A stretch of DNA of 64,000 nt from Botryllus schlosseri (Eukaryota), in assembly GCA_051294905.1 (NCBI GenBank), contig CM119371.1, positions 8,434,001 through 8,498,000 of the forward strand. Reading direction: 5' to 3'. Both the position numbers and the translations under genes were made by a program. The notes below the pieces were generated by a model. The model saw only the letters and a program-made list of their open reading frames with translations, was not told the origin of the DNA and ran no database searches. The stretch's first letter is position 1; each line of letters starts with the position of its first letter. Positions 1 to 64,000 of the stretch are shown one piece after another.

Positions 1-179
1 TCGACACTCCTGCTGTTAAACTTTATTCAACAATCAACATTTTACCTGCTGCATTAGCGGACCAAGTCCTACCCATACGGATCAAATAAAAGCTTGTAAT
101 GTATGCTCATTGCTCATGCTCAATGCTCCTTGCTCACACTTAACCATAAAAGCGACTATAGAAAGTATCGACACCCGCC

Positions 180-672
180 ATCAACAGCGCGACGTGTCTC
201 TGGAGCCCTACGCAACAAGCAGGGCTAAGGCAATCGATATCGTAATAATCTGACATATCCAATGTAGACTACTTAGACGTAGCCTACATATCTCTATCAG
301 CTGAAGGATATTGCGCGAAAATTGGTAGGGCCATAATACATTCTTGTGGACCCAGTTGTACCCTTACAAGTCAAGGAAAGGCTGGTGTGTGCTCGCTTTT
401 AGCGAAGCGCATAGAAAAAGTATCAACAGCGCCACGCATCTCTGGAGCCCTACGCAACAAGCGGGCTAAGGCAATCGATATCATAATAATCTGACATATC
501 CAATGTAGACTACTTAGACGTAGCCTACATATCTCTATCAGCTGAAGGATATTGCGCGAAAATTGGTAGGGTTCTAATACATTCTGTGGACCCAGTTCTA
601 CCCTTACAAGTCAAGGAAAGGCTGGTGTGTGCTCGCTTGTACCGAAACGCATAGAAAAAGTATCAACAGCGC
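180..672. repeat. ~240-bp tandem duplication (2 copies plus the start of a third)
   Basis: ATCAACAGC recurs at ~180, ~422 and ~662. The block CTGGAGCCCTACGCAACAAG...GCATAGAAAAAGT is present twice, with near-identical sequence. Confidence 0.9.
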
Positions 673-3184
673 AGCGTTTCTCTGTGGCGCGGTTGCACAT
701 TGCTATTGCCGCGACGTCAGCTGATCCCACTCTCGCCGCTCGGCCGCATCCTTGCTCTTGAGGTAGTCTCTCGTTTCGCCAGACATCTTTGTTGCGTCAC
801 ACTGCCAATCTACTCGACAATGAATAATTTCGGGCTGATTGTGGGGGTTCCAGGGCCGCGAGCGGAATAAAATTTATATTTTCGTAATCAATGCAGAGTC
901 AGCTTTCGATTGATACCCGATTCATCAAATTTAATGCTCGGCAAGCCGGTCAAAAATCACCGTCAAATTGCCTGTAGCCAAATGGAAACTGTGACGTGAT
1001 ACAATTTCATTGAACCGTGCGATTTGCTTGTGTCGACACCATATAGGACACTATGATCTCACTCACTCTGGTCCTGCGTGGTAATGATCGATTGTCTCAG
1101 GATTGCGTCATACAGTCACGTGACTCAGTAAGTCATGCGTAAAGAAGAGACAGAGTCAATTTTTCATTTCATCAATGATAAAATACCAAGGGTACTACTA
1201 ATAACTGAATGATTGCTATAATGTTGTTCGATGGCAAAGACAGCGTTACCGGATACAAGTAAAATGTTCAACATCGGGGTGTTTCATACATATTTGTATT
1301 AAAAATTTCTTCAGTAAGTTTGGTAGGGAAATAATATGATCACCTGTTTATTTTATCGCAATCTCTTGGTATGTTGATCCGATAATTTGTTTATAACAAA
1401 CTGAAATGAGAAACAAGCGATCAACTATAAGGATTAACGTGACTATCGTAGGTATGTAAAGTCAGATCAGAGCAAACCTCAAGACAGCGAGTCGTCGGTC
1501 AGGTATTGGTACAGCACGACCATAATATCTTATCACCAATCTATTTGCTTGAAGCCCGGTACCACTGTCGGTTACAACCTTGGTTAGTTATATCTGTAAT
1601 AATATTGTTTATTAAAAACTGCGGCCTGAAGAAAAATCTATAGCTTAGGACATACCGATCAAATCACATTTTGCGAGGCTTTTCGACGTGTATCAATATT
1701 ACCGCTCTTTTGGATGCCTGGGATGATATATCACGTCAATAGTAACTTCATGAAGTTTCAGAGCGAAGATTGGCCAGCGACCTCTCAAACTCCCTCTCAA
1801 TTGATATCCGGTATGAATGTTTGACACCGCATGAAATTCGTCCGGCATGACTGTACTGATATGCATGTGAGCTCATAGACACATCATATGAGCATTAACC
1901 CACATCTTATAACATTCCCTGATGATGTGTGGACGTGCACACAACATGGCGGATTCTCGATGTCAGATCTCAGCCGATAATATGTGTCAGTCAAATATTG
2001 TATATACCTATGCACAATGTTGTGTCTCATTCAACGCTGTGAATTTACAGTGTATGTAGCGATTTCGGTGCGTATAGTGAGACGATATGAAAAATTAGAC
2101 TATAGTCTGTAATTTCACTGGAAATGGACATGGTCAATTTAACATGGGCATTTCGCGTCCAGTTAGTTCATTATGACTATGTCCTGGGACGCGGCCGTAA
2201 CCAAAATATGAAATCGAAATGTTGCCATCGACCACCCCTGCTCTAGTACCACTCTTGTTGAAAAACGGCTGCCTACATTGTATTTCCGGTTGATTTCAAT
2301 TTTCAAGGTCCACCGGTCCGCCAAATATCTTTTGAAATTGCACCGGTCCGCTAGGTAAGAAAGGTTGAGAACCGCTGTTAGTTTATTAATATTATATCGC
2401 TATTCGTTTTTTTTTTTCTGGAAGTTGAGGATCTGTTAAATCAAAAGCGAGAATGAAGCGGCACCACAGATATTTTAAATATATTTTTGTGCAACAATAA
2501 TGTTCGCCATGTAGTATGCAAATACCGTTTAATGAATGAGGTCTTCACTTCTGTAAATAACTACGTTTAGGTCTATTTTTCCACAAAACTCGGAGTTCAG
2601 TGTATACTTTTTCGTTACCGAATTTAAGGTGTCTATGGCAGGGACTTGTTGCTGATGGCCATTACAGTGAAAGCGTAACATCACTGTTATAATGTGGCCT
2701 ATGAACATACCCAACATTTTCTCTCTTGAGTTATTATTTAATAAAGGTATTGCGTACTAAAATTTTCAACGGTTATCAAAAATGTGCTGCTCAAATTGTG
2801 CCGCATATTGCAGCCTTTTCTCTGAATCGTCGTATGAAATCGTCTGGCGGGCCGGATGCGGCCTGCGGGCCATATGTATGAAACCGCAGCTATATCGCAT
2901 GCCAATACGGTAATGGCAATATGGGGTACCGTAACCTCTCCGAGCACATTTGTTCATTATAATTTTGGGTCAGAGAGGGAGGGATAATATATGACAAAAA
3001 GACGTGGAATCTAACACATGAAAGAATAGCGATATAGAGAATGAATATTTATAGATATGATTATAATTACAATAATTGCGACATGAAGCTGCACGTGATC
3101 CGGTGATCATCGAATCTACTACAAATCTTAGCAGTGTGATGTGTATTGTTTAAAAAAAAATAGTGAATGTAACATTATATAGTG

Positions 3185-3950
3185 CAGTGGTTCGCAGCCG
3201 GGGGTACGCGAAGCATTTTCAGGGGTCTACGAAACCTGTAAATTTGCAAAATGGTTGATAACCTGATTTGTATTTCTTTTAATTAGTGAAATCACGAGGC
3301 AATTTAGCTTCCTAACTGCTAAAAGTTGAAGACTGAAACCAACAGAATTGCCGTCTGAGGTGGAAATCCTGCTGTGCAAACAATTGCCAAATTGCCAATA
3401 GTCTGTTGATACAAACATATTGCTGTTTAGAGATGTTCTGTTGGGGTTTGCGGGAAAATAAAAATAAAGTAAGGTCAAACGGGGTGAGTTTCAAATGTTT
3501 GCTAAAGTCCATTTTATCCTGTAATATAAACTACATACCCACCATCTCATATGACTTCAAGATGACCTGCTAGATAGAAATATGTAGGCTATCCGGTATA
3601 TGTTCATTCACAAATTTTGGTGCCGTATATGTTGCGATCACACCCAAAGATGACGTCGGAATCGTGGATTTTCGGCACTCTTGCAAATCAAATCGAAGAT
3701 GCCGATTTTCAAGACACGATCATGTATTTAAGACATGCAGTTACAGAATTCGCATCGAAATAATATAGGTTCACTCAATTTTGACATATATAGTATTATG
3801 TTATTTTCAAGAAAATACATGTTGTTGCTGTTTATCACTAGCCTAATGTAAATATTTTGCACCAGACAGATTACGCTTGCACAATAGTTGAGCTAAATTC
3901 GAAGTAAAACTTTTGGGGGTCCACGAAGATAAAAAGGTTGAGAACCACTG
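3185..3950. mobile_element. Non-autonomous hAT (Charlie/Buster-type) MITE, 766 bp
   Basis: Ends CAGTGGTTCGCAGCC / GGTTGAGAACCACTG; exact 8-bp TSD ATATAGTG at 3177-3184 and 3951-3958. Confidence 0.9.
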
Positions 3951-5007
3951 ATATAGTGGGTACTGCGGTTGTGATTGTAATCTTAGAGATCTTCCACTTC
4001 AACAGCTTTTGTAACGAACTTACGTGTTCCCCAAATTTAGTTGGGCAAAATAGAATGTAGAATTTAGATTAGTGCGCATCTCTTTTATCAATGCAATATC
4101 AATAACGATTCCCCAATCTTGTCCGTTTATCACAGTATCAGTGTAGGTAGTTTTGAACTTTGCATCCATTTTGGCGCTAATACTCATGCTGAATTAGTTT
4201 CTCAGGTGGATACGGCTATTATGGAAGCTTTCGACTTTGGGAAATGACGTCTAATATACGTATAATGCCTTTTATCTACCGATCTCATCAAACTATGCAT
4301 TGCATCGCAGATATATCACGCAACAGCAGACGCAAGTGATAGCAGCATGCTCGACATACCTCTTGGAAAGATGAGCGTAGACGCTACTTGTCAATTATTT
4401 GCTGAAAACGCTTATAACCTGTGATATGATGTCCATATCGCCTATCAGAAGGTCAACTTTAACAGCGTGGAAATCGTGATATTTACCTAAATATAATCGA
4501 GATATGCCTGCATTACGGCATAGCGGGTCGGGAGAAATTAGAGGTAAATGAAATCGCTTTAAATTTTTAGTACATGAATCTATCCGGGGAGTAGCCTATT
4601 ATAGATCATTTTTCGCATTCAAGTATTATAGATGACAGCATAAGAAAGTACTAACACGATATAGCAGATCTGCCATTTCTGACTCAAATTGGTTCTCATT
4701 ATAATTTGCGCCTCGTTACCTCCAATGACGATATTGCAGAGTAGCTTGCGGCAACTGCTGGATGAAGGAAGGAAATGGTGAAGAGCGAAAATACGCTACC
4801 GCTAGGCACACCGATCGAGTCCATGGTCTATCTCAGACGCGGCGGAATGAGCGATAGCCCTATTCATTATCATCAACGAACAGAAAATTGTACTTTAAAT
4901 GCGGAAAGCGATCTTTGAAATTAGTAAATCACATACTACTTTTGACTCATTCATTGTAGCCATCTCGTTTTAATTTATATATAGAGTGTTTGATTGGATG
5001 GTTTGTA

Positions 5008-6215
5008 CAGTAATGATTAGGGCAAGTTTTTGCAACTTTTGCAACTTTTTTACAGCCTCCGACAGCTTCCTAGATACTGGGAATCTATGTACTATGATGT
5101 TGTAAGCTGTGTGGAGCGATTTTATTGTGCAACTTTTTACAACTTTTCTCTATTTTTCGTGTCAATTTTACTGCAACTTCTATCAAACATTGCGTAAAAT
5201 GTAAAGGGGTGATTTAAAAACATGCTATATACTACTTTTAGTTATGATTTTATTCTCTTTGATTTGCAAAACAAAGAGCTATATGACGGTTTAGCTGGAT
5301 CTCACTGTTATCTATGCCACAATGGCATGAAAGCAATAAGTTCAACTACCCCCGCCATCCTGCCAAGCACGACCGTGCTCGAGCAATATGTAAAATAGTA
5401 AATAGATCGCTGTATTGATTCTGCCGTTTTAAATTTGAAATAGTTTCCCATTTCACGAACGCCCTGGCGAGACCACCAAAAATTACATTTACAATGGTTC
5501 ATCTTTTTCGGGCTATTGATTTTGTTAACGTTGCCTGGAGTGAGTTTTTCTGTAATGACTTGAGAGACCTAGGGGGTTTGGGGTGTGTTATTCGCAGATA
5601 TTTCGGGAAGGAAGGAAGTGGCGGATGGCGGAAGTTCTTCATACGAACTCAGCGTGAATGAATTATCCACGCGACATTTGCTCGAAGGCCTCTGACGATC
5701 TCGTTGTCGAAGATCACGGCAATCATCAGATCCCGGTTCGTAGTTTTTCGGTTGGAAATTATTCCAGCATTGCATGATTTTTTGCTGTTTTACGGGGGAA
5801 ATGTAATTTTAGGCGGTTTCGTCAGATAGTATTTTTTTGTGGTATTCATGGTGTTTGTCGACTACTATGGTCATTTACACCAGGCCGATATTGCTCATTA
5901 TTTTCCGTAACTGCCGACTTATAGAACGGCCCACCTCTAGGCTTTTTGTAAGACACCGCTTACGCAGATGAGGTGGCGAGGAGGAGCCTAGGTAAACCTC
6001 CAACACTTAGGTATCGGAATTCTGAAGTCGACCGTCAGATAGTTAAATGGAGTTAGGAGAAGTAACAAATTTGACAGCTCTGCAGGAAGTAAGTTATAAA
6101 ATGGAGCCTTTCGAGTATCTTGTATACCCTAATAATTCAACGAAAATTATAAATGCAACTTTTGACTGCAACTTTTGTTAAAATTAAATACAAAAACTTG
6201 CCCTAATCATAACTG
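5008..6215. mobile_element. Non-autonomous Tc1/pogo-type element
   Basis: ~25-bp TIR CAGT(A/T)ATGATTAGGGCAAGTTTTTG flanked by TA on both sides; subterminal GCAACTTTT repeats. Confidence 0.85.
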
Positions 6216-7645
6216 TACGAATAGGTTTATAATTTGATTGTATTATTGTTTAATTGTAAATCAGGTCTCAATTTACATTTTAAATAGTTCATGGATGCAT
6301 GAATTGACAGTATTCTGCATTCCACGACGTTTTGAACGCTTCGAAGGTCTAAAAACTATCATATACTTGACAATACGGTGGTATGTGTATTGTGCTTTGT
6401 CGATATCTGCATTCATACTAATCCTCTGTGGCTTTATGATATATTTGAGTGGAATTACGCGATGGTCAATGCTTCTCAAATTTCAGAGTCTGCCTTCCAG
6501 TATTCCCGATGAGAACAACCGAAAGTTTTGTTTCGGCGCTATTCGTGGATTGTCGACCAACGACAAGATTACATTTCCCAACCACAGGAACAAAATAATG
6601 CCTGTTGTTTGAACCAACAAAATTAGTAAGCAAAAAGCAGCGCAGCAAAGCAAAGACCATTGCATGACATAGGCTCCGTTAGATGTCAGTTTCTAATTGT
6701 CCTAATGTATTCGTCTTTGTGCAGTAACATGCGTACAAATGAATTATTTTACTTCTTCATGAATAAACGATAATTTTTAAATAAACTTTTTCCTTTAAGT
6801 AGCGAGGTTTGACTACATTTTTTGCATATCAGATATCTTCATAACTGGTGCGTTGTTGTTACATCTGTTTCGTGTATATTCATGATGCAACGACACAGTG
6901 GTAACAGTGGGCAAAATCACCGTGTTATGCGTTTTGACAGTAATTTTAGTTGATATGAACATTATTTTTTACGATAATCACAATTTATGAACATTTTAAT
7001 GTATATCTGAGGTTGAAATTACTTCCGGTTCAGAGAATTCAATTTGTGATTATCAAATCTGCGATTTAACCGAGTTAAAATTTCTCGGGAGTAACTATAA
7101 ACGAGTTTTCCGTCCGCCATTATATGGAACCTGGTACATCCGTGAAATCACTGTCGATAACAACATGCAACTCAGCAGTTAGCAATGCAGTTTGGTATAG
7201 TTTACAATTCATACTGCCATGTCTGTGTGCGAAACCTGCGACTAATGTACGGCTAAGCCTATTTTGTGCTACTGATGACAGTACGTGTTCATTCTCTTCT
7301 AATAATTGATTTCAATCGCCGGATTGCAATGGAATCACATGTGTATTGCACTGGTTGCACTGCACCTCGTTTCTCCAACGGTGCTAGTAACATCGGTAGG
7401 CGCATGAAGGTTAACCCAAGATAACCTTTATATTTGAAGCAATTCGCTCTAGATCGGCATTACGTCGTTTTGGAGCAGATTGAGGACCGCAAAGCTGCAG
7501 CATTTGTATAGGTGCGATTCACGATACTTCATGGTTGTTGCAGGATTTATTTTATACCTTAAAACTAACATAAATATATTTACTGCGTCGTTTCTAAGGT
7601 GTCGTCCCGGAAATCTGTCTTCACCAAACGTTTAGAAGTATTGCG

Positions 7646-8590
7646 ATGGCAATCGATTGGATGCGGAGGAAATTGACTTATGTGACCGATCACATATTCC
7701 TGTTGATTGTGGCGTTAATGTTACTGGACACCGCTACAAACATCTACTCCACAATACAGTACTGTACACGCGAAGACCTACTACAAGGAAATGTACCCGC
7801 TATATTGTCAGCATTAGGTGTCATGATTGGTGTCTGCGTAAACACCGTGGTTATCAAACATGTCTGTTTGGCGAAGCAGTTGGCGAACAGCTCGAAGGAA
7901 TGGAAAGGTCTGGTTTATCGTTTTTTGACGACGTGGAAAAACGTACAATGCATGTGTGAATCAATCCCTCACTTATGTATCAACCTCTATCTGCTGTCGA
8001 AGAAAACAGTTCTAGAAATAGAGGACAATTTGTTGACTGAAGCATCGCCCATGATATCCTTCTGGTCAATTTTATTGTCGCTACATGTGCCGTACGAAGA
8101 GTATCTCGAGGCAAAAGGCGTTCAAGCATCTTTCACAGAGAGGTGGTTCGTTCTCGTGGCCAGACTAGGAGTATTCGTTACGAGGATAGCTGTTTTCGTT
8201 CATTTCGCAGTGGTCTTTGACTTCATAGGCGCTTTATTACTTTCCGCTATGTGGTTTTTTCGCTATATTTTCCTGCAATGCCGGATGGGCGAAGATAGTG
8301 ATAATTTTTTATACTGGTTTAAATCGAGGAATGGTGGGTCTACAGTGGCGACTTATTTCATGCTTACGCCTTTTTTGCCGCACAAATGTAGCAAAGGAGG
8401 TGCACTAATATTATTTGTTTTCTTCCTCGATCAAATGGTGGTTGTGTATATGTCTGATGTTTTGCATCAAAGTCAGTCTATTCAACAACAACCTCCGTGT
8501 CTGATCAGTTCTGTAGAAGTTAATTTGGTCAGTATCCTATCCTCTGGTTGCTTGATATTTTCCATAGCTCTCAGTAACATTTCGTCTTAG
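7646..8590 (+). CDS. XK-related (XKR scramblase family) multi-pass membrane protein, 314 aa
   Basis: Uninterrupted ORF with multiple hydrophobic segments; CESIPHLCINLYLL matches the XKR ESxPQLxLQLY motif. A 5' exon cannot be excluded. Confidence 0.75.
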   Translation: MAIDWMRRKLTYVTDHIFLLIVALMLLDTATNIYSTIQYCTREDLLQGNVPAILSALGVMIGVCVNTVVIKHVCLAKQLANSSKEWKGLVYRFLTTWKNVQCMCESIPHLCINLYLLSKKTVLEIEDNLLTEASPMISFWSILLSLHVPYEEYLEAKGVQASFTERWFVLVARLGVFVTRIAVFVHFAVVFDFIGALLLSAMWFFRYIFLQCRMGEDSDNFLYWFKSRNGGSTVATYFMLTPFLPHKCSKGGALILFVFFLDQMVVVYMSDVLHQSQSIQQQPPCLISSVEVNLVSILSSGCLIFSIALSNISS

Positions 8591-9312
8591 ATATCCTGCA
8601 TGACATGATTGCGAATTCACTTCCCTTTTATAGCATCGCCGAAAATAAAATTAATACCAAGCTTGTGTACATTCGTCAGTCTGTATGGCTGAAATGAAAT
8701 AAGTGTGAAATACGTTAGTGGTAACCAGAAGGTATATATGACTATTTACAGACTTCCACAATTGACGCTATACTATACCACACAGTATATATGTTGATCT
8801 CTTGCAGAAAAATTAGGAGTTTTGACTCTCTCATTCAAGTCGTATACAGGCATACATATATGCTACCGCGAATAATTCAGCACTTGTATGGTGTCAAAGT
8901 AACTGCAGCAAAAGATCAAAAACATGTTAAAACACAGCTGTAGCAGATATGGGTGACTGGAAAATACGCAGTCATCATTGCAGACTACAAAAAACCAGCA
9001 GGAACATTATATAAAGGTGTCATGATTAGAAGAACACCCCGCCTGCGTATCAGGTCCGCAACTGAAAATACTTATGAGTGTAGAATGAAAAATGGGTTGG
9101 AAACTGAACATGCGTACTTTACGTTCGCGGTTAGATGCAGATCACCCGAGATTTGAACTAATTTGAATTACCAAATCGATATGATGAAAATTCTACGAAT
9201 CCTGAACTTGAAACTATTTGTTTGGCGGTATATTACAGGAAAAGGCCAATTTGGCTTCAAAACATGGTAGTTGTTTTCATGACGGAAATTAAGCAGGAAG
9301 TTTCTCCGATTT

Positions 9313-10939
9313 TTACACGTCTTTGATGCGTTTGATCGTAGCACTATCTAGATCACACAGTTCAAAAGATAAAATACCGCCAGAAAACGTTTTAGTTGTG
9401 CATTGTGAGAACGTGTTGTTGGTGGATTTCATCACAATGTCAGATATTTTCAACAGCGTGTCGAGGCTGCTAACCCGAGACAACCTTTCCTGCAACCATC
9501 GCAAATTAAAATAGAACTCCTTCGGAACATGTGGCAGCGCTGACGCTGGCAGGACATCAATTTCCACCGATGCACATTCTTCTTCATCTTGCTTCGGCGG
9601 TGCTTTGCGTATCCTCGAATCTGTTCCATACCTTTTCTTTATATGATCAGCTATCTTTATATCTTCCGACATGGACTTGATGTTTGTTCCGAATTTAGAT
9701 CTTTGCAAAACTGACTTATGCAATTTGACTTTTAAGCAGCGGAACTCCTCTGTGGTGGGTGTAGGCCGTGTGTCAGGCAATCGTGTGCCCGAATCAAGAT
9801 TCGCCTTTGTTTCATTTCTACTTTTGGTACTCGTGAAGATTGATTTCTTCTGCGTTCCGCGAACATATGTTTCGAAGCCGTGTCCGCTAGACTCGGCCCA
9901 TCTGTTCTTGTCGACTGCTGGGTCCACACCCTTGGCGGTTACCGGCTTCCGCGTAGTATTGCGAGACGGCGAAAGTTTCCTCTTTCTTGGGTCCTTTTTG
10001 GGGCTTGAAACGTTACGCTGCTTCAAATCTAAATCATAATTTATCATTTTATGCTCTTCGCCCTTCAATTCGCACTTGACAGTTGATCTGGATTTAGTTC
10101 TTCGCAGTGTGGACTTGTGCAATTTCATTTCTAGGCTGCGGAACTTGTCAGGTGCAGGTGCAGGTTTATCATGCGTTATTAACATCCATCGGCCCGAATT
10201 AGGTGTCTCCTGGTTTTCATTCTTACCTCTAGTACTTTCGGAAGTCAAATTATTTTGCGTTCCGCGGATACATTTTTCCAAACAGTGGTAGACTGCGGTA
10301 GACTAGTGGTAGACTGCGGTAGACTTGGCCAAACTTTTCTTGTCGACAGCCACCGCTTCTTTGACGCCAACAGGCTTCAACGCAGTATGGCGAGACGTTC
10401 TGCCTTTTCTTGGTTGATTTTCAATACAATTTAGTACAGAATTATGTGTAGTTCCAGATGCCAATATTTTCAAAGTCGATTCTGCGCGCTGTGAAAGGTT
10501 GAGAAGTTTCTTCGCAGTCGTTTTCGACTGTGCCTTCCCTTTCGTATCCGTTCGGGTGTACTTTCTAACGTCGACCCTTTCTCGTTCTGATATTTGCTTG
10601 CCAGAGACGCCGAACATTTCCGTTTTTTCTTCTTAACTGGTGCTTCATCATTTTGAGTAAGCTATTTTAACATATTTGCTCGAAATGGTGATAATTTTCT
10701 TTTCCGCGTCACATTCAATTTTAAATTATCTTCAGTCCAGCGAAGTACTGACTCGATCAATTCGTGAATCGCTCCCTTAGGTCTGTGGGCGATGCGCACT
10801 TTTGGCCGATGAGCAGCGACTACGACACCTTCCATACTGCTTCCTGTGTGTACGATTCGCAACGTCCAGCTCGACAACTTTTTAATAAATGCGAGCATAT
10901 CGTTACCATTCCCAGAAGACAACTCTACATTGTCTACAA
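9313..10939 (-). pseudogene. Disrupted intronless gene with basic repeated blocks and a C-terminal AF9/ENL ANC1-homology (AHD)-like domain
   Basis: C-terminus LRWLQERLSRV...LLKISDIV...LSFELCDLDSATIKRIKD resembles AF9/ENL AHD (FDFDLCSLDKTTVRKLQ). ORFs 10303-10617 and 9313-10281 are in frame across one TAG. There is a further break near 10620-10662 and a hAT insertion at 10940. Confidence 0.6.
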
Positions 10940-12508
10940 CAGGGGTCGGCAACCTTTTGCTAGTCGCGGGCCAAATTTTGGGTGTACAACCTTTTGGCGG
11001 GCCGGAGTTTTTCTTAGTACTATATTTTACGCTCATTTCGGTATATTATCCTACATTGCTGCAATTTCAATCATACCAATCAGAAGACACATGTATTTAC
11101 ACTTCAACAACACAGAATAAATGTGACTATTGACGCAGCTTGCTTTGTAAAAGGTTTTCAACTTTTGGTAACAAGTCAGATGAAACAAGAATCAGACCCT
11201 ATTCAAAATGGACGTCCGAAATACATGATCTTAGATTGCTCTTCGTGAATTTCATTGTTCAAAACTATTGTTCACATGCGTACGTGCTTCCAAAAATCGA
11301 TGCAATTTCTTTTGCATTGTTGGTCAAGCTGGGATAAAGACCAATTTCAAGAACGTACTCTTTGTCAAAGTCATGCAGCGATATGCTCTTTGTATGAAAT
11401 TTGTCATTCAATTCAACTGCATCGCATTTCAGAAAGGCCCATTTGAAATTTTCAAGCAATGGTATTGGCGTCCACATTAAACGGAGTACTGAACAGTCAG
11501 AATTCATTTTGTAGAGAAGGAAAGTCGGAAAAGCAGGTGAATATTCAATAGTTGAATTTCGTATCACAGTTACAAATGTAGTGTTGGTACTAGGTTTTCC
11601 TTCCTCCAGTATAGGAAAGTGAGCATAATTTTCTTTGTCACAGATTTGTTTTGAATGCGCATCAACATCTTATGTATTTAGTTGTTTTCGCCCTAAAGTT
11701 GCAAATTCGATTTGTTCAGATGTAACGTTAAATGTACCAGGAAAGCAAGATGAGATACCCATTTTCGATTACAAGATTATGAGTCGGCGATATTTGTGTT
11801 TTCGAGGAAAGTTGCTATTTCATTTCTCAGTTCATACACTCGTGTAAGCATAGCTGCTCGACCTAATGCGCGAACATGACAGATATAGGCCTACATGACA
11901 TCGCCATATTGATTCTCTGCTTCTAGTAATATCTGGCGTAACGGATTCAGTTATTTAGACAAATATCATATAAACAGTTTTCACCATTGTGGCCAAAACA
12001 CTATTCAGGTTTGTTGTCTTGGCACACAATGCCTTCTGGAAAATTAAACTATAGATAAGCTAACTAACATACAGAGGCTAGTTATCTATAATTGAACAGT
12101 TTGAGATTCCGTCATTGCGTCTGAGATGTTGCAAGCGTTTCTGAAACAAAGGAAGGCCACCTTTATTGTCACACCCCATTAGAGTGGTAAGTAAACCCTT
12201 TAAAAAAAGTATGGAACACCTTCGGTTGCGAGATACGACCCATTGATAAGCACTGATCCAGTCTAGTCTATCTTCAATTCCTACATCAACCACCTTCGTT
12301 TTATGGCGTAACAATAGACTAATACGATGTAGGCTACTATTATATCATAGCAATGCCGCATTTTTTCTTGCAGTGCTGCACTTTTGATTGAAACTCATTA
12401 TGAAACGGCGGGCCGTATTCTTGTGATAACTAATTATTATGTCGCGGGCCGGACGATTTCGCCTGACAGGCCGCATCCGGCCCGCGGGCCGTAGGTTGCC
12501 GACCCTTG
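10940..12508 (-). mobile_element. hAT (Buster/Charlie) deletion derivative with decayed transposase
   Basis: TIR CAGGGGTCGGCAACC / GGTTGCCGACCCTTG; exact 8-bp TSD GTCTACAA (10932-10939, 12509-12516). Minus-strand peptide YPSLTNNAKEIASIFGSTYACEQ matches the hAT C-terminal dimerisation motif. Confidence 0.92.
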
Positions 12509-13570
12509 GTCTACAATCATCGTCGGATTTTCTTCACTTTCTGTTTGATTTGAAATTCACTTTCATTTGGCGCTCATTGAGATATTGATAATTGCATATT
12601 TAATTTTAAATATGATACTAGCTGATAAGATCAAAATAGAATCAATTTTTGTATGACCAGTCCATGGTACGTAATAGCTATAGTGAGATTTTTATATGGT
12701 CATTATAATGATAATGATAATAGCTATAGCTGACAAGGTCGGAACATATTCAATTGTTGTCTGTCCACTCCAGTTATGACAAGAGGATTATGACTAATTG
12801 GGTTTACTGATATCGTCGTAATTTAACGTTCGCGGTCGATGAAGAAGATAGGATTGGAAAATTCCATTGTATCTTTATCAGATCATAGCCGACGAAATTA
12901 AATGAACCCTATCAACAGAGAGTCGAGAATTAAATAGTGAATTAAATATGTCTTCAAATCCATGGTGCAATATGTCTGAAATGTGGAAATCTTTATCTCC
13001 AATTAATTCCAACCATTCATAATACAAGTTTATCACATTCAAAATGTCAATCATTCACTTTGAAGTGGCGCGTTGACTCGCGAAGATGCATGATTCATTG
13101 CGCTTCATAGACAGTGTCCGTGTGCGCTAAAACATAGATATGCATATTTAATAAAAGATTTACAATCGATTTACCTTTACAAAATTGTATATTGTCACAT
13201 TCACCGCGTCCCAGTGGTGTTATTGGTATGTCAAAATGATGCCAATGCACATAAGCAGGCTGCAGTTTCAATGAAAATTGTCTTTCGCTCTATTTCAAAG
13301 GCATGTCACTGCTGAAGTCACGCACATTTTCCAACTGCTACAAGTCCAGTCGAGTCACCACCAATTGACTGTCTTTTGATGTAATATGATACATACGAAT
13401 ATAGGCAGTGCTCGACTCACCTGTCAAATTTGGCTGCATGCCATATCTGAACCTTACATGTTAACGACATTTCGAAACCTCCTCAAAAACCACACTGTTT
13501 GGTGATGATACTCACCTTCTCTCTTCCGCATCTTCGATGTCAGAGTTTGATGCCCTGACTAGTGTAGGCT

Positions 13571-14949
13571 AGTTATCAAACATGTCCGTCTGGCGAAGCT
13601 GTTGGCTAACAGCTCGAAGGAATGGAAAGATTTGGTTTATCGTATGACGACGTGGAAACACGTACAATGCACGTGTGAATCAATCCTTCACTAACTAAGG
13701 ATGGTGTGAACCTCTGAAAGGTTCAGGTTCGTGTGAACGCGAACGTGATCTTCATGACGTCACGTTACGTCATATTACTAATTCCAACCAACATTTCAGT
13801 GAAGTGATAGCCTATATTAATGTACAGATTGTACTCGATACCTATAGCGACGACTCGGCGGGCGATATAATGCCGCAATGCTGAAGTACATATTGGCGTT
13901 TTGAACGTCGCCAAATGTATCAACTGGGGAAATCAAATAATGTAATAGTCCCATAGAATCAATATCTTCCGTCGCTTTGCCAACAATTTCACGAGGAGTT
14001 GCATGGGAGTTTAATCTTACGCCTTAACGGTCCACGCCAGACCGGACTATGTATTCGGCGTCTGAGTATTGCTACGTTGATATTGAGCAGAGAGTATAAA
14101 GCGGTTTCTATACTCGCCACCGATTTTACCCCGCCAAGTAGGCCTAATACAGTAGTAGCCGACACCCCAATCGCACGGATTTGGTTTTTATGATACAAAC
14201 ACATATTACATCAACATTGACCACGTACGCCTGCTAGGTTTTTAACGTCAGACAGCGATAAAAATTCCATTGAGTGATTGAATAGACATCATACGCTGAC
14301 TACATGTCCTACATTCTCAACGAAAGATGTTATAATTAAGGTAAAATTGTTAAATATGAAAAAGGTTTACAGTGCAGAACCTAACAAGGTTCGTTTGTGA
14401 ACGCGAACCTCTAAATTTCTGAGGTTGACACACAGAACGCGAACGTGAACCTCACGTTCACACGATCCCTCGTATCAACCTCTATCTGCTGTCAAAGGAC
14501 GAAACAAAAACGAGTCAGGAAATAGAGGACAATCTATTGACTCAAGTACCGCCCATGATATTCATCTGGTCAATTTTGTTTTCGCTACATGTCCCGTACG
14601 AATAGTATCTCGAGGTCAAAGGCATTCAAGCATCTTTCAAAGAGAGGTACCTCGTTCTCGTGGCCGGACAAGGAGTGTTCGTTACGAGCATGGCTGTTTT
14701 CGTTCATTTCACAGTGGTCTTTAAATTCCAGGGAGCTATATTTCATTGCGCTATGTGGTTGTTTCGCTATATTTTCCTGGAATGCTGGATGGGCGAAGAT
14801 TGTGATAATTTTTTATGCAGGTTTAAATCGAGGAATGGTGGGTTTACAGTGGCGACTTATTTCATCATTATGCTTTTTTGCCGTGAAAATGTTGCATCAC
14901 AGTTGTACTAAGATTAGATGTTTTCTTCCTCCATCAACTGGTGGTTGTT
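13571..14949 (+). pseudogene. Degenerate duplicate of the XK-related gene, split by an insertion
   Basis: 13571-13692 matches ~7850-7972 and 14471-14949 matches ~7977-8445 at DNA level, with frameshifting indels. Confidence 0.9.
13696..14470. mobile_element. MITE with GTGAAC/GTTCAC subterminal repeats inserted in the XKR pseudogene
   Basis: Imperfect TIR AGGATGGTGTGAAC / GTTCACACGATCCCT, and the XKR homology resumes directly after it. An inverted copy of its right end starts at ~14949. Confidence 0.75.
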
Positions 14950-16434
14950 AGGAACGGTGTGAACGTGAGGTTCACGTTTGCGTTCTGTGTATGAACCCAA
15001 TAAATTTAGAGGTTCACGTTCACAAACGAACCTTGGTAGGTTCTGCACTGTGAACCTTTTTCAAATATTACAATTTTGACTTTATTACAACATCTTTGGT
15101 TGGAATTTATTGAATTTTAACTGCGGGCCACTCTTTGCAAGCATATAAAAATAACACTAAACGATCATGCACCTTGACAATCTAAAACCTATAACTTGCT
15201 TTGTTACAAAGGTTTTCTCGAATATTAAGCGAGCTCGACCGGCAATCACACAACATCAAGACTTATCACCATGTTGTTGGCTCAGCAGGTATTTGCACAT
15301 TTATCAGATAAAGGACATGGGACGCATATGATTATTGTAGTAAAGCTTTTCACGGACAAATTTGATAGCTTTATACTCCTCTTTTATCTTGGTAGAATGA
15401 CCAAGCAGTACAGGAAGAATACATTTCCGTTGTTCGAGAAGTATATTGTTTAGGCTTGGAAAACTACTCTTTTGACAAACAAGATCTCGCATCAAGTCAT
15501 TTTTATACTGATTGAATAAGTGAGGACGACATGAGGTTTATTTTCAGACAATTATCAGATGGTGCACAGTATACACGCAAAGTCTACTATTTACTTTCTA
15601 CCATGTGAAATATTAAGAGGTCAATAAAGAAATTTGTTTTTATGGGTATACGTATCTCCTAAATTAGAGTAAATATAACAAAACCAGTATGATATTCATA
15701 ATCGCCAACCTTGAATACCCTCGAAAGACTCCTAGATGTTTTGACAATTTGTTTTCTTCTTTTTGTTGAACAGTGTAAAGATCGCATTAAACGCACGACA
15801 GTTCCACATACGGGTTGCTTTTTCTGCAGGGGCGAGCAACAAACGGTCCGCGACGGGATTTTGAGCGGCCCGCAGAGAGTTTCCCGGCTTACATGATAAT
15901 GTCGCCAACCTCCACAGTCTGATGCTGCAATCCCTCACTACTGGCTTATCAAATCACATGAAATTATAGTGACTTCTTCCAAGTTATTTCGTAGTTCTTT
16001 GTTTTCGTTGTGGTATGCGTTTATGCGTCACTGAATGAATCCGTGATTGCCTAGCTGACAACGATTGTCATGAAAGACTTGTTCTCCTTCGGTCTTCATA
16101 CATTTGCGAGAAAACATATTGGACCATCAACATGAATAAAATAACGCTGCTTTTCAATATAACTGATTTTTACGGCTTTCTACGTCCGTTTAAAGAACTT
16201 GTGGACAACTTTTATCGACAACAGATGTCTCCTTAGACGTCAAGAGCTGATGAAGTAGGCCGACATTACGTTAATAAATTCATTGAATACTATTTTTGAT
16301 CTCAATGCTTTAAACCTAAAATTTACATTGCATGCCATAAGACCCTTGTATACGTTCTAGATTAGCAATTAATGTATCTATTCAGTAATCCGGCCCGCTA
16401 TTGCAAAGTATCTCGATATCAAACGATTCAACAT

Positions 16435-16741
16435 TAGTGTTACCATACGTCCTCTTGAGGATTTGTCCTATTTTTTGACTTTTTGGAAAGCGTCCTTTTT
16501 TGAGATTCTGTCGTCTTGTTTGAGAATTTTGGTCAAATTTACGGCCAAAATCGACCATAAATCAGCACTGAAGTTACGCTCAGGCGGGTAATTCCGGAGC
16601 TGAGCCGGAGATGACATTTTTTAGTCAACTGACCGCGAAGTGTGAAGATTACCATCATTCCAGGATTTTCCACCGGTTTTGCATGTCTAATAATTCTGAA
16701 AAAGTGTCCTCTTTTCAGATTTCCAAAATATGGTAACCCTA
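16435..16741. mobile_element. hAT (Blackjack-like) MITE
   Basis: Ends TAGTGTTACCATA / TATGGTAACCCTA; 8-bp TSD TTCAACAT / CTCAACAT (7/8). Confidence 0.75.
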
Positions 16742-16769
16742 CTCAACATATACTGTATCACTGTTCAAA

Positions 16770-17680
16770 CATTAGGTAATCGCAATTAGTAATCGTAATC
16801 GATTACGACGATTACAGCATTTTGAAGTAATCGTAATCGCAATCGATTACATTCGAAAAAAATCCGAAGTAATCGTAATCGACTACTTTCCATATATAAT
16901 CGATTTCTTTGTGGAAGAACGATTACTTTTTGTTTGGACAAGGACAATGACATAAACTGAATATTCGTAAACAAGAATGAGATAAGATACCACGTTAGCG
17001 ATAGCACAAACGCCTGATTTTCAAACGCCCCTACATATTATTAGGTGAGAAGTATTAGCTCCGCTCGTCATTGCGTAAAAAGTATCCACACATAGTAAAC
17101 AGACATGCGATGGACATTGTAGTGTGATTGTAAGGACACCCCCGTGGTGTATATCAGGTTATCAATACACTACAGACGACCCTATACCTCGCCGCATAAT
17201 ATTGATCACCACTTTGCCTATAGTTAATTCTCGAAAATACTCTATAATTTATGTGGGTTTACGAAATATTTTTGAGTCCCCTTCGAGCACACTCCCCACC
17301 CTATTGGGGAGTTTGTGGTGCGACAGGTAAAGACCTGGTAATAATGCAAATCGCTGGGTGCGATAAATCATCCCCTTCAAAGTTAGGCAAGTGGTACATC
17401 ATGGCGTAATAAGCAAATGACGCACGACGTATGAATAAAGTTGAGCCTCATTAAGCCTTTTCATCGCAATCCTTGTATTGCCTTCCAATATGTTATTTAA
17501 TATTATGGTCCTAAGAAGCAAAACAAATGTAATCGTGAGTTATCGTGATTACTTTTCCAATGTAGTCGTAATCGACTACTGCCTTGCCTGATTTTGCGGT
17601 AATCGTAATCGCAATCGCTTGATTCTGAAGTAATTGTAATCGCAATCGATTACATTCATGAAGTAATCACCCCATGTCTG
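16770..17680. mobile_element. Probable MITE with (GTAATC)n / GATTAC subterminal arrays
   Basis: Dense GTAATC-GATTAC repeats at ~16775-16930 and ~17529-17670; exact ends not resolved. Confidence 0.55.
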
Positions 17681-20600
17681 TTACTGTGTAGCACGCAGAT
17701 ATTGAGTTAAGATAGTACAGTAATTCTTCAAATACAGTGTTGATCCAAACAGAGGTAGCTGAAACTGTATTTTCTCTTGATAATAGTACATGATAAAACT
17801 GTAGTGGGAGAAAAAGGCTTTTAAACGGGCAGAAAAATATTTATGAAAAGCTAATAACGCGGTCAAAGTATATGCCAACAAAACAACTGGTGGATGGGTC
17901 TGTGGGTTTGCGCTGGTATGGTGTTAGCTGGAAGAAGGCATAAAAGTTGGACGCTATTGTATCGAAGCTAAAGCCACCACGAAGCTGGCACCGCTTTGTG
18001 AGTTTAATGTCTATTGTTTCTGCGTGGATCGTCATTGTTTTACAATAATCTATCATCCGGTGTTAAACGAGCAAAGTACTAATGACCGTGCTCAACGTTA
18101 GGATCGTTAGGAATTGAGAATCCGTGTCCGAATTAGGCTGAGAATCCTCCCAATGAACGAAGGGATTTATGTCCAATATTTACTGTTGTTCCATTCCCGA
18201 GGATTTCAGCAGAATAAATTGGTTCTCCGGAGTATCGGAGTTAAGAGAATTCGACTGAATTTGAATTTTCGGAATCAGTGCGACAATAGCATTCGATGAT
18301 GTAACTGCTCTATCAACGGAGAGGCGTGGCTCCTCTGTGTTACACATCCCCTTTCGCCGTATGCCTATATTACAGCAATACCGAAATCGCCGAAATGCCC
18401 CCAATACTTTTGCATTCTATTTATTCTATTCATGTAGTCCAGGGGGGGGGGGCAAGGGGCCAATTTGAGATATACGAATCATTGCGCGGGACGCGTGATT
18501 GTTGATGACCTTTTTTCGTCGTTGGATGACAAAAAAAAAACGGATTGAGTAACGTCGAAAACAAGTCTTTATGCGTCAAAATCGATAACAATGATATCAT
18601 GAAAAGTCACTTTACATTCAATTCATGTCTTCACTGTGACAAGTTATTGACTTAACTCGGTCAATAACAATGTCACTTGTATATATTGTGGGGCGCCTCT
18701 GTATACTGATGGACTCATTTAAAAGGACAGGATTCTTCGGCAATTGGTAATATAAATATCGAATATGCGTTTATCAGTTTGTTCGAAACATTATACGTTA
18801 TGGTCATAAGCGAACATCTACAGAAAATTCCACTTGCCCCTGTCTACGCCTATGCACCAGACGTGATATTTTAGTAGTCACAAAGACTATTTTGCGGGAT
18901 ATATACTGTATAATGGTCAAAGTATTCGTTGCGGCTGCAGCACCACGACGTGTCGGTTGTTTCGTTCCTGCAATCTCAACATATGTTTTACACTTTTCTA
19001 AGATTTATTGTTTACTCGTTCATAAATATACCTAAACTGAAATGGGAAATCGAAATATATTTCATTTTGCGTAATAATGGGGGCAAACGCAATTACAGCA
19101 TGAGGTGGCATATTCGATTGAAGAGGGCATCCTTAACATATTCATTGGGGTGGCAACCGCCAATGCTGCTGTCAATCTATTTATGAAGCTACCTCGAACA
19201 TTCGACATACCGATCTACCTCGCCTTCAAAATGGAGAACTTTGAGAGCCTGCAAAATTGGGTTATTTATAGCAATAGCATTGGGATATTTCCGTATTACG
19301 GCCACGCGATAAAAGTGACATTCCAGGTAAAAAAAATCACTCCATCTGTTCTTCTAACGCGACTCATGCCACGACATACAGTGTGCTTTCATTATCTTTT
19401 GTTGTTTCCAACTATTCCATATACGCTATCGTTGTATAACAATTGACTCTATATGTCAATAATGATCACGGTATAGCCTACTCCTAGCATTTACTATGTG
19501 GAACATAGCGATTCTGGAACATCTGAATTCGTTAACTACCCGTTGAACAAGTTTGATTACTGTCTGTTCTAGAGTGACGGAAGCTAAAAGGTGACGCAGA
19601 AAATACTGTACCACAAGACGGAACGGTCAAGCTTTTGGGCTGTGTCATATGAGTCGGAACCGAGGAAAGCCTTGCTCGCTATTCTCGGTGACGAGAAGAA
19701 ACTATTTCAGATGCGAAACACGACTCGTCAGAGGAGTATGACACATTTTCACATTATACAGCATAAACATGTGATCTTCTTGTATGGGTGCTCAAGAGAA
19801 TCATTGGTTTTAGTAGGCGTAATATACTTTTGTCCGTGAAGTTTTGTATACTGCAGTAAGAATATTCCTGAAAAGAATCGTCATTATTGATGTATGCATG
19901 AAATGACTTTTGAAACGTTTGGAATATTCGTAAATCTCACTTCGCTCCGACGATCATGTTTTATGATACGACGGTATGCTGAATGTATTTTGTTAATTTA
20001 TATCTCGTGGGTGACCTGAATAAATTGAGCATCATTTTAAGTAACATTCGAATTTTAGATGCTGCTGTTCGTTGGATATTCGAAGACAACGACCAACTGC
20101 AAGGTTTTGTCCCGACACGATTCTTTGACTGATCGGTCAATAACGCGAATTAATGTCGGAACCTTGCCATATGTACGCAAGCCTGCCAAATGTGAACTAG
20201 CAATCAGCAGCTCTATATAAGAAAACGGCAATCAAAATGTCACATGACCCGATAGTTTCCAAGGCAAGTGCAATTGTATCGCATAGGTTCCACGCGCATA
20301 AGTTATAAATTACCCAGCGGGCATTCGCATTGAGTGATTCAACTCATAGAGAAGACCCTGACTGCAGAACGCAAACGACCAATGAAGGAAGAGGGGGGCG
20401 AGCTCGTAGGGGCCCAAAATTATTTCGTGAATGAACATAAATTATAGAGAAAGATTTTGAAAATTTATGCAGTTTTTGAAAATTTTGTTTACGCTGTGCG
20501 CGATTAAAAGTTGCCAAATATTTTGATTATTTGTTACTCTTCCCCCAAGAAAAAGTAAGCACGATTTATAGAAATTGGCATCTCGGCGTCGGGCATTACC

Positions 20601-20759
20601 ACATCAAGATATATGAAGTTTTAGGCTACGTAACATTTCCACAATCAAGCTCAAATTTTGTTTGTTGCCATGCAGGCCTGTGTTGTAATTAAACTGTTAC
20701 GTGATTTGTTTCAAAGTCATAATTCGTAAAGTAATGCAACCAATACACTTTCACGATGT

Positions 20760-21030
20760 TTGTTTCTTTGTTTAATATTCAAGGATTTTCGAATACAGTG
20801 GTCATTTTACACTAGGCCGATATTCTTTATGTTTGATTCCGAATTCACCGACTTGTAGCACGCCCACTTCTTGGTATTTTGCAGGACACTGCTTACTTCG
20901 ATCACGTGGCGAGGATGATCCTAAACATCCAACATTTATGTAGGAATTCTGTAGTCGACCTCGGTCGAACTCGAACCCGCAACCCATTTGTGTTGCAACT
21001 GCGTGAATCATACCAGTACGCTACCTAGCA
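20760..21030 (-). mobile_element. Putative tRNA-derived SINE
   Basis: Minus strand shows A-box-like TAGCGTACTGG and B-box GGTTCGAGTTC. Its 3' segment GGCCTAGTGTAAAATGACCAC is shared with repeats at ~5840-5990 and ~38435-38590. Confidence 0.5.
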
Positions 21031-22698
21031 ATGAAAAATGCGTCTGGAGGTCGCAATTTCACCAAGATTTCAGGCACTAAGTATTTGTTTACTAAAGTCA
21101 GCCGTGAACCAATATTTCAAGTCTATGGTGAGCCCTGAATCTGTGTATCGGCATTATGAGAAAATCCATGCAGTTAATACATAACATCGGCTATTGTGGA
21201 CCTGCTAGCGAGTCTAGCAAAACAGGACATAGGGACATAGCCTGATATTAATCCGCCCCCTTAGCAACATGTGTTAACAATGTCATTCAATGCTTTCAAA
21301 TGAGATATAACGCTTATAGAAGCAGAACATATAGTCAAAACTTTTGTCTCGGCCCGCCAACGAATTTTCTGCTTCAAATATGGCCCGCCGGAAAAAATAA
21401 TTGCCCACCTCAGCTTTACATAATGACGTATGCCACTCATGGTAATTGAAGTTGGCTCGCTATATAGTAGCAGGATTTTCGCTGATACAAACTCAATGTC
21501 TGCTACGTCGCTTGCCACGTTATACATTTACAGGAATCTGTTGGGTTTCATCAGTGAGGGGCGGAACGACAAATTCTCTGGTCCTACTCCGACCCCATTT
21601 CTTTAATTCTCTGGTCCGATCCCGATCCAAATTCCAGGCAGAATTCTTGAGATGACCGAGATCCGTTACGAAAAACCCCAATAGTCCCCATCTGCGAATA
21701 CCTATCGATAGTAAACTACAACAACGGTGGATCATACGGTACGGGTTCAGGTTATATATTGAATATTGAAAGAAATGAAACATGATGATGAAAACTCACA
21801 GGTTTGTATTGAACGCGGGTTTATAGTGGCGGTTACTGCCGTGTGGTTGATAGTTACTGAAGTCAGGCTCATCAAGACCGTCAAGAGTGATGGTGACCGT
21901 ATCAGAAAAGTACGATTATGGTTCCGATCTGACCGAATTCAAAAAAATATGAATTCGGCTCCGTTCCGATTCCGGCCAAAAATTTGAAAAAATTCCAGCA
22001 GGATATCCAGTTCGGTTCAGGTCCACGCCCCTCTCTTGTAGCTTAAGAAACGTAGCTGGTCTTCCGACCTTCATTTTATTCAATTTTAGATTGCTTATGT
22101 GCCATTATGACATGGCGAACTTGACATATTTCTGTTTAGATTATTAACTTTATTGCAGCAAACAACAAGTTCATATTGCCAAATTTATACCTCTCGAAGC
22201 CTTTTGACTGACACTCATTAGGAGCGAACGTCAGTAAATGCGGTTAATGAAACTCGAAATATATAAAGAGTGACAAAACTACATTAATGAAATATTCCCA
22301 GGCTATACGTATGCCCCTTCTGGCGGCAAAGGATGGGCTTTTGCAGCTTTATAATGGTAGATTCAAGCACCCTTAAATAAAAAAGAAAACGACAACGAGC
22401 AAATATGGAAAACTGAGTACTATTATAATGAATGCACACTTGGGGTGCTTCAAAAGGTACTGCCTTTATTGCGTCGTAACAACGCAATTCTTTCAACATT
22501 TCGAAAAGTTTCGAGTGGAATAAATTTAGCGATATGAACGTATTGGTGCTCAGTACTTCTAAAGGCCTATTCTAGATTATTAACTGAATACACGGAGCTA
22601 CATGCAAGATGATCGCGGGATGAGACGATCTCTCGGGGCTAGTTCAGTAGTGCAGTATCCTCGTGACGTCTGCTTTACACGCAGTTGTTCCTTATGGC

Positions 22699-23990
22699 CA
22701 GGCCGTGTTATTTTTTGCAAATGCCAAAACTGCCAAAAATAACTCATTTTTGCCATTATTCGATTTTCATTTTTGGCAGTTTTGGCATCGTCCTCTAAAT
22801 AGATAGTTTCAGCCTCGAATTAGTCGCAAAAACGCTTTATTTGGGCTAGTTTGTCAAAAGACACCACAAAATGTGCAGCATCCACGCATAATCAGTGCCA
22901 ACAAACAATAAGAAGAAGAAAAAACCTAACGATTTCATAGGTTAATAATATCAAACGAAACCGCAAAATGTGCAATATCAATCGGAATCGGTGCCAATAC
23001 GCAATAAAAGCATAACAAACACGCTCAACAGCTGATTGTCACAGCTGTTGCATAGACTTAAATCGTTTGCACTGTAACAGTGCGTACAAAATCAGGTCAG
23101 CTAAGTTTCTCCTAAATTCATTTCTCGCCCAGCGAATCTGGGAAATAGCGGCTTCAACAGTAGCCGTTGAGGGAAAGAACGTTGCCAGTCATCCATAAAA
23201 GGTTTTCAGATCTTCAAAATCTTTGGAGGGCCGAACCGGCTCCCATGCATCATGAAAAGAGATCACTTGGCCAGTGCCATCGATCTCATCGCGGAAGGAA
23301 TTTTCTTCCCGATCCTTTTCCAGGAGTTTCCTGTGTTGTCTCTCAACACATTCTATTTAGTAGCCCGACTATCATTTCTCCTTCAGTCTACCGATATATT
23401 TTCGGAGGACTTTTGTCACTTCAGGTGGCGGTAATATTACCAACTCGCATGGAAGAGTCCTGTAGTCCTGTCTGGCAAAACGAGACTATGCAGCTCAGAA
23501 ATAGCCAGACAGTTTGTTGCGTCACAATGTTCAACTTGATCACAATGCAAAAATCGTGGTTGATTTTGGGGGTTCCAGTTCCATGAGCCGAATATAATTT
23601 ATATTTTAATAATCAGTACTGCAGCAGCTTCTCATTGATTCCCGTTTTATCAAATTTAGCGCTCGACAAGCCTGTCAAAAATGGTCGTAAAATTGCCTTT
23701 GGACAAATGGAAAGTATGACGTAAACCAAATGCAGTCAGCCGTTCAATCTCGCCGTGCCCACACCATTCGGGACACCATGCTTTCATCCCTAATGGGTGG
23801 GCTGGACCCAGATTAAGAAACCTGCCTTTCACAAACGCTCTTCTCGCTTGTAACGCGGTCCTGTTAACACAACACCATGAACGAAATACAATATTTGGCA
23901 GGCCGTGTTATTTTTGGCATATGCCATAAATTGCTTATTTTTGGCATTTTCGGCATCTGGCTCCTGAAATGCCAAAAATAACACGGCCTG
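22699..23990. mobile_element. Non-autonomous hAT-type element
   Basis: TIR CAGGCCGTGTTATTTTT / AAAAATAACACGGCCTG; exact 8-bp TSD CTTATGGC (22691-22698, 23991-23998). Confidence 0.9.
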
Positions 23991-24040
23991 CTTATGGCTA
24001 AATGTCAGACGGATGCGAAGGTTTTGAAATCATGCTAACG

Positions 24041-24826
24041 CAGAGGTGGGCAAACTTTTTAGTTCGCGTGCCGCATTCAACATTTGAATCCATTCGCGGG
24101 CCGCACTATGTAAAATTCGGATACGAAGCCAAAATTCAATATGATTATTTGATTATATATTGATTAAAGACATCAAAATAATATATATGTATTTGTATAA
24201 TTAAAACAAACCAAACATTGATTTGATGATAACATACACACGTAGGAAATATTGACGAGAATTTAGAACCTGGTCATCGTAGTTGATAAAATTACGGGTG
24301 TGTCCCGTTTCTTGTACAATTTGAATGTAAATTTTAGTCTGTAAGCAGCGATCTGTTCATATATATGCTATTGTACTTTTGGTAACTCCAGGACACAATG
24401 CTGACAGCATAATAACCATGTTACCTTTCAATGCTATCCAACACACTCGCGAATCGGTTCTTTCAAGTACAGCACTAAAAGTAAGAAACTTGCTCGTGTT
24501 GCCAATCTAAAATTACACTCGTGATCCAAATTTAGTCATATGCGTTTCAATTTCTGTGATGCTTAGTAATTGAAACCTTTCAAAATGTATGGATCTCGAG
24601 GTCGGGCTATCGCACCATCAATGAAATAAAAGAAACACCATGGTAATAATATAACTTATCATTATCCTATTAAAATATATTAGGAAAAAAGTTCAATCAA
24701 GTAGGCCTATAGCCACATTAATTTGATTGTTAGTACCCATTTTATCAATGTTTTTACGCTTCCTGAATCTTACGAGAACCGCACAAAACGGTGTTATTAT
24801 TGCCGGTTGTCGTTTGCCCACCCCTG
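24041..24826. mobile_element. hAT (Charlie-type) MITE
   Basis: Ends CAGAGGTGGGCAAAC / GTTTGCCCACCCCTG; TSD TGCTAACG / TGCTAACT (7/8). Confidence 0.85.
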
Positions 24827-24899
24827 TGCTAACTGAAGACTGTATTAATCGGGATCATAAGTAGTATATAGGATCGGTCGCGAACTAACGTTTTTTTGC

Positions 24900-25420
24900 A
24901 TGGGTTCTTATGGGCCCGCTCGCACATCGTATTGAAAACTCGTGTTGGCATATCGTACTTTTAGACCCCCCCTATCGCTCGCACATCGTAATGTGTTCTT
25001 ATGGGTGCGCTCGCACATCGTACTTTCAAGTATAGGCTGCGGCGGTGACTCGTATTGAAAACTCGTGTTGGCATATCGTACTTTCGGGTGTAGGCATCTC
25101 TCGCACATCGTACTTTCGCATGTCGTACTTTCGCGTATAGGCTGTGTTGGTGATTCGCTATGTGTTCTTATGGTCGCGTCGGCATATCGTACTTTCGGGT
25201 ATTGGCATCTCTCGCACGTCGTACTTTCGCATGTCGTGCTTTCGCGTATAGGTTGTGTTGGTGATTCGCTATGTGTTCTTATGGGTGCGGTCGTGAATCG
25301 CCCTTTCGGGTATAGGCATCTCTCGCATGTCGTACTTTCGCGTATAGGCTGTGGTGGTGATTCGCCATGTGTTCTTATGGGCGCGGTCGTGATTCGTACT
25401 TTCAGGTATCTCTCGCGTGG
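24900..25420. repeat. Subterminal modular repeat array (left arm)
   Basis: Shuffled modules CGTACTTTCG, TCGCACAT/TCGCATGT, ATGTGTTCTTATGG and GTATAGGCTG. Confidence 0.9.
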
Positions 25421-25863
25421 TGTTGAATATGTACGAGTCGCCAACAATAACCGCGCAAACGGAAACGTGGCTTGCAAGAGGATTAAGCAGTGCGACCTAT
25501 ATTTCGAATGACCTGCGCGCTGAATTATTTCTCGTCCAGCCGCTACTATCGATTATTACACTAGACCGGTCAGTGTGAAATAGTTTGATCGTAAATTATG
25601 ATATATGACGTCGTAGTTTAGTCGTGTCAAATGACCGATCGTGTTCTCTTTCCTCGCTATTGATTGCTACCTGAATAATACTTTCGGCTTATTCGCTGTT
25701 TCGCGCCTACAGAATAGTCTGCTGTTCATAGTCACAGATTCATCGCGATAGCACAATTTTCACACCTCGATCAGTAGAACAACACCACACTAACGCAGTT
25801 GGCGAATCACATAGGTCATACATTTTACGCGAAATATTGTATTGTGGTATACAAATATGCAAA

Positions 25864-26500
25864 CTATTCTTTCAATTCAACAAGTCTAGTTAACGAATCG
25901 ATTTTCAAGCTGCCGACACAGTTTTTAACACGAGTGAGTTGATATTTCTTCCCGGGTACGAGCGAGGCTTTGTTCCATTGATCCAAAACCACCTCACCAG
26001 TATCATCCTTCAATGTAAAACTGTATAATTTCAACTCCTTTCCGGCCCCAGAATTGACCATCTTCTCCTCTCGAGAAACACAAGTAGCGGCGATCGAAAC
26101 GTATTCATCTTTATTCCCGTATACCGATTCGCAGGTCAATAATGGGTATTCTTCAGTCGTATGTCTCGATTTTCCATGCGTGGTTACTGACGAAGCCCGT
26201 CCCAGTAATACAGCAGGTTTTCCAGTAAACTTGTCAATTTGGACCCAACCGGATTTGACCATGAGTTTTTTTTCGTTTGGCGAATGCTTTCTCAATGTTC
26301 CCGAACAATTCACGATTGAAACACGTGAAAGATATCTCTTCGTTATTACCGTCGATGAATATACCTTTGAGATATTGGCTAACGCCACCTCTTTTGGGTG
26401 ATGAGACGAATTTGACGCCGACGTGAAAATTTGAAGTTGCTCCGACTTGCATAGTGTTGACGCTGTTCGATGTCATATCGTTTGATAAAGTGGGAGTCAT
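25864..26500 (-). pseudogene. Tandem OB-fold (RPA1/SSB-like) gene, left-arm copy, with a +1 frameshift
   Basis: Mirror image of 36521-37157; T8 run at 26266-26273. Confidence 0.7.
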
Positions 26501-29500
26501 CAGTGTAACTCACTACACAAATCAAGTTGAATCGTATTTGAATGTATTGATTCGACCCAACTCAAATCCTTTGACAAATCCTATTAACGCGATCTGTTGA
26601 ATCGAACGTAACCTGAATATTACTGACGCCAACATTCACCCGCATCGGATCATTCACACATTCCACGTCGGTGTTTTAACACTTATAGAATCAATACCAA
26701 CTATCTCTAACCCGATAATATTCAATCATTTTGGTAATTTGCCAACTTTAAATCCATTCGCGGGATGTACTAAAGGTAAATCCAAATAATCCAGAATGAA
26801 ATATTTGGACTTTGACATTGCGTGAATTGAAATAGGTTTGACAAACATGACTACCAACTTTCACCCAGTCACATTTTAAGATTATACTTTGAAACAATCC
26901 TTGAAACTGACAACTCTATTCACGACTCCGTTCCCGTTTGTAAAATAGAGTTTCAGAAATACTATCACTATGACAACTCAACATTTTAACATCTCGCCAT
27001 GCACAAACGAGTAAAATACAAAAACCTTGGTAAGTCAATCCGTTTGTAGTAACTCACCAAACCAAAACAAAAAGTGTCCGTATGAAAAGTAGACAAGACT
27101 ACGCGAGTAATCACTACAACCCACAAACATACCAACTCAGTTGTATCCATATCCCATCTTTTTTATTCAACTGTAAGATGAAGTAATTACTACTTGGCGC
27201 GCGGTTTGAGATTAACACATTACATTTGAGTATACGAGATTTGAATGTCTGACCAACGTAGTTGAGAATTCTTACAATCGAACGATGGTGTTATATTCAA
27301 AGTTATCATGCTGTGAACATAAGGATTGACGCATTGATTTGACATATGAGATTTGTAATAGTTGATCATTACTTGATTATTAAATTATGACATTATTAGA
27401 CCAGGGTTGTGTTGAAGGTTATTACGATACCAACAAACTTTTCAGAAACATTGTTATTAACATATCGATTTGTAAAACTAGATTAACGTGTCTGAAATGT
27501 TTTGATTGGGAAGATTAAGCCGTGTTCGTAAAAACCACGCAGCGTATTGTGGAAATCAGGAAATAATTTACAAATGTAATTGTCTCCAGTAACCAAGACT
27601 AAAGATGAAACAACAATTTTCTTTGTTGAACAATAACCGGTACAATACTTTATCGTCGTAATCAGCAGTGAGAATTGAAACACTTTCGCACATTATCCGG
27701 CGTCAAGATATCACACTAGGTGAATTGACATATCGCCGCTTGAATAATACCTAATCCGTTCGAACCATTTCACATACTTTGATCATTACAAAAGTAAATT
27801 GTGATATGTTTGTTAGATGCATTCAATTCAGTTAGAAGTGTCTAGTGCCCAACACTCGTAATATCAAAAAAGTACTTGCTACACTGTTATTTGCTAAACG
27901 TGTTTTGCATTGTTGTTCATTTGTAGTATTGATTGAAATTGTTCTTGAACCCTCAAATAATAATTCCCGACATGAAACCAAGCCGCTGAAAGTCGTTACC
28001 ATCACGAAGATACAATGTGCACGATGTTTGTCAAATGTGTCCTACCTGGCCAACAGAAAACAATTTTCACTCACTCGAAATGAAACCAATGTGATGGTCT
28101 CCATTCGATATTTTGTTTGTGTCAAATACTTTGCAATGAACACATTTGCGTGGTTGAGCTTTACATCATCTAGCTGTTATTTGTAAATCAAGATTTCGGT
28201 AAACTTGTAAATGTATCGTTTAACTAACCGACATTTAGTGATTGGGAAACATACCAGACGATACACATCCATCTCCGAAATACTTCATTGATCTTAATTT
28301 CCATCATCGTGATAATCGAAGTACATTTCTTTCGAATTCGTAACAACCGACTATGACATGATAAATTTTTGACAAGTTATGCTTAGAAGATTGGTTGCAT
28401 ATCGCGAAAAATAATATACCACTCATATTGATGCTGTTACTCCATTGATCGATATTTTCAAACGAGTAAAATTTATTACTTGAGTTTCTCCGCTTAATGT
28501 AAATGTAAACTCAGCCGTCTTTTAACATCAGAAAGACATTGATAAAAAGTAGGCAATCAAACGCTACAAGTTTAACTTTTGTAGGTTGTGTATGATTACC
28601 CCGCGCAACTCATTTCTCACCAAAGGTATATGAAATATATTCATGGTACACGAAAATACTCGATATTCTCTACGAACCTGTACAATGATTGGTGACGCTT
28701 TCAAACTGTTTCGATACCTCAAGACCTTTATTGTCTGAATGGTTGGTCATGTATCTTGATAATCGAGTAGTTCAACACACAACTAGTATTAACAGAAACA
28801 CCAGAGTTGCTTACACAAAAGTTTGTAAGTGCACAGTATGCGAATACCATGTGTAAGTCCAGCACAATTGGGGTATCCATCCGAGTTTAGTTAACACAAT
28901 TTACGACACCAAGGTCACCTCATCTTTCGTAAGACAACAAACCAACCAAGGCTTCAGGATATGTCCATGTCATAGCAATAAATCAGCTACTCCAACAACG
29001 GAATACATATGCTTACATCTTACACACAAATCAATCTACTTTGCTAACGAAAAGTGCCGAGCCATCACATGGTTGTCCTCACAACAATACAACTAAAACA
29101 TACTATCATACAAAATGGCTGTTATAGTCACCAACGGTACATCGTACAAGTAACAAGTCTCGAGAATCCAGTTACTCAAAAAACGTGAAAGTATTTTTAC
29201 ACCAAGTCGTTATGTTGACGAACGCGTATATTGTAATATCATGATCGATTTGCATTCGTTGGCTGCAAAAATGTCACTACTCTAAATAATTATATCTCAC
29301 TCAAAAGCATACTTGTCACCATTCGTTTTCATCAAGCACGAGTTCAAGAAACTTACTACGACATGAATTGTTATTTTTATGTTGTGTAAATAGTTAATAA
29401 TTAATTTTAGTAACACTATATCAACATCACGGAGTTGTGCGAATAGATTTACACGTAGTCTTGTGGTTTTAATCGAAGCACACAGCGTGTTCTAATGTAG

Positions 29501-29719
29501 AGTCATCTCTATTGTACAACAACTCGGTAATCGAAATGTATTAACATTTAAACAGCGATCCTGTTTCGTCACGCAAAAAATATCTTTACTGTCGCAACAC
29601 TCTGATACTCTGCACAAGATGTGTAAATCCTTTTCACACTCATAATAATACACTAACGGGATACCGACGTCAAGCAACAACGTTTACCAACATCACTGAC
29701 ACTGAACATACGATACCTA

Positions 29720-30330
29720 CCCAAGTAAAAATATCATTTTCACCACCAGGTCAGCCGTTACCTGTGTACAATTACCATTTGCCCTTGGGGGTCTAGCGTT
29801 ACCCGAGTAACAAATCCTTTTTCACTTGGAAATATATTTTTTCTCTGGGTAACAAACGTTTTTCACTTGGAAATATATTTTTTCCCTGGGTAACAATCCT
29901 TTTTCACTTGGAAATATATTTTTTCCCAGAGTAAGAAACCATTTTCACTTGTAAATATATTTTTTCCCCGGGTAACAAACCTTTTTCACTTGGAAATATA
30001 TTTTTTTCCCTGAGCAGCAAACCTTTTTCACTTGGAAATATATTTTTCCCAGAGTAAGAAACCATTTTCACTTGGAAATATATTTTTTTCCCTGAGCAAC
30101 AAACAATTTTCACGCGGAAATATAGTTTTTCCCCGGGTAACAAACCTTTTTCGCTTGGAAAGATATTTTTCCCTGAGCAACAAACCATTTTCACTCGGTG
30201 GTCCGTCGTTTACCTGAGTAAAAATATCATTTTCCTCTGGAGATCTGGCGTTTACCCAGTGTAACAACACATTTTCTCTTGGTCATCTAGCTTTTCCTAG
30301 AGTAACAAAACCATTTTCATTTTGAAATCT
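29720..30330. repeat. ~38-40-bp minisatellite (left arm)
   Basis: Unit approximately TTTTCACTTGGAAATATATTTTTTCCCNGRGTAACAAACC; about ten good copies plus degenerate flanking copies. Confidence 0.92.
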
Positions 30331-32690
30331 GACAAACACACCTGACAATTTGATATTTTTGTATATTGTTACAACGGATAGCGACAAAATATACACCAAC
30401 AACAACTCCAATACATTTGTGTAATCGCATATTCACTTGTGCTGATGCAACCCATCAAAATCATCGGTTACCCACATGCAATGTGTTGTTGTACATCGAC
30501 GTTTATGTTTTTGGAAAATTGGACAATAGGCTTCGATAGTTCTGTGATGTCCGGGTTCGTGCTTTGGATTTTCCAGAGTCAAAATGTCTGAATAAAACAC
30601 CTCCTTGACGATGGTTGGTATGTGGATAACGGTTGGATTTATGTCACCCATCGCGATAACAACTCCAGGTCGAGTTTTCCCCCGCGTGTTTACTATATTG
30701 TGTCTTTATTGGTCATGTATGTCTCGACATTCAGTTTGAAATCGGAAACCCTGATAAAGTATGTAACCGGATCCGGATATCAACTCTGAATCGATAAACC
30801 AATGAACAATATTCAAAGTAAACATGTTACACCCTGTGTTTCCACGAAAAAATACCATCCAGACATACGTCGCGCTTGTTTGCCCACATCAGTATACGCA
30901 TAAATGGAGGTGTGTGACATTGCATGCAATGTGTTGGTATACAAACATCGATCCACAGACATTATCATAGCCGGTAGTTTTGATGTAGATCGAATGTCAT
31001 CACACCCGATAACAATGTCATACCAATAAGCCACATTGCAATGACTCTGAGTCAATCTGAAGCAGGACATACAGACACCGTTCACTGATTTACTCGATGG
31101 CTTTATCGCGTTGTAACATTACAAGATAGTCATGACCCTATCTGCAGACGGACCACCCAGACCAATTGGATACATCGGTCAATATTCATCGTGTTGTCGA
31201 CACCGAAGTTTTCTGCTGAGACTACAGCGTTTGATCCAGGTGAATTATCGAAGTACGGTGCTCGAAATGATTGCGATCAGTCTTTCAGTCACGATGCATG
31301 GATGTCGCTACTCCCACATAACGACTCCAGATAAATATCGTGAGCAGTGATTCTGCAAATCTTGGACTGATATTGTGATCCAATAAGGTGTGTTTCTGTG
31401 GAATCAAGACTGCAATCGTACACCACAATAGAACACTACCTCGCGATTTCACACACAATCATAAAACACATCGTCGTAAGGGTCCAGTTCGTCTGGCAAC
31501 ATTTCGAAACGGTCGTCGCCACAAGAGATTGGTATCATTTTGAAACGACATCGTCACAAGTCTATTGACGTCGATTCTGTTGGTCATGTCAATCCGTTTC
31601 ACAATCCACCGTTTTTCAACTCCCCGCACCATAGTGTTACGACACAGACAAGAAGCGTCGGTGGAAATAATAAAACACGGAAAGCACACTTTGGTGTTAT
31701 TTGACATGGATTTTACACCCGACGAACCTTACATTCGAGCGATGCATTGGAATGACGCTTGTATTATTGACGTAGAAGGAACAGAAATGTATCGATTTAT
31801 TGGTTTCGTACATATCCAACTAAAACCAGGGTATATGATTGTGCATGGTTCGCATATTCGACTGTGAACGCCCAATTGGTATATGTTGTACAGTTCACTT
31901 TCACCGTCGTGCGAATAACCCATGTTAGGGTTCCATGTTTGTGTGTCTGTATGTCATGCTTCAGATTGACTCAGAGTCATTGCAATGTGGCTTATTGGTA
32001 TGACATTGTTATCGGGTGTGATGACATTCGATCTACATCAAAACTACCGGCTATGATAATGTCTGTGGATCGATGTTTGTATACCAACACATTGCATGCA
32101 ATGTCACACACCTCCATTTATGCGTATACTGATGTGGGCAAACAAGCGCGACGTATGTCTGGATGGTATTTTTTCGTGGAAACACAGGGTGTAACATGTT
32201 TACTTTGAATATTGTTCATTGGTTTATCGATTCAGAGTTGATATCCGGATCCGGTTACATACTTTATCAGGGTTTCCGATTTCAAACTGAATGTCGAGAC
32301 ATACATGACCAATAAAGACACAATATAGTAAACACGCGGGGGAAAACTCGACCTGGAGTTGTTATCGCGATGGGTGACATAAATCCAACCGTTATCCACA
32401 TACCAACCATCGTCAAGGAGGTGTTTTATTCAGACATTTTGACTCTGGAAAATCCAAAGCACGAACCCGGACATCACAGAACTATCGAAGCCTATTGTCC
32501 AATTTTCCAAAAACATAAACGTCGATGTACAACAACACATTGCATGTGGGTAACCGATGATTTTGATGGGTTGCATCAGCACAAGTGAATATGCGATTAC
32601 ACAAATGTATTGGAGTTGTTGTTGGTGTATATTTTGTCGCTATCCGTTGTAACAATATACAAAAATATCAAATTGTCAGGTGTGTTTGTC

Positions 32691-33301
32691 AGATTTCAAA
32701 ATGAAAATGGTTTTGTTACTCTAGGAAAAGCTAGATGACCAAGAGAAAATGTGTTGTTACACTGGGTAAACGCCAGATCTCCAGAGGAAAATGATATTTT
32801 TACTCAGGTAAACGACGGACCACCGAGTGAAAATGGTTTGTTGCTCAGGGAAAAATATCTTTCCAAGCGAAAAAGGTTTGTTACCCGGGGAAAAACTATA
32901 TTTCCGCGTGAAAATTGTTTGTTGCTCAGGGAAAAAAATATATTTCCAAGTGAAAATGGTTTCTTACTCTGGGAAAAATATATTTCCAAGTGAAAAAGGT
33001 TTGCTGCTCAGGGAAAAAAATATATTTCCAAGTGAAAAAGGTTTGTTACCCGGGGAAAAAATATATTTACAAGTGAAAATGGTTTCTTACTCTGGGAAAA
33101 AATATATTTCCAAGTGAAAAAGGATTGTTACCCAGGGAAAAAATATATTTCCAAGTGAAAAACGTTTGTTACCCAGAGAAAAAATATATTTCCAAGTGAA
33201 AAAGGATTTGTTACTCGGGTAACGCTAGACCCCCAAGGGCAAATGGTAATTGTACACAGGTAACGGCTGACCTGGTGGTGAAAATGATATTTTTACTTGG
33301 G
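32691..33301. repeat. ~38-40-bp minisatellite (right arm)
   Basis: Mirror of 29720-30330 (repeats of GGAAAAAATATATTTCCAAGTGAAAA). Confidence 0.92.
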
Positions 33302-36300
33302 TAGGTATCGTATGTTCAGTGTCAGTGATGTTGGTAAACGTTGTTGCTTGACGTCGGTATCCCGTTAGTGTATTATTATGAGTGTGAAAAGGATTTACAC
33401 ATCTTGTGCAGAGTATCAGAGTGTTGCGACAGTAAAGATATTTTTTGCGTGACGAAACAGGATCGCTGTTTAAATGTTAATACATTTCGATTACCGAGTT
33501 GTTGTACAATAGAGATGACTCTACATTAGAACACGCTGTGTGCTTCGATTAAAACCACAAGACTACGTGTAAATCTATTCGCACAACTCCGTGATGTTGA
33601 TATAGTGTTACTAAAATTAATTATTAACTATTTACACAACATAAAAATAACAATTCATGTCGTAGTAAGTTTCTTGAACTCGTGCTTGATGAAAACGAAT
33701 GGTGACAAGTATGCTTTTGAGTGAGATATAATTATTTAGAGTAGTGACATTTTTGCAGCCAACGAATGCAAATCGATCATGATATTACAATATACGCGTT
33801 CGTCAACATAACGACTTGGTGTAAAAATACTTTCACGTTTTTTGAGTAACTGGATTCTCGAGACTTGTTACTTGTACGATGTACCGTTGGTGACTATAAC
33901 AGCCATTTTGTATGATAGTATGTTTTAGTTGTATTGTTGTGAGGACAACCATGTGATGGCTCGGCACTTTTCGTTAGCAAAGTAGATTGATTTGTGTGTA
34001 AGATGTAAGCATATGTATTCCGTTGTTGGAGTAGCTGATTTATTGCTATGACATGGACATATCCTGAAGCCTTGGTTGGTTTGTTGTCTTACGAAAGATG
34101 AGGTGACCTTGGTGTCGTAAATTGTGTTAACTAAACTCGGATGGATACCCCAATTGTGCTGGACTTACACATGGTATTCGCATACTGTGCACTTACAAAC
34201 TTTTGTGTAAGCAACTCTGGTGTTTCTGTTAATACTAGTTGTGTGTTGAACTACTCGATTATCAAGATACATGACCAACCATTCAGACAATAAAGGTCTT
34301 GAGGTATCGAAACAGTTTGAAAGCGTCACCAATCATTGTACAGGTTCGTAGAGAATATCGAGTATTTTCGTGTACCATGAATATATTTCATATACCTTTG
34401 GTGAGAAATGAGTTGCGCGGGGTAATCATACACAACCTACAAAAGTTAAACTTGTAGCGTTTGATTGCCTACTTTTTATCAATGTCTTTCTGATGTTAAA
34501 AGACGGCTGAGTTTACATTTACATTAAGCGGAGAAACTCAAGTAATAAATTTTACTCGTTTGAAAATATCGATCAATGGAGTAACAGCATCAATATGAGT
34601 GGTATATTATTTTTCGCGATATGCAACCAATCTTCTAAGCATAACTTGTCAAAAATTTATCATGTCATAGTCGGTTGTTACGAATTCGAAAGAAATGTAC
34701 TTCGATTATCACGATGATGGAAATTAAGATCAATGAAGTATTTCGGAGATGGATGTGTATCGTCTGGTATGTTTCCCAATCACTAAATGTCGGTTAGTTA
34801 AACGATACATTTACAAGTTTACCGAAATCTTGATTTACAAATAACAGCTAGATGATGTAAAGCTCAACCACGCAAATGTGTTCATTGCAAAGTATTTGAC
34901 ACAAACAAAATATCGAATGGAGACCATCACATTGGTTTCATTTCGAGTGAGTGAAAATTGTTTTCTGTTGGCCAGGTAGGACACATTTGACAAACATCGT
35001 GCACATTGTATCTTCGTGATGGTAACGACTTTCAGCGGCTTGGTTTCATGTCGGGAATTATTATTTGAGGGTTCAAGAACAATTTCAATCAATACTACAA
35101 ATGAACAACAATGCAAAACACGTTTAGCAAATAACAGTGTAGCAAGTACTTTTTTGATATTACGAGTGTTGGGCACTAGACACTTCTAACTGAATTGAAT
35201 GCATCTAACAAACATATCACAATTTACTTTTGTAATGATCAAAGTATGTGAAATGGTTCGAACGGATTAGGTATTATTCAAGCGGCGATATGTCAATTCA
35301 CCTAGTGTGATATCTTGACGCCGGATAATGTGCGAAAGTGTTTCAATTCTCACTGCTGATTACGACGATAAAGTATTGTACCGGTTATTGTTCAACAAAG
35401 AAAATTGTTGTTTCATCTTTAGTCTTGGTTACTGGAGACAATTACATTTGTAAATTATTTCCTGATTTCCACAATACGCTGCGTGGTTTTTACGAACACG
35501 GCTTAATCTTCCCAATCAAAACATTTCAGACACGTTAATCTAGTTTTACAAATCGATATGTTAATAACAATGTTTCTGAAAAGTTTGTTGGTATCGTAAT
35601 AACCTTCAACACAACCCTGGTCTAATAATGTCATAATTTAATAATCAAGTAATGATCAACTATTACAAATCTCATATGTCAAATCAATGCGTCAATCCTT
35701 ATGTTCACAGCATGATAACTTTGAATATAACACCATCGTTCGATTGTAAGAATTCTCAACTACGTTGGTCAGACATTCAAATCTCGTATACTCAAATGTA
35801 ATGTGTTAATCTCAAACCGCGCGCCAAGTAGTAATTACTTCATCTTACAGTTGAATAAAAAAGATGGGATATGGATACAACTGAGTTGGTATGTTTGTGG
35901 GTTGTAGTGATTACTCGCGTAGTCTTGTCTACTTTTCATACGGACACTTTTTGTTTTGGTTTGGTGAGTTACTACAAACGGATTGACTTACCAAGGTTTT
36001 TGTATTTTACTCGTTTGTGCATGGCGAGATGTTAAAATGTTGAGTTGTCATAGTGATAGTATTTCTGAAACTCTATTTTACAAACGGGAACGGAGTCGTG
36101 AATAGAGTTGTCAGTTTCAAGGATTGTTTCAAAGTATAATCTTAAAATGTGACTGGGTGAAAGTTGGTAGTCATGTTTGTCAAACCTATTTCAATTCACG
36201 CAATGTCAAAGTCCAAATATTTCATTCTGGATTATTTGGATTTACCTTTAGTACATCCCGCGAATGGATTTAAAGTTGGCAAATTACCAAAATGATTGAA

Positions 36301-36520
36301 TATTATCGGGTTAGAGATAGTTGGTATTGATTCTATAAGTGTTAAAACACCGACGTGGAATGTGTGAATGATCCGATGCGGGTGAATGTTGGCGTCAGTA
36401 ATATTCAGGTTACGTTCGATTCAACAGATCGCGTTAATAGGATTTGTCAAAGGATTTGAGTTGGGTCGAATCAATACATTCAAATACGATTCAACTTGAT
36501 TTGTGTAGTGAGTTACACTG

Positions 36521-37157
36521 ATGACTCCCACTTTATCAAACGATATGACATCGAACAGCGTCAACACTATGCAAGTCGGAGCAACTTCAAATTTTCACGT
36601 CGGCGTCAAATTCGTCTCATCACCCAAAAGAGGTGGCGTTAGCCAATATCTCAAAGGTATATTCATCGACGGTAATAACGAAGAGATATCTTTCACGTGT
36701 TTCAATCGTGAATTGTTCGGGAACATTGAGAAAGCATTCGCCAAACGAAAAAAAACTCATGGTCAAATCCGGTTGGGTCCAAATTGACAAGTTTACTGGA
36801 AAACCTGCTGTATTACTGGGACGGGCTTCGTCAGTAACCACGCATGGAAAATCGAGACATACGACTGAAGAATACCCATTATTGACCTGCGAATCGGTAT
36901 ACGGGAATAAAGATGAATACGTTTCGATCGCCGCTACTTGTGTTTCTCGAGAGGAGAAGATGGTCAATTCTGGGGCCGGAAAGGAGTTGAAATTATACAG
37001 TTTTACATTGAAGGATGATACTGGTGAGGTGGTTTTGGATCAATGGAACAAAGCCTCGCTCGTACCCGGGAAGAAATATCAACTCACTCGTGTTAAAAAC
37101 TGTGTCGGCAGCTTGAAAATCGATTCGTTAACTAGACTTGTTGAATTGAAAGAATAG
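36521..37157 (+). pseudogene. Tandem OB-fold (RPA1 DBD-A/B or SSB-like) gene, ~211 aa if one A is removed from the A8 run at 36748-36755
   Basis: Domain 1: IFIDGNNEEISFTCFNRE...MVKSGWVQIDK (compare RPA1 LVDESGEIRATAFNEQ...YFSKGTLKIANK). Domain 2: FTLKDDTGEVVLDQWN...PGKKYQLT (OB-fold DxTGxIxLxxW motif). Two overlapping ORFs join at the A-run. Confidence 0.7.
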
Positions 37158-37600
37158 TTTGCATATTTGTATACCACAATACAATATTTCGCGTAAAATG
37201 TATGACCTATGTGATTCGCCAACTGCGTTAGTGTGGTGTTGTTCTACTGATCGAGGTGTGAAAATTGTGCTATCGCGATGAATCTGTGACTATGAACAGC
37301 AGACTATTCTGTAGGCGCGAAACAGCGAATAAGCCGAAAGTATTATTCAGGTAGCAATCAATAGCGAGGAAAGAGAACACGATCGGTCATTTGACACGAC
37401 TAAACTACGACGTCATATATCATAATTTACGATCAAACTATTTCACACTGACCGGTCTAGTGTAATAATCGATAGTAGCGGCTGGACGAGAAATAATTCA
37501 GCGCGCAGGTCATTCGAAATATAGGTCGCACTGCTTAATCCTCTTGCAAGCCACGTTTCCGTTTGCGCGGTTATTGTTGGCGACTCGTACATATTCAACA

Positions 37601-38121
37601 CCACGCGAGAGATACCTGAAAGTACGAATCACGACCGCGCCCATAAGAACACATGGCGAATCACCACCACAGCCTATACGCGAAAGTACGACATGCGAGA
37701 GATGCCTATACCCGAAAGGGCGATTCACGACCGCACCCATAAGAACACATAGCGAATCACCAACACAACCTATACGCGAAAGCACGACATGCGAAAGTAC
37801 GACGTGCGAGAGATGCCAATACCCGAAAGTACGATATGCCGACGCGACCATAAGAACACATAGCGAATCACCAACACAGCCTATACGCGAAAGTACGACA
37901 TGCGAAAGTACGATGTGCGAGAGATGCCTACACCCGAAAGTACGATATGCCAACACGAGTTTTCAATACGAGTCACCGCCGCAGCCTATACTTGAAAGTA
38001 CGATGTGCGAGCGCACCCATAAGAACACATTACGATGTGCGAGCGATAGGGGGGGTCTAAAAGTACGATATGCCAACACGAGTTTTCAATACGATGTGCG
38101 AGCGGGCCCATAAGAACCCAT
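37601..38121. repeat. Subterminal modular repeat array (right arm)
   Basis: Repeated CGAAAGTACG, CATAAGAACACAT and ATGTGCGAG modules; mirror of the left arm. Confidence 0.9.
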
Positions 38122-38434
38122 GCAAAAAAACGTTAGTTCGCGACCGATCCTATATACTACTATCATATGGTGCTCATATCAAAAGCATTCAGAGATATCA
38201 CACGTATAAAGCTATATTATTGCGAGAGTGCCTTACTTGTATCTTACACCTTACTTACGGACAGTCACGCAATCAGTTCTTCCGAATCGGGATAATAGCA
38301 TCTGCGACAGAGAACACTGTAAACTGATATCATTTGGTTAACTTTTAGCCACTCAACCTCCAATTCTTCGACAGTAACAAAGTTGCGCTACAATACAGGC
38401 GGCAGTAATCTGTCTAACAGCCGGGAATGTGAAT

Positions 38435-38590
38435 CTAAGCTCCTCCTCGCCACATCATCTGCATAAGCGACGTCTTACTAAAATCCGTGCTACAAGTCGG
38501 CAGTTACTAAATCAAAAACAACGAATATAGGCCTGGTGTAAATGACCATTGTAGTCGACAAACAACATTAATACCACAAACAACAACAGC
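38435..38590 (+). repeat. Dispersed repeat, probable retroelement 3' end with (AAC)n tail
   Basis: Inverted homolog at ~5840-5990 (GGTGGCGAGGAGGAGC, GTAACTGCCGACTT, GGTCATTTACACCAGGCC); ends in AAACAACAAC. Confidence 0.6.
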
Positions 38591-40310
38591 CGAGAACGTT
38601 GATGTTTGTATTGTGAATTTATTATCGGGAATGTCACTGCCAAGGGAAATCATCCCTCGCCTAGGATCAGAACGGCAGTGTGTATTTGCAAACAGCTTTG
38701 TCTATCTGAACAATCAGCGTATTGCGAAATCCAAGATTTTATGGTGTGCGATATCGGTTCCGATGAATGTGCAACTGACATTGGTTGCCACCCCAACATC
38801 AATTTTGCTTTTAAAAGTATACAAACTTCGTATCGAATTCGGCGGAATACATATCTATCTATATATAGACCCCTTAACAAATTGAATGTATCTTATTTGT
38901 CGCATTATAAAGATATATTATATTGGACTGATAAATGAGCAATTGTTCTCAGAAGGTTGACATGAATTAGGATTTTAAAAGCAGTGGGTTCCGAGCCCCT
39001 ACAACCGCATGGTACGTCACTATTGAACTCGCGTGACCTAGTCTGAGCTTCCACGATAATAATGATTAATAAAGATGTTACAAAAATTGACACAAACGTT
39101 GCAATAATATCGATAAATAACATACGTATTAAGAGCGATATTGCACAATGCACATTCATCAGAGAGATATATCATATCGTATAACGAGCCATGTATGTCT
39201 GTCAGGCCAAAGTCTACCGACCTCTTGCCTACAATAAGTATACAGTATTTGCTACTGCTACGTGTAGTTAGAAATTCGATAAGAATGTATCGTTATCAGG
39301 TAGGACACACCCAATATATTATACTATAGAATTCTCGAACTTCCAGTTATTATGCGAACGAAAGACCGATGTCAATTAATTTTCGTTTACAGTGAGAGTT
39401 CATTATGCGAAATTTGTTTTTTAATGTCATTTTATGCAGTGTGGTACGACAAGAGCTAAATATAATTCCAGGCTGTAAAAATATGTATCAAACAAATCAC
39501 CATTGAGGACAAATATTTTTTTGGTTCACATTGAATTTTTGAAATTTTCCTGAAAATTTACCAAACCTAGGAAACAACGTGATGAAAGCAGCATCACACT
39601 GCTTAATCTATTGGAGATATCATAATTGAGACTACCTGAGCTCTACAACATATAAGAAACTGCGTAGTTGATTCTACTTATTTGACATGAAAGATGTGCA
39701 GTTTATATAAGCTTTAGGCAATCTAAGTAGCCAATATAAATGGGAATATCCATAATGAAATATTGGAAATATTATAATAGCACTGTCTCAAATGCGATTC
39801 CTTTCATTCGCATTTTACATGTTGATTTGTCGGAAATCACCCGTGAAACCGCTCCAAAATATGTAATAGAGTTTATGTGCCGATGCAGTGACCATTACCA
39901 TTGTCTTGCCCAATGTGGCATCCGGAGTAGTAGTAGTATTGTAATGGTACCTCTGATCCGCCTCGAATCATCCGACTCAATTTGACTTTGGGTAAGTGGT
40001 TCGTGTGATGCCAATACCTGCATGAATTTGGTAGACTGGATTTCGCAACACTAATGCCAAAAGAAAGTTCTTACATCACGCAGTAATCAGTGGCTAGTCG
40101 CCAATCAATCATTATTTCCCCATCTTGTACGGTTAGCTATATAGTGTCACACATTCTTCTGTCGTTTCGCCATTCAATTGGATAAATTCTTATTCGAGAA
40201 GTTGAGAAAGCCGCCGTCTTTCGTCAGACCGCTGGTATTTTGTTTTGGTAAGATATATTAATGTTGTGGATGCAGACTTGAGTTGTTGCTAATGCGATGT
40301 GTATCTGTAG

Positions 40311-43300
40311 GTAAAACCATCGTTGCTTCAGTCGACATGCATCGTCAATCTGGAGCGAAAAGAGTTACAATCCGCTGCGGAAAGCCATTTGATACCGTAC
40401 ATTTCATTGCGAAAACGGGACAACGCGGGAATAGCGGTAAGATGCATACTCTGTACCCTATTCAAGTTTGCGATAGCCATGTGTGTATGAATGCCGATAT
40501 TCTAATGGCTGAAGTCCTCGTATCACTAATAAGGTATGACCCGTCTTAGCTCTAGACCAGAGGTCTCAAAGTCATGTGCTCGCGGGCCAGTTTTCCCGTT
40601 TTGACGACGCCGCGGGCCGCAGCACTTATAGGGGTATTCTATGTCTTTCCAAGTAGGCCTTATTTGGCGGGAATGAATTGTCCTATTGAAAGTGAGCCGA
40701 TCCAGCATACTGACAGTAAAGACACATCGTCAAAATGTGTTTTGCTCTTGTATAAATTTAGGCCTGGCACGTAAAGAATCATCACATAACTATTTGAATA
40801 GAATTGTTGTTGTACTTGATATATATTAATTATAAGATGTAGACACCATATGGGCGGACAAATATATGATGCCATCATAAAAGCAATCGGGTTATAATTT
40901 TACCGCTACTATGAATATTTTGAATTTAACGACTTGATAATAGAAACTGATCTGATATCAAAACATTTTTAGGTTGACCATTATAATTCCAATCCAGGAT
41001 TCGGTTGTACTTCTGATATGTGTATTAATCTCATGGCCAAATATCTTCAAATACAGGAACAGAAAAAATAATAAGTATGATATGAATATATTAATGAATG
41101 TGTCTTAGTGATTGAAATGTCGGAACGCCGAACGGCCCATTTTTGTTACATCGATGGAGCGTACCACTGCGGTACTCGGTACCTTGAAGTGGCCTTAATA
41201 ACATGGTTTAGCGACCCAAGATGTAACTAACAGATTGCCCATGGTTGCCATAACTACTTGCTTGGTTAGCGAAATACAAAGCTGCCAACTTCTGATATAT
41301 TACCATTCCCCTGATACGCGATTAGTTTGTTGCGTTCATGGTTCTAACAAATTCACGGCATTCCGAGTCACTCCGAATCAACTCGAGTCATTTACATTTT
41401 GCCACCGAGTTTGCCCGAGTCTGAGTAATTCTAAGAAAGGTCGCGTCCAAGTCCAACTCACAAATTTCAGTCACGAATCGTCCAAGGGTCACGTTTTGTC
41501 ATCATGAATTGGTAATGTGGCGAAATAGGGAATCTTCCCCTGTATGGTAGCGTTTGCAATGGATGTGATAGTGAAGTTTGACGAATAGTGTCAGGCTTTC
41601 GGAGCAATTTAAGAGGGAATTTTGACTTTATAACCTAAAAAGATTTATGTGACACTTATATATTGTCAAATTATTAAAAATCTAAAATGTCGTCGCGAGC
41701 CGCACAAAATGCTCTGGCGGGCCGCATGCGGCCCGCGGGTCGCGTGTTTGAGACCTCTGCTCTAGACCTACTACTTCGTTACTCGCGCTGATTGTGTATT
41801 ATTACGAAAGGATCCTGTAAAATTAGCGACAATTCTATATGGTAAAATGAACACACAATTACCGAACAATTACGCGACTTGAATAGTTCCTATAGTCGTA
41901 GTAAATAGGACCTTGTGTCATGCCAGTCGCATTGTTCATGTATGGATTTGTCTCGAGAAACATCATCCATACTCAGAATACAAATTTATTCTATAGACTA
42001 GAGCAGTGGTTCTCAACCGGGGGTCCGCGAAACATTTTCAGGGGGTCCGCGAGACCTATGAATTTGTAAAGTCATTAACCCCTTTAATGGGGGGGGGGGT
42101 CAATTTTTGCAGAACTGACCATCGCTTTTTAAATTCATACCGTGGCCTCACCAAGACTTGAATCGGAGCTGTTCCAGTTTAGAAGCGGGCGGAGTATAGC
42201 CTTCTACCGTTTCCGGCCTCGATCGACATCCCATGACAAGACTAGGTTTTTTTATTAGTCTAAATAAACAAACTTTCAAATCTCTCTCTCTCTCTTTCAT
42301 TTTTCAAGACTGACCCCCAGCGTCAGAGAGTCAAATCATACCTCACTGCGTAGCCACCGTTGCATGGTTTCGAATAAGCCGTCAACCGTAGCCGTCAACC
42401 GCGCGGCTCGCCAGATATCGAAAAATCAAAAATACATAGAAAATTTACATATGGGCGTGGTCAGTGAGTGGTCATAATGGTCAAGTTCAAGATCAATACC
42501 GAATCAAACCTACCACCCAGTTAATGGCATGAAACAACGTTGTATACTTTCTCTTGTCATATGGAACCATTTGCAGGCATAGTAAACCAGTTTATGGCTC
42601 GTATTCCGTCACGAACTTGGACTTGAACTTGACTATGTTCTTGAAAATCACCGAAGCGTGACCATAATTAACAAAAAAAAACAGAAAACTCCTCATATCA
42701 AGGATTGATGTTCGAAACGGCGAAAAATTACGCAGAATACCGTACAAGTCGACTTCTGATGTTCTGGCAGAATTTACGACTATATTTCCCCTTCGGGAAA
42801 TATCTGGAAATAACCACTTTTTTCTACATGCGTATTTTCGACCGAACTCCGACCGAACTCTGTATGATTGTTGATACTAGAAAACTGTCATCCCTTGTAC
42901 CTTAGAATTAGGTATCGCATAAATCAGAAGATGGCTGGCTTTCCATAGAAACCAAAAGCAACCCGCTACGACATATATCTTAGGAGAAACTGAGAGATGA
43001 ACTTGAACTGACCCACCCCCACCCCCCATTAGAAGGGTTAACAACATAATTTTTGTTTTATTTTTAATTAGGAAGAGCATGAGACAATTTCGCTTCAAAA
43101 TTGCTGAAACTTTAGAACTCATAGGGCCTATTATTAAAAAGGTCGACTGATATGAAATATCTAACTGTGCAAACTCATCTTTGTCGAATTACCAATAGCA
43201 TGTCGATGCGAGCATATTGCTGGATAGTTTTTATTGGGTTTGTTGAAAAATGAAATGTTGAAAATAGCATTTTGGATTAGGAGTTGTCAGTCTCAGCAAA

Positions 43301-46300
43301 TTAGGTAACAGTCGTTTTTTAATAGTTCAACAGTCCTTCGATGATTGCGTTGCCACCTCACGCACTGACGACCTTGTTGGTTCGCTATTTCGTTGTAAAA
43401 TGTAGATGAAAGAGACAGAAATCGCAGCGAGCCCCATCAATACTCCACACACATAATACGCAATGCGAACTTCACCAGTCAAATCAATCATTATACCTGT
43501 AATCGCAAGCTCCATGCCAAGATATATTATTAAACACCACAGCGGACTTACCTAGTAAATAAGTAACGGGCAGCGTAAATATCGTGCTGAGAAATCCCTC
43601 GTAACTCAAAGCGTGCGTCATGTTTTCCACACCGAAAACCTCTGTGTACAAAACGACATGCAAGGACCCAAACGGCGCGTAGGTAATTCCTAGGATGCAC
43701 GCCACCACGCACTGTACAACGTAATCTCGAGACAATGTAATAGCGTATGTTACGAATGTGGCCAGTGTGGCCGTGACCCCCAACAGCAGCGACCTGCAAA
43801 ACAATTTTAATCTGTTGGGGTCGCCGCGACGCTATCACCATAAGAGTGAAGCCAACTATTGCACCAACACCTCCAGTCCTCCACCCATAGAAAATAAACG
43901 GAGTGAGTACAGTTACTAACGAAGCAATTGAAGTTTTCCATAGTCATTGTATGGCGATACAGCTTCCTACTGCATAGCAGTATTATTTGTTGTTAATTTT
44001 TTTCCTTCTACGCTTCCCTGTTAAAGGATTTCATAGTCGGAATCCCCCTATTATAGTGGATACGCCAAAACAGGTGGAATAGGAGTAGTCGTATGACCAC
44101 TCGACTAATAAACGATATAAAACTGTACGATCAGGCTTTCATAACAACGTATATCGATTTTGAGCTCATGTACACTAATATATTGTTGTTCTGTACGATT
44201 AGTACCCCTTTGATATACGGGTGTGAATATACACCCCTTGTATATGATACTAGAATCTATACCTCATACTTACAACACTTCATAAATCGAATACAACATG
44301 TTAATCCAAATAACGTTTCCACGTAAAGACGTAGGAGGTTATGCATGTAAGCGCATAGGATTTAACATCACGACATAATTCTGACTTAATTTCTGTCTTC
44401 GTAAACCTCCTGTTGGATGTGAATACAGAGTGCAAGAGTTCTACTTCGGAAAAATAGAGACAATTCTGCGTCTGGTTTTGTACTTCAACACGCGTGTGCG
44501 TATCTGACCGAACTCGTTGACCTTTCCAATTAGGCTTACGCTATCTCTCGAGGAATAGTCATTTCCATTTCTGCAGATAATTAGTCAGGTCTAGTGCGAA
44601 CATGAACCGTGTTGAATCTTTGTTCCGTACGCCGTTTTCGCAGTTACCACACTTCAAGTCACAGCTCACCGGCGGACCTCTCGTGGCACATACGTTTAAA
44701 TCACGGTTGCCGGGAAATTCATGTTACCGTACCATCATTAAGTTACTTGTATACGTTGGAAAACGTCATTGTGACGTCATGTTGATAAAAAGTCGCTTGC
44801 ATCCCTTTCCCCACCACCCGATATTATCACGAGCCGCCACTGCCCAAAGCAATGATAAATTCCAAGCGAGCTGAACAAGGCCAATGAGTTTCCGCAGCAA
44901 ATTACCCACGACCAGGCACTGACCTTTGACACGTGCATTCAATCACGGTCGACCATGATTTTGCCGTGGTCCTCACTTCTGTTTATAGCTTATAATGAAT
45001 ATAAATATATCATATTACGCGGTTGAAGCTTTTAAAGTGCATAGGAATTTACATATAATTGGTTAGTTATAGTCATCCACGGATATTATTATGTTGCGTC
45101 GGACCAACACTATGCAACAAGTGATCGTCAGTAGCGTTCGAGGAGAAGAAATGCCGAAGAATTCATTGGTACATCTGTGGAGCGTACCACTAACTAACTC
45201 GCGATAATCACATGGATAAAGAGATCAATGATCACCTAGATGTAACTAACTATATATCATGGAGGTAACAGAATGCCAAATGGCATATTAGCTCATCTTC
45301 CATCGCATGGTAGCTTTTAAAAAGTAGTTTGATAGTGAAGTTTGATGAGATTTACGGTTATTGGAGTAGTTTTAGAATGAACTTCAAGTTCTGAAATCTA
45401 AGAAAGACGTGTGGCAGTTGAAAATATTGTCGAATACATGAAAATCCAAAATGCCGTCGCGGGTTGCGTGTTTAAGACCTCTGATCCAAACCGTGTTTTG
45501 AAACTGCTCCAAGTAAATAGCGCGTATAGTTGTGTGTTCAGCGCAGAGGTGGTCAGTGGTCAGTAACGAAGTGCTTCTACTCTTCGCAGTAGTTGAAGTT
45601 GATTTTGCCCACACGCACCACATAATAAGTAGCTATGATTTTAAACTACTTCTACCTGACAGTTTTCAGTTTCATAGGCAACAATAGGCGTAGAATACAA
45701 ACTTATACTTACTTACTTACTTGTGGACCATCACTCATACTTCTACTTTGAGTCAAAATTCCGGCGTTACTGCTACTTTTAATTGACTAGCGACAGTGAC
45801 TACATTGACCACCTCTGGCCCAGCGACCCTCAGACGAAGTTTTTTATGACCACGGGTATCATCATTATACTCGTGCATGTGAGAATCGATACCGCTTCGC
45901 CCCTTGCTCATACTCGCTGATATCATGCAATCGGACTCGCACGTGGAATGTATTTGTATAAATGTGCATATTGGGCCTGTCAAAATCGAGGGTCTGAGTG
46001 ATTCGGTTGTAGTGACGTAATATATAATATGCGTTAACATTTACATTCCATTAAAGATGATATGGCATTGTCTCGATCATATACATATACGCATATCAAT
46101 GTCGATCAAAAGCTCACAAAAACGTCATGTCCACTAGAGTGTTAGCTTTGTACTATATGTGTAGGCCAACGTATGCTGTGATACGAATAATCGATGTTTC
46201 ACGGTTTCTGCATTGGTAAGAAAATATCAGACTATAATGATCGTTGAAATTTCAACTCAAATGGGGTACAGTGCCTCTTTCTCCGATTTCGACACACTAT

Positions 46301-49300
46301 TCGCACTATTCGGAGAATTTTGTGGAAAACAACCCGAGCTAGTGTGGCGGAAGTGTTTTAACGGGGAGTAGACTATCTAAAAGTATGCGCAACTCATTTA
46401 CATGATCTATAATATAACCTACCACTGCAATCATGTGAATATGATGCAAACATTGTAGGAACATATTTTAATTTGTAATAAGAACTTAACAGCTTCTTGG
46501 AGATACAGAACTTCAATTTACAATTGAATAGTATATTCATATTGAAATGAGCCCGAATATTTTCGGCTGACACTCGTCAGGGGCAATCGTCAGCAACTAG
46601 TGGAGAATTCAAAAGAACACCGTATATCAACAATCGTAGCACGAAATATGACGTCACCAACATGAAATGTCGAATACGAAACACAAAGTAGCAGTAAATA
46701 GGCTCCTTTATGTGGAAGCATCCTCTCATCACATCAGTCCAGTGATATTAGCTCAAACATGTTTAAACAGAAATTCCTAATCAGTCCCAATGAAGGAATT
46801 GAAACCTTCCCCTTTCTCCTGTTATATAACCACTAAATAACTTCAAGATGAGATGTTAGATAGAAATGACTAGGCTGTTCATTAGAAATTCACACGAAAA
46901 GTAGTCGTCGGAAGCGTTATGCGTTAATATTACATTCGCCACCAATGTATCTTTGCGGAAATGGGTTTCGGCACTCGTTCATATCCAATCAAAGACGCGG
47001 ATATTCAGGACAATAAATACAAAGGTGCAAAATTTGTTTCGAAGTAATAAAAGTCTATCCAATTTCTACATATAATGTGATGTTATTTTGAAGAAAAGTA
47101 TTTTTGTTACTGTTTATCACTAGGCTACAATCAATAATAGTCGCTCAAGACAGATGACGGTCGCACGATAATGGAGCTAATTTCGAACGGAAACTTTGAG
47201 TGGGTCCGCAGGGGTCCGCGGCGGTCCAAAGGGGGTCCGCGACGACAAAAAGGTTGAGATCCACTGGACTAAAGAGACATTAGGGAAACTAGTGCTAGCT
47301 ATGAAAACATATCGTATCATGATATTCTGGGATGCAATGGTTTTGATGGTACGTTCAGCCGTACTTGAAGCTATTGTCCAAATGGAAATGCATACACAAC
47401 ATTAATCTTTTAAAGATTGCGCTTATTTTGAACATTTTATTCATAGTTTAATTGGCCATGGCCATTCATGCAAAAAACATTCAAAATTAAGGCAAAATTA
47501 AGTGCGCGTACTTTTATATCGTCAATTCCCCGTTACAATACAGTCGTCCCGTTAGCTCGGGTTATTTCCCACGCAATGTTTCGAACTGGGGGTATCTTAT
47601 CCCGCAGCGTTCAGCGTGTCCAAATGGAACAAAGAGGCACTGTGCCGCTTTTTAGAGTAAGAGCCTTTTGTACAAGATGCTGTGAAGGTTTTTGTCAAAA
47701 TGATCAACTAAAGATATTTGCATTTGAGAGCTAAAGAATCAAATCTTCAGAATATTTCTTCATTGTATAATAGAGGATGATACTGTTTCTTGCCCATTAA
47801 AACCGAATGGACTTACTCCTACCCCCTTGTTTTTACGACAGTCCTTGAAATATGTGGGGGGTTGTTACCAAACCTAGGAAATTTTTGTAATGTAAAAGGG
47901 TCGCTGCATGAACTGATGTAGGACTGCATATGCAGTGCACGACATGCTAGTTGTACTCTAGGCCTACTTGCGTTCAGGAGTTCACGTGATGAAATGCCTC
48001 AGGGTGAGTTTTTACGAATTAGACCAAACTGCAATAAACTGCTCTTGCATGGCTGAAGTCGTGACCGGCAATTCAGAATGACACATATTGTATAGGGGGT
48101 ATTTCGATAGATGTTAGTCCATTGTGATAGTGAAATTATCGACACTATACCGAATTGGCAAAGTGCATTATCCGAACTTGGTAGCCTACCTGTTAATACC
48201 ACCTATTTAAATTTTCATTGTGTTCGTTCCAAAGATCGGGCTTCGATATTTGATCCAGCCCACCCGCTCGCAGTCCAGGAAATCAAACTGCTCAATAAGG
48301 AAGGCGGTAAGCGAAATTACTACGTTTACTTCTGTCTCGAAGACTATGCAAGTGTGGTCAGTGGTTTAAAATCTTGTTGGGTGATTTACTGGCAAGATTT
48401 CCTGTCCGGTGTTTATACATTGTTCGAATAGAAGTTTTCGCAAGGAGAAGTCTTGTTATCAAAATCGAGTTATTGGTAAACAACGGGACTGCCCGGTTTA
48501 TGAAAGAACTGCGTTTTACTTCATTTAGTCCCTATTCTGTCAAATATCGCTTGATTGGTCCGTTGAAATCGGGTAAGAAATCCTGACTTTAAGGTCCCAG
48601 CTTTTACATACTTCACTTCTCTCTTTTTCGTACTTTGAACTAGGGGTCGGAACCATCGGCTGTTTCGATGATATGGTCTGATCAACCGATTTGATACTTG
48701 ATTTGCATTTCATCTATGCAGTATTGCACCAAAGTTTAAAAGGACCATAACGAGTGTTCTTGTTGAATCAAACCTATACCCGGTCAACACGGTGGCGAAT
48801 TGCGAAGGTAAAATGACCATTTCATATCAGTTAACAAATTTCCCATCGCTGAAATTATCATCCAGGTTTGGAGAAACAAATTGTCCATCGTGCGTGTTGG
48901 TAGTACCGTATTGGTACTTCGCGCTTGTTTCACGGATTGCATGGAGTGCCGTCAAACTGCAATGTAGTGTAGGCTACGATTGTTGGTTTTGCTTCAATAC
49001 CCCCCAAAGTTGCAATAATATATTTTCCATCATCACAGAAGGATTGGCTCGGCCTCTGTCCTTTGGGGCTCGTGATGCTGGTCTCGTGGATAATTTGGAC
49101 AAGGCAGACTGGAAAAAGCCAGGTTATGGAGCAATGGCGTGTTCGCAGGACACCAATGTCATTTCACCAACCTTTGGTCCTTGGAAGAAACCCGCCAACG
49201 TCAAGCTATTATGGTGTGAAGATACCAATGGTGCTACGCCGGTCCTCGACGATGGTAAGGAATTTGTTTTTCATACGTTAGGAATATCAGTGGTTTCGTG

Positions 49301-52300
49301 TACTGCCTTCGTTTCCTATTAGCAATCGTGGAAGTGCGAGCTTTCCGGATCGATTTACCGATCTTACCTATGTTCCATAAATACTGGTAGATAATAATCG
49401 CATTTATTATTCCAGTATATTTCAACCATCAAATTTTATTGCGTCTATACCAGTGGTTTTCCACCGCCGGTTCGCGGATCGGTGCCGGTACGTGCCAAGT
49501 TGCCTGCCTCATATGGGACGTAGCAGTGTATTGACATCGTTGTGTGTGTCGTTGGTATTAACCATTGCAAATGGAGGGCCCATTTAAAACTCTTGCCGAC
49601 AAAAATCCCGGCCCCAGTTTCAAACATTTTGTCACACCACATGCAGCATTTTGGCGCACGTAAATGCAAATTACGCCATGTATATTAGATCTCAATACGA
49701 CGCAGAACAAGACATTTCAAATCTTTGTATAGCTTCAAAATAGTATCTCATTCACTTCTCTACGGAATACATAGGGGTAACGTATGTCCTCCGTTAGAAG
49801 AATTTGTCCTACATTATCAGGACATCGAGAATGTCCTACGAGGACGCCTAAATGTCATCCTCGTATGAAAATATGTCCTTCGTTGTAGCTTCGAGAGCCA
49901 TGCGAATGGACAGGCACAACTAGAAACATATATTCGAACGGGTATTTCGGGAGTAGGACTGGCAAAATGAACTTTCTTATTACACAACACAACAGCAGTA
50001 ATATTATTATATAAAGTGAGTCATCCGGGAATCTAGTCGGAAATGTGACTTTTTTTCATGTCAACTGCACAGGATTTACTGTAAAATTCAAAACGACCAT
50101 TTATAAAACCCACGGGTGTAAAGCCAACAGCTAATTGATACGAGGTATAATTGATCTTTATGTGTCGTAAGTGCTGACAACGGCCTCGTTGACAATTACA
50201 TGGTAACATGCGCTGGTAACGTCAGCGGGGGACATAGCGTTGTGGTGACGATAAGGGGCTACTAATGTGGCGGAGGTGGTTCGATTCCCGTCGGATGTTT
50301 ATCTGATCTCCTCTTCCCCGTTTTTACGGTGAATAAAGAAGCCAGGGAAAGACCCGACGAAAGAACGCACTCGCAAGGAATGGAAAGAACTAGTACAAAG
50401 GGCCGCAGTAGGGTAGTCCTAAATTCGGAAAATCTCAAAAAGTCTCCGTGATTGTGTCTCATTCTGTAGATTATTGATAAAAAAACAAACAATTAGCCCG
50501 AAATAAGCTTACAGGAAAGCCGTTAAGATTTCGGTCAAAGCGTTTGAAAGTAGCTGCTCAAGAATGGGCGTGCCACTGACCATAGAACGGCGAGAAGACT
50601 AGTAATCAAATAACCACGGCTCTTGATTGGCTAATCGGGTATGCTTCAATGACCACGGCAGCATCAGCTTGCTGATCAGGTGTTCAAGAAGTCTGCTACC
50701 GGCGGGGATTCTGAGTGCGCATTGTTAGTAGTTTGGCAGGTGATGATTTAAGATTAATTCAGGACATGTTGAGGTACGAAATACATGATGAACAAACAAC
50801 ACCTGCTTCACAGAAGCTTTTACAGCATGACTGCTTCATTGTGAAGGAAACGGCTGAAGCCTACATGTCGTGTTTTCATCGAGAGAAAGCAAAGGCGCTT
50901 GCTTATGCAAGTGTTGAGCGAATTCACCGTTTCAGTACGGATCCATATCAGTGAATACAAATTATAAAGCTTAACAATGACACTACACTTTCCCACTATC
51001 TCTAGCCCGATCAAAAAATTACTGATCTGACTCCGGATAAAATTTAAAAAATACGGCCGGATATCCGATATAGCTCCGTTCCATGCTCCGCACTAGTAGT
51101 CTGGCATGATAGACGCGCCAAATTCCCGACTTTTAATACTGTGAGATTCGCTTTGGTGACATAGGATAGCAATTCACATGTCGTCATTAGGCCTACCCCT
51201 CCCCGAAATCCTCAGCCTGGTCGCCACCGCGTGCATGTACGCTTTCATCGATGCCTTTACTTCAGATAACTTGAATAGTCATGGAAGTTACGCAGCTGGG
51301 TCAAAGCGCTTACTTCATCCTTGGACATAACTTGCTGACTTGAGCTCGCACGGACGTGAACGAGTCGCTAAAGTCCTTGATGGTATGAAGGCGAATCTTA
51401 ACCACGATAGTTATCTCATAACGGATGGCCACCTATCCATTTTGCTCTTCGCATAGGAATTGCTGTAATATTTGCACGTTGTGTATGGTGTGTTATTCTT
51501 ATGCAACATATGAGAAGTAGGCCTAATAGTTCCTCGATATGGAATTATACATTACATTACTTGAACACGGCATTGTGGTTTTATTTCGTGAGATCACTGT
51601 TACCAGGTATGGGCCACTCGAAAATTGAGACATCTCGTACTTCTCACACTGTAAGGAACCACTGGATCATTCATTTCCTAGTCCCTTGTCAATTTCTCGC
51701 GCCCCCCTATATTGACTTCGTCAATTTCTCGCGCCCCCTGAGAGCCTCCCGCGCCCCCCAGTTTGAGAACCCCTACCCTAGAGACAACAAAATGGTTGAC
51801 GAAAATGAGTGATACTCGTAAATCTGCTTCTGTTATCAGTGGGCTACGATAACTCGATGTATGCAACTTACGAGGACATGGAAAAACAATCGGGAATTCC
51901 CATCGGAAGCAAATCGGGGGGATCCAGTGGATAAGGTAATTTTGTATTTCATAGCAATAGTTTGTAGACAACGTAGAGAGCAAGTTTGATGCTGAACATA
52001 AACATCAATTTGCGAATACTCGAAGGTTAGATACGCTTTCTTCTACTTACAGTTTTCGGTATTTTATAGAGAACCAGTAATTTACATTTGCTTGGAATCA
52101 CAGTTGGATTAATTGCAGTAATTAAGCTGAATGTAAGGCATCACTTTTTAAATGCAATTGTAGTTGTGATTTGATAAAATTGATCAAATTAGTGTTACGC
52201 GCCATATCAATTTTAATACGGTACTTTAATATAAGACCTGATAAGCAAAACATAAAGTAATGGGCGCTTCTTCGGTTTGCGATCAACAACCAACCAGGAT

Positions 52301-53255
52301 TCAGCTATCCAACAGTTTTGAACAAATGAAAATGTGAATGCGAACAAAATTTGTAATTTGTGGTTATCAGGAGCTTCTTTCCTTTTGTGTTTATTTTAAG
52401 TGTACATACTTAAGACCCCCCCCCCCCCTCCCGAACTTTTGGTTGTTAACGGTTAGCAGTATTTGTAATTGTAATTTGACATTTTAGCACGTAGTAATTT
52501 TAATGCAATTGAAATATACAAGGGAGTGCTTGTAATTGTTAATGAAGTGAATTGGTAATTAAACCGACTCTGCTTGGAACAAGCTATTTGTAATATGCTT
52601 CGGAATAAGTTAATTTGACTGGTAATGATTAAGAGCGAATAAAAACGGACCATATCGGCCGTTATATGTTGAAGGGATTCATGAGCAAGACGGTGTTAGA
52701 TTTGTAAACGTGGCTCACTCTACCGGTTTCTATAAGCAGCTCATCTGTATATTGAAGCTGCAGTTACGCAAGGCGTTCCTCTGAAGTCGCTATAGGCCGG
52801 CTCTGACTTCCATTAACGATATGCCATTTACCTCATCGGAAATTAGTATAATAAGCACGCTGATGTCGTGTCTCTCGTTCCATGTTCAATCGCGGAAATT
52901 AAAGAAGACTGGTTGACTTGCATTGCCAAGGTGTATCGTAGCAATGAATAGTCGTTACAAGTATGCACGACGCACGTTTGTGCTCTGTAACAAGGGATTG
53001 TTGATTTTAAGATGGAGATGTGTCTGAATCGATCACTGAAAAAAAAAGACGGGCTGCAAGAAATGCGGAGTGCGCATTGCAAAGGTGTTCTTTGGGATCG
53101 TCGGCATCGGGATAATTTTTGCGGTGGCGTTCATCGTGATAGAGGTCCTACGATCTCGTGGGTTGGCTTTTAAATATTTTTGGGACCCATTCAAACAGGC
53201 TCGAAAAAATCCTGATTCGCTTTTCCTGCTCGACCAAGCACCAAAAAGTGGCTGA
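40311..53255 (+). CDS. Putative multi-exon gene for a single-pass membrane protein (candidate exons 40311-40436, 48235-48306, 49039-49254, 53012-53255); family not recognised
   Basis: The first three exons have AG acceptors, GTAAG donors, lengths divisible by 3 and phase-1 junctions that join in frame. The last exon encodes a TM helix (VFFGIVGIGIIFAVAFIVIEVL) but needs one A removed from the A9 run at 53039-53047. Confidence 0.45.
40558..41759. mobile_element. hAT (Charlie-type) non-autonomous element
   Basis: TIR CAGAGGTCTCAAA / TTTGAGACCTCTG; exact 8-bp TSD CTCTAGAC; GGGCCGC...GCGGCCC subterminal palindrome. A partial relative lies at ~45165-45483. Confidence 0.92.
42079..43037. mobile_element. 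piggyBac-like non-autonomous element nested in the hAT MITE
   Basis: TTAA on both sides; TIR CCCCTTTAATGGGGGG / CCCCCCATTAGAAGGG; the hAT homology resumes after it. Confidence 0.85.
43327..43880 (-). pseudogene. 3' exons of an MFS transporter (SLC16/monocarboxylate transporter-like)
   Basis: Peptide ...ILGITYAPFGSLHVVLYTEVFGVENMTHALSYEGFLSTIFTLPVTYLLG|IMIDLTGEVRIAYYVCGVLMGLAA... resembles MCT TM10-12; clean 55-bp GTAAGT...TACAG intron at 43497-43551. No upstream exons recognised. Confidence 0.75.
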
Positions 53256-54536
53256 GAGCACGGTAATGAAGTGTGATCCCCGCGTTTCATATCGAGGTTG
53301 ATTTCGATCAACCTCCAGTAAACGTGTGCTGGGTATATTGATGTGTTTGCAATTGTACAGGACGGGTATAGAAATTCATAATTGATAGGTTTAGATAAGA
53401 CATTGAGATGGTTTTGCCGTTTGCATCGTGGTACTAAATAGTGGTGACTTAGCAATAGGGTTTGGTAACGAAATTTTTCTTACGAACCGCGGTGGTTTGG
53501 TTACGGTACCAGAGTTCAACGTAATAAAGATATCTGACAAACAAATAAATGCGTTATTTAGGGTTACCGTATTTTGGGGTCCGGAAAAGCGTGCACTTTT
53601 TACAAATCATAACACGTATAAAATCGAACGAGATAGCGGGTTAGATGAAATTTTTACCCCTAGAAATACTGTGTTGACTAAAGGTCATTGTTCAAAATCG
53701 GTAGTCCAGTAATAGCGTCAGTTCTTGATCATCTTTCTCTTCGCTGCCGACTTTAGTTGTGCCTGTGCAATCGCCTGTCCGTTTAAGCTATAAAAGAAGG
53801 ACGGATTTCCACAACAGGACATTTGAGAGTGCTCAGAGGAAATTTACGATTTCTTGTAAAAGGGGGGACCTAGGGTAACCCTGCGTTTTGTACTTGGCTA
53901 AACGTAGTCCTTGATTGGCATTCAGCTTGGGCGCCCTATTGTTCCGTAAAATGAAAATGTCCAACTTTGTCGGAGATGATAGGGGGTTTTACTGCCCGGA
54001 CGAGATTTTAATTAGTATTTTCGGAATCAGTGAGAAAGTAGTTTTCGATTGAGACTGGTTTGATTAAATTTTGCGCTCTGGTAGCTGGTCGCCAGCACTA
54101 AGATGATATCCAGTAGGCTGCACCAGTTATGTCAATGATACCCAGTAGGCTGCACCTGTCAATGATACCCAGTAGGCTGCACCAGTTATGTCATAATATC
54201 TTCTACATGTTGTGATACGAGAACGACTCGTATAAGCATAGTTTTAGAAACTTACGTGGATAACTGCAGACGAACAGGTCATTGCGCAACTCGTATAGGA
54301 TACAGTCCGGTACGGTCACCAGGTCACCACTATACAAGAGTGCAGTTATGTTCTTGACTGACGACTGTAATCATAAACTAGGTAAATTCAGGCTTAGTGA
54401 TTTTCCCTGGTAACATGCAACATTACAATGTTAGAAATAGCTGAAAATGCTTGTATTATTATTACAGCCACCGAAACAAGCGAAACAAAATAAGATGTAA
54501 TTTTGGAACTGTTTGAAGCAAGTCGAACAACTCTCG

Positions 54537-54760
54537 GCATCATAAACTACTGGGTATTCCTTCAAAATAGCACATTACTCGCTAAACTATGTACCGTGCA
54601 TCTAGTTTTTACCCACATCCCGCACCAGTCGCAATTCCAGCTTCCAGCATCATAAACTACTGGGTATTCCTTCAAAATAGCACATTACTCGCTAAACTAT
54701 GTACCGTGCATCTAGTTTTTACCCACATCCCGCACCAGTCGCAATTCCAGCTTCCAGCAT
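54537..54760. repeat. Perfect 110-bp tandem duplication
   Basis: CATAAACTACTGGGTATTCC...CCAGCTTCCAGCAT starts at 54541 and again at 54651. Confidence 0.95.
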
Positions 54761-56469
54761 TTAACATACACAACTGCACCTGCAACCACATTACGAAACT
54801 GTTATCTCGGGAATGGAAGCGCGGTTCAAATTTCCAGAACAGGCTAGAAGTCACGCTTGGTTCACAATGTACAGTAAAGTGCACCCATTCGACTTATTTA
54901 GTTATATTTACTCGGAATAAAACTAGGATTCATGCTCAGGTAGCGAAACGGACGATACTCACGAGACAATGAATACAGGCTATATATAATGACCATAAAT
55001 CAGAAAATAAACTTTTCGACCGAGTAACACGAATTTAAACTGATGACAGCACTCTATCAAAGCGCAACGGTATCTACAGGATCCAAATAACTTCCCACAT
55101 CAGAATACTTACCACCAAATTGGAATTCATACCGAATAATTTGATCCTCAAGATCATCATTTTCACGTATTTTGAACATGCCTCTGAAACATAAAAAAAC
55201 GAAACCCTAAAATAACCCTTCCAAACCATCCCGAAGGGTTTTTTTACGGTTCTGTGTTTGCTGGGTAGAAATTTCTAAGACATTTCAAAACTACTTAAAG
55301 TGGAAGAAGAAATAAAAAGTCTGAAAATTACTTCAATTCAGTAGATATTTAAGTATAATTGATCGGGCGGAGGTTGGTCGCATCTTTTCAACAGTTACTC
55401 GAAGGTAGCTACACACGAAATCGTGACATGCCCCTTCTCAGCTAACGTAAAATGTTTATAATGACGCTACCCATAGGTCACTGGTTCGAATTTTTTCTCG
55501 CCCACAGACCATTTCGAGGTTTTCTAGAGTGCTCGCGTACGCGTACCACCTACTATAGATAACTGACCTACGGATGGATACGCAACAACGGTCGTCACTG
55601 CTCAGCAATCTGAACGGCGAACGCAACATAATTGGTATCTGGTAGCAATGAATTCGCATCATATTACTTCGGTAAATATGTATTTAATTAAATTTGCTTA
55701 CGAATTGGCGGATAGCATGAACTATGAGCAATGAGCATTGGCTTTGTAATACATGGACGTAGTATGGAATATATTTTGGCCGTAACGTGATTCGATTTTG
55801 ACCTGCATAGTATGCTTTACGATTAGTTCTCTTCAACGTTCAAGGTGAAGGAAATGAATTTGCGTGACAACAATTTCTCAGCAACAGCACTACGTTTCAC
55901 TTCTCGGACATCGTCGGAATGAATCGCTATCTCGAAAATTGGATTGGGAAGTGAGATCGATTCTATGATTCAGTTGTGTACTAACAAGTATATAGGCGCC
56001 GAACTATAATTTATGTTGATATAAGGATACATATGACGTGACAATCGCTCGTGATTCAAGACGTCATAGTCGTGATAGAAGGCATTATACGACATATCCT
56101 CTGCATTGATGCTGTTTAAAAAAAATCTGAAATTGTTAGGTTGGCGAAAACAATGCTGTACAGCAACTTTGGGGTAATTGTAACCAGTAGAAGCGATTTA
56201 CTTGCAGTAGAAACTTTTGGATCTATCATGGAAAATACAAAAAAAAATCAAAATTTTTCTGTCAATCTCAAAAAAATGATTAGGCTGTCAGTAGAGATGA
56301 TGCACACCGAAAATGGCTCAATTCCAACCACTACAAGCGAAGTTATTGCAGCAGAAAAATTTGGATTCGAATAATATAGTTTTACGGTGGGTAACTCTTT
56401 AATTGTTTATTGAAATAGCGCGTTCGTGGTACAGAACTTGAATATAGCTTTCAATATAACATCCATTGT

Positions 56470-57425
56470 AGTATGTATGTATAGGGGGTAGGGGGGTGCT
56501 TCTCGGCTAACTGGGGCCTTTTGCACCATGGCTGTTTCGTTCATCAATACAACTGTAAGTCTTTAGTGGACAATATAACAAAAGCTAACCGTGATTGTAC
56601 TGTGGGAGGACTTTTCAATAGCGAACTAAGCAGAAGTGGAATATTTTGTCGATGTGCGGATTGAATTAGATGGACCCTGGCGGCTCGATCGTAGCGATTG
56701 CATGAAGTAAGAAAATGCACAAACGTCTCTAGTTGATTACACGTGTCGCACAGTACAGTTTCATGAAGACCAAGTCTATACAGATGGGCGTTCAGTCGAC
56801 AATGCCCCGTTTGCATCCTAATGAGAATAGATGATTCTCTACGGGAAAGCCGCGGCATGTTCGTATGATCATCGATGCTTGAAAAAATTCGTCGAAATTG
56901 CGACTCAATGTCGATTTGAGTCCAGTGATTATCCAATTTGATTTTGCAGAATTCGTGGATCAGGGTTCTTGCTTCGTTCGTAGATATGTCCTGTTTTTCT
57001 ATGTTGTTTGGTAGATCGTTCGCTGCGTCTCGCGCCAGTTGATCAGCTCTCTCGTTGAAACCAACATTCTTGTGTCCAGGTATCCATACCATCGAAACTG
57101 CTTTCTTATTGAAGGCCAAGGCGTTTTTGCGTTCTTGTATATCAATGACGATGCTATCCGTTGTATTGGTCGTGTTAATTGCTGTCAGAGCGCTTTTGCT
57201 GTCTGAAAAACTCGTGATGTTAGAATTTGGCAAGCAATTTACCGTAACCCAGTCCAATGCTGCTCTTATTGCAATAAGCTCTATTGTAGTAGAATATTTA
57301 TTGAACTCGAAGACTTTTCGGGTGCGTCTCTCAGAACAAGAAAAATGGATATAGTAGCGTAGATATGATACACCTGCCTTTACAAATATATAATTGTTTC
57401 TTGTAATAACTGGCCCCGCAGGCAT
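56470..57425 (-). mobile_element. 5'-truncated non-LTR retrotransposon (I-group-like): RNase H, C-terminal CCHC finger and 3' tail
   Basis: ORF 56544-57425 contains ELIAI..AL, FSDSKSAL, WIPGH...NERADQLA (RNase H), then RMQTGH...C..C...ET..H....C. A short TACA-repeat tail lies at ~56470-56483. Confidence 0.9.
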
Positions 57426-57448
57426 AGTGAATAAACTAACCTCTCAGC

Positions 57449-58969
57449 CATTGTTCCCTCTAAGCTGCGCACGTGCGCAAATGCGCAGTGCTGAAACGGT
57501 CTCTGCGCACAGAAAATCTAAGCTGCGCACAAGAAATTCGAAGTGATGATTTTTAGTCGTTGTGCACTGTTGTCCAATGGACCACGCTGGCGCGCAGACT
57601 CGGGACAAATTAGATGGAACATTGTCACGGGCAAATAGTGTTATCACTGAAGTCTGAAACCGAGGTACAAGAGCGGCCCGCAAAAGTAAATATTGCGCTC
57701 CGTGAGGAAATGAGAATTTACAATCACGTGCGACTCACGGAATATACTTTTTAAAGTATGGTCTCGTACGCGTGAACGATGCTGATATCATTTCAATAGC
57801 GCAGTATTTTCTGGGAATGGCTAAATAACATGTTTTACCAAAGTTATAAATAACAATGGGCTAGCTCAAAGTTAATCTGCGAGAAACTACCGAATAGTCT
57901 TCTCCGTTTCGCATGAACATGGCGTAAGATTTACATAGGACCGTAACTGCCGCACCAAAACCCCCATTTGGAAGGGCCGAGCTCGAAGGGGGCCAAAATT
58001 ATTTCGTGAATTAACATAAATCATAGTGATTTTTTTGGAATAATTAAGGAACTATTTTCGCGCTAGGCGCGATTTAATACTGTCAGATATATTTAATATG
58101 GGTTACCCTTTCCCAACAAAAAATACACATGCTTTATAGAAATGGGCACTTGGGCGTCGGCCATTACCGCACCATAACGCGGCATGACATATGAAGTTAC
58201 ATGCTATGTAACATCCGACTCTGAAAAGTGCGCCAGAGCGATCAGCAGTTAGAAAATCTTGGTCGAAAAGGACTGCCCTTATGCTGACCTAAAACTTCGA
58301 TATACATATATGTTTAATTGTCCATGTCCATAGGCGCCTAAATAGCTGGCGCCGAATGTTCCTGTTCTGACGATCCGAGTCCCACCACAAGACAAATGCC
58401 ATTTCGAGGGAACATTATTTTCCGGTAAAGAAATGCCAATTTGAAATCGTGCATACGTCTTTTAGTTTAGTACGTTTGGGCGATTTCAATATCTTTCGAC
58501 ACAGCAGATGGGAGGTCCCGAAATAGCATCATGGGGGGTCCCGAAATCACGTAACGACGTCATTATACCAACGGGTACGCCCGAAGATTTCATTATTATT
58601 AAAAGGGCCAATCTATTCCAACACACCTCACTCGATCAGCGCTACCGGTAAATTTGATTATGTGAGCATGGAGAGGATAAAAATTGATAGCAATATATAT
58701 GCAATACCCGATGATACTGGCCGATGCAATCATGGATTATATAAAATTTTGACGCTTCGCGCGTTTAGGCGACACAACCACTAAACGGGGCCCAATGTAG
58801 ACGAAAATGACCGGACAAAAGCCTAGAGGCCAAGGGGGTCTAGGGCGCGAATCCCCCCAGAAGTTAGTTTTATCACCCTATGGGGGGATGGTTGCGCACT
58901 GTTGTCCAAGGGCCTGCGCAGTGAGTTGACCTGTTTGCGCAGACTCGTGAAAAATTAGAGGGAACATTG
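57449..58969. mobile_element. Non-autonomous hAT-type element
   Basis: TIR CATTGTTCCCTCTAA / TTAGAGGGAACATTG; exact 8-bp TSD CTCTCAGC; TGCGCA subterminal repeats. Confidence 0.9.
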
Positions 58970-59457
58970 CTCTCAGCTACTGGAGAATATTTTGCAATTT
59001 AGTATAGATGCTCAAGTTCGAAAGTCGGGGCGTGGTTATAGGGCAGAGCGCAATGATTCGTGAGCTCGAATCTGAATCAAGCTTCAATTGTACTGATTCG
59101 AGTCGAGTAGTGAGAAACGATTCTTTCGAATACCTAAATTATGCATCACTAGCAGTTAATTTATCAACGGCAGCAATAGTTACGGCAGTGTTTTTACGGT
59201 AGGCTACTGCACTGTTTTCTACTGGCTCATGATTATTCTGCTTTGCAAATAGTAATTACCGACACAATGTGAGAAAGAGAAGAATTGGCTGCATCAGTTT
59301 TACATAAATTCGTTTGTCGGCACCAAATAAATTTGGTTCGGTTGGCGTGCAAATCGGGCAAAAGGAAATGTGCTTTCGTGGGGTGGTTAGAACAATATTT
59401 TATGGGACAGAGACTTCATGACCACGATATTTGAAGAGATGGCGCAATGATTTAAAA

Positions 59458-60562
59458 CAGTGGTTCCCAACGTGGGCGATTTTGCGGTCCAAGGGGGCGA
59501 AAACTATTAGGGGGCAAGTGTGCATTAAAACACCTATATTGGAGTCAGGGCCGTAATTGCCGCACCCCAAACCCCTTTGGGGGCGGGGTGCCCGAACTCG
59601 AAGGGGGCCCGAAAGTATTTCGTGAATTTTTATGTTTTAGAAATTCATGCACGCTCAGAGCGATCTTGTGTTTTCATATATCTTTATTTCGGGGTACCCG
59701 TCACCCAACAAAAATACGCAAGCTTTATGGAAATGGGAGACTTCAGCGTCGGCCATTACTGCGCCTCGACACACCAAGACATATGATGTTAGAGGCCATG
59801 TAACATGCGACTCCGAGAAGTGTGCCAGAACGATCAGCAGCGAAAATACCTTTGCCGAAAAGGAATGTCCTTCTGCTGACCGAGAACTTCGATATATATA
59901 CCGTAGGCCTACATATATGTTTAATTGTCCTAGGTGCCTCAGTGGCTGGCGTGGAATGATCCTGCCCTGGCGACCTTGACCCTACAGGAAAAATGCCATC
60001 CCGCTAGGAAAAAAATATTTGTCAGTAAAGAAATACCAATTTGAAATCATGTACTTCATGTTTTTAGTTTGGTACGTTTTGACGATTTCTACATCTACTG
60101 ACATAGCAGATATAGGAGGTCATGAAATAGCAACATGTAACGAAGTCAATTTAACAACGGGTCCTGTATTTTCCAGCATAACACATTCAGTTCTGCCGGT
60201 AAATCTGAATACGTGAGCAGAAAGAGGATAAAAATCGATAGCAATATATATATATATGCAATTCCCGACCATATTGACCGATTCCAACATGAATTATATA
60301 AATTTGTTGCGTTTAGGCGACGATATGTGACTCACCAAACAGTACATGGAATAGGGTATAGCTTATATGTAGCAACAAAAAGTCCACTGGCTGAGAGGCG
60401 TCTGGCGGGCTTGGTTTATCACCCTATGGGGCCAAAGAACAACGTTTTTTTGGCGGGGGGGGGGACGAAGTTCTGTTTTCCGGTTCCCAATATTTGGGGA
60501 GCGATTGAACGGTGTGGAACTTCGAAAGGGGGCGATGAGTCGAAAAAGGTTGGGAACCACTG
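59458..60562. mobile_element. hAT (Charlie-type) non-autonomous element
   Basis: TIR CAGTGGTTCCCAAC / GTTGGGAACCACTG; exact 8-bp TSD ATTTAAAA. Confidence 0.92.
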
Positions 60563-63254
60563 ATTTAAAACGATTTGCTTCAAAATATATACATAGACGC
60601 ACTTATGCGCGTTCAAGCCGCTCTCATGAAAATTAGGCTGCCACCGCGCACAAGTGTGTAGGGTGAAGACAGGTTTGTAAATGATACAGATAAAAGTTTG
60701 TAATATGCGACTGGTCGTGACTATATTTAATCGGCTAATGAATGGAATTTTGCCAAATCCCTTTTGCGTGGAAATAGGTTGCTAAAATAGATCCCTAATA
60801 ACAAGTGATGTTGTTCATAGGCTATTAATGGTAGGGATGCAATTATGCATCCGCTTGAAAATACTGCATTTTAACACAGATAACGGGTACTGATTTTGAA
60901 AAAATATTCCGGCATCATTTGACTGGACCGGACTGTAAGCGATCAAATGGTATGAATGTGGGCAGCGACATATGAATGTGGGCAGTTCGACTCCCCTGCT
61001 ATATGGCATGCTCGTTAGGCATCACCTTGTTGGATGAGGCCGTTACGCCGTGTTTTCTCTTCATTATAAAGGATTTGGCATTAAACCACTCAGAGGTATT
61101 TGGTTTCTCAGCCTATCAATGGTATACATATAGCTCCTATTCCACCAGGACAAAGGAAATTGAACGATACCCCTTACTATTTTGCAACAACGACAAAAAT
61201 AAGCGATGTCAGATTAGAATTAGTCACGTGCCGCGCGGTATTGTTGCAACCATAGAAAAATAACGGACATCTCTATTCAGGAGTCGACATAGAACTCCAA
61301 ATCAAAACAAGGTCCGTCGATTGGAACAATCTCGACGTTTCAATATTGTTTGAGGATCATATCATTGCGGTGAAATGAAGGTAAGTTATACGCCGCAGTT
61401 AGCGGTGTGTTGAGACGTCCTTTGGTCTGAAAGGTAATCTCGATCTTTATTCACGAGTCCATTGACTGGACCAGGGGTCGGGAGCCTATCGTTCGGTAGC
61501 CGTAACCGCTGGCCTATATATGATTCTTTTTATGATATGATACTGTTTTTCCGATAAATATTTAGTTCTACAAATATTGAAATACTATTTATATATTAAT
61601 ATAGCGTATCTTGAGAATAGCATGTTTGTAAATTTTCATTATGGCATCGAATCAGTATCGTTCTGGTAGCTGAAACAAAGTTTATGTGAGGTCAAGATAG
61701 TGGCATATATGCATAGGATTTCGTAACTCCTTTCAAAATCATGAGCATTGATGTTAAATATTGCCTGGTGATAATTGCACATTTACAGTAGTTCCTTTAT
61801 ATAAAATAGCAAATAGAGTACCTCAGTTATAACAACATCACTGTGTACTGTACACCGAAAATATGGCGCTTACGAGGAACTCGATGCAGTGAGCGATTTC
61901 GTGATGTTGTGAGTCGTGTCGTGACGTAACACAAGTAACATATCATTTTTTTAGTGATTATATTTGAAGATTTGACGTTCGCCGAAGGCTTGCAGATTAG
62001 TTAAACGCTTTGATGGTACAATTAATGAAACGCTGTAATAGACTCATTTACTCATATTGGTTTTAACTATGAAATCGAATACTGGTACTACCGTTTGATG
62101 TCAGATTGCAGTATATTCTCTTTGTGCTGGAGTGTTGAGCGGGCCAGACTCAGATATAAATTGAAGATATTAGTGCGACCACTTTCAAATGACAATAAAC
62201 TTCAGTTAAGTCCACTATATGGAGACAATAAATGTACATAGTTTTATCAACTTCGTACGTCCCTACGAGGAGTATCATTTGGATTAAAATGTTGTGTTTG
62301 ATTTATACCGTAATGTTAGTTTGAGGTCGATTTTGGTTTCGTGTACCAGGGTGTATATTCAACACATCCATTTATAACGGGTAATAGACGGATGTGGTGA
62401 ATACAGACGTTTTCGCTAGGAGTATACGGAGCATGATTGGTCCTATCGCATCATATACGGTGCGTTGGAAAGCACCACATGTTGATGAAACTGACATATA
62501 TGTGAAGCAGAGATGACCACACAGATTGTCACAAACTCAAATAAAGTAATTATGGTCGAAAACAACATGGAATAATATTTATTTTGACGAAACACTGGCA
62601 TTATTTGGCATTATGTTATTGGTGGACAGGGAAAAAGTACCAATTTGACATTTTAACATCCTTCACACTGTTCTGACGTCACCCTTATACTCGATCCAGA
62701 ACTAAATCTATCAAGTATCTAATTTTGCCCATAAAGAAGTGCAAAGTTTTACTAATTTTGCATCAAATTCATCAATACAAAATACAATAAAAGATCGCTC
62801 TATTGCTTTTGTGACCTAAATTGATACCTTTCGCGACCCATACTTTACAAATCACTGACCTAAAAGATCTGATCTGGTTATTTTTACGTAATCATATGCG
62901 TGGACGTGACAACGTTATTTTATTGCTGTTTAGATGACTCTCTGGTGCTAAGAAGGACAATCATGGGGTTGCGTTTACTTGTGCCTTACGCTGATTTTGC
63001 AATCAAATATTACCGACCATAGTGAAGTAACCAATCACTATCTAGTTGAAAGACGTGACTGTTTTGTAGTTGGTTTCAACGTTAGCAAGTCGCGGACAAA
63101 AACAACCACGCCTACCTTCCTATTCCATGTCTGTTATCTGCGAAAGCTCGGGCATTAATCAGACATCTGCGGTGGATCAAAGTTGCCAACTAGTTCTTCG
63201 AACTGCGGCTGCATGTCGGGTGTAGGAACCGTTAGTAATGAATGCACGTAAACA

Positions 63255-63450
63255 TCAGTTGAATTGAAATGCAGCGTAGCCTAGTCTATGGTTGATGTTC
63301 ACGGCCGATATTGTTTGGTCGAAAATGTCTGTAGACCCGAAAAGAATAAGTAATTTCATCACCATCTTTCTCAGGTTTTCAGACTTAGATTCATTTTGTG
63401 ACGCATAAAATTTGTCAATACTTTCAGATAGGAATTTCACTTTCAAGGTA
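63255..63450 (-). pseudogene. hAT transposase C-terminal remnant
   Basis: NLRKMVMKLLILFGSTDIFDQTISAVN resembles the Buster-type FGSTYxCEQxFSxM motif. Confidence 0.6.
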
Positions 63451-64000
63451 AAAACTCTCTGCGGCCTCTCAAAATCACGCCGTGGGCCTACTTTCAAGGT
63501 GAAGTTTGGGCATCATTTGGCATGACCGGTCTGTAAGCGACTAAAATAGTCTGAATGGGACCAGCTATAGAAATTGAGTTCGACTTGCCTGCTATATAGC
63601 ATCTACGTTCAGCATCACGTTGTTCAAAGAAATCGGTATTGCCATGTTGTTCTATATCAGTGGTTCTTAACTTTGCCTCTGCGCCTGTCGATTTTGAAGG
63701 GGGCGGTAACGCTCAGGGGGTGATATGGAGGGGAGCTGGACTCAAAGGGGCGCAATAGGCACGCTAAAGAAAAATGGCTTCGTATTAGATGATGTGCATG
63801 GTAATAAGACATATCCTTAATGAGTATTCAGAGCAAATTAACATCCCACAGAACATGTCAAATCCCGAAAATTTTGGTCGATGTTTGCTACGTATCATTT
63901 TATAAATGTAGTGGCTTCTATAATTCACGTAAATCGAATTGTGCGTACCTTTAGAGTCCGCTTGTACATAAAATAAGTTTTGACGCTTTGTGCAGTCGAA

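Follow-up and report, generated by a model that had tools for sequence, protein, structure and literature searches.

Mavericks/Polintons and comparable systems

Mavericks/Polintons have been proposed to replicate as free, linear DNA by protein priming, a proposal that rests mostly on gene content and end-motifs. In the available part of a survey of vertebrate Mavericks, the commonest conserved end-motif is 5'-(AGT)2//(ACT)2-3' accompanied by a perfect 6-bp target-site duplication (TSD), the conserved short-repeat motif may also be (AG)3//(CT)3, and a role in the jumping-back step of protein-primed replication is proposed for the terminal repeats (PMC8097293). The same part of that survey gives element lengths of 12,723–24,620 bp and terminal inverted repeats (TIRs) of 46–1,447 bp (PMC8097293). 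Maverick/Polinton remnants that consist of TIRs only are known in C. elegans, and butterfly Polintons have TIRs of ~2 kb that bear genes, providing a precedent for TIR growth. A literature search, with most subscription journals and Repbase Reports outside its coverage, did not turn up any description of a Maverick/Polinton with a palindromic or fold-back structure.

TSDs of 6 bp are also made by the hAT6, IS3EU and Dada superfamilies of DNA transposons, and the ends of IS3EU or hAT elements are of the TG/CA or YARNG type. Among the Foldback-type transposons, the TSD is 9 bp in FB (MULE-related) and 7 bp in Galileo (P superfamily). Long inverted repeats of a single end are found in the incomplete genomes of adenoviruses.

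Architecture of the element

The window (the whole 64,000-nt stretch of Botryllus schlosseri DNA that was analysed) contains an element of 13,302 bp, in which a repeat search identified two inverted arms of 6219 nt each (24860–31078 and 31943–38161) with 864 nt between them. Base-by-base comparison of both arms found 6218 of the 6219 positions to be complementary, the sole mismatch pairing position 31065 (G) with 31956, 14 nt from the inner arm end, and the arms of the palindrome are therefore not strictly perfect. The element starts with AGTAGTATATAGG at 24860 and finishes with CCTATATACTACT at 38161, so that both of its ends are the same end. A direct repeat of ATCATA abuts it on either side (24854–24859 and 38162–38167), and as the bases just outside the two copies differ, the target-site duplication is exactly 6 bp. 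The flanks on the two sides are unique and different from each other. An earlier note, made from the letters of the sequence, had described reverse-complementary arms, AGTAGT...ACTACT termini, ATCATA on both flanks and an inverted repeat covering ~93% of the element, all of which agrees with the comparison here (the computed share is 93.5%). The features are as follows.

24854..24859, no strand: left TSD copy ATCATA, by direct reading; identical to 38162–38167
24860..31078, plus strand: left palindrome arm, 6219 nt, with the element terminus at its outer end and the end-motif AGTAGT at 24860–24865
24895..25413, plus strand: subterminal array of the short motifs GTTCTTATGGG and CTCGCACATCGTACTTTCG, with 111/96-bp tandem units at 25063–25409
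25864..26500, minus strand: putative OB-fold gene, copy 1 (predicted tandem OB-fold, RPA/SSB-like), reading outward to the terminus
29774..30318, plus strand: internal tandem array of ~13 units of 41–42 bp
31065..31078, plus strand: inner end of the left arm; the mismatch at 31065, then the 13-nt GACATACAGACAC pairing with 31943–31955
31079..31942, plus strand: asymmetric spacer or loop, 864 bp, non-palindromic and many-copy like the arm
31943..38161, minus strand: right arm, reverse complement of the left, ending ...ACTACT (38156–38161)
32703..33247, minus strand: mirror copy of the 41-bp tandem array
36521..37157, plus strand: putative OB-fold gene, copy 2, mirroring copy 1 and its frame shift (ORF 36549–37157, plus strand, 202 aa); the arms are identical here
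37608..38126, minus strand: mirror copy of the subterminal motif array
38162..38167, no strand: right TSD copy ATCATA

Tandem arrays occupy roughly 0.9 kb of each 6.2-kb arm, and the self-complementarity of the spacer (26%) is at chance level. The probability of an abutting 6-nt direct repeat arising by chance is ~3e-4 at the base composition of the window, and that of the terminal hexamer AGTAGT is ~1 in 4096 for a given hexamer. In the 64-kb window the terminal 26-mer, even at a tolerance of 3 mismatches, is confined to the two element ends (0 matches expected from 100 shuffles). Searches with the terminal 20-mer and 22-mer gave 0 exact matches in viral contigs and 0 in metagenome contigs.

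Relationship to Mavericks/Polintons

A 6-bp TSD, the terminal end-motif and terminal inverted repeats, as in Mavericks, were all found in the element. Its (AGT)2//(ACT)2 ends and perfect TSD are those reported as the vertebrate Maverick hallmark in the available part of the published survey (PMC8097293), in keeping with the Polinton link that the earlier note had drawn through the ends, and the near genome-scale length that it remarked on is likewise borne out, 13,302 bp falling inside the 12.7–24.6 kb given there. The match is to a vertebrate consensus, and the window, with a CpG observed/expected ratio of 1.13 and hence no CpG depletion, is not vertebrate-like. In contrast to described Mavericks/Polintons, the element has TIRs of 6,219 nt, against the vertebrate maximum of 1,447 bp given in that part of the survey and the ~2 kb of butterflies, and it has no detected core genes, a non-coding, many-copy interior and a putative OB-fold gene.

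Coding content

Of the 87 stop-to-stop frames of at least 40 aa in the arm and spacer, 75 were scanned against Pfam, the 12 left out being located in the tandem-repeat arrays. None of the 75 matched a family at E 0.001 or better, nor did the spacer (31079–31942). Genes for pPolB, rve integrase, packaging ATPase, adenain-like protease and capsid proteins were not detected in the arm and spacer by Pfam, which very diverged capsid genes can escape, and no remnant of a transposase was found there in the same scans. Elsewhere in the window, 51 frames of at least 90 aa provided no Pfam evidence at E 0.001 or better of a Maverick core gene, the rve integrase gene included, and Rfam and tRNA scans of 24000–39000 gave no matches. 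The absence of core genes stated in the earlier note thus extends to the 75 scanned frames, but the element does not seem devoid of genes, as each arm appears to contain an OB-fold gene. The same note had interpreted the element as the defective or satellite genome of a Polinton-like virus; because the arms hold nothing recognisably Polinton-derived, a defective Polinton-like virus genome is not supported, and a better description is that of a non-autonomous element or satellite bearing ends of Maverick type.

The gene in each arm is frame-shifted and would encode a two-OB-fold, RPA/SSB-like protein, a fold tentatively assigned from structural models of a relative. The shift lies inside a homopolymer run (26266–26273), as seen relative to an intact 198-aa relative (P0001) that is 92% identical to the element's gene over 139 aa. 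An ESM Atlas model of P0001 (residues 1–198) aligns to tandem-OB RPA-like clusters, with neighbours at TM 0.66–0.81. In a model of low overall confidence (mean pLDDT 49.6; residues 122–198 at 62–81), residues 117–198 match the OB domains of Ta0387 (Z 10.2), baculovirus LEF-3 (Z 9.5) and archaeal RPA (Z 9.5). The predicted C-terminal part of P0001 would therefore superpose on OB domains that include that of the viral ssDNA-binding protein LEF-3; unlike RPA/SSB-like proteins, however, P0001 has no significant sequence match to a Pfam family or PDB chain, its best Pfam score being to PF01336 (E 0.099, not significant) and its matches to PDB chains by sequence being at chance level. A single distant relative was present among 1.84 billion representatives, and pattern matches were obtained in viral and metagenome contigs, yet tblastn confirmed no relative there. 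P0002 had no Pfam match. An AlphaFold2 model of P0001 alone was set aside (pLDDT 38.7). Speculatively, the RPA/SSB-like protein of intact relatives could coat the strand displaced during strand-displacement replication. No report of an OB-fold or SSB gene as a Polinton component was found in the literature search, whose coverage was as given above.

Copy number and sequencing-run evidence

Mapping of reads and contigs showed the arm and spacer to be many-copy repeats in the genomes of the species and of a relative. For example, 155,223 contigs of run X1 mapped on 8,241 bases. The spacer was as many-copy as the arm in three runs, which fits an origin of arm and spacer together, as an uninterrupted segment, from a parent family. 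Within the window, the arm and spacer had no similarity to the remaining sequence at E 1e-3 or better, and no paralogous empty site for the flanks was present. Other copies of the family in three runs lack ~319 nt of the subterminal array (joints 25065 to 25385), and some family contigs depart from the arm at 26504, 27225, 27271, 27388, 29128 and 30509. Taken at face value, the read depths imply a family so abundant that it would rank as an unusually successful non-autonomous relative of Mavericks.

The flank beside the left junction is single-copy in the same mapping (depth 15.3, 1 contig at 24828), and a 257-nt contig of run X1 stops at precisely 24859, which is what two continuations at that point in the sample of run X1 would produce. 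None of the listed sequencing runs matched the window in full, the best share of sampled window words being 0.71; shares of ~0.35 in other runs were excluded as evidence of presence or absence. No RNA run was among those listed as carrying the window. In one RNA run that was mapped, 424 of 442 reads fitted only in part and most were <99% alike, indicating that they derive from other family copies and are uninformative on the expression of this one. The earlier note is silent on the many-copy nature of the arm and spacer, as it is on the OB-fold gene and on the mismatch and 13-nt repeat near the junction.

The putative fold-back junction

The sole mismatch between the arms is adjoined by a 13-nt inverted repeat, GACATACAGACAC, at the inner arm junction. 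This 13-mer pair is the only inverted repeat of at least 13 nt in 24860–31955, besides a local palindrome near 30917, and the chance that one randomly placed change lies no more than 14 nt from an end of the arm, inner or outer, is ~0.45%. The position of the mismatch together with the unique inverted repeat points to a fold-back copying event, although the mismatch could instead be a later mutation that happened near the junction. Two other constructions were rejected. The terminal motif is absent from the inner arm ends, and without an inner copy of the terminus the palindrome cannot consist of two whole elements head to head; insertion of the spacer into a perfect palindrome was rejected as the spacer has no flanking direct repeat.

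The order of parts resembles that of copy-back or snap-back genomes, which, in the available part of one description, run from an end through a unique stretch and a loop to the reverse complement and the same end (PMC13506859). As in those genomes, where it bears the origin, the same end stands at both extremities of the element. In contrast, copy-back genomes are free replicating molecules in infections, mostly of RNA viruses, while the element sits in a chromosome between the two copies of a target duplication and has no recognisable viral genes.

Proposed copy-back origin of the palindrome

On balance, with about even confidence, we favour a non-autonomous element of the Maverick/Polinton kind with a copy-back (fold-back) architecture, integrated in trans. 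The palindrome is probably the product of back-copying at one end of a parent element. In a parent belonging to the many-copy family, a DNA 3' end near 31955/31956 would have folded onto the 13-nt inverted repeat 877 nt upstream and been extended along the left 6.2 kb as far as the terminus, yielding a product with the order left end, 6.2 kb, 864-nt loop, 6.2 kb, left end, and the single mismatch beside the 13-mer would be the scar of the template switch. The palindromic molecule would possess two identical terminal-repeat origins, so that the protein-primed polymerase of a helper could replicate it, and the helper's retroviral-type integrase would then insert it at ATCATA, creating the 6-bp duplication. 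As the arms have no second difference, the event would be young or gene conversion would have kept the arms alike. Integration in trans by a helper, two functional origins and a packaging-size constraint are inferred parts of this account. Against a copy-back origin, a single locus was seen, and the same structure could arise by break repair in place; against the Maverick assignment, cut-and-paste transposons, more typically than Mavericks, have subterminal arrays of short motifs and families as abundant as this one appears to be.

With its Maverick ends, TSD and copy-back architecture, an integrated element of this kind would be the fossil of a replication error, of a sort known from replicating viral genomes. 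As the element has no movement genes of its own, it would also show that the integrase acts in trans on any DNA with the right ends.

Alternative origins

The palindrome may instead have formed in place after integration, a route that we consider rather unlikely and that was absent from the considerations of the earlier note. A short-TIR, non-autonomous element of Maverick type would have been inserted at ATCATA and later suffered an internal break, repaired by fold-back priming at the 13-nt repeat; the new strand, copied along the left part, would have annealed to the old right TIR, deleting the right interior and keeping the TSD, and the palindrome itself would never have moved. This would account for the same TSD, end-motifs, junction-proximal mismatch and 13-nt repeat, it dispenses with the transposition of a 13-kb palindrome, and fold-back-templated inverted duplications at breaks are recorded in yeast in the available part of one study (PMC11724301). 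However, it requires a junction of the new strand with the old right TIR that left the sequence unchanged as far as the final base; no observation here contradicts this route directly.

Slightly less likely still, the element may be one copy of a lineage of satellites that depend on a Maverick-like virus and multiply in the form of snap-back palindromes. Such a lineage would be gene-poor and near genome length, keeping just two identical protein-priming origins and an SSB-like gene of its own, would depend on a helper for polymerase, capsid and integrase, and would have reached many copies in the host. Were this so, the junction would be direct sequence evidence for extrachromosomal Maverick replication by a template-switching polymerase.

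A fold-back-type cut-and-paste DNA transposon of a 6-bp-TSD superfamily (hAT6, IS3EU or Dada) appears improbable; AGTAGT would then be coincidental and the long arms a family trait or the product of aberrant transposition. The subterminal motif arrays and internal tandem repeats do resemble Foldback/Galileo-type and hAT-type ends, and a family as numerous as the run X1 contigs indicate is unusual for Mavericks. The element also shares with Foldback-type transposons (Drosophila FB, Galileo and Tetris), as far as the available descriptions of these extend, very long inverted arms, internal tandem repeats, little or no coding sequence and many copies. However, the terminus is exactly the published Maverick motif, with the low chance expectation given above, the start of the element is unlike TG/CA or YARNG-type ends, and the scanned frames contained no transposase remnant. 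The arms of Foldback-type transposons are largely tandem repeats, whereas those of the element are complex sequence bounded by (AGT)2 ends; neither the mostly tandem-repeat arms nor the 9- or 7-bp TSD of Foldback and Galileo was found, the TSD here being 6 bp.

An assembly artefact, with a second arm generated by a mis-join or a chimeric fold-back read, is very unlikely. The near-perfect arms, the difficulty of assembling many-copy repeats and the incomplete match of every listed sequencing run to the window would be consistent with such an error, but it would explain neither the 6-bp TSD and the matched (AGT)2/(ACT)2 ends nor the asymmetry of the 864-bp loop and the distinct unique flanks of the two sides. 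An independent run also contains a contig that stops precisely at the left junction. The least probable origin is a segmental duplication, in inverted orientation, of ordinary repeat-rich DNA, with ATCATA and AGTAGT present by chance or through junction microhomology. The many-copy composition of the arm and the several departure points of family contigs would suit it, but an exact 6-bp flanking repeat and the specific hexamer would very rarely coincide by chance, and microhomology leaves a single copy at the junction, not a duplication on both sides.

The near-perfect 13-kb palindrome is also a potential fragile site in the host chromosome.

Structure of the element

A repeat search placed the two arms of the element at 24860-31078 and 31943-38161, each 6219 nt long and separated by 864 nt, and a base-by-base check found 6218 of the 6219 positions to be complementary, the sole unpaired position (31065 versus 31956) lying 14 nt from the inner arm end. 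The element begins with AGTAGTATATAGG, ends with its reverse complement and totals 13,302 bp, of which 93.5% is inverted repeat. Three features accompany the arms:

24854-24859 and 38162-38167: target site duplication (TSD) ATCATA, abutting both element ends
24895-25413: subterminal array of short motifs, including 111/96-bp tandem units, in the left arm
29774-30318: 41-bp tandem array in the left arm

The bases beyond ATCATA differ between the two sides, which sets the duplication at exactly 6 bp; a direct repeat of 6 nt abutting the ends would arise by chance with a probability of approximately 3e-4. The arms, spacer and TSD described in an earlier note were borne out by repeat search, base-by-base comparison and direct reading. 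A search of the window allowing 3 mismatches gave no further copy of the terminal 26-mer, so the element is not a head-to-head pair of complete elements. No internal inverted repeats were found within the arm.

Coding content and the putative OB-fold gene

The arm and spacer contain 87 stop-to-stop frames of at least 40 aa, of which 75 were scanned against Pfam, the other 12 lying in tandem arrays. No family matched the scanned frames at E 0.001 or better, and Rfam and tRNA scans of 24000-39000 gave no match. The earlier claim that core genes are absent agrees with this result, but it overlooked one real gene. Maverick core genes were likewise not found elsewhere in the window, where only two of the 51 domain-searched frames of at least 90 aa gave matches:

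9316-10302, minus strand: open frame of 329 aa with an ANC1 homology domain (AHD) at its end (PF17793, E 5.3e-6, slightly below the curated cut-off), probably a host-gene exon of AF9/ENL type
56547-57443, minus strand: open frame of 299 aa carrying an RNase H domain (PF00075, E 7.3e-9), probably a retroelement remnant

The overlooked gene occupies two minus-strand frames, 26237-26509 and 25867-26472, which jointly match the intact 198-aa database protein P0001 (92% identity over 139 aa for the second frame). The reading frame shifts within a homopolymer run at 26266-26273, so either both arm copies are identically broken or one sequencing error is common to both. Five RNA molecules from run X23 end at 26272, inside this homopolymer (minus strand, and its mirror copy), possibly through internal priming at the A-run.

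By sequence, P0001 is nearly an orphan, with just one relative (E 4.7e-4) among 1.84 billion representatives and PF01336 as its only Pfam match, at E 0.099. The ESM Atlas contains a P0001 model (pLDDT 0.78) whose nearest clusters are RPA-like tandem OB-fold proteins (features 0.93-0.95; structure TM 0.66-0.81). An AlphaFold2 model built with a second protein, P0002, was poor overall (mean pLDDT 49.6), with residues 122-198 at 62-81. This better-modelled part superposed on the OB domains of Ta0387 (Z 10.2), baculovirus LEF-3 (Z 9.5) and archaeal RPA (Z 9.5), followed at lower rank by those of SSB, PriB and MCM. From these models, we read the arm gene as coding for a putative RPA/SSB-like protein.

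Relationship to Mavericks

According to Barreat and Katzourakis (2021; PMC8097293), vertebrate Maverick end-motifs, most commonly (AGT)2//(ACT)2, come with perfect 6-bp TSDs, and a role in the jumping-back step of protein-primed replication is proposed for the end repeats. The TIRs there are 46-1,447 bp long, and intact elements 12,723-24,620 bp. By this comparison, the link to Polintons/Mavericks that had been proposed from the ends is supported, as the (AGT)2//(ACT)2 motif and 6-bp TSD are exact; the length also falls inside the published range, although the motif is documented for vertebrates. In contrast, the TIRs extend to 6.2 kb and no core gene was detected. The window has a CpG observed/expected ratio of 1.13 at 40% G+C, with no CpG depletion, which places the host genome in the unmethylated type, unlike that of vertebrates, and is a caveat on the vertebrate-based motif comparison.

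Butterfly polintons with TIRs of ~2 kb duplicating hexon and adenain genes (described in a preprint) and TIR-only Polinton remnants in C. elegans provide precedents for long gene-bearing TIRs and for gene-less remnants, respectively. Neither a palindromic or fold-back Maverick nor an OB-fold gene tied to Polintons was found in full-text searches of a literature collection with few subscription journals and no Repbase Reports. We class the element as Maverick-type on its ends and its integration footprint, and as copy-back on its architecture; its gene content is not that of a Maverick.

Family copies in sequencing runs

The stretch 23860-32100, which covers the first arm, the spacer and the opening part of the other arm, was compared with contigs from three DNA-type runs and with reads from an RNA run. 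Arm and spacer proved many-copy throughout. In run X1, 155,223 contigs were placed on the 8,241 bases, and summed word depth, which is no copy number, was 6.8e3 in the junction-straddling bin and ~5.6e4 to 5.1e5 in each bin from 24960 on into the element. The left flank at 24828 had a depth of 15.3 from a single X1 contig, with A where the window has G. Farther out, 23860-24684 was many-copy (X1 summed depth 1.2e4 to 1.6e5), while the last stretch before the junction was single-copy. Run X13, labelled as a second species, contained arm and spacer sequences at lower depth.

The spacer matched the arm in repetitiveness, consistent with both belonging to a single uninterrupted segment of a parent family. 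This family is heterogeneous, since some contigs diverge from the arm at 26504, 27225, 27271, 27388, 29128 and 30509, and ~319 nt of the subterminal array are absent from many copies. Most RNA reads (424 of 442) fit only in part and derive from other family copies. A single-copy X1 contig of 257 nt ends exactly at 24859, as expected in a word graph with two continuations, hinting at, for example, filled and empty alleles.

Origin of the palindrome

If a single change struck an arm at random, the chance of its lying no more than 14 nt from one or other arm end would be ~0.45%. Between the mismatch and the junction stand 13 nt, GACATACAGACAC, that pair with 31943-31955; setting aside a local palindrome near 30917, 24860-31955 contains no other inverted repeat of at least 13 nt. 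We infer that the palindrome arose by fold-back of a 3' end near 31955/31956; this end would have annealed to the 13-nt inverted repeat and been extended along the left 6.2 kb out to the terminus. Such an architecture is the copy-back form described for defective viral genomes in PMC13506859. The arms are otherwise identical over 6,205 paired bases, which limits the age to below roughly 5e4 to 2.4e5 generations at assumed rates of 5e-9 to 1e-9, barring gene conversion between the arms. Adenovirus offers a further precedent for copy-back genomes.

The best reading, held with about even confidence, is fold-back on a free replicating molecule followed by insertion by a helper integrase, which would make the element a satellite. 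Break repair that folded back in place, inside an already integrated short-TIR element, would give the same TSD and is considered unlikely. The subterminal motif arrays and the abundance speak for a cut-and-paste superfamily that makes 6-bp TSDs and tends to fold back; this reading leaves the exact Maverick motif unexplained and is quite improbable. An assembly artefact is hardly credible, and a non-mobile inverted duplication barely worth entertaining, as neither would yield matched end-motifs together with a target duplication whose two unique flanks differ.

Other repeats in the window

Further repeats were observed:

14318-14470 and 14950-15102: 153-nt inverted repeat, 87% complementary, 479 nt between arms, which may be a small TIR element
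14507-14806: near this inverted repeat, 86% like 8003-8302
222-684: tandem duplication with units of ~240 nt
54528-54747: tandem duplication of two 110-nt units, 96% alike

Follow-up and report, generated by a model that had tools for sequence, protein, structure and literature searches.

Architecture of the element at the locus

The window, meaning the whole 64,000-nt stretch of Botryllus schlosseri DNA that was analysed, holds a 13302-nt element in which two long inverted arms surround a loop and a 6-bp TSD lies on either side. The features of the element are as follows.

24854–24859: TSD, left copy, ATCATA, matching 38162–38167
24860–31078, forward strand: left arm, 6219 nt, starting AGTAGTATATAGGATCGGTC (repeat search and direct arm comparison)
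24920–25334, forward strand: subterminal block with seven copies of the 12-nt motif TCGCAYRTCGTA, overlapping 111/96-nt tandem repeats at 25063–25409
25358–26502: arm segment, arm positions 499–1643, 92–94% identical to the gene-bearing element C1c
25864–26509, reverse strand: what remains of a 217-aa accessory ORF for a candidate OB-fold protein, lying in two frames (25864–26472 and 26234–26509) because of a frameshift
29774–30318: 41/42-nt tandem array of about 13 units in the inner arm, an array also present in the pPolB-bearing element C11a
31065: sole unpaired arm position, G (mirror position 31956)
31079–31942: asymmetric spacer (loop), 864 nt (repeat search)
31943–38161, reverse strand: right arm, 6219 nt, ending ...CCTATATACTACT (repeat search and end sequence)
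36512–37157, forward strand: mirror copy of the frameshifted 217-aa ORF (frame 36549–37157, 202 aa, and arm symmetry)
38162–38167: TSD, right copy, ATCATA (end sequence)

Direct comparison showed that the left and right arms are reverse complements at 6218/6219 positions. An earlier note on this DNA had described 6.2-kb arms making up about 93% of the element, and this is borne out: the inverted repeat of 2 × 6219 nt accounts for 93.5% of the length, the arms being nearly the whole molecule as in a snap-back genome. A chance origin of the inverted repeat is excluded. The termini read AGTAGTATATAGG... at the left and ...CCTATATACTACT at the right, giving the AGTAGT...ACTACT ends and the exact ATCATA on both flanks that the note had also reported. 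AG...CT ends are typical of the Polinton/Maverick family, and the trinucleotide reiteration at the AGTAGT... ends is of the kind used by protein-primed polymerases. Within the 64-kb window, the 12-nt motif is confined to 24920–25334 and the mirror block at 37687–38101. All 40 scored matches to the spacer cover its positions 1–864, and 39 of the 40 are copies elsewhere, 93–95% identical. Neither the arm nor the spacer has a match in Rfam or tRNA scans.

Short unitigs of a public run from the same organism, a run that is perhaps not independent of the assembly, contain both flank junctions of the window copy, which the note had wanted checked in sequencing data. One junction unitig spans 24830–24889, and a loose end at 24860 is the reverse complement of the right flank. 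The flank unitig of run X1 has a depth of 15.3, differs from the window by two SNPs and one indel, and ends exactly at 24859; the junction unitig of that run has a depth of 8. These observations hint at a heterozygous insertion in the window. Runs X16–X18 do not cover the unique flank at 24641–24835 and so do not bear on whether the insertion is present.

Gene content of the fold-backs

When the ORFs of at least 60 aa of a related autonomous element were used as tblastn queries, the window element gave no match to polymerase, ATPase, integrase or the capsid region, and a Pfam search of its 15 ORFs of at least 70 aa gave nothing credible. Ten fold-backs were compared, namely the window copy and nine others fetched for their resemblance to it. 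Both pPolB and the rve integrase are absent from 10/10, and none of the ten copies yielded a transposase ORF. The absence of core genes claimed at the outset therefore stands, but the element is not gene-free, as each arm carries a conserved 217-aa ORF. This ORF is broken by the frameshift in the window copy and is intact in both arms in 5/10 fold-backs. With a pN/pS of 0.09–0.36, its codons indicate that it is under purifying selection. A homologue search of 5.8 billion proteins returned a single match, at 96% identity. Language-model look-alikes at 0.94 offer a lead that it may be an OB-fold protein; a single-sequence AlphaFold model had a mean pLDDT of 34 and was left out of the fold search.

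A propagating family of fold-backs

All ten fold-backs share the layout of the window copy. Their arms measure 2.2–15.4 kb, and each of the ten sits at a different target with a perfect 6-bp TSD; these are palindromic copies with different TSDs, of the sort that the earlier note had proposed to look for. Throughout the 495-Mb genome, the terminal pattern AGTAGTNNNNNNGATCGSTC occurs 1148 times in the forward and 1138 times in the reverse orientation, against 0 and 3 for the control. By arithmetic, about 1100 element equivalents (Polintons and derivatives) of about 14 kb each amount to about 3% of the genome. The window copy is one member of a family that propagates and numbers at least several hundred copies. 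Thus, of the defective or satellite genome first proposed, the derivation from Polintons is upheld, but what is present is a family rather than a single genome. Its near genome-scale length is also confirmed: 18 end pairs with the exact terminal 20-mer of the window copy span 12.1–19.7 kb (median about 14.0 kb), and among these an element of 14.1 kb and another of 14.8 kb carry pPolB. A 6.2-kb copy, C8s, was considered as an independent turn-around and rejected, as its "spacer" is collinear with the arm of other copies plus a reversed piece of inner arm; an internal deletion derivative is the better interpretation. A search of full-text papers found no published description of fold-back Polinton derivatives.

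Polinton ends and available helpers

Ends of the form AGTAGT...GATCG[CG]TC are common to the fold-backs and to pPolB-encoding elements, and a perfect 6-bp TSD flanks 12/12 elements (the window copy, the nine other fold-backs, C1c and C11a), in agreement with the original assignment of the ends to Polintons. C1c is 20.9 kb long, with a TIR of 810 bp and the TSD TACATG. It encodes a pPolB (PF03175, 29.4 bits; cut-off 25.8) and an integrase (rve, 60.2 bits, and chromo, 36.5 bits). A 215-aa Walker-A ORF matches Pox_A32 weakly, its 17.7 bits lying under the 22.8-bit cut-off, and has no informative PDB sequence match. There were no Pfam matches for protease or capsid proteins in C1c, and its candidate protease had no PDB sequence match; the look-alike clusters of a 301-aa ORF include Preplasmiviricota viruses at 0.97, which we treat as a lead. 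The outer 1.1 kb of the window arm is 94% identical to the end of C1c, and C7 and C1c agree almost completely over their first 32 nt.

C11a (14,136 bp, TSD TGCGTC) has a 1219-aa pPolB ORF and the exact terminal 20-mer of the window copy, AGTAGTATATAGGATCGGTC. Its right 5 kb is collinear with window arm positions 1 to ~5600 at 78–91%. C11a could equally be a recombinant with its right end taken from a fold-back. The TIRs of C1c and C11a measure 0.8–1.3 kb. Neither element contains a counterpart of the spacer or of the innermost 0.6 kb of the arm, so the search did not find the parent of the family.

Helper functions are present in the genome. The polymerase pPolB has 46 genomic matches, with 34 of the 45 long ones free of stop codons, and the integrase has 113, of which 72 of the 77 best are open 359-aa frames with no stop codon. 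A helper integrase of the sort postulated earlier is therefore available, and Polintons are abundant in this genome and apparently young. A whole-genome scan with the PF03175 profile gave no match, though the polymerase is abundant by the other search; the profile is insensitive here.

Concerted evolution of the arms

The left and right arms of 6/6 elements differ by 0.00% in a non-coding block of 1.4 kb, while the elements differ from each other by 1.2–10.5%. Counted over whole arms, the differences per element are 0, 0, 0, 1, 3, 13, 15, ~12 and 64, and ~1.4% in the tenth. The arms evolve in concert, since they are near-identical within an element and 1–10% different between elements. Homogenisation is not continuous, because 2/10 elements, C12 among them, have arms that are at least 1% diverged. 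C12 contains an asymmetric block of 2–2.8 kb, and in C16 the 64 differences are distributed evenly over arms of 6.6 kb. Clustering of arm mismatches near the loop was considered and rejected, as the apparent cluster in the nested palindrome C2L (see below) comes from the 41-nt array, which differs in length by two units, and the mismatches of C16 are evenly spread. Between element C1b and the inner element of C2L, the 217-aa ORF has 0 synonymous differences and the adjacent non-coding block differs by 9.3%.

A nested palindrome

C2L, as assembled at C2:34453730–34485313, is a 31.6-kb element with the TSD CTTGTG and arms that are 99.9% identical. In the assembly, the left part of an outer element (O) is followed by an inner fold-back (I) and then by the mirror of the O-left part. 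I lies between AACATA and TATGTT, each the reverse complement of the other, and they form no direct repeat; the host flanks outside C2L show no mirror symmetry. In a few places the mirrored part deviates from a perfect mirror, and it is therefore a separate sequence. Among 40 scored of 2928 candidates, the O/I junction is found at full length only twice, both times in C2L, and no parent locus appeared. This arrangement suggests that, before integration, a free linear molecule underwent snap-back synthesis or else recombination between inverted arms. The central part of the outer element, "M," was considered as an independent 4-kb transposon and rejected, as locus L043 is a palindrome over its full 4.2 kb and forms the middle of a further fold-back.

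Proposed origin and alternative explanations

We propose that the window element is probably a non-autonomous, almost wholly palindromic Polinton/Maverick derivative whose arms are re-synthesised by snap-back at a free linear stage. It keeps the Polinton termini, the subterminal repeated motifs and roughly the length of the genome, but none of the genes for polymerase, integrase, ATPase and capsid. Its replication, and the integration that gives the 6-bp duplication, would therefore depend on autonomous Polintons acting in trans. The family would pass through a free linear stage that keeps the arms identical: DNA synthesis would run from a terminus through arm and loop and turn back on the nascent or displaced strand, one arm thereby being re-synthesised from the other. 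A snap-back origin had already been suggested in the earlier note, and it draws support from the architecture, the collinearity of the arm with C11a and the nested palindrome elsewhere. We infer the turn itself, the polymerase that makes it, its frequency and the dependence on a helper. The nested palindrome C2L needs a fold-back or arm-exchange step before integration.

A bolder version of this proposal is possible, although we put it forward tentatively and rate it as less probable than not being so: the fold-backs may be a hyperparasitic satellite lineage of polintoviruses with an obligatory snap-back in the normal life cycle. If true, synthesis primed at a single terminus would return along its own product and end at the element's own terminus, regenerating two perfect arms in a self-terminating, excision-free copy-out transposition. 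In that case C2L would be the earliest fossil in sequence form of Polintons replicating as free linear DNA from their termini, and the narrow size range matching autonomous elements would mean that the satellites are packaged in Polinton capsids.

The most likely alternative, though one that we hold to be clearly less probable than snap-back, is that two free linear molecules recombine homologously through their inverted arms, which would make the palindromes, C2L included, without any polymerase turning around. The product it predicts for C2L is the one observed, and modules do swap between elements, as the identical synonymous sites of the 217-aa ORF beside the diverged block in C1b and C2L illustrate. 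However, exchange shuffles arm differences and never erases them, leaving the 0.00% divergence unexplained, and two co-replicating copies are required. Arm recombination and snap-back are not told apart by sequence alone.

We consider it unlikely that in-chromosome gene conversion keeps the arms identical, the fold-back having arisen once and spread by ordinary non-autonomous transposition without snap-back. This would fit the identity of the arms in elements that differ from one another, as well as the inherited spacer boundaries evident from the full-length spacer matches. However, the evenly spread differences of C16 and the unhomogenised block of C12 show copies drifting apart in place, and gene conversion cannot make C2L, in which the O-left part, including its spacer, is mirrored around an inner element that has no direct TSD.

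Less probable again is that the host keeps or exploits the copies as hairpin-RNA loci, whose transcription across the 6-kb inverted repeat would yield long dsRNA and small RNAs against Polintons sharing the outer 1.6 kb. Support for this comes from the structure and from the segment common to autonomous elements; on the other side, about a thousand dispersed copies with fresh TSDs resemble amplification of a parasite and not a domesticated locus, and Rfam gives no match. It is highly improbable that the element is a Foldback-type or other cut-and-paste DNA transposon resembling Polintons by TSD length only. Long inverted arms with internal tandem arrays and the lack of replication coding capacity would suit such an element, but the exact terminal 20-mer and subterminal sequence are common to pPolB-bearing elements, the outer 1.1 kb closely matches the end of C1c, which has both integrase and pPolB, and none of the ten copies encodes a transposase. 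An assembly fold-back artefact is hardly credible, for although perfect 6-kb inverted repeats are difficult to assemble and the flank is of another haplotype in one public run, ATCATA occurs at each end within unique, non-mirrored flanks, both junctions occur in unitigs, and 10/10 fold-backs share the layout with their own TSDs, alongside ~1140 ends per orientation.

Comparison with known systems

The fold-backs resemble Polintons/Mavericks in their 6-bp TSD, in TIRs with 5'-AG...CT-3' ends, and in sharing the termini and subterminal sequence of pPolB/rve-chromo elements. They differ from them in lacking the pPolB, integrase, ATPase and capsid genes and, in the window copy, in being 93.5% inverted repeat. 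To our knowledge, the idea that Polintons self-replicate extrachromosomally by protein priming rests almost entirely on gene content. This genome contributes probable structural by-products of Polinton replication, namely the concerted palindromic derivatives and the nested palindrome. C2L, as assembled, must have arisen as a free molecule that had proper termini and was integrated afterwards, and the replication model thereby becomes testable in a natural system. The closest published report that we found describes butterfly Polintons with TIRs of ~2 kb that carry genes (bioRxiv 10.1101/2025.02.07.637071).

Drosophila Foldback (FB) and other long-TIR transposons likewise have very long inverted arms, tandem arrays and many non-coding copies. 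FB elements belong to cut-and-paste superfamilies with other TSD lengths. In contrast, the elements described here have Polinton ends, no FB-type ends or transposase were found in the copies, and the arms are mostly unique sequence rather than arrays. Perfect long inverted repeats are known hazards to genome stability, and the large class of them identified here consists of potential sources of double-stranded RNA.

Streptomyces chromosomes and plasmids are linear replicons capped by terminal proteins, with giant inverted ends formed by arm exchange. Like the fold-backs, they have protein-primed ends, and internal inverted homology leads to one arm being replaced by a copy of the other; unlike them, they are bacterial and non-integrating and make no TSD. 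The rolling-hairpin dimer replicative forms of parvoviruses are also head-to-head palindromic duplexes copied around a hairpin. However, parvoviruses use Rep nicking and short terminal hairpins, whereas here there is an 864-nt unique loop and ends of the protein-primed type.

Early adenovirus work (1976) reportedly found incomplete particles with inverted duplications. Snap-back or copy-back defective viral genomes share with the fold-backs a near-full-length palindrome derived from one end, two identical origins, the absence of replication coding capacity and a presumed dependence on a helper; snap-back genomes are so defined in a 2026 review (PMC13506859). Those genomes are transient in infected cells and come mostly from RNA viruses, whereas the fold-backs are integrated in the germline with TSDs, heritable and present in high copy, with an 864-nt loop and a conserved accessory ORF. 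The concept of the defective-interfering, snap-back genome is thereby extended to a heritable, germline-amplified family.

Architecture of the window element

The element consists of two inverted arms around a short spacer, located with a repeat finder as follows.

24854-24859 and 38162-38167: ATCATA, directly outside the two element ends
24860-31078: left arm, 6219 nt
31943-38161: right arm, 6219 nt
between the arms: spacer, 864 nt
25063-25409: 111/96-nt tandem repeats, subterminal in the arm
29774-30318: 41/42-nt tandem array inside the arm

Direct comparison paired the arms at 6218 of 6219 positions, the sole exception being 31065 (mirror position 31956), and the inverted repeat makes up 93.5% of the element's 13,302 nt. 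The element starts with AGTAGTATATAGG and ends with CCTATATACTACT. The exact arms, AGTAGT...ACTACT ends, and ATCATA on both flanks that the earlier note read from the sequence are therefore borne out. Each end has seven copies of a 12-nt motif, TCGCAYRTCGTA, within its outermost 470 nt, and the rest of the 64-kb window has none. Both element junctions are present in unitigs of a public run. In one public run, a unitig of the flank at 24602-24859, which carries two SNPs and lacks 1 nt compared with the window, stops exactly at the insertion point, with a depth of 15.3 versus 8 for the junction unitig. A heterozygous or polymorphic insertion is possible.

Three further features lie elsewhere in the window.

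9313-10302 (-): 329-aa open frame, ANC1-homology (AHD) domain at 26.8 bits, just under the Pfam cut-off of 27; probably a host-gene exon
14318-15102: small inverted repeat, 153-nt arms, 87% complementary and 479 nt apart; may be a short non-autonomous transposon
56544-57443 (-): 299-aa open frame, RNase H domain at 36.4 bits; likely a retroelement remnant

A genome-wide family of fold-back elements

We searched the 495.5-Mb assembly, in which the window is G000:C1:8434001-8498000. The terminal 500 nt of the element gave 55 matches among 40 scored of 1885 candidates, many in +/- pairs 13-18 kb apart. For the outer 2.6 kb of the arm there were matches at 19 further sites (93-96%), 18 of them forming nine +/- pairs ~10 kb apart. 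The spacer was full-length in 40/40 scored candidates (968 in all), 39 of them elsewhere in the genome at 93-95%. With the conserved end pattern AGTAGTNNNNNNGATCGSTC we counted 1148 forward and 1138 reverse sites; its reversed control gave 0 and 3, respectively. The exact terminal 20-mer of the element has 24 forward and 26 reverse sites, which form 18 pairs of 12.1-19.7 kb (median ~14.0 kb).

We then compared the window copy with nine other fold-backs. The fold-back layout and a perfect 6-bp target-site duplication (TSD) were found in 10/10, although the nine were picked for resemblance to the window and give no estimate of the fold-back share among all elements. Every target differs (ATCATA, TTTATA, TTCGTC, GTCGTC, GACTTG, ACCGTT, TACAAC, CTCGAG, GATGAT, and CTTGTG), so the palindromic copies with other TSDs that the earlier note looked for exist. 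Arms are 2.2-15.4 kb and spacers 339-1847 nt long, and arm identity is 99.0-100% in 9/10; in the tenth, C12, it is 98.5-98.7%, with an asymmetric block. An assembly artefact, in which the mirrored arms would be a fold-back of the assembly, is excluded for the family by these individual TSDs and the genome-wide ends, and is very unlikely at the window locus because the matching TSD sits in non-mirrored flanks.

Certain copies (e.g., G000:C1:2651067 and 2664946) open with AGTAGTAGT, which holds three AGT units, and most have two, so the terminal trinucleotide reiteration varies in number. At G000:C1:16768420-16810257, three end pairs from the end-pattern list (41.8, 28.7, and 14.6 kb) are nested with differing centres. 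They resemble the usual insertion of one family member into another, unlike the concentric copy C2L described below.

Gene content of the fold-backs

A tblastn search with all ORFs of at least 60 aa from C1c, a gene-bearing element described below, found no core genes in the ten fold-backs, in line with the earlier reading of the window element. The sole matches were terminal fragments and one 217-aa ORF. Scans of the window arm plus spacer returned no Rfam families and no tRNA genes. A hairpin-RNA locus is an unlikely rival reading, as the many dispersed copies with TSDs look more like amplification of a parasite.

The 217-aa ORF lies near the element end, is intact in both arms of 5/10 fold-backs, and is absent in 4/10; in the window copy it is frameshifted in the same way in both arms. 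In pairwise comparison of six intact copies, 14/15 pairs, which are non-independent, have a pN/pS of 0.09-0.36, and one has no synonymous difference. The ORF thus looks like a real gene under constraint. A protein database search found one near-identical homologue only, and a single-sequence structure model was unusable. Language-model look-alikes, taken as a lead only, fall in OB-fold/RPA-type clusters at 0.94; a candidate single-strand-binding role would fit strand-displacement replication. Between C1b, another fold-back, and the inner element of C2L, the ORF has 0 synonymous differences and the 1.4-kb non-coding block next to it shows 9.3% divergence, a contrast that indicates module exchange between family members.

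Polymerase-bearing relatives

Element C1c (G000:C1:19020275-19041196, 20.9 kb, TSD TACATG) has the same kind of ends, with an 810-bp terminal inverted repeat (TIR), and its right end matches window arm positions 499-1643 at 92-94% identity. Its 1242-aa ORF, of which the first 1026 aa were searched with Pfam, matches PF03175 at 29.4 bits (cut-off 25.8). Pfam also identified an integrase of 359 aa with an rve domain (60.2 bits) and a chromodomain (36.5 bits), and a Walker-A ATPase gave a Pox_A32 match below threshold. An LTR-retroelement fragment (L040:3200-6408; RT, RNase H, and H2C2-rve integrase by Pfam) is nested in this autonomous copy. C1c is thus an older copy, with TIRs at 98% identity.

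Element C11a (G000:C11:16027956-16042091, 14,136 bp, TSD TGCGTC) carries the window's exact terminal 20-mer, a 1344-bp TIR at 99.8% identity, and a 1219-aa polymerase (pPolB) ORF that shares 91% identity with the C1c polymerase. None of the C1c ORFs for the integrase, the ATPase, or the capsid region has a match in C11a. Over its right 5 kb, C11a aligns collinearly with the window arm at 78-91%, starting at the terminus, taking in the 41-nt array, and reaching ~position 5600. This ~5 kb of non-coding, arm-like sequence stands where those C1c ORFs would be. C11a is possibly a derivative that kept only the polymerase, or else the product of recombination of a Polinton with a fold-back.

Genome-wide, a search with the polymerase protein scored 45 of 411 candidates and found 46 matches; 34/45 long matches are free of stop codons. 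For the integrase, 113 of 1032 candidates were scored, with 113 matches; among the best 77 (96-100% identity, full length), 72 lack a stop codon. A large and apparently young population of potential helpers is therefore present. By sequence comparison, C1c, C11a, and these counts tie the fold-backs to Polintons. The earlier note had proposed Polinton-type ends and sought an autonomous Polinton sharing them; C1c and C11a carry such ends, and a direct 6-bp repeat flanks 12/12 elements (the ten fold-backs, C1c, and C11a). An unrelated transposon superfamily could own long inverted arms, yet these ends, TSDs, and partners are those of Polintons.

Concerted evolution of the arms

The left and right copies of a 1.4-kb non-coding block differ by 0.00% within 6/6 elements and by 1.2-10.5% between elements, so diverged lineages have kept their arms identical. 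Across whole arms, three elements have no differences, the window copy has 1, and another has 3, which are adjacent. Three further elements have 13, 15, and ~12. C16 has 64, spread evenly, and C12 differs by ~1.4%, plus a 2-2.8-kb block unlike between arms. In C12 (G000:C12:15473481-15489464), the arms match at 98.5-98.7% over the outer 776 nt and the inner 4.4 kb, and the blocks between these segments are unrelated, measuring 2.8 kb on one side and 2.0 kb on the other.

In-situ gene conversion between arms would yield identical arms within each element, as seen in the 1.4-kb block, whereas single insertions (C16, C12) drift apart in place. Arms appear to be equalised at or near each propagation cycle; continuous conversion within the chromosome appears not to be the cause. 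LTR pairs show a similar pattern.

A nested palindrome

C2L (G000:C2:34453730-34485313, TSD CTTGTG) is, as assembled, a 31.6-kb palindrome with arms 99.9% identical save a two-unit difference in the 41-nt array. Its left part comprises the left arm, spacer, and first 1.47 kb of the right arm of O, an element of another fold-back subfamily. The middle is a complete window-type fold-back, I, of 13.8 kb with its own AGTAGT/ACTACT ends. The right part mirrors the O-part, so the O spacer is present twice in mirrored orientation. Intact O-type elements read ...GTAAACATA then TTTTTGGTG. In C2L, I directly follows AACATA and is followed by TATGTT, its reverse complement. The flanks of I are thus mirror images, in contrast to the direct 6-bp repeat in 12/12 other elements. 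At a few positions the mirrored O-part is not perfectly symmetrical; it is therefore a separate sequence, not a computational copy. The full-length O/I junction was found only in C2L among 40 scored of 2928 candidates, and no parent was found among them.

In the simplest history, I would have inserted into the right arm of O, and a free linear copy would have run from the O left terminus through the left arm and loop of I. The turn would have come from folding back of this copy or from arm exchange, inside I, between two such molecules; the palindrome, with the O-left terminus at both ends, would then have integrated as a unit. Recombination between inverted arms, a rival reading, could yield the same palindrome. 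The symmetry ends exactly at the outer termini, and the host flanks are non-mirrored with a normal TSD. Read from its assembled structure, C2L requires that a molecule with free Polinton termini underwent fold-back or arm exchange prior to being integrated.

Proposed mechanism

We propose that the fold-backs would be replicated from their termini by a helper polymerase. A displaced or nascent strand would snap back into a 6-kb hairpin, and synthesis turning round at the loop would regenerate perfect arms and stop precisely at the element's own terminus. A helper integrase would then insert the duplex. Adenovirus and phi29 use jumping-back or sliding-back initiation, and the AGT reiteration, of two or three units by copy, fits such initiation. 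Fold-backs with the window terminus (median ~14.0 kb) match the 14.1- and 14.8-kb polymerase-bearing elements with the same terminus, which agrees with the near genome-scale length claimed earlier and hints at a length constraint such as, speculatively, packaging. The first interpretation, a Polinton-derived snap-back element, is supported and extended by the ends, TSDs, partners, concerted arms, and C2L.

Comparison with known systems

The value lies less in the single window copy than in the family, C2L above all, for how Polintons replicate. We found no description of fold-back Polinton derivatives in the full-text literature searched; Repbase and subscription journals were outside this scope, and a prior description is possible. 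In the portion consulted, a giant-transposon review covers Polintons without mention of palindromic derivatives (PMC6431247), and excerpts on butterfly Polintons describe long gene-bearing TIRs of ~2 kb (bioRxiv 10.1101/2025.02.07.637071). By its ends, TSD, and partners, the window element belongs to the Polinton/Maverick group as a non-autonomous member, without the defining gene content, as for any non-autonomous derivative. Its architecture is like that of snap-back defective viral genomes, as defined in excerpts of a recent review (PMC13506859), from which it differs in being integrated, heritable, and amplified.

Follow-up and report, generated by a model that had tools for sequence, protein, structure and literature searches.

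A frameshifted tandem OB-fold gene in a palindromic, high-copy element with Maverick-type ends: a possible element-encoded single-stranded-DNA-binding protein

The 13,302-bp element that we describe here is a nearly perfect palindrome, and each of its arms carries a gene whose product is predicted to consist of two consecutive OB folds. Our tentative reading is that this gene is a frameshifted copy of a tandem-OB gene, that it lies in a non-autonomous element with Maverick-type ends, and that intact members of the gene family most likely encode the element's SSB, a protein that binds single-stranded DNA. We put the probability of this reading at slightly under one half (roughly 0.45). If it is correct, then the fold of the family would resemble the ssDNA-binding core of RPA70 (DBD-A and DBD-B), and the gene would be doubled simply because it sits about 1 kb inside each of the 6.2-kb terminal inverted repeats (TIRs). 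The intact family protein would coat the strand that is displaced during protein-primed, strand-displacement replication, and the same coating would prevent the snap-back of 6-kb self-complementary single strands. The polymerase, the terminal protein, and the integrase would be supplied in trans by autonomous relatives, and the RPA-like gene would have been kept or acquired at the subterminal site where the accessory genes of Mavericks lie. We infer the replication role, the mobilization in trans, and how the giant arms arose; the tie of the element to protein-primed replication consists only of 12 terminal bases and a 6-bp target site duplication (TSD).

The window (that is, the whole stretch of 64,000 nucleotides that was analysed) is eukaryotic DNA with about 40% G+C, and the features that concern us are given in Table 1. 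The first-pass annotation of this DNA had described the ends as being of the Polinton type, and they are: the termini read AGTAGT...ACTACT and are flanked by a 6-bp TSD (ATCATA). It had also described the gene as intronless, with one outward-facing copy per arm, which is how the gene reads here. In each arm the gene faces the nearer terminus, and about 1 kb separates its stop codon from that terminus. The arms are identical at 6,218 of 6,219 positions, and the sole mismatch (31065 versus 31956) lies 14 nt from the inner edge.

Table 1. Positions of the element and of its features within the window.
Feature	Position	Strand	Remarks
Left TSD, ATCATA	24854..24859		Identical to 38162-38167
Left TIR arm	24860..31078		6219 nt; starts with 5'-AGTAGT (24860-24865)
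Left-arm copy of the putative double-OB gene	25864..26500	-	Faces the left terminus; mirrored ORF at 25864..26472 (-)
Non-palindromic centre	31079..31942		864 nt; high-copy repeat; without a Pfam-recognisable ORF
Right TIR arm	31943..38161		6219 nt; ends with ACTACT-3' (38156-38161)
41-bp tandem array in the arm	32703..33219 (mirror 29774-30318)		About 10-13 copies
Right-arm putative double-OB gene (RPA70 DBD-A/B-like as modelled)	36521..37157	+	211 codons across one frame break
Frame break, 8-A homopolymer	36748..36755	+	Two frames offset by +1
Subterminal degenerate repeats, between gene and terminus	37584..38121 (mirror 24900-25437)		Units of 111/96 nt
Right TSD, ATCATA	38162..38167		Perfect 6-bp direct repeat with the left copy

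We regard the 13,302-bp unit as a real insertion because a six-base end motif combined with a 6-bp TSD is very unlikely to occur by chance and would not be made by a fold-back during assembly. As the sole explanation, an assembly fold-back artefact is ruled out by these matching termini and the TSD. The element also belongs to a large family. When Logan contigs from four sequencing runs were aligned to the window (152,866 contigs from run X1 alone), the summed contig depth was 53,000-590,000 across 31000-38111, as compared to about 11 for a contig from the unique flank, and the depth collapsed to the right of about 38111-38161 (in the bin 38112-38365). The arm and the centre are thus a very high-copy repeat family, and the stretch that holds the gene is present in runs from 11 studies and three organisms. 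Other copies of the family diverge by 1-9% in the aligned contigs.

The gene itself is broken in the window. On the plus strand, two overlapping ORFs are offset by +1 (36512..36787, with 91 aa, and 36549..37157, with 202 aa), and their frames converge within the run of eight A's at 36748-36755. We joined them across this run by a four-letter step, which is written as X. The joined reading (P0001) has 211 residues, from the ATG at 36521 to the stop codon at 37155-37157, and its two domains span residues 20-100 and 125-205, approximately. The gene copies of both arms share the frame break; in the left arm the mirror of the A-run is at 26266-26273.

That the two ORFs fuse into a protein of about 211 residues had been claimed at first pass, and the claim gains from a relative with an intact frame. 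P0002 is a public protein of 198 residues from a 3,664-nt ENA contig; it is 97% identical to the window's reading over 197 aligned residues, and it crosses the point of the frame break in a single frame. In addition, three of the listed contigs (from runs X2, X7, and X16) span the A-run, and each has one gap and is one letter shorter than the window; the alignment table places this gap only somewhere within the span. The window's copy would be either a truly frameshifted copy or a miscall of the homopolymer. We also considered whether the A-run might provoke programmed frameshifting or slippage during transcription, and we rejected this: only the run itself speaks in favour, and a relative with an intact frame (P0002) exists.

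A second, remote homolog was found by phmmer: P0003, from a 12,767-nt contig, has 214 residues (25% identity; E = 4.7e-4, residues 16-181), and its length and layout are the same. On the strength of sequence comparison and structure models together, we take the 211-residue reading to be a genuine coding sequence and more than a chance ORF, because P0002 has it in a single frame, because P0003 shares its length and layout, and because OB folds are modelled in both halves. Antisense to the gene there is a stop-free frame of 139 aa (36623-37039, minus strand) without a Pfam match, which is probably a by-product of codon usage in the sense frame.

Perhaps the arrangement with one copy per arm is secondary and has no functional meaning. 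Its source could be a fold-back in the assembly, a very recent event in situ (a duplication in inverted orientation or a lengthening of the TIR), or a replication error in which half of a longer element was copied back, and the gene would then be a dead pseudogene. This would account for arms that are identical at all but one position when other copies of the family differ by 1-9%, and for a frame break that is found in both arms. There is no second copy in the window: with the centre plus the arm as the query, blastn found 0 matches in the other 50.7 kb. Also, a contig from run X2 (31024-31416, about 9% diverged) bridges the junction of the left arm with the centre, while none of the listed contigs bridges the junction of the centre with the right arm (with a criterion of 31 letters). 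The bridging contig implies that the arm plus the centre is the ancestral contiguous sequence. Nevertheless, we consider it quite improbable that the layout is secondary and the gene dead. An assembly fold-back could not have produced matching Maverick-type termini with a perfect 6-bp TSD, and an asymmetric centre of 864 nt is atypical of adapter-less fold-back reads. Furthermore, the argument concerns the layout alone, and it is compatible with a functional gene family elsewhere (P0002 and P0003). As to when the palindrome formed, the near-identity of its arms, as compared to the 1-9% divergence among other copies of the family, points to a recent origin. The candidate sources are a copy-back replication error from one end, an expansion of the TIR in situ, and homogenization.

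Judging from the searches of sequence databases, the gene family seems to be an orphan: its fold can be modelled, but at the thresholds that we used it belongs to no sequence family. When phmmer was run exhaustively against 1.84 billion representatives, it returned P0002 and one remote relative (P0003) only, and the clusters of these two proteins are both singletons without names. Word-indexed searches, whether with P0001 or with a two-sequence profile (at near and at longer lengths), found nothing beyond P0002 and P0003, and tblastn over collections of metagenomic and viral contigs found no further relative. The PDB yielded no significant match by sequence, whether the query was the protein or the two-sequence profile, and there were 0 matches in Rfam. 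When both halves, the read-through, P0002, and P0003 were compared to Pfam, no family reached the threshold (including PF01336, PF16900, PF08646, and similar families), and P0003 had no match to Pfam at all; the top row was for PF01336 (OB-fold), with E = 0.099 and 13 bits as against a cut-off of 27 bits. The gene might have been a fragment of the host's RPA1, a case that the first-pass annotation had allowed for. It is not one, given that no RPA family from Pfam matched at the threshold and that the exhaustive search gave only one remote relative.

Structural modelling suggests an OB fold of the nucleic-acid kind in each half, with the N-terminal half modelled on the homolog P0003. The AF2 models of P0002 and P0003 were built from a two-row alignment and have low overall confidence (pLDDT of 49.6 and 51.7), and each of them gives just one domain at usable confidence. 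For P0002 this is the C-terminal domain (residues 117-198, pLDDT 62-81), whose best match is 2k75, an RPA-like OB domain from an archaeon (Z = 10.2, rmsd 2.0, 80 aligned residues), followed by the baculovirus SSB LEF-3 (Z = 9.5) and the RPA of M. maripaludis (Z = 9.5). All 50 of the 50 matches listed for the P0002 model are OB-fold proteins. For P0003 it is the N-terminal domain (residues 1-111, pLDDT 55-75), whose best match is DBD-A of human RPA70 (1fgu_A 181-297; Z = 11.0, rmsd 2.7, 105 aligned residues), followed by RPA70 from U. maydis (Z = 10.9) and OB-A of Teb1 (Z = 10.7). The N-terminal domain of P0002 is poorly modelled, yet the order of its elements is beta-beta-beta-helix-beta-beta. 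Also, 1fgu, which includes both DBD-A and DBD-B, can be aligned co-linearly to the P0002 model over 168 residues (Z = 8.1), with an rmsd of 13.1, which implies that the orientation of the domains differs. The first-pass annotation had seen two OB-fold-like motifs in the protein and had expected that structure prediction would turn up RPA1 DBD-A/B or SSB OB folds; the best matches, with Z scores of 10.2 for the C-terminal domain of P0002 and 11.0 for the N-terminal domain of P0003, go to an archaeal RPA-like OB domain and to RPA70 DBD-A. As a statement about the modelled fold, "double OB fold, RPA/SSB-like" is correct.

Other resources give a similar picture. In the ESM Atlas, the model of P0002 (pLDDT 0.78) has TM scores of 0.66-0.81 to models of RPA-like tandem-OB proteins, which we treat as a lead only. 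The Atlas's feature clusters that are nearest to P0002 are archaeal RPA/OB proteins, and for P0003 some of the nearest are unnamed clusters of animals (Chordata and Mollusca). Among the clusters that the Atlas ranks nearest there are animal "hypothetical protein" clusters of Cnidaria (335 aa), Chordata (230 aa), and Mollusca (185/305 aa). A Foldseek search of BFVD with the low-confidence model of P0002 gave 0 matches at E of at most 0.001; its weak rows were for LEF-3 of baculovirus and for SSBs of phages, and no protein of a Polinton, a virophage, or an adenovirus was among them. Six aromatic residues are invariant between P0002 and P0003 (F40, F50, F53, Y151, F153, and W167), and they map to strands 2 and 3 of each modelled barrel, as assigned by DSSP. 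According to a passage of PMC8276246, it is on strands 2 and 3 that base stacking by OB folds occurs. These conserved aromatics are indirect evidence that the tandem-OB protein may bind ssDNA. OB folds are also used to bind telomere ends, dsDNA (HIN), and proteins, and proteins of these kinds are among the matches.

This brings up the idea that the protein binds the ends or the repeats of the element, in the manner of Teb1, POT1, and TEBP or of HIN proteins. It would mark the ends for the initiation of replication, for integration, or for protection, rather than coat ssDNA in general. The top structural matches include Teb1 OB-A/B, Oxytricha TEBP-alpha, POT1, and HIN domains (p204 and p205), with Z scores of 8-10.7. 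There is also something that such a protein might bind: the degenerate repeats between the gene and the terminus extend for about 540 nt, and within them motifs of 15-18 nt recur five or six times. From their sequence, these motifs could be sites at which proteins bind the element's ends. On the other hand, generic OB folds from SSB, RPA, and MCM proteins score within about 1 Z unit of these structural matches, so the fold does not discriminate, and for each domain the top place goes to RPA or to an RPA-like protein. We consider a dedicated end-binding protein to be very unlikely.

If the protein is instead an SSB that serves replication, then the element would depend on enzymes from elsewhere. 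We found 63 stop-to-stop ORFs of at least 50 aa in 30436-38324, two of which are the gene's own frames, and none of the other 61 belongs to a credible Pfam family. At this sensitivity, the double-OB gene is the only recognisable cargo, as had been stated at first pass. All of the Pfam rows at E of at most 0.01 in this region are artefacts that derive from repeats, with 0 passing stretches. For example, the 41-bp array produces spurious long ORFs and a spurious row for LBR_tudor. Among ORFs of at least 50 aa (a limit at which smaller degraded fragments would be missed), the element has no pPolB, no rve integrase, no capsid protein (MCP or mCP), no packaging ATPase, and no protease. A P-like transposase is absent as well. 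No core gene lies within 7 kb inward of the terminus, unlike in described Mavericks. We call the element non-autonomous because it has Maverick-type ends but none of the Maverick core genes. The proposal of an SSB for a Polinton-like lineage, which the first-pass annotation had put forward, therefore stands in part: the double OB fold, as modelled, and the Maverick-type ends are there, and pPolB and integrase are missing from the element.

The rest of the window does not supply these enzymes either, as its ORFs of at least 85 aa include no polymerase, integrase, capsid protein, ATPase, protease, or Rep/helicase. It does contain some other open frames. One of 329 aa (9316-10302, minus strand) has at its end the ANC1 homology domain (AHD; E = 5.3e-6, 26.8 bits as against a cut-off of 27 bits) and is probably an exon of a host gene of the AF9/ENL type. 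Another, of 299 aa (56547-57443, minus strand), has an RNase H domain (E = 7.3e-9) and probably represents the 3' part of the pol gene of a retrotransposon. A third, of 330 aa (7598-8587, plus strand), has hydrophobic stretches and no Pfam family. A 300-nt segment of this third frame (8003-8302) recurs 6.5 kb downstream at 14507-14806, with 86% identity.

The absence of replication genes from the element is also what would be expected if the double-OB gene were a passenger that has no role in replication. The element could have captured it, be it from the host or from a different transposon, such as a Helitron with an RPA-like gene, or it could be part of a nested insertion; it would then simply have been doubled together with the arm. 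RPA-like genes are known as cargo of Helitrons, including those of zebrafish and sea anemone (PMC4683698). Also, the gene may not be a constant part of the family. The depth over the gene is 73,000-111,000, or 2-4 times below that of the adjacent segments of the arm. In run X1, 22 contigs follow the window only as far as 36517, which is 4 nt before the ATG, and continue into different sequence; the consensus of these loose ends does not occur elsewhere in the window. Listed contigs from X2, X7, and X16 likewise end at 36517, and those from X2 and X16 stop near 37312-37327. The lower depth over the gene and the contigs that diverge at 36517 suggest a variable block, and so the gene block may be missing or different in part of the repeat family. 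A passenger would also be compatible with the 6 amino acid changes in 197 residues relative to P0002.

Several observations speak against a passenger. Neither the arms nor the window contain a Rep/helicase or any other transposase. We found no boundaries of a nested element around the gene, whether inverted repeats or others. Because there is no detectable sequence similarity to the RPA family, any capture would not be recent. P0003 has kept the length and the layout at just 25% identity, which argues for a long-lived functional family. And the site of the gene, beside the end of the TIR, fits the "accessory region" of Mavericks as it is described in passages of PMC8097293. Overall, we think that a passenger is unlikely, while taking it seriously.

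A bolder form of our preferred reading, in which the gene encodes the element's SSB, would also explain the palindrome. A lineage of Mavericks/Polintons would have its own RPA-type tandem-OB SSB, and the palindrome would be the fossil of a "copy-back" defective genome that was amplified by a helper to thousands of copies. One end of an element would have been copied onto itself, so that two origins (which are also the ends for integration) and the SSB gene were retained, and the product would then have integrated. There is a precedent among viruses, as defective adenovirus genomes can bear extended inverted repeats of one end. We consider this scenario distinctly unlikely. If it were true, then this would be the first OB-fold SSB that is tied to a protein-primed eukaryotic replicon.

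Protein-primed, strand-displacement replicons require an ssDNA-binding protein, and to our knowledge none has been named for Mavericks or Polintons. As of 2021, there was no report of an SSB with a canonical OB fold from a protein-primed replicon, according to a passage of PMC8276246. In the papers that we searched, we found no link between Mavericks or Polintons and an SSB, RPA, or OB-fold protein. In particular, there is no such link in the passages of PMC8097293, PMC11161782, PMC8502044, and PMC10748475 that bear on these elements; the supplements of these papers could list such a gene. A subterminal RPA-like gene within Maverick-type ends would be a concrete candidate for the SSB, and one that is open to biochemical tests. 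With this element, the known range of Maverick-type architectures extends to gene-bearing TIRs of 6.2 kb, to the lack of core genes, and to very high copy number. And its near-perfect palindrome may record how such replicons give rise to defective derivatives.

How does the element compare to known systems? Mavericks/Polintons are self-synthesising, adintovirus-like elements. In vertebrates, the commonest signature of Maverick ends is 5'-(AGT)2//(ACT)2-3' with perfect 6-bp TSDs, and (AG)3//(CT)3 is an alternative motif, according to passages of PMC8097293. The same passages (Barreat and Katzourakis) describe vertebrate Mavericks as being 12.7-24.6 kb long, with TIRs of 46-1,447 bp and intronless genes, and with accessory regions that separate the TIRs from the core modules. 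For Mavericks/Polintons, a passage of PMC10748475 has ranges of 100-1,500 bp for the TIRs and of 5-8 bp for the TSDs. Our element resembles these in its AGTAGT...ACTACT ends, its perfect 6-bp TSD, its possession of TIRs, its length (13.3 kb is within the range), and its intronless gene by the end of the TIR. It differs from them in that pPolB, integrase, capsid, ATPase, and protease are all absent. Its TIRs, at 6,219 nt, bear a gene and are more than four times as long as the longest that is reported in those passages (1,447 bp; PMC8097293). It also differs in that its family is very high-copy. Because the defining gene content is missing, we have not filed the element as a Maverick/Polinton, despite the matching ends.

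P/Foldback elements have TSDs of 7-9 bp, and both the length of the TSD and the terminal motif of our element fit Mavericks instead. What it shares with elements of the Foldback/Galileo type, as portrayed in part of PMC3573991, is very long TIRs that carry tandem repeats.

At the level of the protein, the models put it close to DBD-A/DBD-B of RPA70 and to the short RPA/SSB proteins of archaea, with two consecutive OB barrels, each having the order beta1-3/helix/beta4-5. Unlike RPA70, it has only about 200 residues, it lacks DBD-F, the zinc ribbon of DBD-C, and the domains for partner subunits, and it has no significant sequence similarity. The SSBs of protein-primed replicons (p5 of phi29, B35SSB of Bam35, P12 of PRD1, and DBP of adenovirus) would be alike in the proposed role only, which is the coating of the displaced strand. 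Those proteins either lack an OB fold or resemble one only remotely, whereas the element's protein is modelled as a canonical OB protein.

Helitrons, as far as we know, have neither TIRs nor a TSD. Our element has long TIRs and a TSD, and it has no remnant of Rep/Hel. A parallel among Helitrons is the "Mothra mother element" of rice, which is semi-autonomous: it encodes an RPA and has lost RepHel (PMC4683698). By analogy with that element (PMC4683698), ours may be another case in which a transposon has retained an OB protein of its own without the main enzyme of replication or transposition.

Follow-up and report, generated by a model that had tools for sequence, protein, structure and literature searches.

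The window, a 64,000-nucleotide stretch of Botryllus schlosseri contig CM119371.1, contains a 13,302 bp palindromic element (24860..38161) that was delimited by an inverted-repeat search and has AGTAGT...ACTACT ends. The left arm (24860..31078) and the right arm (31943..38161), each 6,219 bp long, are 100% complementary to one another and enclose a central unique spacer, or loop, of 864 bp (31079..31942). Reading the termini directly, we found a 6 bp TSD, ATCATA, at 24854..24859 on the left and 38162..38167 on the right. Kapitonov and Jurka are said to have named 6 bp TSDs and TIRs starting with 5´-AG as Polinton features in 2006; the window element has ATCATA on both sides and TIRs that start with 5´-AG.

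Each arm carries one copy of a gene pointing to the nearer element end, on the plus strand in the right arm (36521..37157) and, as its mirror, on the minus strand in the left arm (25864..26500). We refer to it as the tandem-OB gene, after the predicted fold of its product. The one-copy-per-arm arrangement had been proposed in an earlier reading made from the letters of this DNA (the sequence-only reading), and the complementarity of the arms over all 6,219 nt bears it out. The two overlapping ORFs described there (36521-36787, 88 aa, and 36633-37157, 174 aa, in the right arm) are two frames of one gene, with 211 aa open equivalents in other copies. The frame break, the same in both arms, lies within a homopolymer A-run (36748-36755 in the right arm, 26266-26273 in the left) that has 8 bases in both window arms versus 7 in four other genomic copies, all of which read through as a single 211 aa ORF. 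The gene also proved intronless, as claimed, with one contiguous frame equal in length to those of distant relatives. An open frame of 203-211 codons is present in at least 150 other genomic copies; with a ranking of candidates that favours intact copies, the frame was open in 150/150 scored copies among 347 candidates and in 148/150 of a second scored set. An antisense open frame (139-160 aa) over the gene was set aside as a by-product, since pN/pS favours the sense frame.

The ORF was present in contigs of three runs that are only guessed to be RNA, all four runs consulted consisting of contigs, and the contigs covering the ORF in these three runs have an A-run one base shorter. The best DNA run gives contig depths of a multi-copy repeat, by which a real 8-base run in the window and a homopolymer miscall cannot be told apart.

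The gene is part of a terminal module that comprises the terminus, subterminal repeats and the tandem-OB gene and was mapped by blastn to 36519..38161 in the right arm, with its counterpart at 24860..26502 in the left. Tandem Repeats Finder placed the subterminal repeats, which have 96/111 bp units, at 37612..37958 (mirror 25063-25409), and a 41/42 bp tandem array at 32703..33219 (mirror 29774-30318), in the non-coding interior of the arm. The sequence-only reading had called the gene the only recognisable cargo of the element, and this held: among 10 arm ORFs scanned against Pfam, none other than the OB gene had a credible match, and the arm interior is unlike Maverick genes. A LBR_tudor match in the arm fell on a tandem-repeat ORF of which no stretch passes on its own. 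Neither the arms nor the spacer contain a pPolB or rve integrase ORF or remnant, the arm interior and spacer are without similarity to Maverick proteins or DNA, and an Rfam scan of the window gave no matches.

The element belongs to a family. The 150 scored copies include 48 divergent gene pairs with the same architecture, and the arms of the palindromic family are 99.9-100% identical within an element and 2-8% divergent between elements. Perfect 6 bp TSDs flank 4/4 resolvable palindromic copies (a fifth pair, whose arms exceeded the fetched loci, was left out of this count), and TSDs match at 6/6 and 5/6 positions in two autonomous relatives. AGTAGT...ACTACT was found at all termini read, in palindromic copies and autonomous relatives alike. 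Since TSD-flanked copies recur across the genome, we rejected the possibility that the palindrome is an assembly artefact. The spacer sequence is itself high-copy in the genome (968 candidates, of which the 40 scored are 93-100% identical).

The tandem-OB gene in full-length Mavericks

When three autonomous-type loci were compared with the element by blastn, only element coordinates 1-1643 matched, at 92-94%, and the homology ended 2 nt upstream of the ATG. In full-length Mavericks, the OB gene is single-copy and lies just inside one TIR, oriented outward and divergent from pPolB. It adjoins pPolB in this divergent orientation in lineage A and likewise in lineages B, C and D, with OB proteins that are 21-25% identical and pPolB proteins that are ~36% identical at the extremes. 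The sequence-only reading had proposed looking for homologs beside pPolB and integrase genes; they are there, in full-length Mavericks of the same genome and in four divergent lineages. The autonomous relative of lineage A has matches to pPolB (PF03175, 31.6 bits, cut-off 25.8), rve (60.1) and Chromo (35.7), and its ATPase has weak AAA/P-loop matches, one of them above cut-off (RNA_helicase, 22.8 versus 21.5). A PF03175 scan of the whole genome, insensitive enough to miss the controls too, found none despite the presence of pPolB genes.

The window element resembles Polintons/Mavericks of the adintovirus-like kind in its AG...CT termini, 6 bp TSDs and TIRs, and its full-length relatives have pPolB, a rve-chromo integrase and an ATPase. 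It differs in having 6.2 kb arms in place of TIRs of 668-777 bp, and in lacking core genes. Since pPolB and integrase genes occur only in the autonomous relatives with which it has the 1,643 bp end module in common, the window element is a non-autonomous derivative with no core genes of its own. The portions of the Polinton and adintovirus literature searched make no mention of a tandem-OB gene or an element-encoded SSB; the adintovirus 'Adintoc' protein classes (PMC8502044) may include the family. Within the literature searched, the tandem-OB gene thus appears undescribed in Polintons.

Conservation and predicted fold of the tandem-OB protein

The gene is real and under purifying selection. 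Values of pN/pS were 0.19 among 24 palindromic copies (276 pairs), 0.21 among 20 unpaired copies whose upstream sequence is of the autonomous type (190 pairs) and between 0.12 and 0.28 in lineages B and D. All copies compared came from lists ordered by protein score, a choice that biases pN downward. Twelve residues, Y43, F61, W175 and Y186 among them, do not vary even though the most distant proteins share only 21-25% identity, and every sequence has an aromatic residue at position 161. The conserved aromatics sit in β2 and at the end of β3 of each predicted OB domain. These positions may be counterparts of the base-stacking residues of human RPA70. According to the sequence-only reading, the gene is in a far better state of preservation than the remainder of the arm; the coding sequence does have the highest identity (97.3%), but the margin over the 5´ flank (96.5%) is small, with the 3´ flank at 91.8%.

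Searches with the sequence returned little. The Pfam match of the query to PF01336 (tRNA_anti-codon) is below the gathering score (12.6 bits versus a cut-off of 27, E 0.14), and PF01336 matches weakly in 3/9 family members (best E 0.009); matches to Adeno_E1B_55K (E 0.11), TAXi_C and RuvA_N were treated as noise. Among PDB sequences, no OB protein was found with the query, which gave chance enoyl-CoA hydratase matches only (E>0.6), or with the family profile, which gave one chance globin match. The only relatives among 1.8-5.8 billion database proteins are P0002 (97% identical) and P0003 (27%, or 24% by BLASTP). A cluster look-up of these two gave no names and no context, P0003 as sole query had no matches among metagenome and viral contigs, and large protein databases contained no longer or fused forms of the protein, which is weak evidence.

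One outcome that would have undone the sequence-only reading was a fragment of host RPA1 or Helitron cargo. A genome scan with PF16900 (REPA_OB_2) matched two host loci and no element copy. The host RPA70, a 604 aa protein with 108 bits for PF16900, is encoded at a locus (L088) separate from the element. An hhalign comparison of the second OB domain with DBD-A of host RPA70 gave 35% identity over just 26 columns (E 1e-3, probability 20%), with Y159 and W175 opposite aromatics of DBD-A. These results and the TIR and 6 bp TSD ends speak against both origins; as judged from sequence, the tandem-OB family is a near-orphan, neither a host RPA1 fragment nor Helitron cargo.

The fold was predicted with AF2. 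The model built on an alignment of sequences from 21 natural copies has a pLDDT of 87.3 and a pTM of 0.80, whereas a prediction from the single sequence without an alignment was useless (pLDDT 35.4). By the secondary structure of the model, the first OB domain occupies residues ~20-112 of the open-frame protein (36578..36857, plus strand) and the second residues ~118-211 (36873..37154, plus strand). The first has the order β1-β2-β3-helix-β4-β5, with strands at 22-32, 42-49 and 55-60, a helix at 63-75 and strands at 77-88 and 95-99, and thus is predicted to form a five-stranded barrel with a helix between strands 3 and 4. Aligned alone with VIA, it matches Sulfolobus SSB 1o7i (Z 13.0, rmsd 2.7, 99 residues), and the second domain alone (118-211) matches the archaeal OB domain 2k75 (Z 13.0, rmsd 2.1, 91 residues) and Teb1 OB-B (Z 11.8).

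Whole-chain alignments of the predicted model show the two OB domains following one another in a single chain. Foldseek returned 105 PDB matches at E<=0.001, led by RPA70 (4gop_C, 2.8e-11; 1jmc_A, 8.4e-11) and followed by Teb1 AB, HIN-200, POT1, TEBP and LEF-3. With VIA, the whole chain aligned to RPA70 (1jmc_A) over 197 residues (Z 14.6, rmsd 7.5); tandem OB proteins with roles other than that of a general SSB come close to this score (HIN-200, Z ~13; POT1, Z 13.0; BRCA2, Z 13.1). The nearest ESM Atlas clusters are OB-fold/RPA-like (score 0.95, 184 shared features). The check proposed with the sequence-only reading, structure prediction with a fold search, therefore came out with two OB domains and RPA70 DBD-A/B on top. 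The two OB folds claimed there are supported by both methods, and no sequence profile placed them above threshold. The ORF is predicted to encode a protein of ~24 kDa with two tandem OB folds arranged like RPA70 DBD-A/B.

A candidate SSB for Maverick replication

Polintons/Mavericks are thought to replicate as adenoviruses and phi29 do, by protein-primed strand displacement. Since the same gene adjoins pPolB in full-length Mavericks, and is a real, selected Maverick gene, we consider it probable that the predicted tandem-OB protein is the Mavericks' own SSB for strand-displacement replication by pPolB. The sequence-only reading had suggested an SSB for a Polinton-like lineage, and fold and pPolB synteny support this suggestion; from them we infer ssDNA binding and a role in replication. 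Such an SSB would coat the strand displaced by pPolB during protein-primed replication, as DBP does for adenovirus, p5 for phi29, B35SSB for Bam35 and LEF-3 for baculoviruses. The window element is a non-autonomous palindromic derivative, presumably of 'snap-back'-like origin. Each of its huge inverted arms contains a terminal module, made up of the origin-bearing terminus, the subterminal repeats and the OB gene, and the element hence has two copies of the gene.

RPA70 DBD-A/B (1jmc, 4gop chain C) has the tandem pair of OB folds predicted for the element protein, each of a comparable size, is the best structural match in both aligners and has a local sequence resemblance in the L12-β2-β3 region of one OB domain. 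Unlike RPA70, the element protein is only ~211 aa long, is without the N-terminal OB-F, the DBD-C zinc domain and partner subunits, has no significant sequence similarity to it and is encoded on a mobile element beside pPolB. Baculovirus LEF-3 binds ssDNA as a viral SSB. It is virus-encoded and has an OB fold, as predicted for the element protein, and LEF-3 SSBs (7yny, BFVD) head the matches from the viral structure library (E 2e-7 to 1e-4), which also returned phage SSBs; it differs in being larger (273-680 aa in the matches), and TM scores are low (0.27-0.44). Baculoviruses are also not known to use protein-primed replication. The SSBs of protein-primed replicons (phi29 p5, Bam35 B35SSB, PRD1 P12 and adenovirus DBP) are alike in the proposed coating of a displaced strand and in having a gene near the polymerase gene, whereas the prediction for the element protein is a canonical tandem OB. 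Adenovirus DBP, phi29 p5 and Bam35 SSB are absent among the fold matches listed, which is no proof that the folds differ.

If the proposal is correct, a conserved, selected gene for an RPA-shaped protein beside pPolB would fill the SSB gap in the Maverick replication module, and so small a protein would open Maverick replication to direct testing. A near-orphan protein family, of which databases contain just two relatives, would be gained as well. The palindromic family is a natural system for studying how long inverted ends are generated and homogenised in protein-primed replicons.

The gene in palindromic copies and alternative roles

The role of the protein in Mavericks leaves the question of why a non-autonomous element has the gene. 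The ORF tree intermixes palindromic and unpaired autonomous-type copies, with 14 label changes versus a shuffled mean of 14.8, and the starred branches of this tree force at least 4 label changes. Since the two types of copy are intermixed, the sequences indicate that the OB gene moves as part of an end module that elements can exchange. A giant palindromic relative with Maverick-type ends lacks the OB gene, with the boundary at the same coordinate (1643/1645). Both frames are broken in the window element, in both arms, and it follows that the gene in cis is dispensable for some mobilised or retained copies. It is thus quite possible, although we would stop short of favouring it, that the gene hitch-hikes in the palindrome and stays intact because the terminal module is exchanged again and again with autonomous Mavericks, and not because the palindrome or its hairpin-prone single strands need it; at least 48 OB-bearing palindromes among the 150 scored copies, and a pN/pS in palindromic copies (0.19) as low as in unpaired autonomous-type copies, count against this. 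Hitch-hiking is compatible with the SSB role and concerns only the presence of the gene in a non-autonomous element. The relevance of the gene to a 6-kb hairpin, raised in the sequence-only reading, is weakened by the OB-less palindromic relative with Maverick ends and by the two broken window frames.

A more far-reaching combination of the SSB role with module exchange is speculative and, taken as a whole, rather doubtful. The protein would be the first canonical OB-fold SSB of any protein-primed replicon, encoded in a mobile end cassette that is repeatedly swapped between autonomous Mavericks and giant palindromic snap-back parasites, where SSB in double dose would keep 6-kb self-complementary strands replicable. 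The cassette of this combination would consist of terminus, subterminal repeats and SSB gene, and the parasites would be copied by pPolB.

The proposed SSB could instead be a sequence- or structure-specific end binder resembling POT1, TEBP or Teb1, which would bind single-stranded termini or subterminal repeats and in this way might label the origin, shield the ends or bring in pPolB or the terminal protein. POT1 (Z 13.0), Teb1 AB and Oxytricha TEBP do rank high among the structural matches, and the gene is coupled to terminus and subterminal repeats in one exchangeable 1.64-kb module. We nonetheless regard this role as improbable: RPA70 DBD-A/B comes first in both aligners and its DBD-A is the sole local sequence match, the termini and subterminal repeats vary between lineages while the fold is kept, and the OB-less palindromic relative retains similar termini without the gene.

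More improbable still is a HIN-like dsDNA binder or host-interaction factor that coats or condenses element DNA, or hinders host DNA sensing or repair. IFI16, AIM2, p202 and p204 do align over the whole protein (Z 12.5-13.4), with an rmsd of 5.3-6.0 versus 7.5 for RPA70, and P0001 has a pI of 9.3. However, Foldseek E-values favour RPA70 by approximately two orders of magnitude, the external homolog P0003 is acidic (pI 5.6), neither a HIN sequence match nor a pyrin partner was found, HIN domains are not known outside mammals and the adjacency to pPolB suggests a replication module.

Helitrons have a RepHel gene, no TIRs and no TSD. No RepHel-like ORF is present in the window element, which, unlike Helitrons, has perfect TIRs, 6 bp TSDs and pPolB/integrase relatives. 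According to PMC6431247, Helitrons, DNA transposons passing through single-stranded intermediates, carry an RPA-like OB protein. That protein is recognisably RPA-derived and often fused or adjacent to RepHel, whereas the element protein is a near-orphan in sequence. That the gene is a mere passenger without a function in the element, either a captured host RPA1 fragment or RPA cargo of the Helitron type, draws on the RPA-like domains known in Helitrons (PMC6431247) and on the RPA-like predicted fold, but is largely refuted and scarcely credible, given that PF16900 detects the host loci alone, no PDB RPA was found by sequence, pPolB synteny is kept in four lineages with pPolB proteins only ~36% identical at the extremes, pN/pS is ~0.2 and the ends are TIRs with 6 bp TSDs, not Helitron ends.

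The outward-pointing gene of the palindromic element

The 13,302-bp palindromic element at window positions 24860-38161 (the window being G000:C1:8434001-8498000 of the 495 Mb source assembly) has two arms, 24860-31078 and 31943-38161, which in an inverted-repeat search were 6,219 nt each and 100% complementary, with 864 nt between them. Its 5´ end is AGTAGTATATAGG, the other end is the complement, and ATCATA is found on either side. Outside the 1,643-bp end modules, sequence comparison revealed neither similarity to Maverick DNA or proteins nor a credible domain in the arms and spacer, leaving the small gene in each arm (the OB gene) as the only recognisable cargo, as the sequence-only reading had held. 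Judged from its sequence, the element is a non-autonomous palindromic derivative of Mavericks. The 864-bp 'unique' spacer (31079-31942) is high-copy in the genome, with 968 candidates, 40 of them scored at 93-100% identity; the majority of these 40 places are not part of any OB-bearing pair among the scored OB-gene copies. A separate inverted repeat (14318-14470 and 14950-15102; 153-nt arms, 87% complementary, 479 nt apart), unrelated to the element, is possibly a small TIR element.

On the plus strand, the ORF listing contains 36521-36787 (88 aa) and 36633-37157 (174 aa), which overlap but lie in different frames. In both window arms the A-run (36748-36755 in the right one) has 8 bases, as against 7 in four other genomic copies, each of which reads as one continuous 211-aa ORF. 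As previously proposed, the two ORFs are thus a single gene of about 211 aa, broken within the homopolymer; judged from contig-only read data, the 8-base run may be real or a homopolymer miscall. Because the arms are 100% complementary, an identical copy is present on the minus strand at 25864-26500, giving the predicted one gene per arm, both pointing outward toward the element ends. All protein analyses were carried out on natural open-frame copies only, with the window frame neither bridged nor mended; P0001, the protein to which the lineages are compared, was translated without alteration from L003:1572-2204. Some palindromic copies, forming a subfamily (L048, L053, L057, L058, L060, L062), lack the first ATG and would begin at the Met that corresponds to residue 9, as does the database relative P0002, and judging by these sequences this Met may be the true start codon. 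The locus L029:503-1540 (G000:C11:4997313-4999846) carries a 346-aa open frame with extra OB-domain sequence in frame and appears to be an OB gene partly duplicated in tandem. Half or more of a sample of 31-mers from window 36300-37400 also occurred in an 'organism B' run and a seawater metagenome run, placing near-identical copies in data sets other than those of the source organism.

In a genome protein search (347 candidates), all 150 scored copies were open, with no internal stop and 94-100% identity. This is not an unbiased census, since the window's own copies are absent from the 150 and intact copies rank higher when sorted by protein score. With P0003, the second and distant database relative, as query, 148 of the 150 scored copies had no stop (276 candidates). 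Pairwise Nei-Gojobori pN/pS over 200 codons was 0.19 among 24 copies of palindromic elements (276 pairs), 0.21 among 20 unpaired copies with autonomous-type upstream sequence (190 pairs), 0.20 in comparisons of one set with the other (480 pairs), 0.12-0.28 inside lineage B and 0.17-0.23 inside lineage D; drawing copies from protein-ranked lists biases pN downward, but this bias alone is unlikely to produce a five-fold ratio at pS 0.07-0.09. The OB gene is real, multi-copy and selected. The assertion that it is conserved much more strongly than other parts of the arm holds only in part: in 30 sampled pairs of palindromic copies, identity was 97.3% for the CDS, 91.8% for the 400-nt 3´ flank and 96.5% for the 400-nt 5´ flank.

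Predicted fold and sequence relatives

AlphaFold2, given a 21-row alignment of natural ORFs (lineages A-D) together with P0003, returned a model with pLDDT 87.3 and pTM 0.80, compared with pLDDT 35.4 for the single sequence. The first domain is predicted to be a classical OB (strands 22-32, 42-49 and 55-60, helix 63-75, strands 77-88 and 95-99), and a second barrel follows (133-149, 155-165, 168-175, 185-194, 205-209). Of the 105 PDB matches that Foldseek gave at E<=0.001, RPA70 in 4gop_C (2.8e-11) and 1jmc_A (8.4e-11) ranked highest, in line with the anticipated pair of OB folds, with Teb1 AB, HIN-200 domains, POT1, TEBP and baculovirus LEF-3 next. By VIA-align, the whole model matched 1jmc_A with Z 14.6 (197 residues, rmsd 7.5), and the halves matched single OB domains, residues 10-117 with 1o7i (Z 13.0, rmsd 2.7) and residues 118-211 with 2k75 (Z 13.0, rmsd 2.1). 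HIN-200, POT1 and BRCA2 scored within about 1.5 Z units of 1jmc_A, so the class of the predicted fold is secure and its subclass is not. Among viral structures there were 25 matches at E<=0.001, LEF-3 proteins first and phage SSBs also present, and archaeal RPA-like OB clusters were neighbours in the ESM Atlas (score 0.95, a lead only).

In sequence, the protein is a near-orphan. Pfam gave PF01336 at E 0.14 (3 of 9 family members match it, best E 0.009), and sequence and profile searches of the PDB found no OB protein. A library of 1.84 billion representatives yielded only P0002 (97%) and P0003 (27%, E 1.6e-5), word-indexed searches of 5.8 billion proteins with a single query or a profile yielded the same pair, and no longer forms were found in the database search. 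Identity to P0001 is 86-100% in lineage A, ~56% in B, 24-25% in C and 21-23% in D, with the external P0003 at 22-25% in the lineage alignments. Residues invariant in all lineages include Y43, F61, W175 and Y186, aromatics that are presumably the counterparts of the residues with which RPA70 stacks on bases. The likeness to host RPA70 DBD-A is limited to one local profile match, residues 152-177 against L12-b2-b3 (35%, 26 columns, E 1e-3, probability 20%).

A genome scan with PF16900 matched two host loci, RPA70 (604 aa; L088:862-2673, minus strand, G000:C11) and a 33.8-bit match in a 476-aa open frame (C6:26279363-26279632), and zero OB-gene element copies. The RPA70-like gene is an uninterrupted 604-aa ORF without an intron. 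The possibility, raised beforehand, that the OB gene is a fragment of host RPA1 or Helitron cargo was rejected because PF16900 finds the host loci only and the ends, with TIRs and 6-bp TSDs, are not Helitron-like.

Mavericks carrying the gene and a proposed role

Of the 150 scored copies, 96 are arranged as 48 divergent (-,+) pairs, with 43 of these pairs 9.3-12.7 kb apart (median ~11.4 kb); the remaining 54 are unpaired, 37 with a 217-codon open frame. Three unpaired loci have only element coordinates 1-1643 in common with the window element (92-94% identity), the homology stopping 2 nt upstream of the ATG. The inward flank was inspected at two unpaired loci, and in both it contains, beyond the OB gene, a full virus-like gene set: protein-primed PolB (pPolB; 1,138-1,300 aa; PF03175 at 31.6 bits against a cut-off of 25.8), a P-loop ATPase (AAA matches, weak), an rve integrase with chromodomain (60.1 and 35.7 bits) and several ORFs of unknown family. 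Two such autonomous elements measure 15.3 and 16.5 kb and have TIRs of 668 and 777 bp (99.1% and 97.9% identical), AGTAGT termini as in the window element, and 6-bp TSDs matching at 5/6 and 6/6 positions. The OB gene is single-copy in them, just inside one TIR, outward and divergent from pPolB. Lineages B, C and D, with pPolB 68%, 37% and 37% identical to that of lineage A, repeat this arrangement; homologs beside pPolB and integrase genes, which the sequence-only reading had proposed to look for, were found. Perfect 6-bp TSDs flank 4/4 resolvable palindromic copies, the arms of a fifth pair extending past the fetched loci. Such TSDs and 5´-AG termini were reportedly named as Polinton hallmarks by Kapitonov and Jurka in 2006. 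The OB gene is a Maverick/Polinton gene. Between it and pPolB lies an ORF of ~297 aa with no known family (L012:1409-2299, plus strand, lineage A; L045:846-1742, plus strand, lineage B; 39% identical to each other); PMC8502044 places 'Oncoid' genes upstream of PolB.

What was obtained directly is a gene under selection, with a tandem-OB protein as its predicted product, that is coupled to the terminus and pPolB in four lineages. pPolB would replicate the linear element from protein-primed ends, displacing one strand; the tandem-OB protein would coat that strand, prevent snap-back of the TIRs or, in palindromes, of the 6-kb arms, and stimulate processive synthesis, the role that phi29, Bam35 and adenovirus SSBs have. 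On balance, we infer that it is probably such a displaced-strand SSB of a Maverick; the predicted tandem OB and the pPolB linkage favour the suggestion of an SSB for a Polinton-like lineage. The nearness of POT1 and Teb1 among the structural matches fits a terminus-specific binder of that type, which, set against RPA70 as the best match, seems unlikely. A HIN-like protein acting on dsDNA or the host, for which the HIN-200 scores speak, is more doubtful still, and that a selected gene is a mere passenger is very hard to credit.

Virus- and transposon-encoded SSBs are a known kind; here a putative canonical tandem-OB form would occur in a protein-primed eukaryotic element. In the literature covered, most subscription journals lying outside that scope, we found no description of an OB-fold or RPA-like SSB in Polintons, Mavericks or adintoviruses (passages from PMC8502044, PMC11071296, PMC12220804, PMC6431247, PMC4981718, PMC11071308, PMC11131425 and PMC8276246). 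PMC8502044 mentions conserved but unnamed 'Adintoc' classes, which could already include the tandem-OB family. The finding itself is real, and the sequence-only reading is supported.

Palindrome arms and exchange of ends

In five pairs (L002/L001, L004/L003, L006/L005, L008/L007, L021/L022), the two arms of an element show 99.90-100% identity, and palindromic elements differ from each other by 2-8%. This fits arms made identical in each round of replication or insertion, if protein-primed replication passes through copy-back or panhandle intermediates, for which snap-back defective adenovirus genomes offer an analogy; it also fits homogenisation in place through gene conversion.

A giant palindrome at G000:C8:18189400-18203399 (L091+L090; arms 4,522 bp or longer, 99.8% identity) lacks the OB gene, although its terminus is Maverick-type and followed by subterminal repeats. 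It has the central ~7 kb in common with the window element (element coordinates 3191-10112, 88.8%), its homology shows a gap at ~715-1644 and returns from 1645, and it is one of the places where the high-copy spacer occurs. In an ORF tree of 44 copies, palindromic and unpaired copies are fully mixed (14 label changes versus 14.8 expected from shuffles); well-supported branches force at least 4 changes, with 22 of 41 inner branches unresolved. Together, the shared 1-1643 module, the OB-less palindrome and the mixed tree indicate, at the sequence level, that an end cassette made up of terminus, subterminal repeats and OB gene is exchangeable. End-swapping may therefore be a larger part of why a palindrome has the gene than any particular requirement of an element prone to hairpins, and the broken frame in both window arms points the same way, weakening the idea that its preservation relates to a 6-kb hairpin. 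At G000:C6:13366047-13370316, a divergent OB-gene pair lies just ~3.8 kb apart, start to start, possibly marking a palindromic derivative of far smaller size.
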